The notes under the pieces were generated by a model, which made no database searches, had not been told where the DNA came from, and saw only the letters and a list, made by a program, of their open reading frames with translations. A stretch of DNA of 64,000 bases, from NCBI GenBank assembly GCA_944377415.1, contig CALWEW010000003.1, positions 3,753-67,752 on the forward strand. The letters run 5' to 3'. Below are positions 1-64,000 of this stretch, piece by piece. This DNA is from an uncultured Clostridia bacterium. GTDB lineage: Bacteria > Bacillota > Clostridia > Christensenellales > UBA1242. A program made the position numbers and the translations under genes. Within the stretch, counting starts at the first letter, position 1. Each line of letters begins with the position of its first letter.

Positions 1-1793
1 CTTATATCGTTCGTACTAATTCTAATGGTGTGCCTGTTGATTGTAACTATAATACTATTGCAGATGGCGAAGCGGATGGTTTCGTTTGGTATAATGAATT
101 TGCACCGATAACAGACCCTAATTATTACATTGTTTATGCAAGTTTTGCGCCTTTGACTGTAAATGTTAGTGAATTGCTGGAAAGTTTCACAATTTATACA
201 GGTAGCGAAATGACTGATGACCAATTACTTACGACAACGAATAATGACCGCAACAATCCTTTGAGGATTGGTACTCAAATATTTAACGCACAGACACTTT
301 ATGCTGTTCCAAATTCACCTTTGGCTATACCTAGGAATAGCGTAGAATATCCAGAGTGGGCTAACACATATGGTGAAATTCACTTTAATGTAACTCAAGA
401 CCCGTCAAGTCAAAGTGTATTAACTGTTGATAGTATTGATGATATATCATTCCATGAGAGTGGAACACTTGAAGATTATGAAAGATATATTTCATTTGAT
501 GTTTATACAGAAAACGAAAATCCAGCACTAGGTAGTGTTAGCATTGATTTATATCAAACATTGTCAGGTGGAGATGTTAGTATAACTACTTTGCGTAGTG
601 AAATCTTTGTTTCAGCCGAATATATTCCTGTAAACGAGATTTCAATAAACACCGATGGAACTAATATTCGTGCAACAGACCCTCAAGGTAATGATATTAA
701 ATATCTAGAATTGACGACAGTTGTATCGCCACTTAGTCGCTTGTATGATGGTAATGATAAAAATTATGTTAGGGTTTACTGGACAAGTGGCGGTGAGCAA
801 TTTGTTCTCCCTGATGCCACTTATTCAGCATCTTCTGAATGGTCGCAACGCGGGTTCCGCCCGTCATTAAGTGCAAGTCCTGTCATTTCGTTCTACGCTT
901 TCGATTTAACTGAAACCTATGATTTTAGTGATGTAAGCGCAGGGTATGGAAGTCTAAGTTTGTTGCAAGTTTTGACACTTGAACCAAATTTGTTGACTGA
1001 GGAAGGTCAAGCGCTTATGGAACGCAAGCGCGAAGTTATAAATGAGTTGTTGGCAAATACTACTGCAAACGAGTACGCAAGAGTTGAAAACATTCCACAA
1101 GATGACCAAGTAAGTATTTCGACAATTCAAATTCGAAAAGAGTTGCCAGAAAATTATGCATTATTTATGACATATTCCGTAGATGACGAATTAAGTGATG
1201 CTTTGCCTGACTTTGTGCGCGTAAGTTACTCATTCCCAGAAACTCACTTCTTTGATAATCAAGCACTTAATACATCACCGAATGCTGAAGAAAATTATGT
1301 ATTAACGGAGAACGATGAATTCTATTTCTATCAAGCAAATGTTGGGTATGCGTTAGTATCAACGCTCGCATATGCTGATGGTGTGTATGATTTTACTACA
1401 AACACATCGACAAGACCTACTGAATATATATCAAGTTCGACAGACGAAGTGGTTGCTTACATGGGAAATCTTGCAGGAATTTTTGGTGGCGATAGTTCGT
1501 ACTTTAATATTGAATTTTTGACAACATATAATGATGAAACTTTGCCTTGTGTAAAACTTTCTCTTAATACCGATAGTTACAGAATAGAAGAAAGTGAAGA
1601 AAGCCATGTTTACACACTCACTGTGCAGCGCACAATTAATTTAGCGTTGAGTGTCGGATGGACAGATGCTTTGTGGTCAGACCCGAGCAGTTTAAACGGT
1701 AATTGGGATACGCTACTCGCTGATTCTGTTGCTGTTACTTCAATATTTACAATAAAGTTTGTTGTCGAAAATGGTCAAATCGTCAGCGTGTAG
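1..1793 (+). CDS. C-terminal part of a larger hypothetical protein (5'-truncated by the window edge)
   Basis: Frame 3 is open from nt 3 to the TAG at 1791-1793, so the GTG at 30 in the ORF track is probably internal. No catalytic motif recognised. Composition is Thr/Ser/Asn/Asp/Tyr-rich, like the giant envelope proteins further right. Confidence 0.6.
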   Translation, partial: YIVRTNSNGVPVDCNYNTIADGEADGFVWYNEFAPITDPNYYIVYASFAPLTVNVSELLESFTIYTGSEMTDDQLLTTTNNDRNNPLRIGTQIFNAQTLYAVPNSPLAIPRNSVEYPEWANTYGEIHFNVTQDPSSQSVLTVDSIDDISFHESGTLEDYERYISFDVYTENENPALGSVSIDLYQTLSGGDVSITTLRSEIFVSAEYIPVNEISINTDGTNIRATDPQGNDIKYLELTTVVSPLSRLYDGNDKNYVRVYWTSGGEQFVLPDATYSASSEWSQRGFRPSLSASPVISFYAFDLTETYDFSDVSAGYGSLSLLQVLTLEPNLLTEEGQALMERKREVINELLANTTANEYARVENIPQDDQVSISTIQIRKELPENYALFMTYSVDDELSDALPDFVRVSYSFPETHFFDNQALNTSPNAEENYVLTENDEFYFYQANVGYALVSTLAYADGVYDFTTNTSTRPTEYISSSTDEVVAYMGNLAGIFGGDSSYFNIEFLTTYNDETLPCVKLSLNTDSYRIEESEESHVYTLTVQRTINLALSVGWTDALWSDPSSLNGNWDTLLADSVAVTSIFTIKFVVENGQIVSV

Positions 1794-1806
1794 AGAGGAG
1801 CGGAGT

Positions 1807-3198
1807 TTGAAAAATCAACAAAAAACTAATTTAAGTCAAGCAAAACAAGAAGCGGATAATTTAAGCAAATCATTGAAAAAAGAGGCAAAGGAGCGCGCCC
1901 GCCTTGCCGAGATGAAAAAGCGACTTGAGGAGCGTAATCTGCGTGAAAACTGGTTTCGACTTGACAATGCGGCACTTATTTATCCCGCTATTGGCTCTGC
2001 AGAGTGGAATTCTGTATTTCGCATCTCAGCAATTATTAGAGATAAAGTAGATGTTGAAAAGTTACAACAGGCTCTTGATAATACATTACAGCGTTATCCG
2101 TTTTATAATGTGTCTTTAAGAGAAGGATTGTTTTGGCATTATTTTCAGGTTTTAGACACAAAGCCGCATGTGGAAATTGAAAAGTATTATCCATGTCGTC
2201 ATTTTGAATTTGGTAAAAAGGAACAAGTTTTTAGAATACTGTACTTGGACAATAAAATTTCAATGGAAACATTCCATTCACTTGCAGACGGTGGTGGAGC
2301 AATGCAGTTCTTTAATACTTTACTTGTTCGATACTTTGAAATATGCGGTATTAACTATAAAAATTTAAAAGAATATAACCTTAATGTTCGCGATTTGCCT
2401 ACTATTGAAGAGGGGGAAGATGGCTTTAGGCGTTACGCGACAAAGGGTAAAAGCAAGCCACGCAAAGAAGCCGTGGCTTTTGCCATAAAAGGCCCACTTG
2501 AAAACCAAAATGTTTTAAAGGTTGTAACAGGTGTTGTCGATGTTGGTGAGTTAAAAAAAGTCGCACATGATTACGGAGTTACTATTAATGAATTTTTAAG
2601 TGCGGTATACTTAAAAGTTATGATAGCGGAAAAACGGCGTGACAAAAAACAAGCAAAAAAACCCGTAAAATTAAGCGTTCCTGTGAATTGTAGAAGATTT
2701 TTTCCAACAAAAACTATGCGTAACTTTTCTCAATTTATAAATATTGAAATTCCAGTTGACAAAGAAGATGGAACATTTGCAATGTTACTTGAAATCGTAA
2801 AGGAGCAGTCAAAGAATTTTAATAAAGATTATTTGCAACAAAGTATTAACACTAATATAAACAGCGAAAAGAATTTCTTTGTCCGTATTATCCCGTTAGG
2901 ACTTAAAGATTTTGTTTTAAAAATGGTCTATAATCGTGTGGGTGAAAGACTTTTTACTAGTACTTTAAGTAATTTAGGGCTTTGTAAATTACCTGAAGAA
3001 TTAAACGATAAAATTTTAAACTATCATGTTGCTTTAGGTGCTACTAAATTAAATCGTATAAACCTAACAGCAGTAACTTTTAACGAAAAATGTAGCTTAA
3101 CTTTTAGCACACGATTAGTAGAAATGCGAGTAATCCGTGAATTCTTTTTAACACTCGCAGAATTAGGATTAAAGGTCGAAATTTTTTCAAATATATAG
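1807..3198 (+). CDS. HxxxD-type acyltransferase (condensation / alcohol-acetyltransferase-like)
   Basis: HSLADG (nt 2275-2292) matches the HxxxDG catalytic motif of condensation/CAT-type acyltransferases. I moved the start from TTG 1759 to the in-frame TTG 1807, which lies 6 nt after GAGGAG (1795-1800) and removes the overlap with the upstream ORF. Confidence 0.55.
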   Translation: MKNQQKTNLSQAKQEADNLSKSLKKEAKERARLAEMKKRLEERNLRENWFRLDNAALIYPAIGSAEWNSVFRISAIIRDKVDVEKLQQALDNTLQRYPFYNVSLREGLFWHYFQVLDTKPHVEIEKYYPCRHFEFGKKEQVFRILYLDNKISMETFHSLADGGGAMQFFNTLLVRYFEICGINYKNLKEYNLNVRDLPTIEEGEDGFRRYATKGKSKPRKEAVAFAIKGPLENQNVLKVVTGVVDVGELKKVAHDYGVTINEFLSAVYLKVMIAEKRRDKKQAKKPVKLSVPVNCRRFFPTKTMRNFSQFINIEIPVDKEDGTFAMLLEIVKEQSKNFNKDYLQQSINTNINSEKNFFVRIIPLGLKDFVLKMVYNRVGERLFTSTLSNLGLCKLPEELNDKILNYHVALGATKLNRINLTAVTFNEKCSLTFSTRLVEMRVIREFFLTLAELGLKVEIFSNI

Positions 3199-3208
3199 GG
3201 GTGGGGAA

Positions 3209-3874
3209 ATGAAACACTGTGATTTTTGTAATGTAGATATAATAGATAAAAAATCAAATTGCCCACTTTGCGGAAAAAGTCTTGATAATGAAGCAGTGAA
3301 TAAAAACGAATTTTATCCGCAGTACGCTTTTGAACCAGATAGGCGGGAGCCTGCCATTAAAATTTTAGAAAAATTATCATTACTGGCTGTGGTTTTAAGT
3401 ATGGCAGTAAACTTATTTACAGACCATACAATTTCGTGGGCTTTGTATGTTATAATTGGCTTTTTCTTGCTTTATGTTTTAATTTTGCGACCGATTAGGA
3501 AACAGTATTCACTTGCTCAAATATTAACTGCTCTTGTGTTTTATTTGACTGCCTTCATGCTCTTTTTGGAATTATATACTCATACTTGGGGCTGGGGCGT
3601 TATGTATGCTATTCCTTTTACATGGTTGGGTTTTGCGATACTGTCTGGAATTTTTACACTTGCTCGCGGCTATGTAAATTTTGAAATGTTTAAACCTATG
3701 TTCATGTTGTTGCTTTTATCTCTAATTTCGTTTATACTACTTATGTGTTTTGATTGTCCGACAGTTTGGCCGACATTAGTTGCCTTTTTGGTGAGTGCTA
3801 CTGAAATTATTCTGATGTTTATGTTTAGGTTTAAACGGTCAGTACGCTCAATCAAAAGAGATTTTGGTTTTTAG
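3209..3874 (+). CDS. Zinc-ribbon N-terminus fused to a polytopic membrane domain, function unknown
   Basis: The N-terminus CDFC...x12...CPLC is a four-Cys zinc ribbon. The remaining ~170 aa consists of about five or six hydrophobic helices. A GGGGTGGGGA ribosome-binding site lies just upstream, 10 nt after the acyltransferase stop, which suggests coupling. Confidence 0.6.
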   Translation: MKHCDFCNVDIIDKKSNCPLCGKSLDNEAVNKNEFYPQYAFEPDRREPAIKILEKLSLLAVVLSMAVNLFTDHTISWALYVIIGFFLLYVLILRPIRKQYSLAQILTALVFYLTAFMLFLELYTHTWGWGVMYAIPFTWLGFAILSGIFTLARGYVNFEMFKPMFMLLLLSLISFILLMCFDCPTVWPTLVAFLVSATEIILMFMFRFKRSVRSIKRDFGF

Positions 3875-3882
3875 GGGGATGT

Positions 3883-4500
3883 ATGGATTATTCAAATTTA
3901 ATCGATTTTAAAGCAGAGGACTTTAATAAAGCAGATTTGTTTGAAGTGGATTACGATAATCAAAGGGTTTTCTTCAATGTTATAAAAGACGAATTTACAG
4001 AACTAAATCAGCAAGAAGATATTTTGCCCGTGGATTTATTTGCTCAAAAATATGGAAGAAAAATTATGGATGTAATAGAAATGGCTGCTGGGGGGATAGT
4101 TCCAGCACAAGATTTTTTGTGCTATTTATATAAGCGAGGAATCGAAGACTTGATGGAGCCTAATCTTACACGCGCACATGAATGGGGAATACTTGCTGTA
4201 AGTAACGGAAGTAAATTGTCAATAGAAAGATTGCGTTTGTTTTTTGAACCAGTTTTCGATTTCATAATTGACAGTAAAAAAGTGGAAGATATAGTTGAAA
4301 AAAATAAATTAAATGATGAAAATATCAGTGATTTTATTGCGCAAAACTATTGTATTCTATTAATTGAAGAAATGAAAATAGACTTACTCACAGTTGCGAA
4401 AAAGCCTATTGACCAAAAAGAAAACTTCATCAAGTTTTCGCACGACTATAAAGAAGCAAATAAAAAAGTCCTCCCGCGCCTACTCGAACTCATAGCATAA
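3883..4500 (+). CDS. hypothetical soluble protein
   Basis: 205-aa ORF with an AGGGGGA ribosome-binding site, followed by a clean terminator. No motif recognised. Confidence 0.5.
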   Translation: MDYSNLIDFKAEDFNKADLFEVDYDNQRVFFNVIKDEFTELNQQEDILPVDLFAQKYGRKIMDVIEMAAGGIVPAQDFLCYLYKRGIEDLMEPNLTRAHEWGILAVSNGSKLSIERLRLFFEPVFDFIIDSKKVEDIVEKNKLNDENISDFIAQNYCILLIEEMKIDLLTVAKKPIDQKENFIKFSHDYKEANKKVLPRLLELIA

Positions 4501-4516
4501 TTACTGTAAAGATATT

Positions 4517-4551
4517 AAAAGCAGTTAATAAATTTGTTAACTGTTTTTTTT
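4517..4551 (+). terminator. rho-independent terminator
   Basis: Stem CAGTTAA (4522-4528) pairs with TTAACTG (4537-4543) across an 8-nt loop, followed by a T-run at 4544-4551. Confidence 0.65.
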
Positions 4552-4641
4552 ATTTTTATTGTTTGTGATGCAATGTAAAATATTATAAAATAATCCATTG
4601 AATCTTTGTTGTATTTTTTCTTTAAATAATCATTTACAAAT

Positions 4642-4670
4642 GTATACTTTTTTTATAATTATATATACTA
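4642..4670 (+). promoter_or_regulatory. possible forespore-type (sigmaF/sigmaG-like) promoter upstream of the spoVT-like gene
   Basis: GTATA (4642-4646), a 17-nt spacer, then TATACTA (4664-4670). This resembles the GHATR-N17/18-CATnnTA consensus recalled for Bacillus sigmaG. A TATAAT at 4654-4659 is also present, so the call is ambiguous. Confidence 0.25.
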
Positions 4671-4703
4671 GTAACAAAATATTTAAGGAGTTTAAAGTTA
4701 CAT

Positions 4704-5222
4704 ATGGCAGATGATAAAAAGGGAATGTTAAGACATGTCGATGTTTTAGGTAGGGTAGTTATACCGCGAGAAGTTCGCAAAGCAATGCGAATAAATTATG
4801 GAGACCTTATGGAATTTTATGCTTGCTCTAATCAGCAAGTTATAATGAGGAAGTACCATTTATTGAGAGAAATAACTGATTTAGTAAATTCATTAATTAA
4901 AGTTGTTCGCGTTGGTCGCGATTGTGATATCTATGTATTAGATACAGAAAAGTTAATTAGCAAAAATGGTGATAAAGAAATACCTACAGGTGCACTTTCA
5001 AAATCTATAATTGAAATAATGAATAATAGAAGTGAAAAAATTATCACAACATCATTAAATTTGACAGACAGTTTTATGCTAGAAAAACAGTCTGTAATTA
5101 TACCCATACTTTCTAGTGGTGATTTGTTAGGTTCGGTTTTAGTAAATGCTGATGACATAGAAAGATACTTAGAAATTGCTAGGGAAGTTGCTAACTTTTT
5201 AAGCGAATATTTTAGTGCATAA
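4704..5222 (+). CDS. spoVT: SpoVT-like regulator (AbrB/SpoVT DNA-binding domain plus C-terminal GAF-like domain)
   Basis: VDVLGRVVIPREVRKAMRINYGDLMEF is the swapped-hairpin AbrB/SpoVT motif. The 172-aa length and the C-terminal IPILSSGDLLGSVLV segment parallel B. subtilis SpoVT (GPIVANGDPIGAVVI). Confidence 0.7.
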   Translation: MADDKKGMLRHVDVLGRVVIPREVRKAMRINYGDLMEFYACSNQQVIMRKYHLLREITDLVNSLIKVVRVGRDCDIYVLDTEKLISKNGDKEIPTGALSKSIIEIMNNRSEKIITTSLNLTDSFMLEKQSVIIPILSSGDLLGSVLVNADDIERYLEIAREVANFLSEYFSA

Positions 5223-5577
5223 CTAATTTGTTTATTAACAGGTTTTAGCTTTATTCAATTTTAATATAATGCTTATTTTACTTAGATTTTAGCTGTATTA
5301 TGCATGCATAATACATATGCATAGTATTACAAATTTATGTAAAAACCTTGTTCAAAATATCAAAATTTAAAAATACAAGAAAAATTATTAATACATAAAA
5401 TTAACAAAGTTATGGAAGAAGGTTAAATCAAATTATATTATGAATTCCGTGCGCTGGTTTATTTTAGTAAAGTTTAGTTATGATGATTAAATAAATTGTG
5501 TTAAATAACGCAGGTGAATTTTTTGAGAGCGAAAGTTAGAAAGTTGTTGCTGCTAAAAAATTTTTGCAAAAATAAAA

Positions 5578-5604
5578 AATACGAGTTTCGTACTCGTATT
5601 TTTT
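5578..5604 (-). terminator. rho-independent terminator (structurally bidirectional)
   Basis: AATACGAGT (5578-5586) pairs perfectly with ACTCGTATT (5592-5600). It is flanked by an A-run on one side and a T-run on the other, and it abuts the stop of the 5603-6010 gene. Confidence 0.6.
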
Positions 5605-6010
5605 AGTATTGCATTTCACCGTACTGAACATTACGCGACTTACGGTCGTCTTCAATCAGTTCATTAATAAGGTTTCGAACTTTTGAAGGATTTTTAATTC
5701 TTATTAAATCGACATGGTCATTTGATGCGTCTTTACAGTAAACTTTCAAAGTTCCTGTTCCCCAAAATTTATTTGTAAATGATTCAAATATCGTTGTGTC
5801 ATCTATACGGAAAACATTTACTTCTTCGATATGGCTTGTAAAAAAACCTATATCAGCAATTAATTTAACCCATTTACCAGGTTTTTTTACAATGCTATAA
5901 CGAGTAAATGACAGGGGGAGTCCGCACCAACGCTTACGGTCGTGCCATAGTTCGACGCAGTCATCGCCATACTTTGTGGCTGCTGTTGATTTTGACATAC
6001 TACACCTCAC
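5603..6010 (-). CDS. bacterial PH-domain (bPH_2/YdbT-like) protein
   Basis: 135 aa. The pattern FTRYSIV...G.F.....EV...RIDD......F...WGTGTL.V......DHVDLIRIKNP..V matches the bacterial pleckstrin-homology (DUF304-type) domain as I recall it. Confidence 0.6.
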   Translation of the reverse strand: MRCSMSKSTAATKYGDDCVELWHDRKRWCGLPLSFTRYSIVKKPGKWVKLIADIGFFTSHIEEVNVFRIDDTTIFESFTNKFWGTGTLKVYCKDASNDHVDLIRIKNPSKVRNLINELIEDDRKSRNVQYGEMQY

Positions 6011-6114
6011 AATAATTTTCTAGAAGAGAATACCACATTTCAAAGCAAAAGTAAATAGATTTTGCGTGATAAAATTCTGTTTAGGCAGAACACAAAGTTT
6101 GTTAGTGATAATTG

Positions 6115-6858
6115 TTAATTTGTTTTTGTGATGCAATCATACGCCATAATTTGCCGAATTGCTTCTTTTTGATTGCTTAGCAAGAAATTTAAATCATCTT
6201 CGTTCTCAAGAATTATGTCATATTTTTTCAAGTAAAAGATGACATATTTGTCTAATTCAACTGCAAGGAATTGTTTTTCATCAATAGCAATTTCAAGAGT
6301 TAATTTTACTTTTTTGTTTTTATAATTAGTGCTCAAAAAAAATGCTATATCATCGTACGAATAAATTTGGGCATTATGATTTACGCCTTCGTCTGTAAAG
6401 ACAATATTTCCTTTTTTATGCCTTTTACTGTCTGCGTTTTGGTATTCGATAATTACACAATCAAAAACTCTACCAACTTCGTTTGAAACAGATTGGTAAT
6501 CTAAATCAATAGTTGGGATATTTTTAGTAAATTTTACTTTGATTTCTCTAAAATTAACATTTTCTAATCTATCAATTAAGCCATATAGCAAGCCTAAAAA
6601 CGAGACTGCGCACACACCTCCAGCATATTGTAAAACAGTGGGAGTAATTTCACTATCTAAAATTAGAAACACAATCAATAATACTGTGCTAACAATAAAT
6701 AGTAAACCGAAAATGATGTTTAGCGCTTTTAAGTAAGTTTTATTTTTCTTTTCGCGTTTTTGTGCTTCTTCCGTAAATTTTTGAGGATTTTCTAAAATTT
6801 CTTCTAAGGCTTTATTATTATCTTGTCGTTTGGACACGCATTTACTCCCATTCCGCAT
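6115..6858 (-). CDS. hypothetical membrane protein (two TM helices)
   Basis: The ORF lies 4 nt downstream of the AcnX small subunit on the same strand. Two hydrophobic helices span about aa 45-100. Confidence 0.5.
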   Translation of the reverse strand: MRNGSKCVSKRQDNNKALEEILENPQKFTEEAQKREKKNKTYLKALNIIFGLLFIVSTVLLIVFLILDSEITPTVLQYAGGVCAVSFLGLLYGLIDRLENVNFREIKVKFTKNIPTIDLDYQSVSNEVGRVFDCVIIEYQNADSKRHKKGNIVFTDEGVNHNAQIYSYDDIAFFLSTNYKNKKVKLTLEIAIDEKQFLAVELDKYVIFYLKKYDIILENEDDLNFLLSNQKEAIRQIMAYDCITKTN

Positions 6859-6862
6859 AATT

Positions 6863-7306
6863 TTAGTTTATTACGACAGTGCCGTCTTTGTGAATGGTTA
6901 TTGTATCGCCTGTTTTTACAGAGTCGAGAAATTCTTTGCCGAGTTTGTCGATTGCTATCATGGGGCTGTTTTCCCAAATTTTAGCGAGTATTACACCACT
7001 TGCTGCAAGGGAGTCTATTTCTTCACTAAATAACATCGCGCTGGGATTTACACCCATGGCGCAAATTGTTTGCAGAACCATTCCACCCGTAGTCGAACCG
7101 ATTGTTTGCGGTAGGCACAAGATTTTCCCTGTGATTGCTTTTCCGTAAATGTCAGGGTTGTTTTGGTCACTACCGATTATAACCTTTGCGTTTTTTAATG
7201 CGCTTTTTTGAAAAGTTGCAAGAGTGTTTACTCCAGCACGCGACACAAGGGCTTCCCCTGTAAGTTCGCCTGCATTTATTACTCGTCCTTTAAAAGTTTT
7301 TTCCAT
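6863..7306 (-). CDS. aconitase X swivel-domain subunit (DUF126 type)
   Basis: 147 aa. The opening MEKTFKGRVINAGELTGEALVS...G.N is typical of AcnX small subunits. It lies 3 nt downstream of the AcnX catalytic subunit. Confidence 0.75.
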   Translation of the reverse strand: MEKTFKGRVINAGELTGEALVSRAGVNTLATFQKSALKNAKVIIGSDQNNPDIYGKAITGKILCLPQTIGSTTGGMVLQTICAMGVNPSAMLFSEEIDSLAASGVILAKIWENSPMIAIDKLGKEFLDSVKTGDTITIHKDGTVVIN

Positions 7307-7309
7307 AGT

Positions 7310-8584
7310 TTATTTCTCCTTTCCTGTAATTATATCAAGAAGTTCTTGTTCGCGATAAAAGCGTGCTGCTGTATAGGTGCGAAGTTTATTTGAGCAAGTC
7401 ATAATAGGGCGGGAGTGTGTAAGCGGATTGTTTAGATACATCAACGGACAAATGCTTGTTAGTTTTGCGCCCGCTGCTTCAAGTTTTAAAAATTGTGTAG
7501 TTTTGCGGAACTCTTTTGCAATGGCGGGTGATGTACAAAGAATTGTTCGGCAAGTTACTTTTGTGCGTCCGTTTCTAATTAGGTTATCAAAAATTTTGTT
7601 TGTCCAGTCATTTAATTGTTCAGTTGATAGGTGAGGACAGCCGATAAAACAAAGTGCTGGTTTTGCGTTTTTGTTTTTCCACAGAATGGGATAGTTGTCA
7701 TAAGTTTTTTGCAAATACTCATCGTCTATAACAAGAGTTTTTGCATCGCTTTTTATAAGTTTTTCGCCAAGTTCTACAGCTTCGGGAGTAAGATTTGCGA
7801 CATGGAACAAGCCGACAGCACCATTACTTGCGCTCGCTGCGCCCATATCTTTTAAGTATGAACAAGTGTGGTCATCAAGTTTTGTGCCGATAAATTTGTC
7901 AAGCCCTTTTATGTAAGGAACACCATCGCCGACAGCAATGCCGATTGCGCTACCCAAAATTTGAGCCTCTGGAATGTGAGTCGTTTTGACTTCAATAACC
8001 CAGTTTGCTTTGCGGTTTTCATCAAGCAACAAGCCAAATTCAGGAACTTTACCGAGAATGAGCCCGAAAAGGTCAATCATACCGCTGTTACGGTTGCAGC
8101 GTGCCCCGAGAACAGAGTTTGCGTAAACGACTGCGCTACTTTCAGCCCATGATAAAATGTCGCCTTTTTTTGGAATATTATTCATTTCAGGGGAGTAGCA
8201 AGCACAACTAAACGCATCTTCATCGCGGAGACCTACTTGATTTAATTGAATTTCGTAATCTTTTTGCTTACCGTACATAATTTTGCTGAAAACGAGTTTG
8301 TCCAAAATGTTACATTTTACATTCTCGTAATCAATAGGGCGAGGGTCTGCTGTAAATTTGAATTTTGTTTTGATACCTGCATCAATAATTTCTTGCATTG
8401 TACGGTACAAAGGTTTAAGTAGGGGAATACCCATACTTGTAACAATGTGTCCGTCATGAGTAACATCAACGAAGCGTTCTGCGCCAAAAATGTCGCCGAT
8501 TTCAATCATCGTACGCATAATTTTTGACATTACTTCGCCTTGAGAACCATCTAAAATTGCTTGTTCTTCTTTCGTTAGTTGCAT
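7310..8584 (-). CDS. aconitase X catalytic subunit (DUF521 type)
   Basis: 424 aa. The N-terminus MQLTKEEQAILDGSQGEVMSK...ERFVDVTHDGHIV matches the AcnX large-subunit pattern, and the gene is paired with a swivel subunit. Confidence 0.75.
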   Translation of the reverse strand: MQLTKEEQAILDGSQGEVMSKIMRTMIEIGDIFGAERFVDVTHDGHIVTSMGIPLLKPLYRTMQEIIDAGIKTKFKFTADPRPIDYENVKCNILDKLVFSKIMYGKQKDYEIQLNQVGLRDEDAFSCACYSPEMNNIPKKGDILSWAESSAVVYANSVLGARCNRNSGMIDLFGLILGKVPEFGLLLDENRKANWVIEVKTTHIPEAQILGSAIGIAVGDGVPYIKGLDKFIGTKLDDHTCSYLKDMGAASASNGAVGLFHVANLTPEAVELGEKLIKSDAKTLVIDDEYLQKTYDNYPILWKNKNAKPALCFIGCPHLSTEQLNDWTNKIFDNLIRNGRTKVTCRTILCTSPAIAKEFRKTTQFLKLEAAGAKLTSICPLMYLNNPLTHSRPIMTCSNKLRTYTAARFYREQELLDIITGKEK

Positions 8585-8695
8585 AACTATCTCCTTTTTA
8601 AATTTTATAATATTTTTGGTTCGGTTAAATTGTGTTGTTTGCTATGTTGATTTAGTTTTTGTGAACATTTTTAATTTGCGATTTTTAATTTACGC

Positions 8696-9241
8696 TTACT
8701 TTTCGGGCAAAATTTTGATTACGCGAGCAGGAACGCCAACAGCAACTGCGTTGTCGGGAATGTCTTTTGTAACAACGGCGCCCGCGCCGATTACTGCGTT
8801 TTTGCCTATTGTTACGCCTGGCATTATCACACAGTTTCCACCGAGCCACGCATTATCTTTTATCACAATGGGGCGACTTAAGATTATAGTATTTTTGCGG
8901 TCGAGAGCATCAAGTGGGTGATAAACTGTAAAAATATTTACATTTGGCGCGATGCGTACATCGTTGCCGATAGTGATAGTTGTGTCGTCGAGCATAACAC
9001 AATTATAATTTATGTCAACATTGTTTCCTATGCTAATGTTATATCCGTAATCACAATGAAAAGGCTCTTTTACGGTTACATTTTCACCGATATGCTTAAA
9101 AATTTTTTCTAGCATTTTGCGCCTTTTCCTTTCATTTAATGGGCAAATTTTATTGTACTTTTGGCAAAGCGTGTATGCTATTGTTCGGTCTGTGTGTCTG
9201 CTATCATTATTCCTTCCATCGCGTCTTATTTCTTCGAACAT
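8696..9241 (-). CDS. maltose/galactoside O-acetyltransferase-like (left-handed beta-helix, Maa family)
   Basis: Hexapeptide repeats are present (IGNNVDINYNCVMLDD..ITIGNDVRIAPNVNI...IKDNAWLGGNCVIMPGVTIGKNAVIGAGAVVTKDIP), together with an N-terminal Mac-type region. Confidence 0.8.
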   Translation of the reverse strand: MFEEIRRDGRNNDSRHTDRTIAYTLCQKYNKICPLNERKRRKMLEKIFKHIGENVTVKEPFHCDYGYNISIGNNVDINYNCVMLDDTTITIGNDVRIAPNVNIFTVYHPLDALDRKNTIILSRPIVIKDNAWLGGNCVIMPGVTIGKNAVIGAGAVVTKDIPDNAVAVGVPARVIKILPEK

Positions 9242-9262
9242 TCAATCTTGCTCCTTGCTTAA

Positions 9263-11518
9263 TTATATATCTCTTGCTACGCGATAAGCGCTCTTTGTTG
9301 CGGCAAAAACTTTGCTAGGTCTAATTGCATCGCCTACACGAACAATACGGGGAGCAGCACGCTCTTCAACAAGTTTAAAATAAATGTCATCACATGGGCG
9401 AGTACCGATTGCTAAAATTACAAGGTCGGCGGGGAGGAGTTTGTTTTCATACTTTTCGCTAATTTTTGGAGCAAGTGGATTATGTATGTTTTCGGGTAGA
9501 ATTGGCTGCCAAGTATTATATGGATTTGGAACGGACGAGTGAACATTTTTCTTTATAAATACCGCATCTTTGTCAATTTGAGTAACTGTGCTTAAATTGT
9601 GAGTTACGACACCAGACTTTTCAAGATAGTGCAAAATATGTCCACGATTTGCGGTGCAGGTGTCTGCCATAAGGTTTGCGGTCATCTCTACAATCTGAAC
9701 ATTTTTTCCGAGTTCAAGTGCAGCCCAGTATGCAGTTTCGCAACCAGAATCGCCACCGCCGATAATTACAATATTTTGCGCCTTTTTAACTCTTTCGGGG
9801 TCAAGAAGTGCTTCGGTTACAGTCATTACATTTTCGCCATCAGCACCCTTGATTTGCGGGCGAACAATGTGGCTACCAGTTGCCACGACTATTGTCTCGA
9901 ATTTGCCTTTTAGTTCATCAACAGTTGCCTCAACGCCGAGTTTTAGGGTAAAACGCGGGTTTTTCTTTAATTCGTTTATTTCATGTTGCAAGTATTTCAT
10001 ATAATTGTTGATTTCGTACTTGATTTTTGGCACGCCACCAGCACGCAAAGTTCCACCGATTTCATTTTCTTTTTCGAACAATACGACAGTATGCCCACGG
10101 GCAATTAGTGCTTTTGCAGCAACAACACCAGCGGGACCACCACCGATAACGGCTACTTTTTCAGCATTCGAAGCAACAGGAATTTCACGAGAGAAAACCT
10201 CTTCAAATGCGGTACGAGGGTTAACGGCACATTGCGGGTGTCCGCCTTCGACAAATTCGCGAATACAAGCCTCGTGGCAACCGATACAAGGGCGAATTTC
10301 TTCGGTTGCACCGCGATATGCTTTGTTTGCCCATTCAGGGTCAGCAAGAAGCGGGCGAGCAAGCATAATCATATCACACTTTTCATCGCGAAGGGCTTGC
10401 TCCGCTAGGTCGGGATAGCCGAGTTTACCGACAGCAACAATAGGTACAGGAAGTCCCGCATTTGATAAAACTTTATTAACGCTAAAATACTTTTTAACTA
10501 ACTCGGCAATTTCAAGGAAACAACCACTCGGCATACTTGCGGGCGGGTGAGGAAGCCACCAGTTGTCATAACAACCGAGGTCAACATCAAATATATCAAC
10601 ACCCGCTTTTACAAGGTTTGTCATGTAGTCGAGAGTTTGTTGAATAGTACGCTCGTTGCGGAATTTTTTAAGCGATTTGATTTTTTCCATTTTATCTTGA
10701 TAAGTTGCATTTAAGGCAAGCGACAAGTCAATTCGATACATAATAGGATATTTGTCGCCGCAGCGTGCGCGAATTTCTTTTACAACATCAATACCAAAGC
10801 GTTGCCAATCGCTGTATTTGCCCATACTACGCCTGTTAAATGCGGGGTTTGTTAGTTGTTCAAGAAGATAACCTTCATGTCCGTGTAAATACACGCCGTC
10901 AATATTCATTGCTTTTGCATCAGCAGCGGCTTGCCCGAATTTTTTAACAAGTTTGCCTAGAGCCATTCCACTTAATCTACGGCTAGGAATTTGTGGAATA
11001 TAGAAGTTAGGATTCCATGAAGCGCTTACAGGGAGTTTAAATTGAGTGAGCAAGCACTGCGGGTTGCCAACGCGACCAAGTCCTGCAGTAAGCTGGATGA
11101 AAAACGCCGCGCCGTGTGAGTGAATACTTTGAGTGAGTTCACGCCAACCAGAATAAACTGTTCTAGAACGGTCGATACGGGGGAAATAACTTAATTTATC
11201 TAATTCTGTAACTGTTGAGTCGATACCGTGGCTTACGGGAATAAGTCCGCTCGTAATAAGTCCTACGCCACCGCGAGCGCGTTCTGTGAGATAACTAATC
11301 ATTTTTTGATTTGGGCGACCGGTTTCTTCTGCCATGTTTATATTTCCCATGGGTCCCATAACAAGTCTATTTTTTATAGTTAAATGGTTTACAGTAATAG
11401 GGCTAAACATCGAGGTGTAGGGATATAAATTATTTGTCATCGTAGGTGTAGCAAAATCGTGCTCCCACCATTTACCGAACGAATCTTCTAGGTCAAAGAG
11501 TACTTTGTCATTTACCAT
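9263..11518 (-). CDS. 2-enoate reductase / 2,4-dienoyl-CoA reductase family flavoenzyme (OYE TIM barrel, 4Fe-4S, FAD/NAD(P) domains)
   Basis: MGPMGN...GGVGLITSG is OYE-like. CIGCHEACI...C is a Cys cluster. VAVIGGGPAGVVAA and IVIIGGGDSGCE are two dinucleotide-binding GxGxxG motifs. Confidence 0.8.
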   Translation of the reverse strand: MVNDKVLFDLEDSFGKWWEHDFATPTMTNNLYPYTSMFSPITVNHLTIKNRLVMGPMGNINMAEETGRPNQKMISYLTERARGGVGLITSGLIPVSHGIDSTVTELDKLSYFPRIDRSRTVYSGWRELTQSIHSHGAAFFIQLTAGLGRVGNPQCLLTQFKLPVSASWNPNFYIPQIPSRRLSGMALGKLVKKFGQAAADAKAMNIDGVYLHGHEGYLLEQLTNPAFNRRSMGKYSDWQRFGIDVVKEIRARCGDKYPIMYRIDLSLALNATYQDKMEKIKSLKKFRNERTIQQTLDYMTNLVKAGVDIFDVDLGCYDNWWLPHPPASMPSGCFLEIAELVKKYFSVNKVLSNAGLPVPIVAVGKLGYPDLAEQALRDEKCDMIMLARPLLADPEWANKAYRGATEEIRPCIGCHEACIREFVEGGHPQCAVNPRTAFEEVFSREIPVASNAEKVAVIGGGPAGVVAAKALIARGHTVVLFEKENEIGGTLRAGGVPKIKYEINNYMKYLQHEINELKKNPRFTLKLGVEATVDELKGKFETIVVATGSHIVRPQIKGADGENVMTVTEALLDPERVKKAQNIVIIGGGDSGCETAYWAALELGKNVQIVEMTANLMADTCTANRGHILHYLEKSGVVTHNLSTVTQIDKDAVFIKKNVHSSVPNPYNTWQPILPENIHNPLAPKISEKYENKLLPADLVILAIGTRPCDDIYFKLVEERAAPRIVRVGDAIRPSKVFAATKSAYRVARDI

Positions 11519-11671
11519 AATTTCATTTCTCCGTTTTTTAAAATATTCGATTAAATTATAACTTTTATTATTTTTTTTATCAACTAAATTTGAGTATTTT
11601 CGCGTATTTTCTTGCCGTTTGCATAATATTTTAAAAATGCTTTTGAAATTTTATTTTTAGTCCTATTTTAT

Positions 11672-11701
11672 TTGACTTTCTATGTGGTTTTTTACTACAA
11701 T
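11672..11701 (+). promoter_or_regulatory. candidate sigmaA promoter of the 5009-aa gene
   Basis: TTGACT (11672-11677), an 18-nt spacer, then TACAAT (11696-11701), about 75 nt upstream of the ATG. Confidence 0.3.
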
Positions 11702-11776
11702 TAAAAATGTAGAAAAATCGAATATTTTGTAATAATTGCACGCGTTTAAAGACAAAATAAAAATAGGGATAAAATT

Positions 11777-14700
11777 ATGACAAAAAGTATAAAAGCAAAG
11801 TATTTCACATTTATATTATTATTTGTGATTTTGGCATTTTTGGGCTTAGCAGGTTGTGGTGATATTTACCAGAACTTGCGAGTTACTGTTTCGACAAACA
11901 ATGTCGAACTTTATCTTGACCGCACGGAATTTGATGAAAGCGGAGTGGAAGTCGATTTGTCGACTACTACAATCACAGCAACTGTCGAAGGTCTTAGCGG
12001 CGACATGATAAGCGATGTGGATTTTTGGTATAGAGATAATAATATTGTCAATGCCGAAGTCGTAAGCGTAAACGGAAACGAATCTACAATTCGCATAACA
12101 GCAAGAAATGCAGGTACCACCGTTTTGCGTGTCGTTTCAAGAGAATTAAGTACAGTTTACAGTGAAGATATAACGGTAACTGTTTATCGTGACCCAGATT
12201 CTATGCACTTCCTCGACCAAAAAATTTCTGTTCCAGTAGGCACGAGTTTAGAACTTGTTACAAATAATTTAATAGGTTTTGAACCTGCAAGAGTTTATCC
12301 GAGCACTGCAACATTTTCACTTTTAACACCTGACAATGAATTGTGGAATGATGCATACGGCACAAGAATTTTGAATGGTGTGAGCATCCAAGACAATGTT
12401 TTAATTGTCGACGAGAATGCAGAGCGCGGAATCGTGCAAATTGAAGCCTTAATGCCAAACGGTGTACACTGTGCTTTTAATGTCTTAATTTATAGCAACA
12501 TTGACGAGAGTCAAATACATCTATATAGTCAAGAAAGGCGAATTTCACTTGATGACATGTTCGGCAGAAATAATGCCGAGTATAGAATTTTAACCCCTCG
12601 TGATGCTGGCTGGAACGCTAGTTATAGTTCGACAACTGTAAGCGGTGTAACTTTATCTAGCAGTACTCTTGTGCTTGCAAGTGGTGTAAGTAATGGTATC
12701 GTGCAACTAGGTATAACAGTAGGGGATACTGAATATTTTGGCTATGTTTTAATTCACAGTAAAGACAATGCCGATTTAGCACAAGTTATTCCAGAATCTC
12801 AACGCTCGCTCTCGCTTGTCGATTTAGTGGGACAAGCAAATTTTTCCATTTTAGATACACCTAGTCCGCTTTGGGACAGTAGTTATGGAACATATAGTCT
12901 GCGTGGAGTATCTATTAGCAATGGAATTTTAAACATCGACAGTGGCTACGGTAGTGGGGTTGTACAAATTGCTGTTAATTATCCCGATGGTTCTACTGAC
13001 ACGATGATTATAATGGTTTATGGCAACTCTACAAGTGCAATTAAAGCGGCAACAGTTGGAGAAGTCGAAACATTAAAATTTGCAATCAACTCTGATGAGA
13101 TGAATAGAGGTTCTTATTATGTCGTCAATGATGATACACTAAATCCAAATGTCAACATTCGCGTAACCACAGGTAATAGCGATGTGCTGGTTGCAAGTTC
13201 TCTTGATAATAATTACCGCTTTACCTTGACAAGTATGGAAAGCGGTACGACCACCGTTACTGTGAATATTGACATTATAGACCCAGTAACAAATGAGATT
13301 TACACAACATTTAGTCGTACATACAATGTAGAGGTAATTCGCATAGCGCGTCAAGTTATTTTGTCAGGTGATGGCTTGTCCGCTACGGCTGACCCTGCGG
13401 AGATGTTACTTCAAGACTACTACTATAATGTTTTAGGCGCAGAAGTGAATGTTATGGTTTCGCCAGAGGAAGCGCGTGACCGCAGTTATATAATTCGTGT
13501 CGTTGAAATTGACGGAAGCACAGAAAATATTACCGCAGGCATGAATTCGCTTAATATTTATGTAAATGGGCGTAATTATGTCAATGACCAAGGCGTAACT
13601 GGTTATAATGAATATATTTACGGCGAGCGCTTGCAAAATGGTACGAGTTTTTATGTGTCGTTAGATAGTGCTAATAATGTCATTTCTCACACGGTAAAAC
13701 TTGCAATAATTGCAAATACTTATGACCCAGATTTGCCGTATGTGCAAAATATCGTTACATTTACAATTACAGCGGGCGTAACTGAAATTACTTCAAGTAG
13801 TGATATTGTTGAAGTTGGATTAGGTGAAACAAGTGAGTTTACTCTCTCATACCTAACCAGCGCAGGTGCAAATGTAGGTACGCCAGATTTTGAAATAACT
13901 GTTGCAAATGAAGATATAATTTCGCTTACTGGGGCAAATTACACCTACACAGTAAGTGGACTAAAAGAAGGATATACTGAAATAACATTTACAGCGGCAA
14001 GTGGCGTAACTCTAACTTTGCCAGTGTATGTTTATATCATTCCTTTGGCATTCTACATCTCGGGCGACCATAGTTACGAAAACTCAAATATTGCATCTGA
14101 CGAATGGAACGATGCTGAGTATGTAAACCCTGCGGATAACTTAATTGATGCGGGTGTAACAAGCGTTACAGTAAAGCGGAATAATAGATACTATTTTGAT
14201 TTGGTTGCTTTACCTGCTGGAATTACGGCAAATTCTCTTTCGGTATCAATCGGTACAAATGATGCAAATGGGGAATACATAAGTTTATCTCAAATTGATG
14301 AAGACTACACATTTAGTTTTTATGCTAGAAATGTCACTACCACACCTGTAATAATAACTGTTTCATTTAGTTATCGAACTCATGTAAATGGTGTTTGGAC
14401 AACTGTTGCAAGTACGCGTACACTTGAAGTAAATATTTATAATCCTGTTACATTGTTCTACTGGAATGGAACAAATAACGCAACAAGTACAACCGTACAA
14501 CTGTACGATAAAAACAGTTTAAATATAAATCAACAAAACTTGTCTACAACACAACTAAACATTTATACAAATACTGATGCGACAGTTTATCAAAATGGTG
14601 GAAGTGTTGAATGGACTGTCGACAACCCAGATTTGCTTTCAATCTCGGAAAATGGTTTTAGCGCAACAATTACAGCGAACTTAACTGATTATTCGCTATC

Positions 14701-17700
14701 ATCTTACACTGCTTATGTTTATGCGACAATCAATGATTATGGGACAGAACGAACGATTACATGTAGGGTAAATATAATTGTTCCGCAAATGGTTGAAAGT
14801 ATTGAAGTAACAAATTATAACGACAACGAGGGTGTACGCCTAAACGATTTAGGCACGCAGCAGCGTACTTCATTTACAATCAATACGCGCGTGTTGCCTA
14901 ATAATGCTTTTAATAGTGAGGTAGGATACCTACTATATAGTGCTGAAAATATAGACGGGAAAATTGTAGCAACTGAAATTTACACTGGAGCTGAAAGTGA
15001 TGCTGTCGTTAGATTTGACCCTACCGAGCCCAATAGGATAATTGCTCAAAATGCAGGATATGCTGTTATAAGAATATATCCACTTGACAGGGTAAACTCT
15101 GAAAATGTCAACTTTGACTCTATATACCATGTTGATATTTGGGTAATTGTCGAAGACGGCGAAGTTAATCCATATTCAATTTACACTGCAGAAGAATTTG
15201 TTTCAATAGGTTCAAGTGCTGAAGCGTTGACGAAAAATTATGTCTTAATGCAGACTATTGATTTATCAAACTATTCATCATATTTCCCGCTAGGAAGTGA
15301 GTTTGGTTCGAATTTCAGTGGTTCACTTGATAGTTATAATTACTCTACAAATGGCCGCAAAATGTCGGTACTCGGCATAACGCTAAACAATAGTTTTGCT
15401 CTAACAAGTAGCGAAATTCTAGGTGGTCTATTCGGTAGAGTGAGTGGAAGTATTAATAACATTGATTTCGTATTTAGCGAACGCTCAGCATTTAACTTAG
15501 CCGACATAACAGCAAGCAATCTTGATGTACATGCAATAAAAATAGGTTTGCTTGCAGGTGTATTAGACGGCGAAGTAAATAATGTAGTTGCTCGCATGAA
15601 TAACTTTACTAATACTTCAAACATGATTAGCATAAATGGTCTTGATAACGCAGATTATGCTATCTCGGTTGGTGGGCTTGCAGGTGAGATTAATGGAAGC
15701 GCGAGCGCAAGTTATGTAAATGTTGCAATTCGTACAGATTTAGGTGTTTCAACACTCTATTTAGGTGGACTTGCTGGTATATTTAATGGAACGACAATCG
15801 GTCAGGCGGGTGATGAGGTTACAAGTCGTGTTAGAATAACTGCGAGCAGAGCATACATTCCTGATAGTGAAAATAGTCGTATTGGTGGATTAATAGGATA
15901 TATCGCTGGTGGTAATGTCTATGGACAAAATGTTACGGGGCAAGTTGTAGCAACGCTTTATGACTATGTTGGTGGTTTTGCAGGTCGTAATGATGGAACT
16001 CTCGGTTATTTTGATACAGCAAATAACACTGAATACCGTGTTTTAAGTGGCGTAAAAACACAGGGACATAATTATGTCGGTGGGTTAATAGGATACAACA
16101 CTGGCACGGTTAATTATGCTCGAGTTGAAAACTACGAAGATACGACTATTACAGGCGTAAATCAAGCAGTCGTTTCGGGAAATAACTATGTCGGCGGCTT
16201 GGTAGGTTATAGCGAAGGCGGGCGAGTTACTTATTCATATTCAATAGGTTATATTAGTCAAGACTTTACTGCTAATGGCTCGTATAATGGTGATGTAATA
16301 GGTGCCGAGTTTGTCGGTGGTTTAATAGGTTATGCTCACAATACTTATATAACTAGCAGTTTTGCGGCTAACTGTATTTTGGTAAATTCTACTAATACAG
16401 GAACTGCGGGCGGTTTAATCGGTCAAATGCAAATTGATGCTGGCGTAGATATTTCGACTTCTACTGTGTGGAATGCATACGCAAATGGTTATATTCTTAC
16501 TGATAACTTAGATACAACAAAAACAGGCGAGTTAATCGGTGTATACGATGTTCAGGGCGGTTCGGCTTATGTTGATACCTGTTATGCACATGTTGTAATT
16601 TCAAACTTTGATAACAGTACCGTATATCGTAATTTGTTTGGAACTAATGTTTCGGGTGCAAATGTAGCAAATTCATATTATCTTGCCGATACAACCGAAA
16701 GTATTACTGATATAGACAATATTACTTCTATTGGTGTATCTCACGATGATATGATTGCGCAGGACGGCGGTTTCGGCAGTAATGCGTATATCGGCTGGGG
16801 GTTTGGTGATGCAAATAGCAATCAAGCATGGGTAATTTATGACCCAGATACTATGCAAGGCGTAAACGACGACCTCCCGCTTCTTTACGACCGCGACCGC
16901 GGTTGGTTATACAATCAGGCGATAAATAATATTGAAATTTCATATGCGACATTACAACAAGACGGCGACTTACTTCCTACATTCTTTAATTACAACGATT
17001 TAGGAACTGTTGTTGTGCTTGAAAATATTGACGAAGTCGACGGTGAAAAACGCCTAAACATACACAATACAGGTACTGACACTGCAAACGGTTTGTTTAA
17101 TATTAATGTTTTGCCACTTCTTGACCCTACACAGTGGAGTTTGTCGGTAACTTCTTCAAATTCAAATATTGCCGAAGTTGTACAAGATAACTTAAACCTA
17201 GTTGATGCATACATTGTGTTCAAGACTACGGGTGTAGTAAATATTACCTTACAATCGTTACTTGATGTGAGTGCATCTGTAACTGTAACAATAAATGTTG
17301 TTGGCGGATTTAATGAATTTGATATACTTGATGAAAATGACGATTCAATAACAACAAGTGGTAGCAATGTAATTTCAATTAAGCAGGGGAGCGGTGCGCT
17401 ATTACTGCAATACTTTGAAACTAGCGCTAACTACAATGATTCATACGGAATTAAATTCTCAACAAATGACACATCGTACTTTGAGTTTAGTGGCTACGAA
17501 TATACTGGTACAAGCGTGTATATTCCTTACACACAACCTAACTTGCTAGGTGGTGTGGCTGCAACGACTGATGCGTATCCAAATGGTCTTGAAATGCGTG
17601 CTTGTCCGTACTTTGTGCTAGTATTTTCTGGAGCAAAAATAAATTATAGCCTTGAAAATTATGTAACACCAAAGAACTTTTATGTAAATGTATATTATGG

Positions 17701-20700
17701 CATTACGCAGGCAGGCTTTAATTCGACAGATGCGCAAATTACGAGCGGAGAGCAACACAACTTAATTCTTAATGTGGTTTCGGATAACCCTGAAAATGTA
17801 GTTATCTCGAATCCGAAAGTTTTGCGCGATGGTGTAGAACTAACAGATTACAGCGAAGTTCTTACTGTCCTTGATAGAGTTAACGGTGATGGTACCGTTA
17901 CACAAAACTATTTACTTGAACTTGATGATAGTTTGAAAAACTTGACAGAAAACAGGCAGTATCAAGTTAGTGTCGATGTGAGTGACGAAAGCGGTTTATA
18001 TGGTACATATGTATTTGACATTATCTTTACGCCATCTCCGATTACAAGAATTGATATTTCGCACTTTACTTACGGTGCCGATTCTATGACAAACGGCGAA
18101 GTGCCAAGTAATCTAATTTCCCCAGGAACTCGTGGAGTTTTGAGAGTTGAAGTAACACCTAATTATTCGCACTTTGACTATTTGCTATTTAATAGCACAC
18201 TTGAACCTACTTCAAACCAGCGTGTAATTATGCAACAAATGGTGTTGCAGAACGGTAGTTACAGAACAATTGAAGCAAACTACGATTCAAACGGTGCCCT
18301 AATTGTACAAAAAATTACGGGTTATGATGTTAACGGAAATGCTTACTTTGATGGAACGGTTTTTGTATCGACTCTAGTTGGAACTAATCTTACAGAAGGC
18401 TATAACTTTACAATCTCAGTTACTGCTATGAGAAACGGCGAAAGCAGTTATGTTTTCCCGCCAGTTTATACAAATCTTGTTACAACATTCGCTCCTCACG
18501 CAACTCTAACACTAAATTCAACAAATGGTGATGCGGTAGCGAAAGGAACAGTTGCTAACTTCGTTTTAACGGGTGAATTGTTTAATAGTACAATTACACT
18601 TGAAACAAGTTACGGAAATGGACAAACAGGAATACAATATTCGGGGTTTGCTAGTGATATTAGATTAACTTACGGGGTAGGAGCGCGCGAAACAGTTAAC
18701 GAAACCTTGCCTTTCTATGTAGGAATTGGCGCAAATGCTCCAAACGGTAGAATTACGGTTACTGTTACTATTAATTCTACAACTGCAACAGGCGGACAGT
18801 TAAATCCTATTGTTTTACAGTATACAATTTATATTGTTGATTTCGCGGTTGAAAGCGTGTATGCCGAGAACGCAGAAAACGGAACTTTGAGCGCAAGCGT
18901 GCGTTCGTACACTTTGCTAGAAGCAAATTGGCGTTTGGTTGAACCATCAATTGAGGATTACCGCACATATGTTGGTGGCGATGAAACAGCGTTTAATAAT
19001 GCTTTTAATGAAATGTATGAAAAAGCCGAAGCGAAATTAAAAGTTGTAAATGAGCGCGGAAACGGCGAGGGCGGAGTTTGGTATTATAATGATGGCAACG
19101 GTTATTTTGCAGTACAAACGGCTTTGTCTTATCCTGACTTTATCATAAGTTACACGCAGATGAATAATGGAATTTCGTACTATCTTATTCAAGGGAAAAC
19201 AATCACGACTGGAATTCCGTTTAGATTGTCATTCACAGGATATTATGTATACAACGAAAGTTTAGGCGTTTATGAATTTACTCTTGATAACGAACTTTCG
19301 TCAGTTGCGCCTGAAAACATTTTAAATTCTTATCAACATTTATATGAACAAGATTTCAATATTGATGTTATAAATGATACTTCGGAAGATACCCCTGACT
19401 ACATTGATTCTGCCGAAGCGTTGCGCAGTATGACTGCAGGCGTAAATCACATGTTGACTTCTGACATAATTCTTGACTCATGGACTCCTATTGATACAGC
19501 AATAGCATCGCTTGACGGAAATGGTTATGTAATTTATCTCCGTAGTTTTGCTGAAAATACGGCAGATACGCAAAATTACGGGCTATTTAGCACATTACAA
19601 GAAGGCACTGTTTTAAAGAACTTAATCATTGATGTTTCACATAACATTTATGTAAACTTGCAAAACGCAAGCACTGTAAACTTTGGCTTTATTGCTGGTG
19701 TAAATGACGGTGGTGTAATTTATAACTGTGATGTTGTAGTTACTGAAAGTAAAGAAGGTTGGAGAACAATTTACAATTCGCCTGACGGTAACCGTCCCGC
19801 TAGCAATAACTCTGATTTTGCCTTTGCTACATCGGTATTCAATCGCATTATGAACGACACAAGCGCTGAATATAACACTCTCGCTTCAACTTTCATTTTG
19901 ACTGATTTAAGCACTTCGGCGCGTACGGTTACAACCTATATAGGTGGACTTGTAGGGCAGAACAATGGTTATATCACAAATAGTCGCGTAGGCAGAATCG
20001 ATACTGATAACGCTCTTGGTTTTAACCGTGGATACGCGCTACAAGGCTTGAATATCTTTGCTTCGGGTAATGTCGGTGGACTTGCTGGGCAAAATACAGG
20101 CGTGATTTCAAATAGTTATTTTGCAAACGGAACAGTTGTAAACTATGGCATGTCTATTTACACAGCAACTAATAGAAATGGTGCTCGTACAGGTGGACTA
20201 GTTGCTGAACAGACAAATACAGGGCGTATTGAATCGAGTTATGCAATAGGGCAACTCGGTGAAAATGCTCAAGCCGAACTGGGTGGAATAATTGCATACG
20301 GAACTATCGGTGGACTTGTTCACTCAAATGCTGGTAGCATCACTAATAGTTACACAAATCTTCCGCTTTCAAGTTCAAATGCCATGGGTGGCTTTGTATA
20401 CGAAAACACAGGTAATGCAAGCATTAATTACTGTTATTCAATGAGTTTGATTAATAGTACAGGGCTTATAAACGGTGTGTTTATTGGTGTTGATGCCGAA
20501 GGTACTGTACAAAATGGCGAAGATGCAACAGTGGAAAATTCGTTCTATTATAGCAGTGATAACACAGTGAACGACAGCAGCGACCCCGCAACAGCAATTT
20601 CTGCAAATGAATGGGGGAACGCTCTCGGTTCGGCATTTGAGGGATTTGCAATTTCGGACAACGAAAATAGCACTTGGTATATGGATGTAAATAGACTATA

Positions 20701-23700
20701 TCTAGGGCCACAACTAACCTTTGCAGATAAAGTCTACTATTCACATCGTGGACTAGACTATACTTACGATGCATCAAGCGCTCGTGGTTCGGAAACAAAC
20801 CCGATAATAATTGCAAGTTTGAAAAACTGGCAAAATGTATTTAACTATTCTGATACTTCTGGACTTATTCGTTCGGAATTTATGACGGCAAACCCAGATT
20901 ATACGAGCGGTGGAGCAAGGTATCAGTTTGGTACGGATACAATGCACTACTATGTAGCGCTTGCAAGTGATATTAATTTTGGCAATTCAATGCACAGCAC
21001 GGCAACCGATACACTATTCAAAGGAATTTTATTAGGTAACGGCTATACGCTTGCAGGGTTGAGTTACAGACAATCAAGTACTGTTACGACTGCTGAAAAT
21101 GACTTTGGTGTATTTAATCAACTTGTAAATGCGAGCGTAACTAACCTAAACCTTGAAGTCAGTGGAGAAATTACAACAAGGGCTCGTCATATGGGTGTAC
21201 TTGCTGGAAGTGTTCACGACTCTTATGTCGAAAATGTGAACATTTCAGGTTCAACGGCTTCAACTTCAATAACGGGACTTAATATGACGGGTGCACTTGC
21301 GGGTTTTGTCTATGGAAATAGCGAAATAAGAAACATTACGGCTAGCATTTCGGTAAACTCAATCAGCGCGACCGTGTCTTCGGGACTTTACCTATACTAT
21401 AACGACAGTGAAACCACGCACTATGCAGATTATTCATACGCGGGCGGTGTAATCGGTGTTGTAGATTTGAGTGATGAAGAAGGTGCTGAAAATAACCCGA
21501 GAATACAAAACTTGAGCGTAAGTGGAAATACCGATATTTACGGTGAAATTGCGGGCGGTGTAGTTGGTATGATTGGTACGACTTCGGAAGCAAAAGGCTT
21601 AAATTTCATTTTAGATATCACAGATGAAAATGCCCCGCGCATTCGTGGCTCGAACTTCTCTGGTGGCTTAGTTGGCGAAAATCGTGGGCACATTATGTCG
21701 TCATTTGTCGGCATTGCGGTAGATGAGCAAATTGCCGAAGATTCTGCAATTAATTCGACAGACAATGCGGCAAATTATATAGGTTACACGGGGTTATTCG
21801 AAAATACCGAAGAATCAACTGCTGTTGGCGGACTTGTTGGACTTAATATTGCAGGTTCAATCGAATATAGTTATTCAAGAGTGGCTGTAATTTCAAGTCA
21901 GGCAAGAATTGTTGGTGGACTTGTTGGAATGGCAATCAATGCTCCGAATAGTTACGATACTTCTAGCGGAGATGTAACGCTTTCGTATTTGCGTAACTTG
22001 TCTGTATCACCTTCGAACATTTATAACTACGATGCAATTGACGAAATGTTCGGTTATTCATATTCAAACGGTAGTGTAGAAGTTCGTGGAGATTTGAATT
22101 TTAGTGGAACTCTATATCAGGTTTACACAACGGGTGCTATTAATGGTGGAGAAATTTTAGGTGGTGCAGTCGGCATGATGGTCGGTGCTCCGATATATTC
22201 AAATTACACTGATGCGCTAGTAGTTGCGGTGAACAATTATAACGCGAGCGACCGCACATTAATTGATAAAATTAATGACGAAAATGTGTACTTTGGTGGT
22301 GTAGTCGGTTATGTGGGTTATACTATGAGCGGAACTACTTCTGTTGCTCCATTCATTAGTAATAGGGAAGTTTCGGGTGAATATACTATTGGAACTCCTG
22401 CTCAAACTGTAAGGGCAGTAACAAGTATTGCAGGTAATTCTCTTGATGCCGTTGGAAATGCTCAAGCGATTATCTCAGTACGAAGCACAGATTTCTTGAC
22501 TTGTGCGACAAGTACAGTAAATGACCCATTTGCAAGTTTTAGTGATACAGTTTGGTTGCTTGACTCGACACGCGTTTCTCACCGTTTCCCAGTGCTTATG
22601 TCTAATTATTCGGCTACCATTTCAGAAATTGATTCTGTAGAAGACTTCTTTAACTATTTAAGCGATACAAATACAAATAGTTACGGTCGTATTGTAACTG
22701 ACCTTACAATTACAGGTGATGATTGGAATAGGTATATTTTATCAAATAACCTTAACTCAATTACAGAAGGCAATGACTATGTAAGTGGTAGGCTCGAGGG
22801 GGCTGTGCCGATTACAGTTTCGGGACAAGAAACTACGCGTTCAGCGACAATCACATTCACAAACTTTACAACTTCAAGTGGTGTAGATGTTTCAAATACT
22901 TTCTGGTCACTGTTTGGATACACTGAAGGTTTTAGGCTTATAAATGTTGATTTTGTATTTGACTTCACAATCAATATGACAAATCATACAATTTCAAACT
23001 TCGGTGTGCTTGCTCGTGAGAGTAACGGTTCAAGTTTTGAAAATGTATCAGTTACATTTACAGAAAATAATTCTGTTACTGTAAATAATTTAGGCAATAT
23101 TGCATTAATTACTGGTACTTCTCAAAATTCAAGTTATACAAATGTAGTTGTGAATGGTACTATAAATACAATAAGTGATGGTTTCACAAGTTCGACGGGC
23201 AGCGTTGCTATTGGGGCGCTTTTTGGAAGCGGAACAGTATCTAACACAATTTACGGAACATCATTTGGAACTATTGGCGTTAATTACACATCTAATAACA
23301 ACTATATTTTATATATCGGCGGACTTGCTGGAACAACTGACGGCTTGTTAAGTGTTCGTAGCGTGTCAGCAGCAAATCAATATAACTTAACAACTAATAT
23401 TTCTATTACAGCAAACTCAAATACAAATATTATGTATGTCGGGGGCGTTGTTGGGCGTACTAATGGTGCAACACAGTTGACAACACTTCGAATCGACGGT
23501 ACATTAAATGTAACAAGAACAAACGCAACTTCGACTCAAAATTCAAATTCATACATAGGCGGAATTGCGGGTAGTTTGTATAACACTAATGTGAGTGATG
23601 TAACAAGTAATGTAGAAATTGCTTCTAACATTGCTGGTGGAAATGTATACTTAGGTGGGCTTGCAGGTAATTTGATTAATAACCATGAATTTACAGGAAC

Positions 23701-26700
23701 AAATTCATCAATGCAATTCAGCGGTTATGTAACAAATGGCGCAAACTTTACAGGCTCAATTTCGCACACAGCGGACTCTAACCTTGATATATATGCGGGG
23801 GGCATATACGGTTTTGTTCAAAACAGACTTAATATGTCTAGTAGTACGGCACTTCCTGTTGGTCAAGCACGACTTATTCTAAATGCAATGCATTCAAGTG
23901 GAAGCATAACAGTTAATACAGCCGCAGTTAGAATTTATGGCGGTGGCTTAATCGGTAGAGCGGCTCAAGGCGTAATGAATAGCGGGACTTATGAGGAACT
24001 ATCTGCTCCTAATAACATTTTACGAATTTCGAGCAGTGCATTTACAGGGAGTCTAGATGTAACAAATAATCAATCAAGCAGTGAGTCTTCTATGTGGCTT
24101 GGTGGAATTGTGGGGAACTCACAACTCGCAGTTTATGATTCATTATCGAATGGAACAATATTCTTTAATGCAGAAAATGCGCTTTCGCTTTTTGCTGGCG
24201 GAATTGCAGGTTCTACAAATACTGATATTGGATACTGTATCGCGCTTTCATCTGTGCAATACGATATGCCTTCAACTTCGGCTAATACTAGTGTGAATGC
24301 TATCCGTGGTATTCAAGACAATGAAAATGCTCGCATTGTATACTCGTATTATTCGGGCGAACTTTGTGGCATACTTGACTTGTTTGGAACAAATTTAACC
24401 GCGATGCAAATGCTAGATGCTACAAACTTTAGAAATAATAACACAAATATCTTGACAAACTTCACTTATGCGACCAGAACAGATGCAGACGGTAACACAG
24501 TTCAAGCATCATTTATGTATCCTACTGAAGTTGAGGCTTATTTAGACCTAACAAGTGGCAGCGCGAATGTTCCTGTATTTGTTGAAAACATGTCTATGCT
24601 TCAAGGACAACTGTTAAACGAAGAAACACCGAACAAGATTATTTACATTAACACTGAACAAATTGATGTAGCGGGCATTCCAAATATTGAAATTGCAAAT
24701 GCTCGTAAAATAGTAGGTAATGGCGTAGTTATATCTGTTGCTGATACTACTACAAGTGGTAGGTCGTCAAGCGGTGTATTCGTTGATATTCCTCGAAATG
24801 TTGTCGTTTCTGGCATAAATGTTGAATACGCAAAAGTCTTAATTAATGCAAGTAGTGATTTTGACTTTGGTGGACTTGCTGGAAATAACTTTGGTTCAAT
24901 TTACGGGGTTAGTGTAAGGGGGGTAGCAAGTGAGTCGATACAAAATACAACGGCAAGCGGGTTTGCGAACCTTACAAGCAGGTACACGGACAACTTTACA
25001 GGCCTTACAAATAATGATGATGCGCAAATATTCCTGAATACATCGGGACAATATGCAATTAACTTTGGTGGCGTGGTCGGACTAAATCGTGGTAGTATAG
25101 TAGGAGTTTTAAGTGATATAAATATTTACTCAAACGGTGGCTCTGTAAGTTTGGGTGGGATTGCTGGAAGTTCGATAAATTCTGTCATGAATAATAACAT
25201 GACACAAGGCAGAATTATAGTCGACAGCATGACAAATGAAACCTTTATTGGTGGAATTGCTGGTGTTGCGACAAATTCATTTATATCATCAACTTTTGCA
25301 AATAATAATATTACAGTATTTACCGTTGTTAGTGGCAATGTTGGGCTTGCGTTTGGTAGTTTTAGTGGACTTAGTAGTGGAATTGTAGTTAATAGCGATG
25401 TGAGTGGAAATTTGTCAATTGGCGACACAAATTCTTACTACACAAATGCCTTAACTACTAGTCAATATTTAACCGCATCAAGTATTAATAGCATTATAAA
25501 CAATACGGCAAATTACTTTAATAGTAGCATTTGGACTATCGGCGATAATACACAAAATTACGGTTATCCATACCTAAATGTATTAAATGTAGATTTCGCT
25601 ACTGGTGATGGAACGCAGGCGAATCCGTATAAATTAAGAGAAGGTTCCGAATTTATTAGGCTTACACAAAATACAGCATCAGGAAGATACTTTACACTTA
25701 CTCGCGATGTTATGATTTCTACCGACACTTTGAGCCTAACTTCAAGCGGAACATTGCGTGCGACAGAATTTAATGGTGGCGGATATGTAGCAGTTATTGA
25801 AGGGCTGATAACTCCGCAGTCGAGTGGTGGCACTGTTTATGCAAGTCTATTTAACAACATTTCTAATAGGTCGACAGTTCAGTCGTTTGGTGTTGTTATA
25901 AATGAAAGTGCTATAATAAATGAAAATGGCACAGGTTATACAATCTATTTTGGTGGACTTGCAGGTACGAATAACGGAACAATCACTAATTGTGCGGTTC
26001 AAAGTCTTGGTAACATTACTTTAAACTCGCTTCCTAATTCGCGTTTAGGTGGATTGGTTGGACAGAATACAAACATTATAGAAAACAGTTGGGCAGATGT
26101 TGACTTCGTTGCAAATGACGGTTTTATCGGCGGACTTGTTGGACTGTTAGGCACTAATACGAGTGCTGATAGCGAAAGCACCGCGGTAATACGCAATAGT
26201 TTTGCAAGCGGAGATTTGAATATCACTCAAAATACAGCAAACTCAAACTATACATCAACGGCTGTTGGTGGGTTAGTAGGTGTTGCAAATGCCGAAAGTG
26301 GTACAGGCAGTATTAGAGATTCATATGTCTATGGGGCAAAGATTAATGTTTCGTATAGAGATACAGAAATCTCTTATGTTGGTGCTTTAATAGGTAATGC
26401 AATCAAATTTAGTACTTACAGAACTTATGCGTATGTGTTTACTCCTAGTGCTCAAGATACTAACTATGCGGGGGCAGGCGTTTATACAGACCTAGCAATG
26501 ACAGGTAATGTAATTGAGGGCGCGTTTGACTCGACAAGTTGGGTATCTGTATGGCTGGGACCTTATGTAGATGTTCCAGTAAGACAGGAAGCCAACGACC
26601 TTTGTGCTGTGATTAATATTAGTACATTGCGTACAACGGCAATAGGTACTGGTGTTTACTCAGAATGGATAACATCTGCATGGACACGAAACCCAGGTGT

Positions 26701-26806
26701 TGCAGAGCGTAATGAATTTGTTGTGTACTTAAATAATGTTACTCCTGTTGATAAACAAGAAAGAGCAGGTGACACGACTAATCCTAACGACATATTTGAT
26801 TACTAA
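11777..26806 (+). CDS. giant (5009 aa) surface lipoprotein with Ig-like (Big_2-type) domains and six GLUG-motif beta-solenoid supermodules
   Basis: Uninterrupted 15 kb ORF. Lipoprotein signal MTKSIKAKYFTFILLFVILAFLGLAGC, with the lipobox Cys at nt 11855-11857. A Big_2-like segment is present (TITATVEGL...IRITARNAGTTVLRVV). There are dozens of GGLxGxxxGxIxN repeats, for example VGGLAGEINGS, IGGLIGYIAGG and VGGLVGYSEGG. No C-terminal anchor. Confidence 0.9.
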   Translation: MTKSIKAKYFTFILLFVILAFLGLAGCGDIYQNLRVTVSTNNVELYLDRTEFDESGVEVDLSTTTITATVEGLSGDMISDVDFWYRDNNIVNAEVVSVNGNESTIRITARNAGTTVLRVVSRELSTVYSEDITVTVYRDPDSMHFLDQKISVPVGTSLELVTNNLIGFEPARVYPSTATFSLLTPDNELWNDAYGTRILNGVSIQDNVLIVDENAERGIVQIEALMPNGVHCAFNVLIYSNIDESQIHLYSQERRISLDDMFGRNNAEYRILTPRDAGWNASYSSTTVSGVTLSSSTLVLASGVSNGIVQLGITVGDTEYFGYVLIHSKDNADLAQVIPESQRSLSLVDLVGQANFSILDTPSPLWDSSYGTYSLRGVSISNGILNIDSGYGSGVVQIAVNYPDGSTDTMIIMVYGNSTSAIKAATVGEVETLKFAINSDEMNRGSYYVVNDDTLNPNVNIRVTTGNSDVLVASSLDNNYRFTLTSMESGTTTVTVNIDIIDPVTNEIYTTFSRTYNVEVIRIARQVILSGDGLSATADPAEMLLQDYYYNVLGAEVNVMVSPEEARDRSYIIRVVEIDGSTENITAGMNSLNIYVNGRNYVNDQGVTGYNEYIYGERLQNGTSFYVSLDSANNVISHTVKLAIIANTYDPDLPYVQNIVTFTITAGVTEITSSSDIVEVGLGETSEFTLSYLTSAGANVGTPDFEITVANEDIISLTGANYTYTVSGLKEGYTEITFTAASGVTLTLPVYVYIIPLAFYISGDHSYENSNIASDEWNDAEYVNPADNLIDAGVTSVTVKRNNRYYFDLVALPAGITANSLSVSIGTNDANGEYISLSQIDEDYTFSFYARNVTTTPVIITVSFSYRTHVNGVWTTVASTRTLEVNIYNPVTLFYWNGTNNATSTTVQLYDKNSLNINQQNLSTTQLNIYTNTDATVYQNGGSVEWTVDNPDLLSISENGFSATITANLTDYSLSSYTAYVYATINDYGTERTITCRVNIIVPQMVESIEVTNYNDNEGVRLNDLGTQQRTSFTINTRVLPNNAFNSEVGYLLYSAENIDGKIVATEIYTGAESDAVVRFDPTEPNRIIAQNAGYAVIRIYPLDRVNSENVNFDSIYHVDIWVIVEDGEVNPYSIYTAEEFVSIGSSAEALTKNYVLMQTIDLSNYSSYFPLGSEFGSNFSGSLDSYNYSTNGRKMSVLGITLNNSFALTSSEILGGLFGRVSGSINNIDFVFSERSAFNLADITASNLDVHAIKIGLLAGVLDGEVNNVVARMNNFTNTSNMISINGLDNADYAISVGGLAGEINGSASASYVNVAIRTDLGVSTLYLGGLAGIFNGTTIGQAGDEVTSRVRITASRAYIPDSENSRIGGLIGYIAGGNVYGQNVTGQVVATLYDYVGGFAGRNDGTLGYFDTANNTEYRVLSGVKTQGHNYVGGLIGYNTGTVNYARVENYEDTTITGVNQAVVSGNNYVGGLVGYSEGGRVTYSYSIGYISQDFTANGSYNGDVIGAEFVGGLIGYAHNTYITSSFAANCILVNSTNTGTAGGLIGQMQIDAGVDISTSTVWNAYANGYILTDNLDTTKTGELIGVYDVQGGSAYVDTCYAHVVISNFDNSTVYRNLFGTNVSGANVANSYYLADTTESITDIDNITSIGVSHDDMIAQDGGFGSNAYIGWGFGDANSNQAWVIYDPDTMQGVNDDLPLLYDRDRGWLYNQAINNIEISYATLQQDGDLLPTFFNYNDLGTVVVLENIDEVDGEKRLNIHNTGTDTANGLFNINVLPLLDPTQWSLSVTSSNSNIAEVVQDNLNLVDAYIVFKTTGVVNITLQSLLDVSASVTVTINVVGGFNEFDILDENDDSITTSGSNVISIKQGSGALLLQYFETSANYNDSYGIKFSTNDTSYFEFSGYEYTGTSVYIPYTQPNLLGGVAATTDAYPNGLEMRACPYFVLVFSGAKINYSLENYVTPKNFYVNVYYGITQAGFNSTDAQITSGEQHNLILNVVSDNPENVVISNPKVLRDGVELTDYSEVLTVLDRVNGDGTVTQNYLLELDDSLKNLTENRQYQVSVDVSDESGLYGTYVFDIIFTPSPITRIDISHFTYGADSMTNGEVPSNLISPGTRGVLRVEVTPNYSHFDYLLFNSTLEPTSNQRVIMQQMVLQNGSYRTIEANYDSNGALIVQKITGYDVNGNAYFDGTVFVSTLVGTNLTEGYNFTISVTAMRNGESSYVFPPVYTNLVTTFAPHATLTLNSTNGDAVAKGTVANFVLTGELFNSTITLETSYGNGQTGIQYSGFASDIRLTYGVGARETVNETLPFYVGIGANAPNGRITVTVTINSTTATGGQLNPIVLQYTIYIVDFAVESVYAENAENGTLSASVRSYTLLEANWRLVEPSIEDYRTYVGGDETAFNNAFNEMYEKAEAKLKVVNERGNGEGGVWYYNDGNGYFAVQTALSYPDFIISYTQMNNGISYYLIQGKTITTGIPFRLSFTGYYVYNESLGVYEFTLDNELSSVAPENILNSYQHLYEQDFNIDVINDTSEDTPDYIDSAEALRSMTAGVNHMLTSDIILDSWTPIDTAIASLDGNGYVIYLRSFAENTADTQNYGLFSTLQEGTVLKNLIIDVSHNIYVNLQNASTVNFGFIAGVNDGGVIYNCDVVVTESKEGWRTIYNSPDGNRPASNNSDFAFATSVFNRIMNDTSAEYNTLASTFILTDLSTSARTVTTYIGGLVGQNNGYITNSRVGRIDTDNALGFNRGYALQGLNIFASGNVGGLAGQNTGVISNSYFANGTVVNYGMSIYTATNRNGARTGGLVAEQTNTGRIESSYAIGQLGENAQAELGGIIAYGTIGGLVHSNAGSITNSYTNLPLSSSNAMGGFVYENTGNASINYCYSMSLINSTGLINGVFIGVDAEGTVQNGEDATVENSFYYSSDNTVNDSSDPATAISANEWGNALGSAFEGFAISDNENSTWYMDVNRLYLGPQLTFADKVYYSHRGLDYTYDASSARGSETNPIIIASLKNWQNVFNYSDTSGLIRSEFMTANPDYTSGGARYQFGTDTMHYYVALASDINFGNSMHSTATDTLFKGILLGNGYTLAGLSYRQSSTVTTAENDFGVFNQLVNASVTNLNLEVSGEITTRARHMGVLAGSVHDSYVENVNISGSTASTSITGLNMTGALAGFVYGNSEIRNITASISVNSISATVSSGLYLYYNDSETTHYADYSYAGGVIGVVDLSDEEGAENNPRIQNLSVSGNTDIYGEIAGGVVGMIGTTSEAKGLNFILDITDENAPRIRGSNFSGGLVGENRGHIMSSFVGIAVDEQIAEDSAINSTDNAANYIGYTGLFENTEESTAVGGLVGLNIAGSIEYSYSRVAVISSQARIVGGLVGMAINAPNSYDTSSGDVTLSYLRNLSVSPSNIYNYDAIDEMFGYSYSNGSVEVRGDLNFSGTLYQVYTTGAINGGEILGGAVGMMVGAPIYSNYTDALVVAVNNYNASDRTLIDKINDENVYFGGVVGYVGYTMSGTTSVAPFISNREVSGEYTIGTPAQTVRAVTSIAGNSLDAVGNAQAIISVRSTDFLTCATSTVNDPFASFSDTVWLLDSTRVSHRFPVLMSNYSATISEIDSVEDFFNYLSDTNTNSYGRIVTDLTITGDDWNRYILSNNLNSITEGNDYVSGRLEGAVPITVSGQETTRSATITFTNFTTSSGVDVSNTFWSLFGYTEGFRLINVDFVFDFTINMTNHTISNFGVLARESNGSSFENVSVTFTENNSVTVNNLGNIALITGTSQNSSYTNVVVNGTINTISDGFTSSTGSVAIGALFGSGTVSNTIYGTSFGTIGVNYTSNNNYILYIGGLAGTTDGLLSVRSVSAANQYNLTTNISITANSNTNIMYVGGVVGRTNGATQLTTLRIDGTLNVTRTNATSTQNSNSYIGGIAGSLYNTNVSDVTSNVEIASNIAGGNVYLGGLAGNLINNHEFTGTNSSMQFSGYVTNGANFTGSISHTADSNLDIYAGGIYGFVQNRLNMSSSTALPVGQARLILNAMHSSGSITVNTAAVRIYGGGLIGRAAQGVMNSGTYEELSAPNNILRISSSAFTGSLDVTNNQSSSESSMWLGGIVGNSQLAVYDSLSNGTIFFNAENALSLFAGGIAGSTNTDIGYCIALSSVQYDMPSTSANTSVNAIRGIQDNENARIVYSYYSGELCGILDLFGTNLTAMQMLDATNFRNNNTNILTNFTYATRTDADGNTVQASFMYPTEVEAYLDLTSGSANVPVFVENMSMLQGQLLNEETPNKIIYINTEQIDVAGIPNIEIANARKIVGNGVVISVADTTTSGRSSSGVFVDIPRNVVVSGINVEYAKVLINASSDFDFGGLAGNNFGSIYGVSVRGVASESIQNTTASGFANLTSRYTDNFTGLTNNDDAQIFLNTSGQYAINFGGVVGLNRGSIVGVLSDINIYSNGGSVSLGGIAGSSINSVMNNNMTQGRIIVDSMTNETFIGGIAGVATNSFISSTFANNNITVFTVVSGNVGLAFGSFSGLSSGIVVNSDVSGNLSIGDTNSYYTNALTTSQYLTASSINSIINNTANYFNSSIWTIGDNTQNYGYPYLNVLNVDFATGDGTQANPYKLREGSEFIRLTQNTASGRYFTLTRDVMISTDTLSLTSSGTLRATEFNGGGYVAVIEGLITPQSSGGTVYASLFNNISNRSTVQSFGVVINESAIINENGTGYTIYFGGLAGTNNGTITNCAVQSLGNITLNSLPNSRLGGLVGQNTNIIENSWADVDFVANDGFIGGLVGLLGTNTSADSESTAVIRNSFASGDLNITQNTANSNYTSTAVGGLVGVANAESGTGSIRDSYVYGAKINVSYRDTEISYVGALIGNAIKFSTYRTYAYVFTPSAQDTNYAGAGVYTDLAMTGNVIEGAFDSTSWVSVWLGPYVDVPVRQEANDLCAVINISTLRTTAIGTGVYSEWITSAWTRNPGVAERNEFVVYLNNVTPVDKQERAGDTTNPNDIFDY

Positions 26807-26820
26807 TCTAATAAAAAGAA

Positions 26821-26860
26821 AAAGATATATCAAAACCACCGATATATCTTTTTTATTTTT
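26821..26860. terminator. bidirectional rho-independent terminator between convergent genes
   Basis: AAAGATATATC (26821-26831) pairs with GATATATCTTT (26841-26851) across a 9-nt loop, with an A-run upstream and a T-run downstream. Confidence 0.65.
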
Positions 26861-26961
26861 AGTAATTTTTTGTATTCCTTGTTTCTCTTGTATTACTTAT
26901 TTCTCTTTTAAAATATGCGCTAATGTAGGCTGTTTCGTTTTCCTAGTTAACAATGATTGAA

Positions 26962-28182
26962 CTAAACCTGCCTTATTACTTCGGCAAATGTTTGACTCTC
27001 ATCGTAAAATTCTGGCTTGCCTTGAATGTAATTCTCCCTAATTAGTTTTATGTGGCAGTTGCATAATTTATCCAGAATATCTAAATAATCCCTTAATTTT
27101 TCATCAGTACAATTTGTATAGCCCGAACAAATTATACTTAAACTTCCATTGTTTGTATTCCTACTGTAAGCAAATAAGCGTTTAAGTTGTTGCAAAATTT
27201 CGTCATCATAAGATTTAGCAGGACAACGGTCAGACAATAAATCACGCAAGTTTGTCATAAGAGTAGTAATATCGTCAATTATTAATACAACATTATTGCC
27301 TAATTCGCATATACGCTTAATTCTGTCAAGAATAATTTCAAAATAAAAATTAATGTCAGCAGGTAAGGTATCAAAAGTTGTAAAGAAGTACTCACAGTTT
27401 TTAAGTAAGATTTTTTCTTCGGGGCGCTTACAAACAGAAAAGTAGACAACTTTGTACCTTTCATCTAAATCTTTTGCTATACTGTTGCATAAGTAAGTTT
27501 GTCCTGCACCGTTTTCACCGACTATCATTAAACGCTGACCAATTTTAAATGGACAAACCTTATTTATAAATTTTAGTTGAGGCAGAGTAAATTCTATTGT
27601 GTTACTTATTGGAGAAATTTCCATTTGAGCAAAGTCTTGACGAGTAAGTGTTGGGGGACAATCGTTAATTTCGTAAATTTCAAGCACGCGCGGGGTTCTT
27701 TCTTGGAAGTGTATACCGCACTTGATTTTATCACCATTTCGCAAATTTTCAAAGTGTAGTGTGTTTTCTTCAATAATAGCGTAAACATTTATATCCAGGC
27801 TTTGAGAACTTGTAGGGAAGAAATACAAAGTGTCGCCAATGTATTTTACAAAACCCGTGTAAATATTTTCACGCACTTCTTTTAATTTGCTGCCTTCGGT
27901 CGAGTATAATGCGCCTGTTGTTTTCGAAAATGCCTCAAAGCCAACAAGTTTATTCCATTCACTGTCAGGAATAATTTCTTTTTTGTGAGGTCTGCCACTT
28001 TTAATTTTTAAATAAGGCTCAACTTTTCCTGTAACAACATCAACTATTGCTTGGCGCAATTCCTCCGCTTTTAATGCAGTAGGGTTTCGCACGCCTATTT
28101 TAGAGCCTACTTCTCGTAGTTGGTATAAATTTAGTGTTCTTAATTTTTCAATATCAACTCTGTATTTATCGTTTTTGTTCAT
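26962..28182 (-). CDS. Rho-like protein (Rho_N, OB/RNA-binding-like and RecA-like domains) with degenerate ATPase motifs
   Basis: Collinear similarity to E. coli Rho, aligned from memory. N-terminal helix bundle: LNLYQLREVGSKIGV..P.ALKAEELRQAIV. OB region: ENLRNGDKIKCGIHFQERTPRVLEIYEIND versus [32 protein letters not shown]. P-loop position: GQRLMIVGENGAGQT versus GQRGLIVAPPKAGKT. Also VVLIIDDITTL versus VIILLDSITRL, and GSLSIICSG versus GSLTIIATA. Confidence 0.7.
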   Translation of the reverse strand: MNKNDKYRVDIEKLRTLNLYQLREVGSKIGVRNPTALKAEELRQAIVDVVTGKVEPYLKIKSGRPHKKEIIPDSEWNKLVGFEAFSKTTGALYSTEGSKLKEVRENIYTGFVKYIGDTLYFFPTSSQSLDINVYAIIEENTLHFENLRNGDKIKCGIHFQERTPRVLEIYEINDCPPTLTRQDFAQMEISPISNTIEFTLPQLKFINKVCPFKIGQRLMIVGENGAGQTYLCNSIAKDLDERYKVVYFSVCKRPEEKILLKNCEYFFTTFDTLPADINFYFEIILDRIKRICELGNNVVLIIDDITTLMTNLRDLLSDRCPAKSYDDEILQQLKRLFAYSRNTNNGSLSIICSGYTNCTDEKLRDYLDILDKLCNCHIKLIRENYIQGKPEFYDESQTFAEVIRQV

Positions 28183-28465
28183 AATTTCCTCTTTTGTTTA
28201 GAAATATTTTATCATATTACACACAAAAAGTAAAATATTTTCTTGATTTTTGTGAATGTCGTACAAAAAAGTACAAAAATAATAAGAATTTAACATATAT
28301 AATTAAAATATTGTAATACATCTCCTAGCTTTAGTGCAATTCAATTTATATGTAGTTTTTATTTTATGCTAAAATAAAATATAATAGGGAATATTTTTGA
28401 GTGTTTTTAATCCCGATTAAAAAATTTTTAAATAATAATTAACTATATTTAAAACCTTAAAAATA

Positions 28466-28499
28466 AAAGAACATGCGAAATAAAATCACATGTCCTTTT
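28466..28499 (-). terminator. probable terminator after the 2790-aa gene
   Basis: Minus strand reads AAAGGACATG...CATGTTCTTT (one mismatch), followed by a T-rich run, 14 nt after the stop. Confidence 0.4.
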
Positions 28500-28512
28500 A
28501 GATTATAAATTA

Positions 28513-31500
28513 TTAACGAACTTTCATGCGTGTACGCATAATGATGAACATTATAACAAGTCCAACTACAACGACACAAGCAACTACAATTAAAATAATT
28601 GCAGCGGTGTTCAGTGGAACATCAATTGTGAGCCTATTACTTGAAAGCACATTACCACTAGCAGACTGAATTTGTACTATATATGTTCCTGCTTCGTTAT
28701 AATTAAAGTTTTGTGGTTCGACAACGGTACCATTTTCAGCATTAATCGTATATACAATTTGACCGTTTACTACAATATAGCAGTCACCAACACGCTCGTA
28801 AATGCTGGCAGGGTTAATTGTAATTGTAAAGCCTGAAGTACTTGATGACCCCCAATCGCGTGAACAACTGATTGTAGGAATTTCATTGTTTATCCAAAAG
28901 TCGAAAGTATAATTTTGACTTGGGTTATAGCCTGTTCCAGCATATCTAACAGTGATTGAATATCTGCCTACACCGTAGTTATCAGGGTCAATGTATATAG
29001 AGTGAATTGTACTGTTTGTTCCTCGCACTTCGTCAGTAATATCAGTTCCCGAACGAACAACTGAAATAATTTCGTAGCCTGTCATGGCTGTGAATTCATA
29101 ACTTGTCAGTGCTTCATTAGGGGATAGAATTGTAAATTGATAAGTTGAAACCAAATCAGCAGAATTTGTACCAACTACCGAGCGAATTGAGCCGCGCATT
29201 GAAACTGTGTAGACACCAGGTTCTGTAAAGATATAGTGTCCGTCTGTTGCTGCGAGTGTGTACGCCTCATTATTTCTTGTTATGCTTACTTCTAGAGAGT
29301 CATATTCACTCAAATCACCCGAGAAAGTAGTAGGAATGTATAGGTCAACATCATTAGAGAATGTTGCATACTGAATAGGAGCAAGGTCGTTTACATAATA
29401 AACGACTTCATTTAATAGATTTAGGGTAAATTCTGTATAATTTGCACCAAAGTATTGATTTTGGCCTACAGCATCATGGATTCGAATAGTATAAATACCT
29501 GACTGCGTAAGTAAGATATTTCCGCTTGTATAAGTGCCAACTAACACATTGTTGTACCATAATTCGAGGGAATAGAAGTCTGCGTAAGTATTTTCTATGC
29601 CTGCTGTTGTAATACTACTGTCATAGTAGGTGGTTTCCCATGTCAGAGTTGCTGTCGCGTTTTCGGTATCGGTCAGGCGTTTGTAAATGTTTCTAGAATT
29701 TGAAGTAGGGGTTTCGCCGTTAATTCTAAAATTAGTTGCCGATGAAATATTTGAAGTAGGAATACGAGTTACCGCAAAGTATGTGCTAATAACATGAGTT
29801 GTAGTTCCATAAACATTGCAAATTCGTGTGTTTCCGAACTCGTCAACCACACGATAGTTTAATCCTTTATCTCTATTTCTTACAATTTCAATATTTCTAT
29901 CCCAGTCACTATCAGAACTAAGGAAGAAGTATTGAGGCATTGACATATTTGATGTCGTTCCGCCTGTGGTCATAGCATAATTATATGGTACAGAATGTGC
30001 AGTAAGTTGAGTTGTGTTACCTTGTGAATCAAGCTGATATACTCCATACACTGAAACTTCATATGAGCGAATTGTAAATACACGCGTTCCATTTGAGTAC
30101 ACACCCATTGAGTTATAAAGTCTTACGGTGTATACACCTTCTTCACTTACGGTAGTAGGCGAGGTGATTTCTGTTTCTGTGCCGTCAGGACTAACAAGTG
30201 TTACATACGGATTAAATAGAGAGTTTGTTTGAGACCACGAAATCATAACAGGTCTTGATGTAACATCGTTAATTAGTGGTGAGCCCGCAGTATCTGTTAT
30301 TGAAATAGTAGGGAAATGTGTGTAAATCACAAATTCGAAGATTGTTGCGGTGTCTGTATAATTGTCAACTGCGATATGTACAAGATAGTGAATATTTTGT
30401 GTGGCATTGAATGTTAAGTTTGTTACGCCGAGTGACATGTCATCAATAGCCAAATCAAAGTATGGTGAATCGGTTGGCAAATCGCTCACCGTTCCATCTT
30501 GATTTGAGTTCGTGTAGAGCAATGTGTTTGTATCAAGGTCGGTTATGCTTAAATTAATTCGCAGAGCGCTAGACTGATACCTAAACAATACATCATTTGA
30601 AGTGTAAGTATAAAGAGTTCCACCATATTCATATTCCATAGTTCCGCCTGAGTATGTAAGTTCACGAACTACACTTGTGTCAGTTGGATATGAATAGGTA
30701 TAACTTCTACCAAAATTATCTGTAAACTCAAAGCGGTAGGTTACATTGCTAGCAAGCCTAAAAGTGTAACCGTTTATGATTGAATCATCAGTAATATCAC
30801 TTGCGCTGTTAGGTAAAGGCTTTAGATTAGCATCATAAGATTGTAAACTACCATCACGATAAACACGGAAGTCCTCGAGCCATGTTGAAGGAATACTGCG
30901 TGTGTCAGGAAGCCTAATTGTGAATGTATTGTCGTTGTTGACAGTTATCAAACTTAGGAAACTTTCTTCGCTGTCGATAAGTAATGCGCCAGCTGTGTTG
31001 ATATAAATCACGATGTCATTATCGCTGTTTAATCTGCTATGAATTGTAAGTTGAATGCGACAACCTTGAGAATTGGAGTAAGTAAGAGCCGTTTCTTGAA
31101 TGAAGTTATTTATGTTTTGAATGATAGTGTCGATGTTGTTAACTGTTACCCCACTGAATGTAGGTAGGTTGGTAAGCGTGTCATCAGGAGCGTAATAGTA
31201 TGTTTCGCGCTCTTGTTGACCCATAAGGTTGCGAATTGTGAAAGTTGTCCACAAGTCGCTACTTTCAATTAAGTCAAATCTAAAATCGCCACTATTAAAC
31301 TCAATTATATCTTTGTTATTGGGGTAGTACTGCTGGTTGTTATAGTAAACAGTTGTCCCAGAAGCCGTAGTGGTGTAGAAGTCGATGCTGTCGTCATTAA
31401 TTGTAGCATGCATCGTAGAATCTCCACCTGTAACAAAAATTGTGTAAACTCGCATGTTACCTGCGGTGTCTTGTTCAATAATGTCGTAATAACCAGGCTC

Positions 31501-34500
31501 TGTGATTGTTGTACCAGTCGCTTCGTTTATACCTCCACGATAAACGGCAAGGTGGTAGTCAGGGTTAGTGGGTGAGAATATGTTTTCTGCATTTTCGTCA
31601 TAACCAGGTTGACCTTGAACTACTGTTTGTTGTAGGTAATTACCAGTATAATTCTCATGGCGGAAGTAGTAGTATTCAAGGCTCGATTCATACTCATTTA
31701 AGTAGTCAAGTGTAAAGCTTGAAACCGCGAATGCATATGACTTTAAGAAAGTAACATTATCGTTATCTATATTTTCAATTAAATAATCAGTAAAGTTAGT
31801 TCCGCTTGTGTTGAGTGAGTTTAGGTAGACATCGTTTTCAATTAGGTTTACAAGGTTTTGGTAGGGTGATGTGTTGTCTACATAAAGTGATTGTGTTGTT
31901 TCATAATAAATCGACTGATTAGACATGTTCGGTGCATCATAATCATCGGGAGACATTGCGATGTAGTGTACATTTACAGTGTACTCGACATCGACGAGTT
32001 TATTTTGATAAAGTGATGTATTTTCATAGTCTGCACGAGGTAGAAGAATATAATAGTTATATACTCCATCTACGCGCATTTTGTAAAATTCGCTATCGCT
32101 AAGGTTAGTTGATTCGAGCGCTGCATTTATAATAGCATCAAGTTCAGCCTGCGTTTCGCGGTAAATAAATGTTACATTTTCAATTTCGTCAGGGTCGGAA
32201 AGTAGTTCTTCATATTCGTCAGCATCACAGGTAAGTAAAATTGGGTTAGAGAAACTGTAACTTGTAGTTGTACCAGAATTTTCATTTCCGTCTGCATCAA
32301 TTTTGGGATTTGATTTTGTGTAAATTGTTTTGTATACTAGCACATCATTAAAGGCAAGTTGGGCTGTGTATACATCAGTTGGGTCAGACCAACTTATGCG
32401 CACTTTGTCTGCACCAGTTACATTTGATTGAGAAATATCAATGTCTGTAAATGTTGTATCACCACTTTGGAAGTTAAAATCTGGGCTAATTCCTGTGAGT
32501 TCAAAGTTAAATATTGTATAATTTGGTGATAAGTCTATTAAATCATTTCCATATGTGAGTTCCTCAAAATATGTTGCATCGCCATTCATTACACCCGTTG
32601 TGTTTGCTAGGTCAAAGAGAATAACTCGATATTTCCCAACATTTGTAAATGCGTGTTTTAGATTGTCAAGAGGGTAGCAATCGTATGCTTCGCTTGCATT
32701 GTTTCTATATATATTAGAATAGAAACGCTGGTTATAGAAAGTGTAAATTCCTGTGTTTGAGCGTATAAATGTTTGCACAACTACTTGAACTCGCGAACTA
32801 TTTTGATAAGCATCGAAGATTTCATTTAGCAAAGTTGCGGCTTGACTTTCGTCAATTTCATCGCCAACAGGATAGTAATATTTGTCGTAAACACTGTTAC
32901 CGTTATCGGCTGCCCAAGTGCTTAAGTTTATACTTGCGGGTAAAATGTTACTATCAATCACCATGTTAGTTGGTTCACTAGCTGGGTCATTGGTCGCATC
33001 AAATGTTAATACATCACGGAAGATATCACTATTTGATGTACGACTAAATTGATTAAATGTAACTCCACCATAATCAGGATAACCTTCATACTCGCCCTTG
33101 TCATAACCAAAGCCTATTGAAATATCACTTCCGTAGTTGCTTGTATCGGTAGGAATAATAGGGTTGCGGTCAAGGTAGTAAGTGTAAGTTCTTACCAAAG
33201 TATCGCCACCTGCTTCTGCCGAATTTTCGTCAAAACCGTCGTGATATGTTCTAATGATTTCGTACATACCTGCCGAACTTGCAGCTCCGCCGTACGACTG
33301 AACATAGTCAAGAGGCACTAGTACACTAGTTTGGTAGTGAGTAGATGTAACGCTTCCGCTTGCTTCGACAGTAAATATTTGATAGTCAGACTCGCCGTCG
33401 CTATCATAAATAACTGTATCTTCATAAGAGTCAGAGTAGGGGTAGTTTTCGTTATCTTTATTATACGAGAAAGGATAGAAGCGAAGGACTATGCTGTCTA
33501 TTGTAAAGTATTCGTCTGCGACAGTCCAACTAAAAGTTACATAACGGCGATTTGTCGAGTATGTGTTTGGTACGACTTGACTGTCAGTAACTTCGTCTTC
33601 TGTACGAATGCTTTCAACTAATACAGGACCATCTGCGTTAGGTTCAAACGAGTCATAACTGCGTAAAGTACCTTGTGAGCGGTCAAGATTTACATCAACG
33701 GTAAAATTACCATTGTAATTGCGCATTTCATCATACACACGAATTGTATAACTTAGCGAATTGCTGTTGGCAAATTCGTGAATAGGGTGATTTAAATTAT
33801 CTACTACACCTTCTGGGCGAATTTGTGTTTGATGCGTGTCAGTTGAATCTGGTTTTGGGTCAACTGAAATAGTTCCCCACCAGTTTTTAGGAGTTCCGTC
33901 CGTGTCGATGTATGGTGTTATCGTTTCTGTTGTGCCATCTGAGATAGAGAACTCAACGCTATCAATAGGGGTAATATAATTATTTGCACTAATTGCAGAG
34001 TTTAGGGCATTTTTAACAATCTCATCTGCTGTGAAAGTGTTATTTGAAAGTGTCCATGTGTAGTCGCCGTTTACGAAGTCCAAAATGTCATTAATTTGAT
34101 TATCGGTAGATGATAGTTGATTAATAGAAATTGATTTGTGTGTGCCCCAGTAGAAGTCTGTGTCGTCGGTAATAATATTTACATATGAAGTTTGTTCTGG
34201 GTCTTGCAAAATTTGTGTTTCTGTGTCATCTAAAATCGTTATGAAAATCGCTGTGTTGCCCGCAGCATCGGTGAGAAGTAGCACTGCAAATTGAGGACTT
34301 GATATAATTTGTGAGGTGGGTAGGTTTGTGAATACATCAGTTATATCAACTTTATTGTAATTTATTGCGGGAGTAAAACCTCCAAAGGAAGAATCTGTGG
34401 GCATCAACACATTTTGATTTGAAGCCGCCATGCTTTTCATTTGTTCGATATAACTACTGTCTAATGAGAAGCTTCCATCTGTCTGAATACTTGAGTAAAC

Positions 34501-36885
34501 ATATCGAGCGGTGATTTCAGCTCCACTTGCTTTGTCGTCCCAAGTCCATGCAAACGGGGTGTTAGTTGCAAGAACATAATCGCTAGCGTTATCTGTAAGG
34601 CGAGATATTACAATTGCATCTCCGTTTTCGTCCGCGGCAACATGTCTACCTTCAATTTCAACTGCTGTTATGTTTGTAATAGGGGCAGTATCAATAACAA
34701 AATGATGGTTTACAAACGCTTCGGGAGAGTCTTCTCTAAAAACCTGAATGTAGTAGTTGCCGTCAAGTCCAGAGCGTCCATTTACACTTAAATTAGTACC
34801 ATAGAGCATTGTCGGTGTGCCGTTTGTAACATCAAAATAATCGCCAACACTATTTTGCTGGTAAACAAGGGCATTTATGTCGCCTTGACCGATTAGATTA
34901 TTACTCCAATCATAAGCATAATATCTTGCAGTAATTTCAGCATCAAAGGGGCCGACATTTTTCCATGAAACATAAACGAAGTCGTTTGTATAGTCGTTCA
35001 TGTTTAGTGCAGTTGCCGATGCATCTTTAATTCCAGGGTAGTCAGAAGTTGTCTTTGCACTAATTTCTATTTGTGGGGTATCATTAGTAATTTCGAAGTA
35101 GAATATTTGATGTGCATACTGATAAGTCATGCCGTCATTTGCATGACCTGATTCATAAATTATGTTCTCATAAGTTAAGTAAACGAGATATGTACCTGCA
35201 TTTTGGAATTGAAGGTTACGAGTGTAATTAGACACCGTAATATTGCCTAAAGTGTCTCGGTAAGCATACCAACTTACATTTGTTGCTTGAAGCCTACCGT
35301 AAAACTCAAAACTTACGGGAGGCATGTTAGTACTAGCATGAATTACTTTTGTTGAGTTTAAGTTGAATACTCCGCCTTCGCTTTTATCCAGAAAGAGATT
35401 TTCAATAACTCCAGTTGCACTAACATCGGTTGATGTCAAGCTGTCATTAGTAATTACGCTGTTATTTTCACTAGCGTTGGTATTTAAAAAGCTGAAATCT
35501 GCAGTGTAAATACTTTCAGGTGGGGTTGGGTCGCTAGCAGAAATTGTAGTGATTTCTGTGTTGCTTGTCAAAAAGTCATGAGCGTAAACAACACTTGGAG
35601 TAGTCGATGGGACAGTACTCATAGAATTATAAGCATAAGTATTGTCATAAAGTGATGCGGTTGTTGAGCGTGAATCTGCGTAATTCGCAGTATAACCATT
35701 TATTACAAGTCTTTCACTTTTTAATAGGTCTTCATTTGATGTTACAACTTCGCCGCTGGCAAGAGCATAAGTCGCAACTCCGTTGTTGTCTGACGGGTTT
35801 CCAGTACGCAAACGCGCAGTTTTGTTTATTACATATTCACCTGCTTCATCAAATTGAACTCGTAAAGTGTAATGGTCATTATTACCTTTTTCAATACGAT
35901 ATGTGCGAGAGTTTGAAAGACCTGTGTTTGTTGAAGTTGTTACAATCAATTCACCATATTCGCCACTGCCAGAGTCACGGGCAGTGAAATTAAGTTCTAC
36001 GGTTTCAACATAATTATAAAGAGTGCGAGTGTAGGTAATTTGATACTTTTCAGGATTGTAATATAGTTGGGGATAATATAATTCACCTTTTGTAGAGCGG
36101 GTGATTAGGCTCAAATTTTCATCGTAAATAGTTGTGTATTCGTTGTTGTAGTTAAAGTAGTGGAGCATACCATACTCTTGATTAGACAAAGTAAATTTCT
36201 CGGTGTCGTTAAGTGATGGCATTTCAAGAGGAACAGAATAGGTCTTTTGAGTGGTTAGGTAAAAGGTGAAAGTAAAGTTGTATTGTTGACCTGTTTCTCT
36301 ATCCATGTACGGAATTTCGATGTCATATCTGCCTTCGGGGTCAGAAACTTCGGTATCAACTCCCGTATCGTAGCGGGTGATGTAGTCGCTGTTTAGATTG
36401 TCTTCTGCGACTTCGTCAGGTGTAAGCCCGTGAAGATAAAGGATAGTTTCAAGAGTGTCGCCATCTTCGTTTATATAGTTGTCTTGAATTAACTGACCAT
36501 TAAATCTAACATTTACATTTGTAAAGTATAAACCACTTGCGTTGTTTGGACCTCCAAAGTAAATATAAATAGCCTCTCTGCCGACTTGCTCGATACCTTC
36601 TTCATCTTGAAGTGTTGCTTGCTCGGTGTTTAACATGACAAATTGTCCGTTTTCAATGCTTTCTGCGGAACTAACAATGTGCCTAATTTCTGTAGGGCTA
36701 TATTCTCCATCATCAGCGTAAGCATCAGGTAAAAAAACCTTTTCAATATACACTGTTGGAGTAGAAACGGCACTAGCACTTTTTTGTTTTGCAAGTAAGG
36801 ATACACCGAGCATGCTAAAAGCCAGCAAGGCAATAATACTTACCACAGCTAAAACTGTGTAGTTTCCGAATTTCCTATTATTCAT
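28513..36885 (-). CDS. giant (2790 aa) envelope protein: N-terminal signal/anchor, about 2700 aa of Ig/PKD-like beta-sandwich repeats, C-terminal TM helix with a basic tail
   Basis: Uninterrupted 8.4 kb ORF with a GGGGGA ribosome-binding site. N-terminal hydrophobic segment YTVLAVVSIIALLAFSMLGVSLLA followed by SASA. The motif GxYxhxhxDxxGN recurs, for example PGYYDIIEQDTAGN, LLLTDAAGNTAIF, GIYTIRIHDAVGQ, EGVYTVRLYNSMG and AGTYIVQIQSASGN. The C-terminus is VPLNTAAIILIVVACVVVVGLVIMFIIMRTRMKVR. Confidence 0.9.
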   Translation of the reverse strand: MNNRKFGNYTVLAVVSIIALLAFSMLGVSLLAKQKSASAVSTPTVYIEKVFLPDAYADDGEYSPTEIRHIVSSAESIENGQFVMLNTEQATLQDEEGIEQVGREAIYIYFGGPNNASGLYFTNVNVRFNGQLIQDNYINEDGDTLETILYLHGLTPDEVAEDNLNSDYITRYDTGVDTEVSDPEGRYDIEIPYMDRETGQQYNFTFTFYLTTQKTYSVPLEMPSLNDTEKFTLSNQEYGMLHYFNYNNEYTTIYDENLSLITRSTKGELYYPQLYYNPEKYQITYTRTLYNYVETVELNFTARDSGSGEYGELIVTTSTNTGLSNSRTYRIEKGNNDHYTLRVQFDEAGEYVINKTARLRTGNPSDNNGVATYALASGEVVTSNEDLLKSERLVINGYTANYADSRSTTASLYDNTYAYNSMSTVPSTTPSVVYAHDFLTSNTEITTISASDPTPPESIYTADFSFLNTNASENNSVITNDSLTSTDVSATGVIENLFLDKSEGGVFNLNSTKVIHASTNMPPVSFEFYGRLQATNVSWYAYRDTLGNITVSNYTRNLQFQNAGTYLVYLTYENIIYESGHANDGMTYQYAHQIFYFEITNDTPQIEISAKTTSDYPGIKDASATALNMNDYTNDFVYVSWKNVGPFDAEITARYYAYDWSNNLIGQGDINALVYQQNSVGDYFDVTNGTPTMLYGTNLSVNGRSGLDGNYYIQVFREDSPEAFVNHHFVIDTAPITNITAVEIEGRHVAADENGDAIVISRLTDNASDYVLATNTPFAWTWDDKASGAEITARYVYSSIQTDGSFSLDSSYIEQMKSMAASNQNVLMPTDSSFGGFTPAINYNKVDITDVFTNLPTSQIISSPQFAVLLLTDAAGNTAIFITILDDTETQILQDPEQTSYVNIITDDTDFYWGTHKSISINQLSSTDNQINDILDFVNGDYTWTLSNNTFTADEIVKNALNSAISANNYITPIDSVEFSISDGTTETITPYIDTDGTPKNWWGTISVDPKPDSTDTHQTQIRPEGVVDNLNHPIHEFANSNSLSYTIRVYDEMRNYNGNFTVDVNLDRSQGTLRSYDSFEPNADGPVLVESIRTEDEVTDSQVVPNTYSTNRRYVTFSWTVADEYFTIDSIVLRFYPFSYNKDNENYPYSDSYEDTVIYDSDGESDYQIFTVEASGSVTSTHYQTSVLVPLDYVQSYGGAASSAGMYEIIRTYHDGFDENSAEAGGDTLVRTYTYYLDRNPIIPTDTSNYGSDISIGFGYDKGEYEGYPDYGGVTFNQFSRTSNSDIFRDVLTFDATNDPASEPTNMVIDSNILPASINLSTWAADNGNSVYDKYYYPVGDEIDESQAATLLNEIFDAYQNSSRVQVVVQTFIRSNTGIYTFYNQRFYSNIYRNNASEAYDCYPLDNLKHAFTNVGKYRVILFDLANTTGVMNGDATYFEELTYGNDLIDLSPNYTIFNFELTGISPDFNFQSGDTTFTDIDISQSNVTGADKVRISWSDPTDVYTAQLAFNDVLVYKTIYTKSNPKIDADGNENSGTTTSYSFSNPILLTCDADEYEELLSDPDEIENVTFIYRETQAELDAIINAALESTNLSDSEFYKMRVDGVYNYYILLPRADYENTSLYQNKLVDVEYTVNVHYIAMSPDDYDAPNMSNQSIYYETTQSLYVDNTSPYQNLVNLIENDVYLNSLNTSGTNFTDYLIENIDNDNVTFLKSYAFAVSSFTLDYLNEYESSLEYYYFRHENYTGNYLQQTVVQGQPGYDENAENIFSPTNPDYHLAVYRGGINEATGTTITEPGYYDIIEQDTAGNMRVYTIFVTGGDSTMHATINDDSIDFYTTTASGTTVYYNNQQYYPNNKDIIEFNSGDFRFDLIESSDLWTTFTIRNLMGQQERETYYYAPDDTLTNLPTFSGVTVNNIDTIIQNINNFIQETALTYSNSQGCRIQLTIHSRLNSDNDIVIYINTAGALLIDSEESFLSLITVNNDNTFTIRLPDTRSIPSTWLEDFRVYRDGSLQSYDANLKPLPNSASDITDDSIINGYTFRLASNVTYRFEFTDNFGRSYTYSYPTDTSVVRELTYSGGTMEYEYGGTLYTYTSNDVLFRYQSSALRINLSITDLDTNTLLYTNSNQDGTVSDLPTDSPYFDLAIDDMSLGVTNLTFNATQNIHYLVHIAVDNYTDTATIFEFVIYTHFPTISITDTAGSPLINDVTSRPVMISWSQTNSLFNPYVTLVSPDGTETEITSPTTVSEEGVYTVRLYNSMGVYSNGTRVFTIRSYEVSVYGVYQLDSQGNTTQLTAHSVPYNYAMTTGGTTSNMSMPQYFFLSSDSDWDRNIEIVRNRDKGLNYRVVDEFGNTRICNVYGTTTHVISTYFAVTRIPTSNISSATNFRINGETPTSNSRNIYKRLTDTENATATLTWETTYYDSSITTAGIENTYADFYSLELWYNNVLVGTYTSGNILLTQSGIYTIRIHDAVGQNQYFGANYTEFTLNLLNEVVYYVNDLAPIQYATFSNDVDLYIPTTFSGDLSEYDSLEVSITRNNEAYTLAATDGHYIFTEPGVYTVSMRGSIRSVVGTNSADLVSTYQFTILSPNEALTSYEFTAMTGYEIISVVRSGTDITDEVRGTNSTIHSIYIDPDNYGVGRYSITVRYAGTGYNPSQNYTFDFWINNEIPTISCSRDWGSSSTSGFTITINPASIYERVGDCYIVVNGQIVYTINAENGTVVEPQNFNYNEAGTYIVQIQSASGNVLSSNRLTIDVPLNTAAIILIVVACVVVVGLVIMFIIMRTRMKVR

Positions 36886-37046
36886 AAAAAGTCCCCCTTT
36901 TTTATGCCCGTAAAAATCACAATTTAATTACTAAATAATTTTATCAAATTGCCGTAGAAAACACAAATAAAATGATATAATTTGACAATTTTTTTAGATA
37001 AAAATCGCATTATGACTATTTTTTGTTTTTTTGTCGAAAAAATACA

Positions 37047-37072
37047 CAAAAAAGCGGGGTAACCGCTTTTTT
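37047..37072 (-). terminator. rho-independent terminator after the coupling-protein gene
   Basis: AAAAGCGG-GGTA-ACCGCTTTT hairpin (37050-37070) flanked by A and T runs, abutting the stop at 37071-37073. Confidence 0.6.
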
Positions 37073-39035
37073 AAAAGTTAAAGTTGTTATTGCTTAAAAC
37101 AAGTTTGTTTCGCTGTCTAATGTCATAGTAAATCTGGTCTTCGTTTATGAAGCGAGGAATAACATAATCATCATTCATAGGCTTCATATTATAAACATTG
37201 CTAACTTTGTATGCGAATGTAAATTCACTTTTTAAGGCTTTTTCCTTAAACATTGACACAATCATTTCACCTTTCTTTAAGTAGCCGAGTTCGTCAGGTG
37301 TAATGAGTGCACGACTGACACGCTGAACATTAGTCGACTTTGTTGTGTCTTGTTTTGACTTGCTTTCACTTGTTGATTTTGCTTCGACACTCGTTTGTCC
37401 GCATCGAGCGCTAAATTCTTCTTTTGTTTTTTGGTCTTCTGTACCTAAGTATACATGTACATTACAGTTTGATTTGATAACATCTGCCGCTGCTTCACCA
37501 TATTTGATTTCGACCTGTCTGTAACTTTGTACGACGAGCATGAGCGCGATTCCACGGCTACGACCGACAGTTACAATACTTTCAAATCTAGGAATTTTTG
37601 GCATGTTTGCAAACTCGTCAAGAATAAAATAAACATGGCGAGGAAGTTCTAGTTTCGGCGTTCGACTTGCGACTTCAACAAGGGTTTTGTACATTTGCAA
37701 TACGCACATTTGTGCTATAGGGTGGCGCGTTTCTTTTTCGTCGGGAACCTTGATAAATAGCGCTGTTGGTTTGTCTGCAAAGTGTTCAAAATCAATTTCG
37801 TCTGCACTAGTAGCAAAACATACACCGCTATCAGCAAATACATTAACAGCATTTGATACCATACCAAAGTAAGAGCGAGTTGTACCAGGTGCATTGTTTA
37901 CAATAGGACCTGCAAGGGTAGTTGCGTTTGACATGGGTCCACGCCCTTCAAAATATTTTTGCAGTGAGCCAAATTGTCTGTCGGGGTCGGCATCGCGCAC
38001 ATTACATATCTTATATAAATTAAAGAAATTATATTTCTCTGCTGTCATATTAAGACGCGGGTCGGCGGAGTCTTCGAGCATGGCTAGCATAGTGCCTAGG
38101 ATAAAGTCCTTTGCGCCTTGTTGCCAGCTTGCATCATTAGTACCCTCTGATACAGGACTTAGGGACATCGCAATGTCATTTAGGTCTTCAAACGCCGAGT
38201 CAATTAGACCTTTTCTCGTGGCGGTTAACTGGCTTTCTATTGAGTCGCGGTTCGGAAAAGCGACTCCCTCAAACTCGTACCACTCGTTATCATACACTGG
38301 GGAAATGACACGAAGTCCACAGTCAGCGGGGTTTTCGTTGCGGTGGACAATTACTTCTTTTCTCAGATTTAGCGCGCGTTGATAGTTTTTATAAGGTTTG
38401 TACATCGGGTTCCAGCGCGTACTTGAATACGGATTTCGCAGGTCAAAAGTAACTAGGGTGTAGCCCTCGTCTTTTAACTTGTTGCCGTGCATATTATATA
38501 ATTCACCCTTAACGTCCATGATTACCAAACTTGGTTTTGTTGAGGTGCTTGCCAAAATTTGAATAGTAGGGGAAATATAACCAGCAGTTTTACCACTACC
38601 AGTAGTACCTACAATCATAGTGTGCCAAACTTCGTGTAGAAGATTTACCTTTACATTGTTTCCAACCGCTTGCGCGCGAATAGGCACACCGTCTTTGTGA
38701 CTATGAAGGTCGCGAAAAAAACAACCATCGTACTTTTTATTAAGTTCTTGTTCTGTAAGCCATTCAGAATCGAAAAACTGCTCCGTTGGCTTTTTACCGT
38801 CTTTTTTCTTTTTATCTGATGACTTAAACATAGATTTGCCATTTGCTGCTTGCACTAAAATGTAAAGAATGAAGGCAACCATTATTAGAGCCCAAATACC
38901 CCACGAATAACCGCCCATAATTCCTTCAACAGTAATTGAGCCTGTTTCTAAAAATGAGCCGATTATACACGATATGCCGTAACCCAAAATAGCAACGACA
39001 ACAAAAGCCCAGAAATACTTCCAAAACTTATTCAT
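37071..39035 (-). CDS. type IV coupling protein (VirD4/TraG family ATPase)
   Basis: Two N-terminal TM helices. Walker A GTTGSGKT (nt 38586-38609). Walker B region YFILDEFANMPKIP. The segment GRSRGIALMLVVQSYRQVEIKYG is typical of TraG/VirD4. Confidence 0.85.
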   Translation of the reverse strand: MNKFWKYFWAFVVVAILGYGISCIIGSFLETGSITVEGIMGGYSWGIWALIMVAFILYILVQAANGKSMFKSSDKKKKDGKKPTEQFFDSEWLTEQELNKKYDGCFFRDLHSHKDGVPIRAQAVGNNVKVNLLHEVWHTMIVGTTGSGKTAGYISPTIQILASTSTKPSLVIMDVKGELYNMHGNKLKDEGYTLVTFDLRNPYSSTRWNPMYKPYKNYQRALNLRKEVIVHRNENPADCGLRVISPVYDNEWYEFEGVAFPNRDSIESQLTATRKGLIDSAFEDLNDIAMSLSPVSEGTNDASWQQGAKDFILGTMLAMLEDSADPRLNMTAEKYNFFNLYKICNVRDADPDRQFGSLQKYFEGRGPMSNATTLAGPIVNNAPGTTRSYFGMVSNAVNVFADSGVCFATSADEIDFEHFADKPTALFIKVPDEKETRHPIAQMCVLQMYKTLVEVASRTPKLELPRHVYFILDEFANMPKIPRFESIVTVGRSRGIALMLVVQSYRQVEIKYGEAAADVIKSNCNVHVYLGTEDQKTKEEFSARCGQTSVEAKSTSESKSKQDTTKSTNVQRVSRALITPDELGYLKKGEMIVSMFKEKALKSEFTFAYKVSNVYNMKPMNDDYVIPRFINEDQIYYDIRQRNKLVLSNNNFNF

Positions 39036-39427
39036 AATACCTCCGATTTTTTAAACTTTTTTAAAGTGAAGAATAAAGGCGAAATTAAGTTAATGGGTAA
39101 ATTTTTGTAAAAAATTACCGAAAAACAGGTGGTAATTTTCGATAAATTTTTACTCAATTTAGATTATTTTTGGCAAAAACTTTAAAAAAATTTAAAATTT
39201 CTTAAAAATTGTACTTAATTAATTTGCTTTTGTCAAATTTATTTGGTAATATATTTTCATAAATTTGTGTTTGCTTGATTTTTTGGCAGTTGTAATTGCG
39301 TATTTGAGCCTTAATAATATGTAATTAATTATACGCATAATTTTGAATTTCAAGCAAAACATAATTTAAAAGTTTTAGTTTAAGGCAATTCTAAAACAAA
39401 TCAAAAAATATCGGAGGTATTTGATTA

Positions 39428-39817
39428 ATGAGTGCACTCATGTTTCAAGCGGCCAACGCTATTATGAACTCTGCTGCAGGCTTCCCTTTGTTAGCTGATG
39501 GTTCAGACCCTACAACACCTGACATTAATTCAGGACAATGGGCTTGGGTAGGTGAAATTGTTGATGCAATTAACACAATTCTTTATCCTTTGCTAATTCT
39601 TCTTGCTACAGCAGGTGTGATTTACGCCATAATTTTGGGTGTAAAATTAGCGCGTGCCGAAAGTGCGGACCAGCAACAGGAGGCAAAAAAGCGTTTGGTA
39701 AACTTTATTATTGGTCTTGTTGCGGTAATTGCGTTGATACTTCTCATGAAGTTGGTATGTACTTATCTTCCTGAATGGGTACCTAGCCTTTACATTGACA
39801 CTTCAACAGGTAACTAA
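39428..39817 (+). CDS. small two-helix membrane protein, VirB2/TrbC-pilin-like topology
   Basis: 129 aa with a GGAGG ribosome-binding site. A possible signal peptide ends at ...FPLLA/DGS. Two hydrophobic helices (ILYPLLILLATAGVIYAIILGV and LVNFIIGLVAVIALILLMKLV) are separated by a charged loop, KLARAESADQQQEAKKR. It is the first gene of the T4SS arm. Confidence 0.5.
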   Translation: MSALMFQAANAIMNSAAGFPLLADGSDPTTPDINSGQWAWVGEIVDAINTILYPLLILLATAGVIYAIILGVKLARAESADQQQEAKKRLVNFIIGLVAVIALILLMKLVCTYLPEWVPSLYIDTSTGN

Positions 39818-39835
39818 TAGGCTAGTAATTTATAA

Positions 39836-39893
39836 TGAAAAGTTGATAGTAATGATAGTAGTGTTTATATGCTATCGACTATCAACTTTTTTA
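39836..39893 (+). terminator. probable terminator/attenuator after the pilin-like gene
   Basis: AGTTGATAGT...ACTATCAACT forms a 10-bp outer stem and TGATAG/CTATCG an inner helix, followed by TTTTTT. Confidence 0.45.
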
Positions 39894-39894
39894 T

Positions 39895-40085
39895 GTCTAG
39901 CGCAGCATCTACTTCGTCGTTCGGTTATTTTCGACCGCTTACGGTGCGTGTGCGCACTCCAAATAGAGAGGAAACACACTCGCCGAAGGCGTATCGGCAT
40001 GGGCGGACGACCGCCCCGCCCGAAAAAACCTACACTTCTCGTATCTGCCGCACTTCCACAAAAAATAAATAGCAAGATACGCAAA
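39895..40085 (+). other. GC-rich structured non-coding segment (candidate leader or sRNA)
   Basis: I count 72 G+C in the 120 nt from 39901 to 40020 (60%), within otherwise AT-rich spacers. Local hairpins are GGGCGG-ACGA-CCGCCC, CGCC-GAA-GGCG and GTGCG-TGTG-CGCAC. Only implausible overlapping ORFs occur, on both strands. Confidence 0.3.
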
Positions 40086-40122
40086 AATTAGTAGAGACAA
40101 AAAATAAAAGGAGTTTACAGAT

Positions 40123-42102
40123 TTGGCAAAAGTTGCAAGAGTTGGTATATTTTTAATGTTGTTGCTGGTCGTTTTTTGCTTTGCTGGATGTAGTTGGTTT
40201 GATAGTGGTGGACTAACCCCTGGAACAGGCGAAGGTGAACAGTCTTTCCCTGATGACCGTTATCAAACGGGCGACAAAGAATATCCAGGCATGGACTGGG
40301 ACTCGTCTGAATACACCGCACAAGATAATGAAGACCGCGCAAGTGCGACTCAGGCTGTTCGTGCAACCTATACACCAGAAGCCTTTGAGACGACTGATGA
40401 TGCAGAGCTTCAAGCTGACCGCGATAAATTTAATAAAAACGCAGCCTTGCAATATGAGATTGTTGCATATTCAATTTTGTATTATTTAGTCGGTAATTAC
40501 GGCTATATTGACGGACAAACGGGCGAAAATTTGAACTATATTTTTTATGCTGACACATCGTATTTAACACATGGAGAACAGCAAAGTGCGACCGTTTCGC
40601 TTCCTGTAATTAAACCTTTTGAGGCGGATGATTTGTATCTTGATGGTCATGATGGTGCTATTGAACACACAATTGCAGGGCTTGCAGGTGAGTATACATA
40701 TGATGCTGTAAGCGATTCTGGAACTTGGAGTGTAGAGCGTGTATATGAAACACAATATAGATGGAATTTTAATCTTGATAGTGAAGTAACATCGAGTTAT
40801 AATCAAAATTTTATCAACGAGTTTTTGCCTTATGTGCAGATTAATTTGATGGAGTATGGTCTCGGGCACGAACTTACTCCTGTCAGTCAACTCATGACAC
40901 TTGCTCCCTCGCAACTTGATGCACTTATTCATGACTATGTCGGTGAAATTGATAAACTTGGAATAATTGCTAATCAAGAGTATTCGGACTTCTTGTATAA
41001 TTACATAATGGATACTATAATTGGCGAGAATGCTCTTTCTCGCGAAGGTATGACATTTGTCTATGATGAGCCGAGCGACACTTATACGATTGCGCTTGAA
41101 CCAGACCCAGATAATCCTGATGCGCCGACAGAAGAAGTAATAACAGTGTACTACGATGTTGATGGTAATCCAGATACTCATTCATTTACTTCAAGTGCTG
41201 CCAACGGTATCTATAAGTATGATTATGAAAATACAGTGCGTGAGATTGCTGATATAATTGCGGGAACTTATGATGCAGGCGGAAATGAGTTAACTCCAGC
41301 AATTTCGGCAGAGTTCCCGACATATACACGACTTGAAATGGTTGATGTTTCGCCAGATTTATTCTATACCGAAGGTGAAGAAGCGGAAGAGGGAATAAAC
41401 AGGCTTAACAACATGCCATACATGGAATATGAGAGCGTAATTATTTATCCTGACGGACAACGCGGGGCAGATGAGAATTTTGAAACTGTTATTGACTATG
41501 ATAACAAAGTTTGGCAGTTTGATTATGTAAACTTTTATGTCGATAGTGTGAGTGATTTAACGCTTGATATTTATTTGAGACTTCATATAGATGGGGCTGA
41601 TTATATTGCACATGTTACACGAATTCAAACTGATGGGGAGCAGGGCTTTGACTACGCGCCGAGTTTTGCGGGTGAAGGCGACAACAACTCCTCAGGTAGT
41701 AGTGACGAGGCTGACGACAGTGATACCTTTTTCCCTGATTATCAGTCTAATGTTGGCTTAACTTATGCTCCGTTATTTTTACCCGACCACACAGATACAC
41801 TTGCCACTGGTATTGAGAATACGAGTGAAGTTTCGTCATACGCGGAAAGTGGCGAGTATAAAAGTTTGTTCGTTGGGAAACTTGGACAGTCTACTGAATA
41901 TGACAAAACGACATTTACGGTTACAAATCACTACGGTGAAGATGTTGAAATTAACTTAACTTTGTGTACAAGTGATGATGATTTTGTTGAGTATATCTTT
42001 GTGCCTGATAAATCACAAGGCGATGACTATGACTACCGCTTTAAGTTTATGATTAAGGACTCATACTGGGGGAGTGTGAGCAGTGAAAGTGAAGGCACAT
42101 AG
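40123..42102 (+). CDS. acidic surface lipoprotein (659 aa), T4SS-associated, unknown fold
   Basis: TTG start 9 nt after AAAGGAG. Signal MAKVARVGIFLMLLLVVFCFAGC, with the lipobox Cys23 at nt 40189-40191. The mature part is rich in Asp/Glu/Tyr/Thr and has no recognisable motif. Confidence 0.75.
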   Translation: MAKVARVGIFLMLLLVVFCFAGCSWFDSGGLTPGTGEGEQSFPDDRYQTGDKEYPGMDWDSSEYTAQDNEDRASATQAVRATYTPEAFETTDDAELQADRDKFNKNAALQYEIVAYSILYYLVGNYGYIDGQTGENLNYIFYADTSYLTHGEQQSATVSLPVIKPFEADDLYLDGHDGAIEHTIAGLAGEYTYDAVSDSGTWSVERVYETQYRWNFNLDSEVTSSYNQNFINEFLPYVQINLMEYGLGHELTPVSQLMTLAPSQLDALIHDYVGEIDKLGIIANQEYSDFLYNYIMDTIIGENALSREGMTFVYDEPSDTYTIALEPDPDNPDAPTEEVITVYYDVDGNPDTHSFTSSAANGIYKYDYENTVREIADIIAGTYDAGGNELTPAISAEFPTYTRLEMVDVSPDLFYTEGEEAEEGINRLNNMPYMEYESVIIYPDGQRGADENFETVIDYDNKVWQFDYVNFYVDSVSDLTLDIYLRLHIDGADYIAHVTRIQTDGEQGFDYAPSFAGEGDNNSSGSSDEADDSDTFFPDYQSNVGLTYAPLFLPDHTDTLATGIENTSEVSSYAESGEYKSLFVGKLGQSTEYDKTTFTVTNHYGEDVEINLTLCTSDDDFVEYIFVPDKSQGDDYDYRFKFMIKDSYWGSVSSESEGT

Positions 42103-42134
42103 ACTAAATATCATTTGCGTAAACGCCGTTCGTA

Positions 42135-42318
42135 AATTAGCAATTAGCAATTAGCAGTCAAGGACAAAATTTCCAGCCACTCATACTGTTTTAATGTATT
42201 TCATATAAGGAAATTTTTAATTACCTAAAATTTAGTTAGTGCTATACTATGATACTTTTTGTGTAGTATTAATAAAAGTAGACCGCACGCAGTGCGCCGA
42301 AATTGCTAATTGCTAATT
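42135..42318. repeat. 18-bp perfect inverted repeat built from the tandem heptad ATTAGCA, arms 148 nt apart
   Basis: AATTAGCAATTAGCAATT at 42135-42152 is the exact reverse complement of 42301-42318. The left arm carries three perfect ATTAGCA heptads (42136-42156) and the right arm carries two. Confidence 0.8.
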
Positions 42319-42390
42319 ATTTTGCAAAAATATTAGAGTGCGCTATTTTTGCAAAATTTCACATTTATTTCACATAGATGCAAAAATCGT

Positions 42391-42419
42391 TTGATTTAAT
42401 ACATTTTATTTGATATAAT
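42391..42419 (+). promoter_or_regulatory. near-consensus sigmaA promoter of the VirB6-like gene
   Basis: TTGATT (42391-42396), a 17-nt spacer, then TATAAT (42414-42419), 45 nt upstream of the start. Confidence 0.5.
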
Positions 42420-42463
42420 TAGGCAAAATATTATAAAAAGTCTTAAAAACAGGAGGAACGAGA

Positions 42464-44920
42464 TTGCAGGGTACATCGATGCTCGGTATTTGGCCGATAG
42501 ATGAAATCATAGATTGGTTTAGTAGCGCATTTACTACATACATTGTTGACCCGATTGTTAACTTTTTCTCGTATGTTTTAGGTGTAATTTTATACGGCTT
42601 GCAAATGGGTTTGTTCTACATAATGGACGCAGTGCAACTCGTTTTCCGTAGGGCTGCTGGACTTGATATCTACTACAATAACGGTGTTGCGGTCGAGGGC
42701 GACTTAACTATTCAATTTTTCCAAAGTTCGACAGTGCAAGCAGTATTCATCTCGATTTTGGTTGCTGCTATATTCTTGTTGTTTATCACAACATTTATTG
42801 CGGTTATTAAGACTGAGTTTGATGAAAAAGACAACGCAAAAGGTCCAATATTTAAAAACGCCTTAAAGGCAATTTTGTATTTTGCAATTGTTCCTGTTGT
42901 TTGTTTCCTAGGTGTTTGGGTCTCGAACATGGTCTTGCGAATGCTCGACGATGCAACATCTCGTGGAGCAGAATCATTTTCGACTCAAGTATTTACTGCT
43001 GCGGCATTCAACGCAAATCGAGCGCGGGACGATGCTGAATTTGCGCAAAATGTCTATAATAATTGTAAATGGATACCGGGAATGGAGTCCATAACTTACA
43101 GTCAAAGCGGTGTCGCGGATTTAATTGACACGGCGTTTCGGTCGGCTTTGCAGCCAACTACTGATGACCACTCTGCGCAGGTAACTATTAATCGCGGGTG
43201 GGATACGACAGTTACATTCTCGTCATTTGATAAAAACAATTATAATCTTGTATTCTACTTTTACGACCCATTAGATTATAACTATATTATAGGTTACATA
43301 TCATCTGTAGCGGTGGTTATGATACTACTAAAACTGCTAATTGGTGTAATACTCCGAATATTTGAATTAACAGTGCTTTTCGTGCTTTCTCCACTTGCGG
43401 TTTCTCTCATGCCGTTAGACGGTGGAGAGAGATACAAGGCTTGGCGTGGGGCGTTTGTAAAACGAACTTTCTCGGCGTATGGACCTATCATCGGTCTTAA
43501 CCTTGTATTTATGGTTCTGACGCTACTTCAAACAGTTCAGTTATTCCCATCTGGAGGGATAAATGACCTTTATAATGCGATTGTTCAGTTAATATTCATA
43601 TTCACGGGACTTGTTGCAATTAACTCGCTTGTAGATTTGGTTACTGACTTAGTTGGACAAGGTAACGCGCTCAAAGAAGGCGAAGGTGCTGCTAAAGATG
43701 TAAAGTCTTTGGGTATGAAGACAACGGGACAATTAGCATCAGCTGGTGCTCGTCCTGCTACATGGACATACGACCGCGTAGCAAACGCTAGAAATAAGCA
43801 CAAAACTAAAAAAGCTGCGGAAGGATTGGCTTACGATGAGAATGGAGAAGTTGATATTGAAAACGGAACAGAGGGACTAAAGGGTGCTGGCTCTGGAGTG
43901 CGTGGCTGGGGAAGAAGACGCGTAGGTTCTGTTACCTCACTCGGTGGCCTCCGTCAAGGTGCTGCTGGAAGTATGGCAGAAGAGTATTCTACTCGTCGCA
44001 AACAATTGCAAAATGCTGAAAAACACCTTAGGGCAGGCGGTGAATATGGTATCAGGGATGAAAATGGAGAGTTTGTAACTGATGCAGATGGAAATTTTGT
44101 TACCAAAGGTGTCAATTATTGGAAGAATACAGGTCATAGCGTGTTAAAAGATTTAGCAAAGAATATTGACTTAGATAAGAAAGTTGAAGATACTAATAAG
44201 GCATTTGGTGCTAATCCAATTAGTGGCGCTGTTAAGAAAGTTTTGGACAATAGGGCTGATAAGAAGAAGTATAAAGATGCAAAAGAAGAAATGGAGATGA
44301 AGTCCCGTATAGAAGAAGAGTTGCGGGGAACTCCAGCACCCCAAAATACGGATACTGATTGGAATAGAAGAAAGGAGAGACTTAAAAAATCTAACGATAA
44401 TAATGGTGGTTTAGGTGATGGGACTGTTGGAAGTGCTTTGACATCCGCGGAAAGTCAAGGTGTGGGTACCGGCCCAGTTGTTGATTTAAGTCAAACAGGA
44501 GAGGTTCCTACTATTTCGGGTGATGTTCCTGCGGGTCAACAACAACCACAAAGCACTGAAACAGCTGGTGTCAACATCGATGGTGGTATCATTGATGAAA
44601 TTAGAAAACCTGTGCAAGTCGAAGTTAGCGAAAATGACGACCGCAATCTTAATGTTAACACACAAAAGGCTGACTTTAAATCACAAAATACTGAAAATAA
44701 AGGGCCTAATGGAGAGCAAAAAGTCAAGGTTGATAACAAAGTTAAGATTGACGATGCTGGTATTCGTCAAGCGGTACAAGATGTTGCAACAAATGTTAAT
44801 AGCACAAAGAAATCTATTGAATCGAAATTAAATGAAATTAAAGCTTCTCTTGAAAAATTAGGCAAGAGCAAAACAGGCAGAATATTTAGAGACAAAAATA
44901 ATGACGAAGGAAAAGAATAA
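42464..44920 (+). CDS. polytopic membrane protein, VirB6/TrbL-like position and topology, with a ~410-aa low-complexity tail
   Basis: AGGAGG lies 6 nt before TTG 42464 (an alternative ATG is at 42479). There are about seven hydrophobic helices in aa 25-400. The remainder is Lys/Glu/Gly/Asn-rich with no helices. Confidence 0.55.
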   Translation: MQGTSMLGIWPIDEIIDWFSSAFTTYIVDPIVNFFSYVLGVILYGLQMGLFYIMDAVQLVFRRAAGLDIYYNNGVAVEGDLTIQFFQSSTVQAVFISILVAAIFLLFITTFIAVIKTEFDEKDNAKGPIFKNALKAILYFAIVPVVCFLGVWVSNMVLRMLDDATSRGAESFSTQVFTAAAFNANRARDDAEFAQNVYNNCKWIPGMESITYSQSGVADLIDTAFRSALQPTTDDHSAQVTINRGWDTTVTFSSFDKNNYNLVFYFYDPLDYNYIIGYISSVAVVMILLKLLIGVILRIFELTVLFVLSPLAVSLMPLDGGERYKAWRGAFVKRTFSAYGPIIGLNLVFMVLTLLQTVQLFPSGGINDLYNAIVQLIFIFTGLVAINSLVDLVTDLVGQGNALKEGEGAAKDVKSLGMKTTGQLASAGARPATWTYDRVANARNKHKTKKAAEGLAYDENGEVDIENGTEGLKGAGSGVRGWGRRRVGSVTSLGGLRQGAAGSMAEEYSTRRKQLQNAEKHLRAGGEYGIRDENGEFVTDADGNFVTKGVNYWKNTGHSVLKDLAKNIDLDKKVEDTNKAFGANPISGAVKKVLDNRADKKKYKDAKEEMEMKSRIEEELRGTPAPQNTDTDWNRRKERLKKSNDNNGGLGDGTVGSALTSAESQGVGTGPVVDLSQTGEVPTISGDVPAGQQQPQSTETAGVNIDGGIIDEIRKPVQVEVSENDDRNLNVNTQKADFKSQNTENKGPNGEQKVKVDNKVKIDDAGIRQAVQDVATNVNSTKKSIESKLNEIKASLEKLGKSKTGRIFRDKNNDEGKE

Positions 44921-44952
44921 TAATTAAGCTAGATAAATAAAGTTTCATATTT

Positions 44953-44996
44953 GAAAGACAAGTGCTTGAAAAGTGCTTGCCTTTCTTTTCGTTTTT
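44953..44996 (+). terminator. probable terminator
   Basis: GAAAGACAAG (44953-44962) pairs with CTTGCCTTTC (44976-44985) with one mismatch, followed by a T-rich tail. Confidence 0.4.
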
Positions 44997-45029
44997 ATCT
45001 AAAAATTTTGAATTTATTTGTCAATCGTT

Positions 45030-45057
45030 TTGAGTTTTTACGCATTTATTATATAAT
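45030..45057 (+). promoter_or_regulatory. candidate sigmaA promoter of the VirB4 gene
   Basis: TTGAGT (45030-45035), a 16-nt spacer, then TATAAT (45052-45057). Confidence 0.35.
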
Positions 45058-45180
45058 TATGTAGAAACTAGTCTTTGTGGAGTTTGCTTTGCTTTGCCTT
45101 TATTTTGAATCTGGAATATCGAAAAATTTAAGATTTAGAAATGGCAGAGTATAAAACAATTAAGGGAGTAAAATTAAACT

Positions 45181-47913
45181 ATGAGCGTTAAATATATTCC
45201 GCGTAGAACAAAAGTTAAAATGGAGTTTTGGAAAGGTATTACTATTGCTGATATTGTTTTTATCGCAATAGGTATTGCTGTTTTGTTGCTCCTTATATTT
45301 AGTCAAGGTATCTCTACCGACTTAAAAATCTATTTAAGTGTTGCTTGGGTAGCTATAATTGGTTCGCTATTTTTACCCATTGCAGATAACAAGCGCCTTT
45401 ATGCAACGCTTGGTATATTATTCAAATTTTTTGCCTATAAGAAAAAATACTCAAAGCACCCGATGCGTGGGCATGTTGATATTGGTGAGATTATTCCTTA
45501 TAAAGCGATTGCGAATGATATGATTGACTTTAAGGAATATTTTGCAGCCGCTCTTGAAATAAGGCCAATTGAGTTTGGATTATTAAATAGCGAAAAACAG
45601 GAAGGTGTAATTCGTACTGTAGCAAACGCTTTGCGATTAGTTGCTGTTGGACAGCAGGTTAGTATTATAAAATCTTCTAAACCTATGGTTATGGATGGAT
45701 ATATTTATAACGAAGACCGCAAGTTTGACTCGGTAATTGAGTTGTCAAGTGATGGCGAAATGACCGAGGACGAAGTAAATGCCCGTAGCGAAATTTTCGA
45801 AGCGCGTATGCAGCACTTGCGCGACCTTGCGAATATGGAAAAAACCTTCATGGACCATTTCTACATTGTGGTATACGACAAAGACCGTGAAGGATTGCGA
45901 ACGACCATAGAAGGTATGGTAAGCGAATTGGCTAAGGGTATAGTGCCTCTTATGTCGTGGAGATTAAAAGACAATGACCTTGCTATTTTCCTAAAATCAA
46001 CTTTTGGCGAAGATTTTAATGAGTCCGAACTAGGACTTCACTCAATTGCTGAATATGCTGATTGGACAATTCCCGAAGAGGTTGTGTTTAAAACGAGTAA
46101 AACAATTATTGATGGACAAGCGTACACCAACTTTTCAATTACAGACTATCCCGTGTCAGTGCCAAATGCGTGGGCATGGCCGTTCTTTAATTTAGGTAGC
46201 ACAAAGGTAGTTGTCAACCTTACTCCTTTGCAAAAAGACAAATCCGAACGCACAATCGACCGTTCAATCGTCGAACTTGAAGGGCGTATGCGTTCAACAT
46301 TTAAGTCTAGTAAACAAATTGATTTGCAGGCACAACATGAAACATTGACTGACTTGCTTAGTGACTTAAAAATCGGTAATGAAGACCTTTTTGATGTGCA
46401 TATCAACATTATGTGTGCCGAGAGTGTAAAAAAGGAAGTTCGTGCAATATTAAAGCAAAACGGCTTTAAATATAGTGAAATGTTCGGTAGGCAAGTAGAG
46501 GCATTTATTAATACAAATATTAGTAGAATAGACAATAACATAGAGAGCAGCCGTAATATTCAAACAACTTCAATTGCAGCGATGTTTCCATTTATTTCGA
46601 ACACCCTACAAGATAGTAAAGGGTTCTATGTAGGCTATAACTCGTATCCTGTTTTTGTTGACTTTTTCGTCAACATGGACAAAGACAACCCACTGCATGA
46701 CGAGCGCGTAAACGCGAACATGATTGTTATAGGTAAGTCTGGTTCGGGTAAGTCGTACGCAACAAAGACACTGCTTGCAAATCTTGCCGCCGATAATACG
46801 CGTATATTTATTCTTGACCCCGAAAAAGAATATACTGACTTAACTAAAAATTTGCATGGAAAGTATATTGATGTAGGTAGTTCGGTACATGGAATTTTGA
46901 ATCCCTTCCATGTAATGACGAATTTATCTGATGATGACGAAGAAGAAATCGTAATCACTGGTGAGGAAACAGAAGAGGAACTTGTTGAAATTGAGCGCAA
47001 AAAAGCGCTAGCCGCTAAAAAGTCTACGGACTCGTTCAACATGCACTTGCAGTTTTTGGAAGAGTATTTTCGTATTATTTTTGACGGCATGAGCGGTGAT
47101 GCGTTTGAGATTTTGAACTCGCTTGTTGTGCAAATTTACAATGATAAGCGCATCGATAGTTCGACAGATTTGTCTACTTTAAATCCCGAAGATTATCCGA
47201 TTTTTGATGACCTTTATAATTTGATAAATAAACGAATTGAAGCCGAAACTGACGAATACATTAGGCGTAATTTGCAAATTTTGCAGGTGTATGTTCAAAA
47301 ATTCGCAACAGGTGGGCGCAACTCAAAGTTGTGGAATGGCCCGACGAGCATTGAAACCGATGAAAACCTTGTCTGCTTTAACTTCCAGTCGCTTCTTTCT
47401 AACCGTAACATGACTGTTGCAAGTGCACAAATGTTACTTGTATTTAAATATCTTGACAACGAGATTTTAAAGAACAAGGACTTTAACGAAAAGTATAAGA
47501 CGAACCGAAAAATAATTGTAACGGTTGATGAGGCACACTTGTTCATTAACCCGAAATATCCCGTTGCCCTTGAATTTATGGCGCAAATGGCTAAGCGTAT
47601 TCGTAAATATAATGGTATGCAAATTGTAATTACGCAGAATATTAAGGACTTTGTCGGTAGTAAAGATATTGAGCGTCAGGCGAGTGCGGTTATTAACGCG
47701 AGTCAGTATTCGATGATTTTCTCGCTTTCGCCAAACGACATGACCGACCTTGTAAACTTGTACCGCAACGCTGGTGAGATTAACAAGGACGAACAAGATA
47801 CAATCGTTACTGCTGGTCGTGGTCAGTGTTTCTTCATTGCGAGTCCGTATAGCCGTACTACATTCATTATTGAAGCAAATCCAGCAATTAAGAAGATAGC
47901 AGGATTAAAATAG
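45181..47913 (+). CDS. VirB4-family T4SS ATPase with an N-terminal VirB3-like two-TM extension
   Basis: Two TM helices in the first 70 aa. Walker A IGKSGSGKSYATKT (GKSGSGKS is nt 46732-46755). Walker B IIVTVDEAHLF. The segment QIVITQNIKDF is present. The 910-aa size is typical of VirB4/TraE/PrgJ-class proteins. Confidence 0.9.
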   Translation: MSVKYIPRRTKVKMEFWKGITIADIVFIAIGIAVLLLLIFSQGISTDLKIYLSVAWVAIIGSLFLPIADNKRLYATLGILFKFFAYKKKYSKHPMRGHVDIGEIIPYKAIANDMIDFKEYFAAALEIRPIEFGLLNSEKQEGVIRTVANALRLVAVGQQVSIIKSSKPMVMDGYIYNEDRKFDSVIELSSDGEMTEDEVNARSEIFEARMQHLRDLANMEKTFMDHFYIVVYDKDREGLRTTIEGMVSELAKGIVPLMSWRLKDNDLAIFLKSTFGEDFNESELGLHSIAEYADWTIPEEVVFKTSKTIIDGQAYTNFSITDYPVSVPNAWAWPFFNLGSTKVVVNLTPLQKDKSERTIDRSIVELEGRMRSTFKSSKQIDLQAQHETLTDLLSDLKIGNEDLFDVHINIMCAESVKKEVRAILKQNGFKYSEMFGRQVEAFINTNISRIDNNIESSRNIQTTSIAAMFPFISNTLQDSKGFYVGYNSYPVFVDFFVNMDKDNPLHDERVNANMIVIGKSGSGKSYATKTLLANLAADNTRIFILDPEKEYTDLTKNLHGKYIDVGSSVHGILNPFHVMTNLSDDDEEEIVITGEETEEELVEIERKKALAAKKSTDSFNMHLQFLEEYFRIIFDGMSGDAFEILNSLVVQIYNDKRIDSSTDLSTLNPEDYPIFDDLYNLINKRIEAETDEYIRRNLQILQVYVQKFATGGRNSKLWNGPTSIETDENLVCFNFQSLLSNRNMTVASAQMLLVFKYLDNEILKNKDFNEKYKTNRKIIVTVDEAHLFINPKYPVALEFMAQMAKRIRKYNGMQIVITQNIKDFVGSKDIERQASAVINASQYSMIFSLSPNDMTDLVNLYRNAGEINKDEQDTIVTAGRGQCFFIASPYSRTTFIIEANPAIKKIAGLK

Positions 47914-47919
47914 CAATTC

Positions 47920-47946
47920 ACAGCGCGTTTATCACGCTGTTTTTTG
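47920..47946 (+). terminator. rho-independent terminator
   Basis: ACAGCG (47920-47925) pairs with CGCTGT (47935-47940) across a 9-nt loop, followed by TTTTT. Confidence 0.65.
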
Positions 47947-47981
47947 CATTTTTCATGCACGCATTTTTTTGAAAAAGCATA

Positions 47982-48010
47982 TTGATTTTTTAATTGAAGT
48001 GTGGTATAAT
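47982..48010 (+). promoter_or_regulatory. near-consensus extended -10 sigmaA promoter
   Basis: TTGATT (47982-47987), a 17-nt spacer ending in TGG, then TATAAT (48005-48010). Confidence 0.5.
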
Positions 48011-48054
48011 ATGCGTAAACAGAAAGAAATAATGAAGAAATTTAGAGGTAAGGT

Positions 48055-51000
48055 ATGAGTGGAAATAAAGAATCAGACAAAATGAAGTTGAGAAGTGAGC
48101 TCGGTAAAAAGGCTTTTTGGTTTTCAAAGAAAAAGTACTTTAACCGCGGGCTTTTAGACTTTTTCCCTAATTCAAAGGGACGCTATGTTGAAAATCTTGC
48201 AGGTGTAATCGGCACTGATTACTATGGCGAAAAATTTGCAGAGGCGCAAACTGTAGTTAATTTTGATGGCAGCTTTGAAGATGCTCAAGTTAGAAATTAC
48301 GCAAATAACACACGAGAGAGAGTTCCTTTCTCGCTTTTGGCTAATGGGTACAATTCAAAAGCGCTTTTAGGTAAATTGCGTGATATGGAATTAAACCAAA
48401 GTGCAACAAAGGCGCGTATTGAATCTATTACAGGGCGTAATCTTGATACTCCATACACTGACGAATGGGCGCTTCTTTCTCTTGAAGAACCTGTGATTAC
48501 TCCTGACGAGTTTAAGAAAGTGGCATCTGCCGAGATGTTTATTCAAAATCCCGTTATCGCAGAGGTTTCTGACAAGAGTCCTTTTGAATTTGACTCAAGT
48601 GATACAAGCGCGACATCGTTTGCTCCGCCTAAAATTGGTTCGCTAAATATTAACAGACTGCCTCACATGACAAATATTGAAAACTTTGACAGAGTGGTTA
48701 AGCGTGTTGCTGACGGTGCAGGAATTGACATTATTGCGAGCGATATTAAAAAAGACGGCGTAGAAGTTACAAAGCGCAAGTTTTACAGTTCGCTTCGTAC
48801 TATAAAAAACTTTGTGAAGAAGTCTACAAATAGGCGTGTTTCGGGCTTGCCAAATAACTATGTTTTAAAATACTCTAATGCAAATACGCAGAGTGAGCAA
48901 CTTTATATGGTATTGAAGTCAGTTTCAGAGTTGTCTGTTCGTCCTAATATTGAGCGTACGGCAGAACTTTGCGGAACTGCAAGCAATTTACCTTCGAAAG
49001 AAGAGTTTGAAACTCATCGTAATGCTATTGAGCGTGCTAGTGCGTGTCTCGTTGCTAGTGATGTTGTGAGGATGTTGGGGTTAAGCAAAGACGATGCTCA
49101 AGTATTTAGCGATTTCTTTACTGTGGAGGCTATTCGTAACATTAGTACACTTCCGCGCGACAGCGAAACAATTATGCCACTTATTGCAGACTACTATGCT
49201 GAAAGCATAAATAGTTTTGCGCAAGATTTCAATTTAAGTATTGCAGACCTTGCTACTGCAAAAGGTGTTCCTGCAAATGTTGCTGGGCAAGCGGTTAATT
49301 TGGGTGCGATTTTGTACGCTAAATACATTCCGCAAATGACAAATACTCTCGGCGTTCGTTCGGGACTTCGTGTAAAGCCTGAAGAACTTGACTTTCTAAT
49401 TTTTAACCTTCCTAAATTAGAAATGGAGAGTACTGCAACTCCTCCAGCTCAGACTAAGACTATACCAGCCCTTCCTCCAGAGAGTGAGTTAAATAAAGAT
49501 AAAAAGCAAGAGCAAGGAGAGAGAAGACCTGTTCCTATTGCTCCTAAGTTGCTTAATAGAACTGAGAACACACTTTATGGTGAGAAACTTGCTACTGAAA
49601 CATATGATAATGGCGACAGTAAATTCTATGTTAACGGTAAACTTTGTGAAGATTCTGTTGATTATGGTTTAATTCTTGATTTAGTTTATGCGGCAAACAA
49701 TAGAGAAAGAATTGAGGCAATCCCTCAACGCAAACCAGATGCAGCAATGCAAATTATGAAAGATAAAAATACTGGTGAAGAATATTGTTATGTTGATGGC
49801 CATGTGTCGACAAGGAATACACTAAATCATTACAACACAATTGACGAATTTTATCAAGTAAATGGCGTGTACTGTTCAGAAGCGGAATATCGACTTTATA
49901 AGACATTTTGCACTCAATTTACAGCAACAGCAGGTAAGGTTGGAGAAAGTAGTAATCAATTTAATCCTAATGGTTCAGGACAGCCTATAGTTCGTGATGC
50001 TGAATTTGAAGTATTGTCTGGTGAAAGCGGAGATTCTGCTGGTAAAGTTGGCAATGGGTCAAATAAAGGACAAACTAAGGGTGGAGAGAATATAGACGGC
50101 TTTGACAATTTGACGAATCTCATTAATTCTGTAAACGAATCAGAAAGTGAAGCAGTTACTTTGGTTACGCCAAAGGGTAGTACTGCGGAAAGTGAAAGCG
50201 CAAAAGTTCCTAGTAAGCAGGGCGAGATGTTTGGAGATATATTAGAACATGTGGCAAAAGCAAGAGGACATAAAGAAGATTATGTAAGAAAGCTCGAAGG
50301 GCAAGTTGATGCAAAGTCTCAGGATAAGGCTAAGACTGACAATGAGGTTTTGGAAAGTATTTACGACCCAGAAAAAGAGCAGAACTTAGTAGAAATTGCT
50401 AAAACAATGGAAAGATATGGACTAGGACAACAGACGGTCGAACAAGATAAAATAAAAGTTTCTGTTGACCCTGACCTTCTTGCTAGGATTGAACAATTTA
50501 CTAGCGAACACCCTAGATTTAAAGGATATTTTGTAGAACCTGAAGACTATAATGAAATTAGATTAAAACGCCTTTCGGCCCCCTTTAATAAGAGTGGTCC
50601 CGCGCGCGAGGAAGAAGTTTACGAACCTGAGAGTAGAGAAGATGCAAACAGTCATCTCGGGGGCGGAAATGCTGACGAAAAGGTAGCACAAGACATAGCA
50701 AGAAGCGCATCAACCAGACAAACAAGCCTTGAAACCTTTGGAATGGAAAATGGCGGATATGATGCATTTGCTGACGAAGTGCAAAGTGCTAGCGTAGGCG
50801 CTGAAAAGAAAGCAGAGAAAGAGTCAAAAGTTTGGAACGAAAACCCGACTTTGCCTACTAAAAAAGTAGAGAAAAAGCCGAGCGACGACAAGTGTCCTTC
50901 GAGCGTAAAGCAAAAATGTTACGAGTTGGTGGTTGATGCTTTAAGTAGTTTTGCATATGACCGTCAGCAAGAAAGTTTAGCAAATAAGGCAGAGGCAGAA

Positions 51001-51441
51001 AGTACCGTTGGCGAAGGTACAATGTCAGGAGATTATGCTGACCGAGCTCGTGAAGAAGAATTTGCACATAATTTCGTAGCATCAGTTACAAACTTGTTTG
51101 AGCATGAGTTTAAGGATAAATCTAAAAATAAAAAACTCGAAGATAATGGTTCTATTTACGAAATTAAAAACGATACAAAACTTGCAGCAATGCAAACAGC
51201 GTACGCGTTAATGGAAAAGGTTTGTGAATTCCGTGAGGCAAACAAGGATTTGTTTGAAAGCAGCAAGTTCACACCTTCTGCAGTAGGTGAGTATGTAAAA
51301 GCAGCAGGTGGCAGAGGAAAAGTTATTGATAGCTTAAAAACAATACTCGAACCCGCGCTTAATTCAGGTATTTATGAGGCTAAAGGTGTGTACAATGCTC
51401 AAGTGATAAAAGAGCAAAATACAAACACTAGTTCGCGATAA
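48055..51441 (+). CDS. large (1128 aa) soluble protein without recognisable domains, T4SS-associated
   Basis: Long ORF with an AGAGGTAAGG ribosome-binding site and its own promoter. No TM helices, no P-loop, and no relaxase, primase or hydrolase motif that I can see. The central and C-terminal regions are Glu/Lys/Ser-rich. Confidence 0.7.
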   Translation: MSGNKESDKMKLRSELGKKAFWFSKKKYFNRGLLDFFPNSKGRYVENLAGVIGTDYYGEKFAEAQTVVNFDGSFEDAQVRNYANNTRERVPFSLLANGYNSKALLGKLRDMELNQSATKARIESITGRNLDTPYTDEWALLSLEEPVITPDEFKKVASAEMFIQNPVIAEVSDKSPFEFDSSDTSATSFAPPKIGSLNINRLPHMTNIENFDRVVKRVADGAGIDIIASDIKKDGVEVTKRKFYSSLRTIKNFVKKSTNRRVSGLPNNYVLKYSNANTQSEQLYMVLKSVSELSVRPNIERTAELCGTASNLPSKEEFETHRNAIERASACLVASDVVRMLGLSKDDAQVFSDFFTVEAIRNISTLPRDSETIMPLIADYYAESINSFAQDFNLSIADLATAKGVPANVAGQAVNLGAILYAKYIPQMTNTLGVRSGLRVKPEELDFLIFNLPKLEMESTATPPAQTKTIPALPPESELNKDKKQEQGERRPVPIAPKLLNRTENTLYGEKLATETYDNGDSKFYVNGKLCEDSVDYGLILDLVYAANNRERIEAIPQRKPDAAMQIMKDKNTGEEYCYVDGHVSTRNTLNHYNTIDEFYQVNGVYCSEAEYRLYKTFCTQFTATAGKVGESSNQFNPNGSGQPIVRDAEFEVLSGESGDSAGKVGNGSNKGQTKGGENIDGFDNLTNLINSVNESESEAVTLVTPKGSTAESESAKVPSKQGEMFGDILEHVAKARGHKEDYVRKLEGQVDAKSQDKAKTDNEVLESIYDPEKEQNLVEIAKTMERYGLGQQTVEQDKIKVSVDPDLLARIEQFTSEHPRFKGYFVEPEDYNEIRLKRLSAPFNKSGPAREEEVYEPESREDANSHLGGGNADEKVAQDIARSASTRQTSLETFGMENGGYDAFADEVQSASVGAEKKAEKESKVWNENPTLPTKKVEKKPSDDKCPSSVKQKCYELVVDALSSFAYDRQQESLANKAEAESTVGEGTMSGDYADRAREEEFAHNFVASVTNLFEHEFKDKSKNKKLEDNGSIYEIKNDTKLAAMQTAYALMEKVCEFREANKDLFESSKFTPSAVGEYVKAAGGRGKVIDSLKTILEPALNSGIYEAKGVYNAQVIKEQNTNTSSR

Positions 51442-51543
51442 CGCGCTTTATAGAAAATTTCCATAATAGAAAATAGCGTTTATACTTATTTCATGGTTAA
51501 ATAATGCTAATATATTGATTAAACTAAATCAGGAGAAAAGAAG

Positions 51544-51798
51544 ATGGAAGAAAAGTTAACACCAAACAACCCACGAGTAATTGAGATGAGCTATAATGTA
51601 TTTGAAAAAATACTTACTTCAATCGATTACAAGACTAAAGATGAGTTGGTTAAACTTGCTGATGTAATGCTTGAGAAAGTGCAAGACCCGAAATATCCCG
51701 AGATTTTGAGAATGGCATATCAAGATGCGAGACGCAAAATTGAGATTTTGAGTTTAGAGCAACTTAACGAGATTAAGCAGATTATCACATCAGATTAG
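51544..51798 (+). CDS. small hypothetical protein (84 aa)
   Basis: AGGAGAAAAG ribosome-binding site. No terminator separates it from the 1128-aa gene, so the two are probably co-transcribed. Confidence 0.5.
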   Translation: MEEKLTPNNPRVIEMSYNVFEKILTSIDYKTKDELVKLADVMLEKVQDPKYPEILRMAYQDARRKIEILSLEQLNEIKQIITSD

Positions 51799-51927
51799 TT
51801 TTTTGCTGCGTCTTTTGAATTGCTGTGTCGCGAGGCAGGAAAAAGCTCAGGTACATATTTCTTTATATGCGCCTTCGCTTTTTCTGCCGTGCTCCTTGCA
51901 CTTCGCAAAAATACTTGTAAAACAAAG

Positions 51928-51955
51928 AAACAGTGCAATTTGCGCTGTTTTTTGT
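51928..51955 (+). terminator. rho-independent terminator
   Basis: CAGTGCA (51931-51937) pairs with TGCGCTG (51941-51947) including one G-U pair, followed by TTTTTT. Confidence 0.55.
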
Positions 51956-52061
51956 TTAACTTTTAGTTATATCATATAATAACAAAAAGTTATATAAATT
52001 TTAAATCAAATAAAACTAAAAGTAATAGTTGCCAAAATTCGCGCGAAGCTATGTATTTTGT

Positions 52062-52090
52062 TTGATTTTATTTTGTCTTTTGGTTATAAT
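52062..52090 (+). promoter_or_regulatory. near-consensus sigmaA promoter
   Basis: TTGATT (52062-52067), a 17-nt spacer, then TATAAT (52085-52090). It lies inside the N-terminal extension of the track ORF, which argues for the ATG at 52112. Confidence 0.5.
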
Positions 52091-52111
52091 AAAAATAAAG
52101 TGGGAGTGATT

Positions 52112-53077
52112 ATGACTAAATCTTTTCGCTATGTTTGCGGTTTTTTTGTTTTAGCAACTGTTCTAATAGTCAGCGTACTGTTGGCTTGTCTTTCTTTTGG
52201 CTTTACTAAATCAAACGATGTTTTCGCTGTCGATGGCGAAAATGCCGATACCGAGCAACGTTTTTCAATAACCTATATGGAGCGTCTTGATAACGGGCAA
52301 GCAATTGAAATTCCAGCAGATAGATTACAAGGTAACCCGACATCATTTGCAATATCCGAGTTGCCGATTACAACAATTAAACCAGCATTAGCCGAAACAG
52401 GATACGAGTTCAATGGTTGGTATATTGAGAATAATCTTACCTTGTTAGAGTACAACGAAAGTACAGGCACATATATTTTGCCTGCTGGATATAGTAGCGA
52501 CATAATCATTTATGGTGATTTTAGTCTAATTGAATATAGTATTAATTATATTAATTTGCCAGCTGGTTCAAATTCAAATGCTCCAACGACTTACACCATT
52601 AATGACAGTATAGATTTTACTCAAATTACTCCTTATATCTACGCCAGTGAATTTTTAGGGTGGTTCTATGATGCGGACTTCACGCAACCTGTTACGACCA
52701 TTCCTGTGGGGACTACGGGAGATTTGACCATATATGCAAATTTTGTTGAGAAGAAGGTTACAATTTCTTTTAACGAGCAATTTGACCCTATTGTTGTAGA
52801 GTATGGTTCAACTGGATATGGTGAAAATGGCGTGTTGTTAGATTACACGCCAACTCGTGATGGATATAGGTTTGCAGGGTGGTATCTTGATGAAAATTAT
52901 GATTATTCTGCTGAAGTAACATACAGATATACATTTACGAGTGATGTTACATTATACGCAAAATGGGACAAACAAGCAGAAAGTTATATAATTTGGATAG
53001 CCCTTGCGTTTGTTGCAGTTACTATTATTGCTTTTTCGTGTTGGCTTGCTTTTGCGCGCCCGAAAATGCACGAGTAA
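52112..53077 (+). CDS. membrane-anchored protein with three Listeria-Bacteroides (InlB B-repeat / Flg_new) repeats
   Basis: Start moved to ATG 52112 (GGGAG ribosome-binding site). N-terminal signal/anchor present. Repeats are GYEFNGWY...IIIYGDF, EFLGWFYDADFTQPV...LTIYANF and GYRFAGWYLDENY...VTLYAKW. A C-terminal TM helix is present. Confidence 0.75.
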   Translation: MTKSFRYVCGFFVLATVLIVSVLLACLSFGFTKSNDVFAVDGENADTEQRFSITYMERLDNGQAIEIPADRLQGNPTSFAISELPITTIKPALAETGYEFNGWYIENNLTLLEYNESTGTYILPAGYSSDIIIYGDFSLIEYSINYINLPAGSNSNAPTTYTINDSIDFTQITPYIYASEFLGWFYDADFTQPVTTIPVGTTGDLTIYANFVEKKVTISFNEQFDPIVVEYGSTGYGENGVLLDYTPTRDGYRFAGWYLDENYDYSAEVTYRYTFTSDVTLYAKWDKQAESYIIWIALAFVAVTIIAFSCWLAFARPKMHE

Positions 53078-53306
53078 AATTTAAGTATTTTTGTTTTGTT
53101 GCATTACCTCCACGAATGTGTTTTTCGTCAAAGTTGAGTTGCGCTTGCGCACTCACTTTTTCGTATAAGGAGGGGCTTATTCGTGGTAAATAGACATGCA
53201 GGTAGTTGTGAATGGTGCTTTTGCTTTTCCCAAAAATTTTTGCGCATTCTCGAACTGTCGTTTTGTGCTCTAAATAATATTTAGCGACCTCTATTTCCAA
53301 ATACAT
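53025..53306 (-). CDS. spoIIID: sporulation transcription regulator SpoIIID
   Basis: 93 aa. TVRECAKIFGKSKSTIHNYLHVYLPRISPSLYEKV...HIRGGNATKQKY aligns with B. subtilis SpoIIID (TVRVIAKEFGVSKSTVHKDLTERLPEINPDLANEV...HLRGGEATKLKY). Confidence 0.85.
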   Translation of the reverse strand: MYLEIEVAKYYLEHKTTVRECAKIFGKSKSTIHNYLHVYLPRISPSLYEKVSAQAQLNFDEKHIRGGNATKQKYLNFTRAFSGAQKQANTKKQ

Positions 53307-53324
53307 TCACAACTCCTATAACTA

Positions 53325-53353
53325 AAACTATGTTTTGCGTAAGTAGAATATGT
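53325..53353 (-). promoter_or_regulatory. sigmaE-like promoter upstream of spoIIID
   Basis: The minus strand reads ACATATT, a 14-nt spacer, then CATAGTTT. This is close to the mother-cell sigmaE consensus as I recall it (ATATT-N14-CATACAnT). Confidence 0.35.
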
Positions 53354-53489
53354 CGAGATTTGGTGTTTTGTGCAAGTAGGGTCTTGCTTTTAAAGGTCTT
53401 TTTTGTTAAAATATTAAAAATAAATTTTTATATTTGAAATCTATGTTACCATTGAAAATTACAAAAATTGCTTTTAAAGGGGGGTAGGT

Positions 53490-54194
53490 ATGCAAAAAAT
53501 TCAAGGCAAAGTGCGAAAAGCGCTCGACCAGTACAAAATGATTGAAAACGGCGACAAAATAGCAATCGGATTAAGTGGGGGCAAAGATAGTCTAGTACTC
53601 ACAAAGGCTCTTGCGAGCCTTAGGCGTTATTATGATAAGTCTTTTGATTTGGTTGCTATTACGGTAGATATGCACGACGGCAAGTCTGATTTTTCCGCCA
53701 TTAGCGAGTTTTGCGCTGAACTAGGTGTAAGGCATGAAATAGTGCCTTCACAAATTTATGACATTTTGTTTAATGTTAGGCATGAGAACAATCCTTGTAG
53801 CCTTTGCGCTAGACTTCGTCGTGCGATTCTTGCTGAAAGCGCAAAAAAATTCGGGTGCAATAAACTCGCGCTCGGGCACCATGCAAATGATTTAATTGAA
53901 ACCTTTTTCCTTTCGCTTTTTTACGAAAGCAGGCTGTCCACATTTTTGCCAGTAACGCCGATGGACAGAACGGGGATAACGGTAATTCGCCCGATGCTTT
54001 TAGTATTTGAAAAGGATACAACTCGTGCAGCGCGTGATTTGCCAGTATTTCACAACGATTGCCCCGCAAATAAAAACACACAACGAGAGTTTATAAAGAA
54101 TTTGCTACAAAGTATTTCACCCGATATTCATCAAGTACACGAGCATATTTTGAGTGCGTTAACACATCCAGAAAGAAATCATTTAATAAAATAA
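53490..54194 (+). CDS. ttcA: PP-loop ATPase, TtcA-family tRNA thiolation enzyme
   Basis: SGGKDS PP-loop (IAIGLSGGKDSLVL). A CSLC motif and a further conserved Cys (DCPANK) are present. The 234-aa size is typical of the family. Confidence 0.75.
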   Translation: MQKIQGKVRKALDQYKMIENGDKIAIGLSGGKDSLVLTKALASLRRYYDKSFDLVAITVDMHDGKSDFSAISEFCAELGVRHEIVPSQIYDILFNVRHENNPCSLCARLRRAILAESAKKFGCNKLALGHHANDLIETFFLSLFYESRLSTFLPVTPMDRTGITVIRPMLLVFEKDTTRAARDLPVFHNDCPANKNTQREFIKNLLQSISPDIHQVHEHILSALTHPERNHLIK

Positions 54195-54217
54195 AACAGA
54201 GCGCGTGCTCTGTTTTT
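54193..54217. terminator. bidirectional terminator between convergent genes
   Basis: AAACAGAGC-GCGT-GCTCTGTTT forms a perfect hairpin with A and T runs on both sides. Confidence 0.7.
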
Positions 54218-55235
54218 AATATCTTAAATAAGGGTTTCCTGTTTTTTGCTCGGGAATGTTTATAGGCTCTTTTATCATTTCAGCATGCTTTGAATATTCG
54301 TTAAACTCCATGTAGTCGAATTTGGCAATATCTTCGGCGCTTTTCGTTTTAAGCATTTTTTTCATATTTTGAATTTTGGCGATTTCCAAAACGCTTTCAA
54401 TGCTACAATTTTCGCGTATGATAGTCATGTCGGCTGAAATATTGTAAAATGCCATGTATTCTTCTAAACACTTATCAAATGGTGCACCTTCTAATTCGGG
54501 TAAGTGAATAGGGCAAGAGTGTTCGCGTTTGTCGCGGTCTTCCGTTGTAAATCGTGGACGGTGCACATGAGGAAAGGGTACGGTTTCTGGCATCATTTCT
54601 GTGTGCTTTTCTTTCGGTTGGTATTTTTGAATTCGATTTTTATTCTTTAAATGTGCCTTTTTTACTTTGTGTGCAAGTTCTTGTTTGTTGTTATCAAGAC
54701 GACTTATGAAATAAAAACCGTCCTCGTAACCACCTACAATTGCGTAAAGATTGAAAGAAAAGTGCTCGGGTTGGTCTACATCGCGACAAACACTAAATCG
54801 ATATAAAACTGGCAATGCGCGGTCTCGTTGAGTGTCCAAGGTTGGAGCCACGGAAAAATAGTGTGTTTTGCTATAATGATGCCCATTATAGCTGTAGTTA
54901 AAGTGGAATGTGTGAAAAATATATTTAGGTGCAGCAGCCATAATGTTATATTGCTTTGGTGTGCAGTAAATGTTGTATTTTTGCATTCTCGCGCGCTCTA
55001 AGAGCGGAAGATTTGAGATGAGCAAATTCTTTTTTAATTGAATTGCATCAATTGGAAAAGCGCGACTGCGATTTTCTTTTTTTTGTTTGCTGACCTTTGG
55101 TGAGTAAATGTGGTAAACGCGTCCGTAAGGGAAATTTTCTTGCTGAAATTCTATATCTTGTCTAGATGCTAGCGGAGACGGGTGGTAGATACGAGTGAGA
55201 GATAATTTTTCTAACTCTGATGAATTTTCTTCCAT
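54216..55235 (-). CDS. hypothetical protein (339 aa)
   Basis: Long ORF, His/Lys/Tyr-rich, with no motif recognised. Confidence 0.5.
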   Translation of the reverse strand: MEENSSELEKLSLTRIYHPSPLASRQDIEFQQENFPYGRVYHIYSPKVSKQKKENRSRAFPIDAIQLKKNLLISNLPLLERARMQKYNIYCTPKQYNIMAAAPKYIFHTFHFNYSYNGHHYSKTHYFSVAPTLDTQRDRALPVLYRFSVCRDVDQPEHFSFNLYAIVGGYEDGFYFISRLDNNKQELAHKVKKAHLKNKNRIQKYQPKEKHTEMMPETVPFPHVHRPRFTTEDRDKREHSCPIHLPELEGAPFDKCLEEYMAFYNISADMTIIRENCSIESVLEIAKIQNMKKMLKTKSAEDIAKFDYMEFNEYSKHAEMIKEPINIPEQKTGNPYLRY

Positions 55236-55352
55236 AATAAAACCACCTTAAATGTTTTAACCATTATAACATAAATCGACAAATAAAGCAATACCCCTTT
55301 GGGAAATAGTACTGATTGAGTATGTTTAAAAAATTTCAAACCTTATAATGCA

Positions 55353-55376
55353 AGAAAAAAGCACCTAAAGGGTGCT
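55353..55376 (-). terminator. terminator following the duplicated tRNA 3' fragment
   Basis: Minus strand reads GCACC-CUUUA-GGUGC followed by UUUUUU. Confidence 0.6.
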
Positions 55377-55381
55377 TTTAC

Positions 55382-55405
55382 TTTTGGTGCGGCCAAGAGG
55401 ACTTG
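55382..55405 (-). repeat. 24-bp direct repeat duplicating the 3' end of tRNA-Leu (T-loop/T-stem 3' strand, acceptor 3' strand, CCA, plus AAAA)
   Basis: TTTTGGTGCGGCCAAGAGGACTTG at 55382-55405 is identical to 55598-55621. No matching tRNA 5' half lies upstream of this copy. Confidence 0.85.
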
Positions 55406-55570
55406 TAACAAGCGCACAAAGTGCTGCGCAGTATCAATAGTGTAGGCATAAGTAGTAACAATAAAATGGCAGAGCCATATTGCCGAGCGTGCGTCCACGA
55501 AAGGGGAGGTTGCACGGGGGCTGTGCCCGTGCAGCGCTTTTTTGAAAGCGCGCAAGTCCTCTTGAAAGCA

Positions 55571-55594
55571 AAACAAAAACACCCTTTCGGGTGC
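55571..55594 (-). terminator. terminator of tRNA-Leu
   Basis: Minus strand reads CACCC-GAAA-GGGTG followed by TTTTTGTTTT, beginning 7 nt after the CCA end. Confidence 0.7.
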
Positions 55595-55600
55595 GTGTTT

Positions 55601-55688
55601 TGGTGCGGCCAAGAGGACTTGAACCTCCACGGCTTTAAAAGCCACAAGATCCTTAGTCTTGTGCGTCTGCCAATTCCGCCATAGCCGC
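55601..55688 (-). tRNA. tRNA-Leu, anticodon AAG (class II, long variable arm, encoded CCA)
   Basis: Hand-folded as follows. Acceptor GCGGCUA/UGGCCGC. D arm GCG-GAAUUGGCAGA-CGC. Anticodon stem CAAGA/UCUUG with loop CUAAGGA (anticodon nt 55652-55654). Variable stem GGCUU/AAGCC. T arm GGAGG-UUCAAGU-CCUCU. 3' end ACCA. Confidence 0.9.
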
Positions 55689-55712
55689 ATGACTTTCTTA
55701 AATTGTGAATTG

Positions 55713-55741
55713 AGTATATCACATGAAAAAAGAAAAATCAA
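55713..55741 (-). promoter_or_regulatory. sigmaA promoter of tRNA-Leu
   Basis: Minus strand reads TTGATT, a 17-nt spacer ending in TGA, then TATACT, about 25 nt upstream of the mature 5' end. Confidence 0.5.
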
Positions 55742-55960
55742 GCATTTTTTGTTTAAAATCTATTTTTATTTTTTAACAGTAAATTATTTAATATTTTAAG
55801 TTTTTGTTGGGTATGCAATTTTTGTAAATTATTATATAATTTACGGTTTTCGGTCGCAGAAAATATTATAAAATATTAAAACTTTTTTTCATATTTACAT
55901 CTTGACAAAAGGTTAAAATTTGTGTTATATTGCGAAAAAATAAAGAAAGGAGTTAAACAA

Positions 55961-56134
55961 GTGGTAGATAAAAATACTTGTATTGGTTGTGGCGCTTGCG
56001 TTAACATGTGTCCCGTTGGCGCTATAAAGTTTGATGAAAACGGAAAGGCGGAAATCAACAAAGACCTTTGCATTAAGTGCAAGACTTGCGAGGGTGTTTG
56101 TCCCGTTTCTGCTATAACCATTAAAGAGGATTAG
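55961..56134 (+). CDS. 2x[4Fe-4S] ferredoxin
   Basis: Two CxxCxxCxxxCP motifs are present (CIGCGACVNMCP and CIKCKTCEGVCP). Start moved to GTG 55961, which is 8 nt after GAAAGGAG. Confidence 0.85.
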   Translation: MVDKNTCIGCGACVNMCPVGAIKFDENGKAEINKDLCIKCKTCEGVCPVSAITIKED

Positions 56135-56138
56135 AATT

Positions 56139-57704
56139 TTGACAAGCAACGAAATTTTGAAGATAAGCAATGTCCCTCCAAAAGAAAAAATTGCGCTACT
56201 TGAGTTAAGCCCGAGAAGTGTAAAACTTGTTTTGGCGTGGTACATTCCAAATACTTCGTTTGAAGTTTTCGACACATTTTGCGAACCTGCAAAAATTTAT
56301 GAGGATATTAATCGTGATGGTTTCATTAAGCCTACGCAAATTGCTGATGTTGTTCGAGTAGTGAAAATGTATCGCAAACTCTGCGATTCATTTAAAATTA
56401 CAAAGGCAATCGCATATGCTACACCAGCATTTAGAGAAGCGAAAAATCATTATGGCTTTTTAGAAGAACTTGAAATCGCCTCTGGTTTTAAAATTCGTCT
56501 TATGCAAGAACAAGACGAAGTAGTATCCGTTTATAACGGCGTAATTAACACGCTAGATGCACCGAAAGGGGTAATTTTCTATATTGAAGATGAGTACACG
56601 CAAATTATTCATTATTCACGCAAAACCATTATAAACAGCGTTACTATTCAATTCGGTGCTGAGACCTTGGCAACTTTGTTCCTTGATTCTGCTGGAAACC
56701 CTGAGCAACAAATGGAAGAAATGGCGAAATTCTTTAAAGAGCGCGTAATCGAAGAAACTCCGTGGCTTAGAGAAATTGATGTTGAGGAGTTTAAATATGT
56801 CGGCGTTGGCGATGTGTTTAGAAGTATGGGTAAAATTAGCCGTATGGGGAAAAAGTACCCGCTTGACCTCGCTCATGCTTATGTAATGGACAAGCAAGAT
56901 TTCGGCGATGTTTATAATGCAATCAAGAAACTTGACCTAGACAAGCGCTCGCGTATTCGCGGAATTTCGGAAAAATCAGCAGGTACGATTGCTTGCGGTC
57001 TTGCTATGGTACGCGCGATTATTGAAGCATTTGACATTGAGCGCTTTATGATTTCGGTAAGTGATATGTCTACGGGAGTGTTGTTCCATCAATGTGTTCC
57101 TGTAACAATGGAAAAGCCTATAGTTGATGTTGTGATGTATAGTCTTTTTGCAAATCTTTGCTATTATCCCGTAAATGCAACAAATTCTACATATGTATAT
57201 TATCTTGCAACTATTCTTTTTAGACAACTGCGTGTAATGCACAAATTAGGCAGGCAATATATTCGCGCCTTAAAAGTGGCAAGTTTCCTTTATGACAGTG
57301 GCTCTCGTATTCGTTTCCATCCTAATCGTAAAGACGCCCTTGAGGTTATCTTAAACTCGCAAATTTTTGGCGTTTCGCATAGTGATTTGGTGATTGCTGC
57401 GTTTATTGCAGCATCGCAAAATAGTGAAGAGTTTAGTTTACCAGAGTGGGTAAGATATAAGGACATTGTTAGAGAAGAAGATTTAACTGCTGTTAAAAAA
57501 CTTGCAGTGATTTTAAAAATCGCAGTTGCATTAGATAGGTCGCAACAAGGAAATGTTGTAGACCTTGTATGTGATGTTTTGGGTGATTCTGTCATTATGA
57601 AAACAGTAACGAACGGTCAAGATATTTCTTTTGAACTTGAATGTGCGAAAGAGGCGGCTGTGGACTTCAAGAAAGTTTTCGGGAAAAATTTAGAACTCTT
57701 GTAA
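56139..57704 (+). CDS. Ppx/GppA-family protein with divergent active-site motifs
   Basis: 521 aa with a two-domain actin-like N-terminal half and an HD-like C-terminal half collinear with exopolyphosphatases. The phosphate-binding motifs read LELSPRSVKL and YIEDEYTQ instead of DxGSNS and DIGGGS. Confidence 0.6.
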   Translation: MTSNEILKISNVPPKEKIALLELSPRSVKLVLAWYIPNTSFEVFDTFCEPAKIYEDINRDGFIKPTQIADVVRVVKMYRKLCDSFKITKAIAYATPAFREAKNHYGFLEELEIASGFKIRLMQEQDEVVSVYNGVINTLDAPKGVIFYIEDEYTQIIHYSRKTIINSVTIQFGAETLATLFLDSAGNPEQQMEEMAKFFKERVIEETPWLREIDVEEFKYVGVGDVFRSMGKISRMGKKYPLDLAHAYVMDKQDFGDVYNAIKKLDLDKRSRIRGISEKSAGTIACGLAMVRAIIEAFDIERFMISVSDMSTGVLFHQCVPVTMEKPIVDVVMYSLFANLCYYPVNATNSTYVYYLATILFRQLRVMHKLGRQYIRALKVASFLYDSGSRIRFHPNRKDALEVILNSQIFGVSHSDLVIAAFIAASQNSEEFSLPEWVRYKDIVREEDLTAVKKLAVILKIAVALDRSQQGNVVDLVCDVLGDSVIMKTVTNGQDISFELECAKEAAVDFKKVFGKNLELL

Positions 57705-57915
57705 AACAAATATTTATGAGTTTTCAGAAAAGCGCATTTGCGCTTTTTTCTTTTACCTTATCTATTTTGGTTAAAATTATTTGCTAAATGCGATTGCGTA
57801 TGATAAAATAAACAAAAGCGCTTTATACTATGCAAGGTATTATGCACCTTGTTTTGCGAATAGTTTTGTGCAAAAAACAAGCAAATATTTAAATTTGCGA
57901 GTGAGGTTGGTAAAA

Positions 57916-58908
57916 ATGGCGAAAATTCAGTTGTTTATCGACATGGGGTCATACAGTACGGTAATTTATCGTGAAAATTTTGGAATTGTGCTTGATGAGC
58001 CGACAAAAATTTTACTCGAAAATTCGGGTGGTGTTACTGAAATTGTAGATTACGGACAAAAGGCTGTAAAGGCAGAGGGTAATCAAAATCAATTTGTCGT
58101 AACGCCCGTTATGGAAGGTGTGATTGTAGACGAAGGAAACTGTACGGAAATTTTGCGTGAGTATATTCGCAGAGTTACAACAGATAAGCCGCGTGCTAGT
58201 GTTGATGCGATGTTTTCAATTCCTTGTGGAGCGAGTGCTGCCGAAAAGCAGAAGTTTTATAATGTAGCGTATTCTGCAGGAGTGAGTAAAGTAATGTTGG
58301 TGCCTGCTCCAGTTGCTGACTTGCTCGGTTGTGGGATTAATTTCAGCGACTTTGAATATTGTGCACTTGCTGATATTGGTTCGGGGTGTACGGATATTGC
58401 AGTTTTAGGGGACTGTGGCATAGTAGACGGCTTTACGCTAAATCTCGGTGCAGTCAATATTGACATGGCAATTGCTGACCATATTCAAGCGAAATATGGA
58501 CTTAAAATTACTCTAAATCGCGCGCTATCTTTAAAAGAGCAAATAGGTAGTTTAATTCCAAACGGTACGAAGATTTTGGCGGTAGAAGGGGCAGAGGTCA
58601 AAACGGGCGTGCGAAAAACTATCAATGTAACTGGGTTTGATATTCTTGATGCCTTGCGCGAGTATTATCAGGCAATCGCTGACTCAATTAGTAGCCTTAT
58701 TTCGACACTGGAAGCGGAGATTTGCGCGAAAGTACGCATGCAAGGTGTAATTTTTTGTGGTAATGGAAGTAAGGTTGAAGGGCTTACTGAATATATGCAA
58801 AATCGAATTCAAATACCTGTATTTTTGGCAAAGGGGGCTCGCACTGTTTTTGGACTACAGAAATTGGCGCACGAAAAAGAAATTTTGAAGAAAATTGCAC
58901 AAAAATGA
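57916..58908 (+). CDS. MreB/Mbl-family actin-like protein (divergent)
   Basis: Start moved to ATG 57916 (GAGG ribosome-binding site). Collinear with MreB: FIDMGSYSTVIY versus GIDLGTANT, PVMEGVIVDEG versus PMKDGVIAD, ADIGSGCTDIAVL versus VDIGGGTTEVA, and FCGNGSKVEGL versus LTGGGALLRNL. Confidence 0.75.
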   Translation: MAKIQLFIDMGSYSTVIYRENFGIVLDEPTKILLENSGGVTEIVDYGQKAVKAEGNQNQFVVTPVMEGVIVDEGNCTEILREYIRRVTTDKPRASVDAMFSIPCGASAAEKQKFYNVAYSAGVSKVMLVPAPVADLLGCGINFSDFEYCALADIGSGCTDIAVLGDCGIVDGFTLNLGAVNIDMAIADHIQAKYGLKITLNRALSLKEQIGSLIPNGTKILAVEGAEVKTGVRKTINVTGFDILDALREYYQAIADSISSLISTLEAEICAKVRMQGVIFCGNGSKVEGLTEYMQNRIQIPVFLAKGARTVFGLQKLAHEKEILKKIAQK

Positions 58909-59022
58909 GCGTAAACAACAAGTTTTGTCGAAAGGAACTTTTATCAATAAAGTTCCTTTTTCTTTTTGTAAAAAACGGTATAATTAGTTAGATTAATTCA
59001 TTTAAACGGAGAGTTTAAATTT

Positions 59023-59805
59023 ATGAGTAGAATTATCGTTTTTACTGGCGGTAAAGGGGGCGTTGGGAAAACAACTTGTTGTGCTTTTGTTGGGTTTAAT
59101 TTAGCAAAACTCGGCGCTCGAACTGTTATGCTTGATATTGACATAGGATTAAATAATCTTGATGTAACAGTCGGCATAGACCACCTAATTAATTATGATA
59201 TTGTTGATGTCGTGTATGGAAAATGCAGATTATCGCAGGCTCTTGTAAGAATGCCAGATTTACCGCTGCTTTATGTTTTGCCGAGTGCGCACACCCTAAA
59301 TGTTGGTAAAGTGCAAGCAGAAGATTTACGCCGAATTGTTGCTGATTTAAGTACAAGTTTTGAATATATTTTGATTGATTGTCCTGCGGGAATAGGTAGC
59401 GAATTTTATCGCGCTGTCTATCTTTCAAGTGAAGCAATAATTGTAACCACACCGACAATAACAGCAATTCGCGATGCAGATAAAACTGCTGAACTTATTT
59501 GTGGTTGTGGAGTAAATACAATAGGGTTAATAGTTAATCGTGTGCGTACTGATTTGATAACAAAGAGACTTATGGTTTCGCCCGAAGATATCGCTCGTAG
59601 CTTAGACCTAGAGTTGCTTGGCGCCGTTCCTGAAAGCGATGAAATAACGGCTTTGTCTTCTATTTCTGGTAGACTTTTTGAAGCAAAAGGAAATTCAAGC
59701 GAGGCATACTCAAACATTGCGCGGGCAATTTATTATGGTACTAAAAAAGTCGCAGAAAAAGATAAAATATTTGACTTTTTAAAAAGGAGGAAGAAAAGTG
59801 TCTAA
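59023..59805 (+). CDS. minD: septum site-determining ATPase MinD
   Basis: Deviant Walker A GGKGGVGKTT. ParA/MinD fold throughout. A C-terminal amphipathic helix KIFDFLKRRKK is present. Confidence 0.9.
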   Translation: MSRIIVFTGGKGGVGKTTCCAFVGFNLAKLGARTVMLDIDIGLNNLDVTVGIDHLINYDIVDVVYGKCRLSQALVRMPDLPLLYVLPSAHTLNVGKVQAEDLRRIVADLSTSFEYILIDCPAGIGSEFYRAVYLSSEAIIVTTPTITAIRDADKTAELICGCGVNTIGLIVNRVRTDLITKRLMVSPEDIARSLDLELLGAVPESDEITALSSISGRLFEAKGNSSEAYSNIARAIYYGTKKVAEKDKIFDFLKRRKKSV

Positions 59806-60049
59806 TGAACCTCGTGGGGTTGAGCGCCTTAGGCAAGTTTTAATAAACGATAAGCATTTTGATACTGATAGATTAAATGATGTTGTGTCAAGCGATATTT
59901 TTAAAGCGCTTTCAAACTACATGGATATTACGCATGATGATATGCTCTTGCGAATTGATTTAGACGAGCAGGGGGACTATGTTTTGCGGTGTAAGGTTAA
60001 GGCTCGTCGTTTAAAAATCATGGGATTTTTATCAAAAACTGCTAATTGA
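59798..60049 (+). CDS. minE: cell-division topological specificity factor MinE (atypical termini)
   Basis: GTG start 7 nt after AAGGAGG, overlapping the minD stop. ERLRQVLIND and SSDIFKALSNYMDITHDDMLLRIDLDEQGDYVLRCKV align with E. coli MinE ERLQIIVAERR and [37 protein letters not shown]. Confidence 0.75.
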   Translation: MSNEPRGVERLRQVLINDKHFDTDRLNDVVSSDIFKALSNYMDITHDDMLLRIDLDEQGDYVLRCKVKARRLKIMGFLSKTAN

Positions 60050-60092
60050 AATTTGCGAAGCAAGTGCTTGCTTTTCGCTAAAGGTGGTGTTT

Positions 60093-60230
60093 ATGAAATT
60101 TAATTGGTTATATAAGGCTGTAGTTACAGTGATTGCGACTGTAATTGTGTTGCTTGTTATCGACTTGTTGGGGCTTGTTAACCCTATTAGTGAAACTATT
60201 CAAGAAATAGACGGCATTTTCTATGTGTAA
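60093..60230 (+). CDS. possible 45-aa single-TM peptide
   Basis: ATG lies 4 nt after AAGGTGGTG. The peptide is MKFNWLYKAVVTVIATVIVLLVIDLLGLVNPISETIQEIDGIFYV. It is below the ORF-track size cut-off. Confidence 0.3.
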   Translation: MKFNWLYKAVVTVIATVIVLLVIDLLGLVNPISETIQEIDGIFYV

Positions 60231-60314
60231 GCGGTGTATGTGTGCGCTTCAAATTAAGAGATAACACAGCAATAAAAACAAGAGTGAAAAATAAGAAATA
60301 AGAGGGAGAGGAAA

Positions 60315-61172
60315 ATGCGGAAATTTAAGTTTTCAATACACCCGTTGTTTTTAGTATTTGTCGCTGCACTTGTGTATTTGGGATATTTTTATGTATTACT
60401 TGCGTACCTAATCACAATAATATTGCACGAACTCGCGCACGCGCTTGTTGCTCAAAAACTTGGGTATAAATTAAATCATATTACGCTAATGCCACACGGA
60501 GCGAGCCTATCAGGTGCAAGTAAATTTTATAGCGCAAAAGACGAAATTTTGGTCGCAATTGCGGGTCCTGCTTTAAATGTTGTGTTAGCAATCTTGGGCT
60601 GTGCACTGTGGTGGATTTTTCCTGATACATACTTCTATACGCAAGAGTTTGTCTACGCAAACACAGTAACAGCGATTATAAACTGTCTGCCAATTTTTCC
60701 ACTTGACGGCGGACGAGTTTTGCTCGCAATTCTTGGGCGAAACGGAAAGCGCTCATCCGCTATTAAAAAGGTTAAAATTACAGGAATTGTATTTTCATGC
60801 GCATTGATAGCGTGCTTTGTTATAACTGTATTTTTTGTGCCGAATTATACGATGCTTGTCTTTGGTTCTTTCCTTTTTATCACTTCAATTCTTGACGACA
60901 AAAGCTCATATTACGACCACATAGGCATATTGGCAAGCAAAAATTCACACCTAAATCGTGGGTTAAAAGTGCGTACAATAGCCGTTCCCGAAAGTATGCA
61001 ACTATATAAACTAATGTCTGCGGTGACTCCTGATAGTATAACAGACTTTTCAGTGCTCGACAAAGATTTAAAGGTAATAGGCAAAATTAGCGAAAATCAA
61101 CTCGAAAAGCTAATTGAGATTTATCCAGCGAATACAAAACTTGCGCTTATTATAGAGCATGGAACACGGTAA
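60315..61172 (+). CDS. spoIVFB: site-2 (M50) intramembrane metalloprotease, SpoIVFB-like
   Basis: HELAHAL (HExxH) lies in a TM helix, and NCLPIFPLDGGRVL (NxxPxxxLDG) is present. 285 aa with a soluble C-terminal domain. Its position downstream of the mreB-min genes mirrors the B. subtilis order minCD-spoIVFA-spoIVFB. Confidence 0.7.
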   Translation: MRKFKFSIHPLFLVFVAALVYLGYFYVLLAYLITIILHELAHALVAQKLGYKLNHITLMPHGASLSGASKFYSAKDEILVAIAGPALNVVLAILGCALWWIFPDTYFYTQEFVYANTVTAIINCLPIFPLDGGRVLLAILGRNGKRSSAIKKVKITGIVFSCALIACFVITVFFVPNYTMLVFGSFLFITSILDDKSSYYDHIGILASKNSHLNRGLKVRTIAVPESMQLYKLMSAVTPDSITDFSVLDKDLKVIGKISENQLEKLIEIYPANTKLALIIEHGTR

Positions 61173-61292
61173 CTAAAAATTCGAGCAGAGAATCCATAAT
61201 AAGTTTAGACATAGTTGAAAAAACTTTGCATATAGTCGTTTATTGCGTAAAAACGCAATACAAAAAAGGTATCGAAATTTTGCAAAAGGGTA

Positions 61293-61321
61293 TTGATATT
61301 TTTTATAAATTATGCTATAAT
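61293..61321 (+). promoter_or_regulatory. near-consensus extended -10 sigmaA promoter
   Basis: TTGATA (61293-61298), a 17-nt spacer ending in TGC, then TATAAT (61316-61321). Confidence 0.5.
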
Positions 61322-61376
61322 ATCTACGATGGAAGTGGTAATGGAGAGTGAACTCTCTATTATCTAGGAGGTAATT

Positions 61377-62552
61377 ATGGCTATTTTTAAGAAGAAGGAG
61401 CAAGTTCAAACAGCAGATACGAATCTCAAAATTTCTGATGATGACTTGGCGCAAGTAGATATGACTATCGACTATGCGAAGAAAGCGAGAAATGCTCGCA
61501 TTGTAAAATGGACTGCTGTTGCTGTTGGTGCTTTACTTTTGGGGTTTGGTGTCGGTGGTGCGGCATTCACTTTTGGCACTGCAATGTATGCGATTCTTTT
61601 CCCTTCAGTAGCAACTGCTCTTATGTGTGGTGGTGTTGCTGTTGGGGCTAACCATTTTCACAAGAAGTATCGTTGGCTCAACTGGGTGCAAAAGAAAGTA
61701 AAAGAGCGTGATGCGGGCGTTACAAAGCGCGGTAAAACGATGTCGACAGACAAGCAAACTTCTCTTGACAACAAGATTAACAAGCGCGTAAATAAGTTGA
61801 CAAAGGCCAGTCGTCTTAGAAAGAAACAATACATTACAGAAGCGCAAGGCGAACAATTTAGAAAAGGACGCGATAACACAAGCGTTGTTAGAGCGCAGAA
61901 TAGAAAGGCTGCGCGCGAAGCTTTATTGAGTTCAATTCAACAAAATCGTGCTAGTATCAAGGAAGATTTCTTGCGCAATATGAACCAGTTCTTGCAGTCG
62001 GAAGACCGTGCTAACTACAAAATGGAAAAGCGCTACGCTGGTACTATTGAAGTTTTGATGCCTGCTTACGACGAAAATGGAGCCCCTAGAGTCAACACTG
62101 ACGGCGAGCAGCTCTTTAGTTCGGTTGTAAAGGCTGAATGCGATAATTATGTTGATTTACTCAAAGCGCAACAAGAGATATACAACAGCCTTGCAAACGG
62201 GAATGTTGATTATCCTATAAATGTTGATGTTGCATCAAAGAGCGGAAAGCTCGAAAGAAAGACTATACAATCTCGTGAGCAGTTGGAAGAAATGCAAAGA
62301 TTTGTTGATGCAAAAACTGCAGAGGAATTAAAAGCGTATAAGATTGAGAAGCCTGCTGAAAATTCTAGCGAAATGGGTAAAGGTATGGTAGGAGTAGACA
62401 CTTCAAGCATGACTGATAAAAAAGCTACAGCAAGTCGCATAAATGGTGAAACTTCTGTGCCAGGAGCTACTACCGAATACGAAGACTTTTCCAAAATAGT
62501 CAGCGAAGCATCGAATAAAGAGGGAACATCAACTTTGACGCGTTCTTATTAA
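61377..62552 (+). CDS. hypothetical membrane protein (two or three TM helices plus a Lys/Glu-rich tail)
   Basis: AGGAGG ribosome-binding site. Hydrophobic segment WTAVAVGALLLGFGVGGAAFTFGTAMYAILFPSVATALMCGGVAVG. No motif recognised. Confidence 0.55.
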   Translation: MAIFKKKEQVQTADTNLKISDDDLAQVDMTIDYAKKARNARIVKWTAVAVGALLLGFGVGGAAFTFGTAMYAILFPSVATALMCGGVAVGANHFHKKYRWLNWVQKKVKERDAGVTKRGKTMSTDKQTSLDNKINKRVNKLTKASRLRKKQYITEAQGEQFRKGRDNTSVVRAQNRKAAREALLSSIQQNRASIKEDFLRNMNQFLQSEDRANYKMEKRYAGTIEVLMPAYDENGAPRVNTDGEQLFSSVVKAECDNYVDLLKAQQEIYNSLANGNVDYPINVDVASKSGKLERKTIQSREQLEEMQRFVDAKTAEELKAYKIEKPAENSSEMGKGMVGVDTSSMTDKKATASRINGETSVPGATTEYEDFSKIVSEASNKEGTSTLTRSY

Positions 62553-62617
62553 ATCACACTCAATTGTTAGAGTAAGAATACAATTGCGAATTAACAATGG
62601 ATAAGTAAGAAATATGT

Positions 62618-62654
62618 AAAAAGACATCATAAAGTTTTACGGTGTCTTTTTTGT
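62618..62654 (+). terminator. rho-independent terminator
   Basis: AAAAAGACATC pairs with GGTGTCTTTTT (one G-U pair) across a 12-nt loop, followed by a T-run. Confidence 0.6.
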
Positions 62655-62672
62655 TTAAATTAACTTATTAAC

Positions 62673-62701
62673 TTGCTAAATGCATAACTTTATAGTATAA
62701 T
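62673..62701 (+). promoter_or_regulatory. sigmaA promoter of lgt
   Basis: TTGCTA (62673-62678), a 17-nt spacer, then TATAAT (62696-62701). Confidence 0.45.
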
Positions 62702-62809
62702 TTACGCGATAGAGAAAAGTCTACGCTAAGAATTGTATAAATGTTTGCGCAAATGTTTTAGTAAGTCTATTTTACTACAATCAAAATAATAATTAAGGGA
62801 GGGGATGTC

Positions 62810-63598
62810 ATGAACTCAATTGCTTTTACAATATTTGGGCTAGATGTACACTGGTATGGTCTGATAATTGCAATTGCTCTAATTTTGGCAATAGTTTTAG
62901 CTTTTTTTATAGCACCTTTTCGTGGGCTAAAGCGTGATGACCCCTTTGAAATGATACTTTGGTTATTTCCGCCTGCAATAATTGGCGCAAGACTGTATTT
63001 CTTAATATTTAATGGTGGGCCGTGGGGCTGGGAATCATTCGCTATTTGGGACGGTGGAATAGCTGTTTATGGCGCAATTATCGGTGGTGCTGTGGGCGCG
63101 GGGCTTTACTGCTTTTTCCGTAAGAAAAATTTTTTTGCAGTTGCCGATATAGCTGCTCCGTGTGTAGTCTTAGGACAAGGCATAGGGCGTATAGGTTGCT
63201 ATTTTTCGGGCTGTTGCTATGGCGAAGTTGTTACAAATCCAGACTTGCAATATTTTCCAATTTCAATATTCGTGCATGGCGATTGGCATCTTGCAACTAT
63301 GTTTTATGAAAGCGCCTGCGACCTCGTTATTTGTGCGCTACTGGTAATTCTTCTTCGTGCGACCTCAAAAATGAAACTTAACGGTGTTGTGCTTTCGGGC
63401 TACTTAATATTATATGGCATCGCTCGTGCAGTAATCGAGGGTATGCGTGGTGAGTCCTTAATGATAGGTTCGCTCCGCGCTAGTCAAGTACTTAGTATTA
63501 TACTAATCGCAGTCGGTGTCGCGCTTCTCATATATTTAATTGTTGATTATATTAGAAAAAAACGCAATCCGCGTGAGGTGATAATTGGAAAACTTTAG
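62810..63598 (+). CDS. lgt: prolipoprotein diacylglyceryl transferase
   Basis: HWYGLIIAIA, GARLYF, IWDGGIAVYGAIIGG and GQGIGRIGCYFSGCCYG are classic Lgt signatures. Confidence 0.9.
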   Translation: MNSIAFTIFGLDVHWYGLIIAIALILAIVLAFFIAPFRGLKRDDPFEMILWLFPPAIIGARLYFLIFNGGPWGWESFAIWDGGIAVYGAIIGGAVGAGLYCFFRKKNFFAVADIAAPCVVLGQGIGRIGCYFSGCCYGEVVTNPDLQYFPISIFVHGDWHLATMFYESACDLVICALLVILLRATSKMKLNGVVLSGYLILYGIARAVIEGMRGESLMIGSLRASQVLSIILIAVGVALLIYLIVDYIRKKRNPREVIIGKL

Positions 63599-64000
63599 AC
63601 GCGAAAAAGACGGCTACGCTACCCGTGAAGTCGATGACTTCTTGCAGAAAATGAAGCAAGAGTATAACGAGAAAATTCGCAAGCAAAATGAAAAGATGTT
63701 CAAGATGAACCAAGAAATGAATGACTTGCGATACAGTATCGAAATGTATAAAGAAAAAGAAAGAAAGATTTCGAAAGCCCTTGTAAAAGCCGTACAAAAA
63801 GCAGACGAAATCACAGCGTCGGCACGCAATGTTTACGATTTAGAGATAAAACGCGTACAACTACTTTACAAAAAATGGGAGAATGTTTTGAACGAGTTGC
63901 GCAGTAAGTTCGCAGGGCTTTTGCCTGGCGATGAAATTGATAATTTGGTCGGCGATTTTCAGTACGCCTTGACTGTAACCTTAAACTCTCAACTAAACGA
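63586..64000 (+). CDS. DivIVA-domain protein (3'-truncated by the window edge)
   Basis: TTG 63586 follows GTGAGG and overlaps the lgt stop. The frame stays open to nt 64000 (I checked it codon by codon). The N-terminus FRREKDGYATREVDDFL matches the DivIVA F..x.rGY...EVD.FL motif and is followed by coiled-coil sequence. This ORF is not in the ORF track. Confidence 0.65.

Follow-up and report, generated by a model that had tools for sequence, protein, structure and literature searches.

Why does the 3' end of a tRNA-Leu gene of an uncultured Clostridia bacterium occur twice, with hairpin-rich DNA between the copies? The 3' ends of tRNA genes are classic landing sites of islands and prophages, and the short repeats left over there are normally taken as dead scars. 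The sequence-only reading of this locus had proposed either the remnant of an integrated and later deleted element or a small RNA with a tRNA-like CCA end. Here the locus is compared with its counterparts in other genomes, and the alternatives are weighed against a third possibility, a miniature integrative cassette.

The repeat and the anatomy of the insert

The 24-mer TTTTGGTGCGGCCAAGAGGACTTG is present in two exact copies, at 55382-55405 and 55598-55621, in the window, which is the whole stretch of 64,000 nucleotides analyzed; the chance expectation is 0. No third copy was found in the window with up to 3 mismatches, including a 15-mer search with 3 mismatches. As had been proposed, the tRNA-proximal copy is the true 3' end of tRNA-Leu(AAG), covering positions 56-76 and 3 trailer bases (ARAGORN, Rfam), and the distal copy has no tRNA 5' half. 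It forms no cloverleaf with both acceptor strands, and the only tRNA call of ARAGORN and Rfam is at 55601-55688. The terminator-like hairpins after both copies on the minus strand were recovered, and each of these two flanking hairpins has the G+C-rich stem and following T run of an intrinsic terminator. The antisense 12-mer is a perfect complement of both 24-mer copies, and the hairpins named in the sequence-only reading were found in their places. The insert is 192 nt long with 51% G+C, compared to 37.7% for the window, and carries no genes; the ORFs in the 192-nt interior are chance ones that overlap the tRNA. The features of the locus are as follows, in the order of the minus strand.

55713-55741, minus strand: sigma-70-like promoter of the tRNA-Leu gene (TTGATT-17-TATACT with TG)
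55601-55688, minus strand: tRNA-Leu(AAG) gene with encoded CCA (ARAGORN; Rfam RF00005, 52 bits)
55598-55621, minus strand: proximal 24-bp repeat copy b, tRNA positions 56-76 and AAA trailer, attL side
55565-55597, minus strand: tRNA trailer and intrinsic terminator (GCACCC-GAAA-GGGTGT then TTTTTGTTTTG; stem 55594-55579), the spacer from b to b'
55553-55564, minus strand: b', the antisense 12-mer CAAGAGGACTTG, reverse complement of tRNA positions 56-67
55534-55551, minus strand: hairpin H1 (GCGCTTT-CAAA-AAAGCGC)
55511-55533, minus strand: hairpin H2 (TGCACGGG-CACAGCC-CCCGTGCA)
55483-55511, minus strand: conserved core, composed of a' AACCTCCCC (reverse complement of tRNA positions ~47-55), loop TTTC, a* GTGGACGC and ACGCTCGG
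55430-55482, minus strand: variable A+T-rich part of Y, with a small hairpin ATGGC-TCT-GCCAT at 55478-55466
55412-55429, minus strand: hairpin H3, inner stem GCAC-TTT-GTGC (from sequence comparison)
55406-55411, minus strand: junction motif TTGTTA directly 5' of the distal copy
55382-55405, minus strand: distal 24-bp repeat copy b*, displaced tRNA 3' end, attR side (no tRNA called)
55357-55379, bidirectional: distal terminator-like hairpin (AAAAGCACC-TAA-AGGGTGCTTTT), which resembles the proximal terminator

The 12-mer does not stand alone: it and AACCTCCCC (55511-55503) make up an inverted copy of tRNA positions ~47-67, which H1 and H2 split exactly at T-loop position 55/56, where the direct repeat also starts; inverted and direct copies are thus both interrupted at one T-loop position. 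The interior is not random filler: the T-arm region of the tRNA is present in it once inverted (b' and a') and once in direct orientation (a* and b*). The a* segment is a tRNA-sense copy with one extra C, the window copy of a' carries one mismatch, and a GTAG-like motif (GCTAC on this strand) adjoins H3. The G5 run of H2 is the break point of two metagenome scaffolds from the same strain.

Three other descriptions of the locus were rejected. The whole insert is not a degenerate inverted tRNA-Leu, as only positions ~47-67 match (47-74 in the related locus L036) and ARAGORN finds nothing, and it is not a giant palindrome (X the reverse complement of Y), the similarity not exceeding that of shuffles in any instance. 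A retron was discarded because the downstream 339-aa ORF has no RVT or other Pfam/NCBIfam match; this ORF is served by a promoter of its own, and other species have it without the module.

Related modules in other gut Clostridia

Homologous modules of 170-250 nt with the same anatomy were found at the tRNA-Leu 3' ends of five other uncultured gut Clostridia lineages. Six instances were compared (the window, L009, L029, L031/L032, L038/L039, and L036), five of them complete units, a unit running from tRNA T-loop position 56 to the base before the distal copy (216 bp in the window). The order of parts is identical across all six, the core helix is invariant, and the core pattern CCTCCNCTTNCGTGGACGNACNCTCG was found in five, the core of L038 being split by a 77-nt insertion. 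In every instance the counterpart of the 12-mer remains complementary to the genuine tRNA over 9-20 nt, and b' of L009 and L029 includes the complement of their own acceptor variant. The L036 module lies at a different isoacceptor gene, tRNA-Leu(UAG), with the antisense arm rewritten to fit that tRNA: its b' is a 19-20-nt complement of tRNA-Leu(UAG) and forms a 19-7-20 palindrome with the tRNA tail. A copy at the UAG locus was also sought in the relative L040, where the locus differs (tRNA-Leu CAA) and contains no module.

The direct repeat is longer in the relatives and takes in the trailer and terminator, with lengths of ~70 nt (L009), at least 43 nt (L031), and ~30 nt (L038); its left edge ranges from tRNA position 56 to 69 among the instances. 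L009 holds a partial second unit, which is what a tandem array would leave. The junction motif reads GCTA or GCTACA in L009, L029, L031, and L038, and TTATTT in L036. The least conserved part of the module is the CCA-bearing distal copy b* (L038, L009, L029, and L036). The proximal terminator lies upstream of the module in five instances and is absent in L036.

Conservation of the module was set against that of the upstream region. Between the window and L038, the module reached 71% versus 54% upstream, the latter value being the shuffle baseline. In the group of L009, L029, and L038, the module had 81% versus 88%, and 65-67% versus 75%, for the promoter-bearing upstream intergenic DNA. Element divergence parallels host divergence within the L009, L029, and L031 group and therefore looks vertical, not recently mobile. 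The module is present in a single copy in the window (64 kb), and its model finds only tRNA-Leu-linked copies in 353 kb.

Covariation and folding of the hairpins

The sequences of H1 and H2 differ among instances while the pairing is kept, with 13 of 22 pairs altered on both sides; none of 500 shuffles reached 13 double changes, and slid controls gave 1-6. In H1, all 7 pairs are altered on both sides across the instances. All 12 stems of H1 and H2 are perfect Watson-Crick helices free of G·U pairs, so that such pairs give no indication of the strand of action. H3 has the form CGTGC-TTT-GCACG at the aligned place in L038, amounting to two compensated pairs. Across the aligned loci, it is the pairing of the three hairpins that is kept and not their sequence.

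A private deletion scar is contradicted: five further lineages and a second tRNA-Leu gene have the same ~190-nt module, and its hairpins covary. The sequence-only reading had itself named the same arrangement with covarying structure in related genomes as evidence against a scar, and by this criterion a constrained element is favored.

The sense strand folds with z-scores of -3.9 to -7.9, more negative than the antisense strand in 6/6 instances. Folded whole as closed single strands, the five complete units each show b:b' with the terminator as its cap, together with H1, H2, the core hairpin, and the Y hairpins (z = -4.5 to -9.9); the b:b' stem measures 12-19 bp. The 12-nt pair, here formed by the 12-mer and the distal copy, had been expected to close the insert in a minus-strand transcript. 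In the minimum-energy minus-strand fold it does so (insert alone, z = -4.9; with flanks, z = -7.4), but this is not a conserved pairing and falls to at most 7 bp in L009, L029, and L038.

The tRNA-Leu locus as an integration hot spot

The part of the att-site reading that stood is the nature of the repeat, an att-type duplication of the tRNA 3' end at a tRNA that elsewhere hosts islands, a prophage, and remnants; its private scar did not. In two strains of the window species (L003 and L004), the DNA that directly adjoins the CCA is different, and a type I R-M gene comes next. L034 and L033 carry defence islands of ~11 kb; at the end of each lies a large serine recombinase gene, with a pseudo tRNA tail encoded in its 3' end, and L015 represents the empty site for islands of this type. 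A Zot-encoding inovirus-like prophage with a tyrosine integrase occupies this tRNA in L011; it has no sequence similarity to the module, and its integrase has no relatives in the viral contigs. Other integrative elements use either tRNA-tail copy as an attachment site. A serine-recombinase island is located between the tRNA and the mini-cassette in L031, and a remnant of a tyrosine-integrase element follows the distal copy in L029. These two tandems suggest an accretion-like arrangement. Taken over all loci, the comparison identifies the module as a conserved small element at a mobile-DNA hot spot, not a private scar, with a putative function.

Rearranged and degenerate relatives were also present at the locus, namely, 'element B' in L006, L024, and L041 and a fragment in L027, and unrelated G+C-rich elements composed of a closing stem plus hairpins occur elsewhere in these genomes (L012 and L040). 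The T4SS block at 11.7-52 kb was considered as an island and rejected; it is syntenic across species with SpoIIID, the TtcA-like gene, the 339-aa ORF, and the tRNA and shows flank-level divergence.

Searches for a parent element, RNA family, and promoter

No autonomous parent was recovered. Beyond the instances described, the interior had no match in 40 fetched loci, in phage and plasmid collections (BLAST of the insert), or, apart from L036, in viral, genome, and metagenome scans. The pattern searches returned no hits for the H2 hairpin in viral contigs, for the antisense 12-mer with the tRNA tail in genome and viral contigs, or for a stricter two-block pattern in metagenomes; a looser core pattern matched only L036 in metagenomes and nothing in viral contigs. 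Among the scanned ORFs of at least 120 aa in the 64-kb window, the 5009-aa ORF being left out, no integrase was found. No excised or empty form of the mini-cassette was seen in the loci compared.

Rfam 15 covariance models gave nothing at the gathering score or at E≤10 in the window, nor did four loci that represent three further instances yield a match at E≤1. Promoter searches for the module yielded only weak, non-conserved matches on either strand in any instance. The proposed small RNA with a tRNA-like CCA end was not confirmed, given the lack of an Rfam family and a promoter, the upstream terminator in 5/6 instances, and the CCA copy being the least conserved.

Comparison with known systems

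The closest category is that of CIMEs, decayed ICEs or IMEs that have kept attL and attR and lost the integrase and often stand in tandem with incoming elements (PMC5704250). Like these, the module is flanked by a direct repeat of the target-gene 3' end (six instances), has no recombination or transfer genes, and in L031 and L029 forms a tandem with another site-specific element. It differs in being only ~190 bp long, in having no known homologous autonomous parent, and in occurring in the same tiny version in six lineages, and the inverted split target copy and covarying hairpins lie outside the CIME concept. Descent from an ICE or IME, by which a CIME is recognized, was not found, the module being unlike any island, prophage, plasmid, or viral contig searched.

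The ssrA islands of Dehalococcoides are inserted by a serine recombinase in mid-T-loop of the tmRNA gene, with 20-bp direct repeats, in tandem arrays and in some cases without integration modules (PMC3146451). Mid-T-loop insertion, a ~20-bp repeat of the RNA gene 3' end, a short conserved motif before each repeat, and several layers at one locus, some of them gene-less, are shared with the module. Those islands differ in being kilobases long with cargo, no inverted target copy or hairpin scaffold has been described in them, and the target here is tRNA-Leu in Clostridia.

In attP(+) of the CTXphi type, two inverted target-like sites fold in single-stranded DNA into a recombination site, and integration leaves one functional and two non-functional copies (PMC3089051). 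The module likewise has three target-like copies, two direct and one inverted, the inverted one at a short spacer from the functional copy. Its folded strand would rebuild a mimic of the target duplex, the inverted pair being present as the b:b' stem in 5/5 complete units, and this tRNA also serves, in the relative L011, as the site of a Zot-encoding inovirus-like prophage. In contrast to CTXphi, the target is tRNA-Leu 56-76 with no dif-like sequence, there is no sign of Xer, a Rep gene, or a single-stranded form, and, the module being gene-less, a single-stranded replicative form would need a helper.

Integron attC sites are similar in that structure is conserved rather than sequence and the site is viewed as a folded single strand; the module has no R''/R' consensus boxes, integron integrase, or cassette ORF and lies at a tRNA 3' end. 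With REP, BIME, and MITE sequences it shares clusters of perfect G+C-rich hairpins in intergenic regions of an A+T-rich genome and a GTAG-like motif, but it is single-copy per locus and tied to tRNA-Leu, and its arms copy the neighboring gene. The 3'ETS-leuZ of Escherichia coli is likewise a non-coding segment immediately downstream of a tRNA-Leu in the same orientation, whereas the module is usually preceded by a terminator and holds sense and antisense tRNA copies and a DNA-level direct repeat.

A proposed miniature integrative cassette and its alternatives

In the reading that we prefer, tentatively and at a little under an even chance, the 216-bp unit would be a gene-less, att-flanked, CIME-like miniature integrative cassette whose strand-level fold is under constraint. 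Its origin would be a site-specific recombination event within tRNA-Leu, at the T-loop or the 3' end, in which the cassette brought a replacement tRNA tail and terminator and left the displaced original tail at the far end. The cassette would act at the DNA level, with the inverted arm serving as a symmetric partner of the tRNA half-site for a recombinase, while in the folded strand b:b' and a':a* would restore, around the crossover point, a duplex that mimics the target. A cassette acting in this manner would therefore be mobilized, now or until recently, in trans by the integrase of a co-resident element. The predicted empty site has the tRNA joined straight to AAAGTAAAAGCACCC, and the predicted junction of a 216-nt circle would read ...GCGCTTGTTA/CAAGTCCTCTTGG...AAACACGCACCC. 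Several points count against the cassette reading. Covarying hairpins are not accounted for by a double-stranded att arm, so folding of the strand is a step that we infer, and the repeat left edge, varying from 56 to 69, makes the crossover position ambiguous. Further such points are the missing parent, the lack of an integrase among the scanned ORFs of the window, the vertical-looking divergence, and the fact that neither an excised nor an empty form was seen.

An unlikely rival is a structured RNA read through past the tRNA-Leu terminator (3' external transcribed spacer RNA) with antisense arms, which would control tRNA-Leu maturation or folding or yield a stable trailer-derived sRNA. Its b' and a', held together by H1 and H2, would be antisense to contiguous tRNA positions 47-67 and pair with the precursor in cis or with a*/b*. 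The E. coli 3'ETS-leuZ is a precedent for functional tRNA trailers, and the strong H1/H2 covariation and the better fold of the sense strand in 6/6 instances agree with such an RNA. The module is oriented as the tRNA and bounded by a second terminator; no terminator separates the two in L036, so the module there must be co-transcribed with the tRNA, to which its antisense arm has been refitted. On the other hand, a good intrinsic terminator precedes the module in 5/6 instances, there is no conserved promoter on either strand and no Rfam family, G·U pairs are missing from all 12 H1/H2 stems, decay is fastest in the CCA-bearing distal copy, and the direct repeat still requires a DNA recombination event.

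It is also improbable that the module is an inert relic of old hot-spot integrations, with short-tract gene conversion or templated quasi-palindrome correction from the strongly constrained tRNA gene keeping the tRNA-derived pieces similar and the same template-switch process keeping the hairpins perfect without selection. All stems are perfect, as templated correction yields, a' of the window (AACCTCCCC) has its mismatch, and the module is slightly less conserved than the tRNA upstream DNA in the L009, L029, and L038 group; the crowding of the locus by degenerate relatives ('element B' and the L027 fragment) and the unrelated closing-stem hairpin elements in L012 and L040 would also fit. Against decay of this kind, the non-tRNA motifs ACGCTCGG and GCTACA and the part order are kept though the intergenic flanks of the hosts are unalignable, RecA-type conversion would need longer tracts than b' (9-14 nt) and a' (9 nt) offer, 19 nt of b' were rewritten to suit another tRNA, and b* decays, whereas b', H1, and H2 do not. 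There is next to no likelihood, finally, that the insert is the arm (attP remnant) of a large-serine-recombinase defence island left after deletion of the island. That origin would explain why the recombinase gene of L031/L032 ends 13 nt before GAGGACTTG-H1-H2-core, but it is already contradicted by an alignment of four recombinase 3' ends, which places the att junction at ...CCGCACCA inside the gene. The host flank past this junction in L031 consists of trailer, terminator, and then the mini-cassette, which therefore predates the arrival of the island. The islands of L034 and L033 have no such sequence at either end, and no recombinase gene with the CCGCACCA junction adjoins the insert in the window.

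A bolder version of the cassette reading, distinctly unlikely, has the 200-300-nt unit as a living gene-less mobile element of a new kind, a closed single-strand rod recombined into tRNA-Leu by the recombinase of a helper. Through b:b' and a':a*, the rod would rebuild the T-arm duplex of tRNA-Leu around the crossover point 55/56 and loop out the hairpin clusters, in a strategy resembling those of CTXphi and attC but directed at a tRNA, and would explain both the arms rewritten per target tRNA and the conservation of pairing only. Just as novel would be the gating of tRNA-Leu maturation by a cis-encoded RNA that is antisense to the tRNA.

Across deeply diverged gut Clostridia, a gene-less module of ~200 nt holds a fixed architecture of an inverted split target copy, a direct split target copy, three covarying hairpins, and a conserved core, and its arms adapt to a second tRNA. 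If the module is a mobilizable cassette, it would rank with the smallest known integrative elements and would illustrate how a hot spot gains attachment sites, so that incoming defence islands and prophages can choose among several and the tRNA is spared. If it is instead an RNA, it would represent a new type of tRNA-linked antisense regulator. Either way, the module provides a well-defined, testable object in the poorly studied uncultured Christensenellales-like bacteria.

Duplicated 3' end of the tRNA-Leu gene

The 24-mer TTTTGGTGCGGCCAAGAGGACTTG was found at 55382-55405 and 55598-55621, with no copy expected by chance. The search for further copies, proposed in the sequence-only reading, covered the window and returned these two alone, a third being absent even at three mismatches, and a 15-mer probe gave the same pair. 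One tRNA-Leu(AAG) gene was called by ARAGORN and Rfam at 55601-55688 on the minus strand, so the proximal copy (b) consists of three bases of the trailer preceded by tRNA positions 56-76, which comprise half of the T-loop, both 3' stem strands (T and acceptor) and ACCA. A terminator-like hairpin follows each copy on the minus strand, and tRNA positions 56-67 have a perfect antisense counterpart in the 12-mer at 55553-55564. The att-type duplication is real; sequence search, ARAGORN, Rfam and folding bore out the repeat, terminators, antisense 12-mer and hairpin-rich insert as described from sequence alone.

The anticodon AAG is unusual for tRNA-Leu in bacteria. It was kept, with A34, at the same syntenic position across the clade (the window and the fetched loci L005-L016, L024, L029, L034, and L038) and may be readable through inosine.

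Anatomy of the module

The 192-nt insert (55406-55597), here termed the module, has 51% G+C compared to 37.7% for the window; 11-mer runs that it has in common with other parts of the window do not exceed chance. Its folding relative to shuffles gave z = -4.9 alone and -7.4 with flanks.

Parts of the module in minus-strand order, starting after the tRNA
55597-55565, minus: trailer and terminator
55553-55564, minus: antisense piece b', CAAGAGGACTTG
minus, after b': hairpin H1, GCGCTTT-CAAA-AAAGCGC
minus, after H1: hairpin H2, TGCACGGG-CACAGCC-CCCGTGCA
minus, after H2: antisense piece a', AACCTCCCC, then loop TTTC
minus, after the loop: sense piece a*, GTGGACGC
minus, after a*: ACGCTCGG
minus, after ACGCTCGG: A+T-rich stretch of ~55 bases with a small hairpin
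minus, after this stretch: hairpin H3 (inner stem GCAC-TTT-GTGC), then TTGTTA
minus, after TTGTTA: distal tail copy b*, then the second terminator

Together, b' and a' are the reverse complement of one contiguous tRNA segment, ~47-67 (GTGGAGGTT|CAAGTCCTCTTG), with H1 and H2 inserted precisely between T55 and C56 of the inverted copy. The same two segments recur in sense orientation as a* and b*, ~90 nt (Y) apart, and the direct repeat starts at C56. Since the H1/H2 insertion point, the a*/b* split and the repeat start coincide, three tRNA-derived junctions meet at the T-loop 55|56, where the inverted and direct split copies of the T-arm are joined.

In one metagenome sample (ERZ28614525), scaffold L001 ends and scaffold L002 starts inside the G5 run of the H2 loop (55516-55518), one base apart, which could reflect heterogeneity in the population or poor read coverage of a G+C-rich hairpin. 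The join across H2 in the window is indirectly supported, because the H2 halves on the two scaffolds complement each other and single contigs cover the entire module in other species.

Recurrence in other lineages

Relatives were collected via Ppx and comprised uncultured Clostridia or Christensenella-like MAGs, the nearest with 84% amino-acid identity. The same order of parts was present in five further lineages: L009 (a Hadza MAG, Ppx 74% identical), L029, L031/L032, L038/L039, and L036 (a human-gut contig retrieved by the core motif). DNA-pattern scans covered two collections and the instances number six (n = 6); a covariance model of the left half matched precisely these copies and nothing else in 353 kb. 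Common to all are b', two hairpins, the core ACCTCCNC-TTYC-GTGGACGG-ACRCTCG, a third hairpin and the tRNA tail. The core is split in L038 by a 77-nt A+T-rich insertion (2127-2203) exactly at the apex of its hairpin, between ACCTCCCC and CTTCGTGGACGG. A GCTA-type junction motif precedes the tail in L009, L029, L031, and L038, replaced by TTGTTA in the window and TTATTT in L036.

The L036 module lies at another gene, tRNA-Leu(UAG), and its b' is complementary to this tRNA over 19-20 nt and begins five bases past CCA, forming a 19-7-20 palindrome without a terminator between tRNA and module. In L009 and L029, b' is 13-14 nt long, part of it complementary to their own acceptor variant. Thus, the antisense arm tracks the tRNA next to it.

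Other G+C-rich intergenic elements, with a 12-bp closing stem round two or three perfect hairpins, were observed in L012 (~90-175 nt downstream of the tRNA), L040 (6930-7030), and downstream of the tRNA in L006, L024, and L041, the last three with 9-10 nt antisense to the tRNA end and trailer (CTTTGGTGCG). Hairpin elements of this kind may form a broader class in these genomes.

Covariation and descent

The comparison with related genomes that had been suggested thus revealed the same arrangement elsewhere, with covarying hairpins. H1 and H2 differ in sequence in nearly every lineage and their helices are always perfect. Pairs changed on both sides numbered 13 of 22 in an alignment fitted to the structure, which leans the count towards structure, with the individual changes still visible by eye; none of 500 shuffles scored as high, and slid partners gave 1-6. 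Examples are G-C to A-T in H1 and A-T to G-C in H2 (window versus L036), C-G to T-A in H2 (L009 versus L029), and two changed H3 pairs (window versus L038). The core helix is invariant.

Decay of the distal tail is seen on its 5' side in L038 (6 of the first 13 bases mismatched), L009, L029, and L036, where b', H1, and H2 remain intact. The closing stem of b' with the distal copy, proposed from the window sequence, is consequently not the conserved pairing; that of b' with the genuine tRNA is conserved instead.

Among L009, L029, and L031, element and host identities run parallel (82/82, 69/63, and 67/61%). The window module is nearest to those of L036 (73%) and L038 (71%), and the flanks of window and L038 cannot be aligned, their 54% identity being that of shuffled sequence. 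In the group of L009, L029, and L038, the promoter-bearing region upstream of the tRNA gene is slightly better conserved than the module. These sequences suggest mostly vertical descent of two subtypes, plus either constraint or some transfer.

Genomic neighbourhood

Ordinary chromosomal genes make up the left part of the window and are followed by a type IV secretion (T4SS) gene block of roughly 40 kb at 11777-51441.

Genes recognised in the T4SS block
26962-28182: Rho-like ATPase
37071-39035, minus: VirD4
39428-39817: T4SS pilin
42464-44920: Mycoplasma-ICE MMCAP2_0566/Mbov_0396 family protein (Mycoplasma-ICE-like conjugal)
45181-47913: VirB4-like ATPase

The block also contains giant ORFs of 5009 and 2790 aa, the latter without a Pfam match. 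No relaxase or integrase was recognised in the block, and no integrase among the scanned window ORFs of 120 aa or more, a set without the 5009-aa ORF. Thereafter come a Flg_new protein, SpoIIID, a TtcA-like gene, a 339-aa ORF, the module, tRNA-Leu, ferredoxin, Ppx/GppA, MreB, MinD, and MinE. Relatives keep this whole gene order at a divergence equal to that of the flanks, including at least the right-hand part of the T4SS block from ~46 kb, the extent of the fetched loci. Their sole variable spot is the few hundred bases from the 339-aa ORF to the tRNA. This orphan ORF (54216-55235, minus strand), directly downstream of the module and with its own promoter, had no Pfam or NCBIfam match. A search of 5.8 billion proteins gave only 10 homologues (41-100% identity), which adjoin the tRNA-Leu locus wherever context was fetched, P0010 excepted.

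Integration hot spot at tRNA-Leu

The tRNA-Leu site is an integration hot spot. Two contigs of the window species, L003 and L004 (Ppx 100%, tRNA and upstream DNA 99-100% identical), differ from the window from the end of CCA onwards and lead into the C-terminal part of a type I restriction subunit. Defence islands of ~11 kb in L034 (569-11700) and L033 (1389-11700), with type III R-M, an SLFN/AlbA_2 protein and other cargo, start at tRNA-Leu and end in a large serine recombinase; L015 is the matching empty site. Such recombinase islands are integrated at tRNA-Leu genes AAG and CAG, a recombinase locus also occurs in L031 (166-1698), and the family has >7000 homologues. In an alignment of four recombinase genes, a pseudo tRNA tail (...GTTCGTGCATATTACCTCAATCCGCACCA) was encoded at the 3' end of each and gave way to host flank, the C-terminal coding sequence continuing into the att junction. 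The attB looks quasi-palindromic (GGTTC...GAACC, centre near GCA|CCA).

Directly downstream of the tRNA-Leu(AAG) 3' end, L011 (1161-9550) harbors an inovirus-like prophage with a tyrosine integrase, HTH repressor, Zot-family ATPase, and Flg_new-repeat protein, and with GTTGTGTCAAA-type repeats beside the integrase; remnants of its arm persist in L008 and L029. In L005, the closest species representative (Ppx 84% identical), tRNA-Leu (8857-8945) is inverted relative to both flanks, hence a local inversion at the hot spot. Within one species (L024-L028, identical 339-aa ORF homologue), the interval between tRNA and ORF takes at least three structural forms, differing among other things in a PHP-domain gene (L024 2002-2874), present or partly deleted, and in a right-end fragment of the module (L027 1-35).

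RNA or DNA entity

A read-through antisense RNA appears unlikely. The module has the orientation of the tRNA, terminators bound it, co-transcription with the tRNA is obligatory in L036, the hairpins covary, and the sense strand has a more negative z than the antisense strand in all six instances. However, a good terminator precedes the module in five of six, neither strand has a conserved promoter, H1 and H2 contain no G·U pairs in any instance, and the CCA end, central to the small RNA first suggested, is the least conserved part; the Infernal/Rfam scan proposed with that suggestion matched no family. An inert relic homogenised by conversion is similarly improbable, and the remaining probability beyond these and a mobile cassette falls to other readings.

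Several observations were counted for a DNA-level entity. In three instances (L009, L031, and L038), the att-type direct repeat takes in the trailer and terminator as well; a partial second unit is present in L009, and other elements use both tail copies (proximal in L031, distal in L029). Folded as a closed single strand, all five complete units gave one consistent rod (z -4.5 to -9.9), its predicted order being terminator cap, b:b', X and Y hairpin clusters at 55|56, a':a*, and TTYC cap. CTXphi-type integration of a folded single strand leaves a site copy, short spacer, inverted copy, body, and site copy at dif (PMC3089051), the same layout as in the module. Gene-less att-flanked units at RNA-gene T-loops are known, namely, cis-mobilizable elements (CIMEs), which keep attL/attR without an integrase (PMC5704250), and Dehalococcoides ssrA islands (PMC3146451). 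The module is best classed as CIME-like, although it differs from CIMEs in having no known autonomous parent, and some of its features occur in none of the described att remnants. Crossover could take place at position 56, or near CCGCACCA as for serine recombinases.

We tentatively favour a gene-less miniature integrative cassette, present in six lineages at two tRNA-Leu genes, with arms that follow the target. Its strand-level fold would matter for recombination, and it would be mobilised in trans, at present or until recently.

Follow-up and report, generated by a model that had tools for sequence, protein, structure and literature searches.

Wobble inosine on tRNAs other than tRNA-Arg is a step that separates eukaryotic from bacterial decoding, and the lactic acid bacteria are the sole current bacterial model for how the substrate range of TadA widens and how codon usage responds. 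The locus described here raises the question of whether another bacterial lineage encodes a functional tRNA-Leu with the anticodon AAG and edits its A34 to inosine. tRNA-Leu(AAG) is the commonest bacterial A34 tRNA other than tRNA-Arg, and the tRNA type itself is already known and experimentally established in the Lactobacillales: it carries I34 in Oenococcus oeni (cited in PMC11472039 and PMC8072771), in Streptococcus pyogenes, where it is also edited in vitro by the S. pyogenes TadA (PMC11472039), and likewise in oral Streptococcus and in S. mutans (PMC13249217). The first-pass annotation of this DNA had stated that additional A34 tRNAs, Leu(AAG) included, occur in a few lineages with wider TadA specificity, and these three papers bear it out. 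In a 2026 survey the bacterial Leu(AAG) genes lie almost all in the class Bacilli, with the families of the Lactobacillales having either AAG or GAG, never both, and the Bacillales having GAG only (PMC13249217). Clostridia go unmentioned in a 2026 preprint built on 4047 bacterial genomes; the genera that it names are Lactobacillus, Lactococcus and Streptococcus.

The window, by which we mean the whole 64 kb stretch of DNA that was analysed (~38% GC), contains the following gene and anticodon:

55601..55688, minus strand: tRNA-Leu(AAG) gene, class II, CCA encoded (ARAGORN, Rfam RF00005, cloverleaf pairing over seven homologues)
55652..55654 (loop 55650-55656), minus strand: anticodon A34 A35 G36 (ARAGORN, Rfam, sequence reading)

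ARAGORN calls this gene as the single tRNA in the window, a tRNA-Leu with the anticodon aag, and the full RF00005 model of Rfam matches the same interval with 52.2 bits (gathering score 29; E = 2.5e-08). The minus-strand gene reads GCGGCUAUGGCGGAAUUGGCAGACGCACAAGACUAAGGAUCUUGUGGCUUUUAAAGCCGUGGAGGUUCAAGUCCUCUUGGCCGCACCA. Its acceptor stem is 7 bp long and its anticodon stem (CAAGA/UCUUG; the anticodon arm is ACAAGACUAAGGAUCUUGU) 5 bp; it further has the long variable arm GGCUUUUAAAGCC, G18 G19 in the D-loop, the T-loop UUCAAGU and the discriminator A73 before the encoded CCA. The long variable arm, A73, G18 G19 and the T-loop are leucine identity elements. Its anticodon loop is C32 U33 A34 A35 G36 G37 A38, which appears as CTT on the plus strand at 55652-55654. 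This confirms that 55601-55688 is a bacterial class II tRNA-Leu whose cloverleaf is recognised by tRNA models. The first-pass annotation had folded a canonical class II tRNA-Leu cloverleaf here by hand and had read the anticodon AAG at nt 55652-55654 without naming a strand; ARAGORN, one of the two programs that it had proposed, run over all 64 kb, assigns the same fold and the same anticodon, Rfam agrees, and the strand is minus.

To place the gene among its relatives, a genome collection with one genome per species was scanned with a 23-nt anticodon arm in which A34 was fixed. Six species-level genomes matched and tRNA-Leu(aag) is present in all six, although the invariance of A34 and of the anticodon arm among these six is partly by construction, as the pattern fixed both. 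To offset this, a metagenome scan was run with position 34 free, and it returned two more A34 copies on two contigs, one of them flanked by ppx like the window. The only non-A34 matches in that scan are Leu(UAG) tRNAs of unrelated organisms with ~64% GC, and no G34 version of the window tRNA body was found in it. A34 is thus present in nine distinct homologous sequences (the window, six genomes and two metagenome contigs). The DNA flanking the gene in the six relatives is 65-73% identical to the window and keeps the gene order, which runs TtcA-family gene, 339-aa ORF, tRNA-Leu(AAG), ppx, mreB and minD, with a small ferredoxin in addition in the window organism. Across seven aligned homologues 99.4% of the cells of the cloverleaf are paired, compared with 30-56% in slid-partner controls, and four pairs have changed on both sides (acceptor 5-68, acceptor 7-66, one in the variable arm and one in the T-stem).

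The gene lies between a putative promoter and a putative terminator:

55713..55741, minus strand: sigma-70-like promoter TTGATT, 17 nt, TG-n-TATACT (consensus scan; function presumed from the match)
55579..55594, minus strand: terminator-like hairpin GCACCCGAAAGGGTGT plus T run, directly 3' of the tRNA CCA (consensus scan)

The promoter-like site ends 24 nt upstream of position 1 of the tRNA, and similar -35 and extended -10 boxes stand at the same aligned position in L003, L004, L006, L007, L008, L010 and L012 (locus handles as used throughout). These consensus matches suggest that tRNA-Leu(AAG) is expressed as a separate transcript. Because A34, the fold and the promoter-like boxes persist while the flanks have diverged to 65-73% identity, we conclude that tRNA-Leu(AAG) is in all probability a functional, vertically inherited gene.

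The window organism is uncultured and known from metagenome assemblies, and the genomes that carry the gene, the six relatives being MAGs, are AT-rich (34-43% GC). By the titles of their records, three of the six relatives are an uncultured Clostridia bacterium, one an uncultured Clostridiales bacterium (a rumen RUG genome) and two an uncultured Christensenella sp.; Christensenella belongs to the Bacillota, class Clostridia, order Christensenellales. The host lineage is thus labelled, with the class as given in the submitters' record titles, as uncultured gut and rumen Clostridia, some under the name Christensenella, and the same submitters' labels place it outside the class Bacilli, order Lactobacillales. 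A Firmicute host, as guessed in the first pass, fits these labels. Any novelty would lie in a conserved Leu(AAG) in an uncultured Clostridia lineage whose host is not a lactic acid bacterium, which appears new: a full-text literature search found no earlier report of Leu(AAG) in Christensenella or Clostridia, though the A34 maps of Rafels-Ybern may list one.

The tRNA closely resembles its counterparts in the Lactobacillales (Oenococcus oeni, Streptococcus pyogenes, S. mutans, S. pneumoniae, Lactobacillus and Lactococcus), being likewise class II with A34 A35 G36 G37 A38, a Y-U-A-A-G-G-A loop and an AT-rich Bacillota host. It differs from them in that their hosts are Bacilli while its own is labelled Clostridia/Christensenella, and in that I34 has been demonstrated on theirs as a TadA product, in vivo as well as in vitro (PMC11472039, PMC13249217), whereas the window tRNA is known from its gene. 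The acceptor stem also starts differently, with GCGGGGA in S. pyogenes Leu(AAG) (from primer ends only) and GCGGCUA or GCGGUCA in the window lineage, which argues, if thinly, against recent transfer of an identical gene. Because the Bacillales have GAG only and the known switch to A34 lies inside the Lactobacillales (PMC13249217), an independent second origin of Leu(AAG) in Clostridia, apart from the Lactobacillales, is what these data most simply imply.

If the tRNA is functional, its A34 could be read either as inosine or as adenosine. In Streptococcus and Oenococcus TadA converts A34 of tRNA-Leu(AAG) to I34; the same conversion would operate here, with CUG being read by another Leu tRNA, and we consider it probable that this is a functional, vertically inherited, separately transcribed tRNA-Leu whose encoded A34 is edited to I34 by TadA. 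The loop CUAAGGA, on its 5-bp stem, fits the S. pyogenes TadA consensus YUAMGRA at 7/7 positions, a consensus that accommodates two substrates, Arg(ACG) and Leu(AAG), differing at positions 35 and 37 (PMC11472039). It fails the canonical E. coli-type consensus YUACGAA, having A35 and G37 instead of C35 and A37. The same comparison holds for tRNA-Arg(ACG), the universal bacterial I34 tRNA, which TadA edits to ICG: it shares with the window tRNA the 7-nt loop, the 5-bp stem, A34, U33, G36 and A38, but has C35 where the window tRNA has A35, and its E. coli-type consensus has A37 where the window tRNA has G37.

How far the enzyme would have to change can be gauged from E. coli TadA. In vitro it does not efficiently modify S. 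pyogenes tRNA-Leu(AAG) (PMC11472039), and it no longer recognised AAG in an orthologous tRNA once position 32, 37 or 38 was changed; therefore I34 on the window tRNA would need a changed enzyme. In the loop context of tRNA-Arg2, AAG and AUG are the only two non-ACG anticodons reported as recognised by E. coli TadA, and because AAG is among them a small shift in TadA specificity would suffice. The enzyme itself was sought in 8 kb per relative and ~80 kb of the window organism. The deaminase motif of tadA matches the window once, within the TtcA-like gene; a tblastn search of the window and the retrieved loci with E. coli TadA gave no match, and the called genes of further flanks (~6.8 kb left of the window and a short contig on its right) include no deaminase-family gene and no tadA.

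Codon usage, which the first-pass annotation had proposed as a check on I34 decoding of CUU, CUC and CUA, gave a divided answer. Among the Leu codons, the 26 long ORFs of the window use CUU most (UUA 0.27, UUG 0.20, CUU 0.30, CUC 0.08, CUA 0.12, CUG 0.03). Set beside the pattern of the Lactobacillales, in which CUU and CUC are raised at the cost of UUA, CUU stands close to UUA and CUC is low. The Arg box is a known I34 box: in the same ORFs CGU (209), CGC (194) and CGA (71) are used and CGG (13) is nearly absent, which suggests an active ICG/TadA system in the window organism, but the CUU:CUC ratio of 3.9:1 resembles that of Val and Ile and is unlike the CGU:CGC ratio of 1.1:1. The Leu codon signature of the window organism is not Arg-like. 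In L007 and L008, which have higher GC, CUC makes up 0.20 of the Leu codons and is at least as frequent as CUU, and this usage suggests I34 rather than unmodified A34, at small counts (130-210 Leu codons per relative). The relatives vary widely at these counts, UUA reaching a share of 0.50 of the Leu codons in L004.

This codon pattern bears on the possibility that the tRNA is functional with A34 left unmodified. It would then read CUU best, might also read the rest of the CUN box weakly through four-way wobble, and would have further Leu tRNAs working beside it. The 3.9-fold excess of CUU over CUC in the window would fit such decoding, as would the AT-rich genomes, since A34 tRNAs are retained in other AT-rich lineages too, and there is precedent: unmodified A34 is enough for B. 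subtilis lacking TadA to decode every CGN codon (PMC10454642), and of the four A34 tRNAs in O. oeni two escape editing (PMC8072771). Unmodified A34 tRNAs (Mycoplasma tRNA-Thr(AGU), the Thr and Ser tRNAs of O. oeni, and B. subtilis tRNA-Arg(ACG) in a yaaJ deletion) share with the window tRNA an A34 in a four-codon box and an AT-rich Bacillota host, and four-way wobble is possible in principle for it as for them. These cases, however, concern other amino acids or an engineered mutant, whereas Leu(AAG) is edited wherever it was tested, in two lineages (PMC11472039, PMC13249217). The loop that matches the TadA consensus at every position and the CUC usage of L007 and L008 also speak against unmodified A34, which has been described as unstable in decoding and generally avoided. 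We regard this reading as possible but doubtful, and lean towards I34 decoding by the window tRNA, in which both the deamination and the set of codons read are predicted from the gene and its likeness to edited tRNAs.

It could also be asked whether the gene is real and whether it belongs to the chromosome. One base change turns GAG, UAG or CAG into AAG, and other bacteria have the same anticodon arm with U34, so that the gene might be a decayed pseudogene, a fault of sequencing or assembly, or a GAG or UAG tRNA that has recently picked up a neutral mutation; a correction of A34 to U had been named in the first pass as a refuting outcome. This reading is contradicted by eight further distinct homologues with A34, whose flanks have diverged so far, by stems that stay paired through compensatory changes, by promoter-like boxes conserved in position together with the terminator-like hairpin on the window copy, and by the identical tRNA gene in two other assemblies of the same organism (L001 and L002; ENA ERZ28614525 and Logan ERR4096348), which may share reads. 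We consider error or decay extremely improbable, and rejected it on the nine A34 homologues and the compensatory stem changes. Slightly more is to be said for tRNA-Leu(AAG) being the cargo of, or brought by, a mobile element. At 37-48 kb the window encodes conjugation proteins, a VirD4/TraG-like coupling protein and a VirB4-like ATPase, and the 3' end of the tRNA is directly repeated 216 nt downstream, as at the attL/attR-type sites of integrative elements. Moreover, the contig of an unrelated provirus opens with a tRNA-Leu(CAG) that shares this 3' end and stands beside two serine recombinases, so such ends serve elsewhere as integration sites. The tRNA, however, sits between core genes (TtcA-like, ppx, mreB, minD) in an order that is the same in relatives without a match to the conjugation region, the duplicated stretch is nt 68-88 only, with the anticodon outside it, and unlike at att sites only ~195 bp lie between the repeats, with no integrase there. 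Core-gene synteny in the relatives, the short repeat spacing and the lack of an integrase led us to reject the mobile-element reading, which is highly unlikely, and to retain a resident tRNA-Leu(AAG), probably edited to I34.

The DNA downstream of the tRNA has an organisation of its own:

55382..55405, minus strand: mismatch-free second copy, in direct orientation, of the 3'-terminal tRNA nt 68-88 (CAAGTCCTCTTGGCCGCACCA) together with three trailer bases (repeat search, 0 expected by chance)
55357..55379, strand unassigned: second terminator-like hairpin, placed after the direct repeat just as the first one is after the tRNA; the consensus scan has it on the plus strand, and its sequence was read on the minus strand
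55553..55564, strand unassigned: 12-nt inverted copy of tRNA nt 68-79, reading CAAGAGGACTTG on the minus strand and complementing the T-loop/T-stem 3' strand
55492..55511, minus strand: conserved block AACCTCCCCTTTCGTGGACG inside the repeat unit, found once in the window and once in L003
Repeat regions: window 55357-55621 (minus strand); L003 4200-4461; L006 2938-3246; L007 4114-4287; L008 6563-6977; L005 ~30-250 nt past the tRNA

The last 21 nt of tRNA-Leu(AAG), CAAGTCCTCTTGGCCGCACCA, recur exactly at 55405-55385 on the same strand, a duplication that the first-pass annotation had overlooked, and because the repeat covers only nt 68-88 it leaves the anticodon untouched. The inverted copy at 55553-55564, which has an 11/12 equivalent in L003, can pair with the tRNA 3' end or with its direct repeat. 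The first 9 nt of the conserved block complement tRNA nt 59-67 at 8/9 positions (9/9 in L003); the block is absent from viral contigs and single-copy in the window and in L003, with no sign of a multi-copy mobile element.

Tandem units of 140-220 nt stand directly downstream of tRNA-Leu(AAG) in 6/9 homologues, and they include copies of the tRNA 3' end, direct ones in the window and L003 and inverted ones in L006-L008. L003 has the same layout as the window, with a 59-nt repeat of 98% identity and a period of 203 nt; the units of L006, L007 and L008, with periods of 170, 139 and 218 nt, contain GACTCGCACCAAAG, in which the 3' end of the tRNA and its trailer appear as reverse complement; and L005 has two near-identical terminator segments ~177 nt apart. 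In the window the 182-nt stretch between the repeats has a folding z of -4.8 and, compared with L003, keeps the closing helix and has five compensatory pairs (from two sequences only). By eye, the two hairpins before the block AACCUCC.CUU.CGUGGACG have the same shape in the window and in L003 with a wholly different sequence. The structure of the downstream repeat unit thus appears conserved, as judged from two sequences. Rfam at relaxed thresholds assigned no family, T-box included, to the elements downstream of the tRNA.

The DNA between the window repeats (~195 bp) is non-coding and holds no integrase or element-sized DNA, and the next gene past the repeats has, by eye, its own promoter-like site and is syntenic in the relatives. 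Possible readings of the repeats are scars of repeated site-specific integration into the 3' end of the tRNA, a hotspot of recombination or inversion, or a functional 3'-trailer RNA; a simple att remnant is disfavoured because of the missing integrase, the ~195 bp spacing and the apparently conserved structure. Functional tRNA 3' trailers do exist, E. coli 3'ETS-leuZ being an example; as there, the structured stretch of the window lies in the trailer of a Leu tRNA, while the window region has tandem hairpin units. A bolder reading would join a second origin of Leu-I34 in a Christensenella-like Clostridia clade, with its own TadA adaptation, to a lineage-specific, tRNA-linked, repeated and structured trailer, containing copies or complements of the tRNA 3' end, that acts as a new RNA (in processing, as a sponge or as a mimic) or as a site of recombination or inversion, and this combination we hold to be an outside chance.

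If the inosine reading is confirmed, a phylogenetically separate lineage with a conserved Leu(AAG) would provide an independent natural replicate of the change known from lactic acid bacteria. It could then be asked whether TadA changed in the same way (e.g. by the C-terminal extension of the S. pyogenes enzyme), whether the loss of Leu(GAG) was repeated, and whether UUA gave way to CUU and CUC. The Clostridia gene is also a warning that surveys of cultured genomes (GtRNAdb) undercount A34 tRNAs.

Several observations concern the neighbourhood of the gene. The TtcA-family gene (53490-54194) is two genes away from the tRNA, which has C32, and resembles tRNA 2-thiocytidine-32 synthetase, with a score that falls short of the equivalog cutoff; it is syntenic in at least four relatives (L003, L006, L007 and L008). 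E. coli has s2C32 on tRNA-Arg(ICG), and a link between the TtcA-family gene and tRNA-Leu(AAG) is speculative. Between the two lies the 339-aa ORF (54216-55235, minus strand), just past the repeat region, with the promoter-like TTGCTT-17-TATAAT noted by eye; it has no Pfam or NCBIfam match and is conserved and syntenic in L003, L006, L007 and L008. Farther away, conjugation/type IV secretion genes occupy 26962-51441 of the window, among them the VirD4/TraG-like coupling protein (37071-39035) and the VirB4-like ATPase (45181-47913), and are adjoined by giant ORFs of 5009 aa (11777-26806) and 2790 aa (28513-36885), with large ORFs without family match around them. This region may be an integrated conjugative element; neither an integrase nor the borders of an element were recognised in it.

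In the two other assemblies of the same organism, contigs break inside the repeat region (~55517 and ~55538): the ENA scaffolds 411 and 2433 meet at 55516/55518, and the Logan contig stops at 55538. Strain heterogeneity at the repeats, or a problem in assembling them, may lie behind this. In the rumen lineage L004 a tRNA-Lys(CTT) follows tRNA-Leu(AAG) after 27 nt, in place of repeat units (4284-4475), and the sequence of L010 ends within a stretch that matches this tRNA-Lys(CTT). In L007 (4189-4506) a segment of ~320 bp, which takes in the tRNA with its promoter and some of the downstream unit, is inverted relative to the flanking genes, as compared with L006, L008, L003 and the window. Finally, a tRNA-Leu(CAG) ending in the same 21 nt opens the unrelated viral or proviral IMG/VR contig L014 (36-3280); two large serine recombinase genes come after it, and the arrangement looks like a prophage border at a Leu tRNA.
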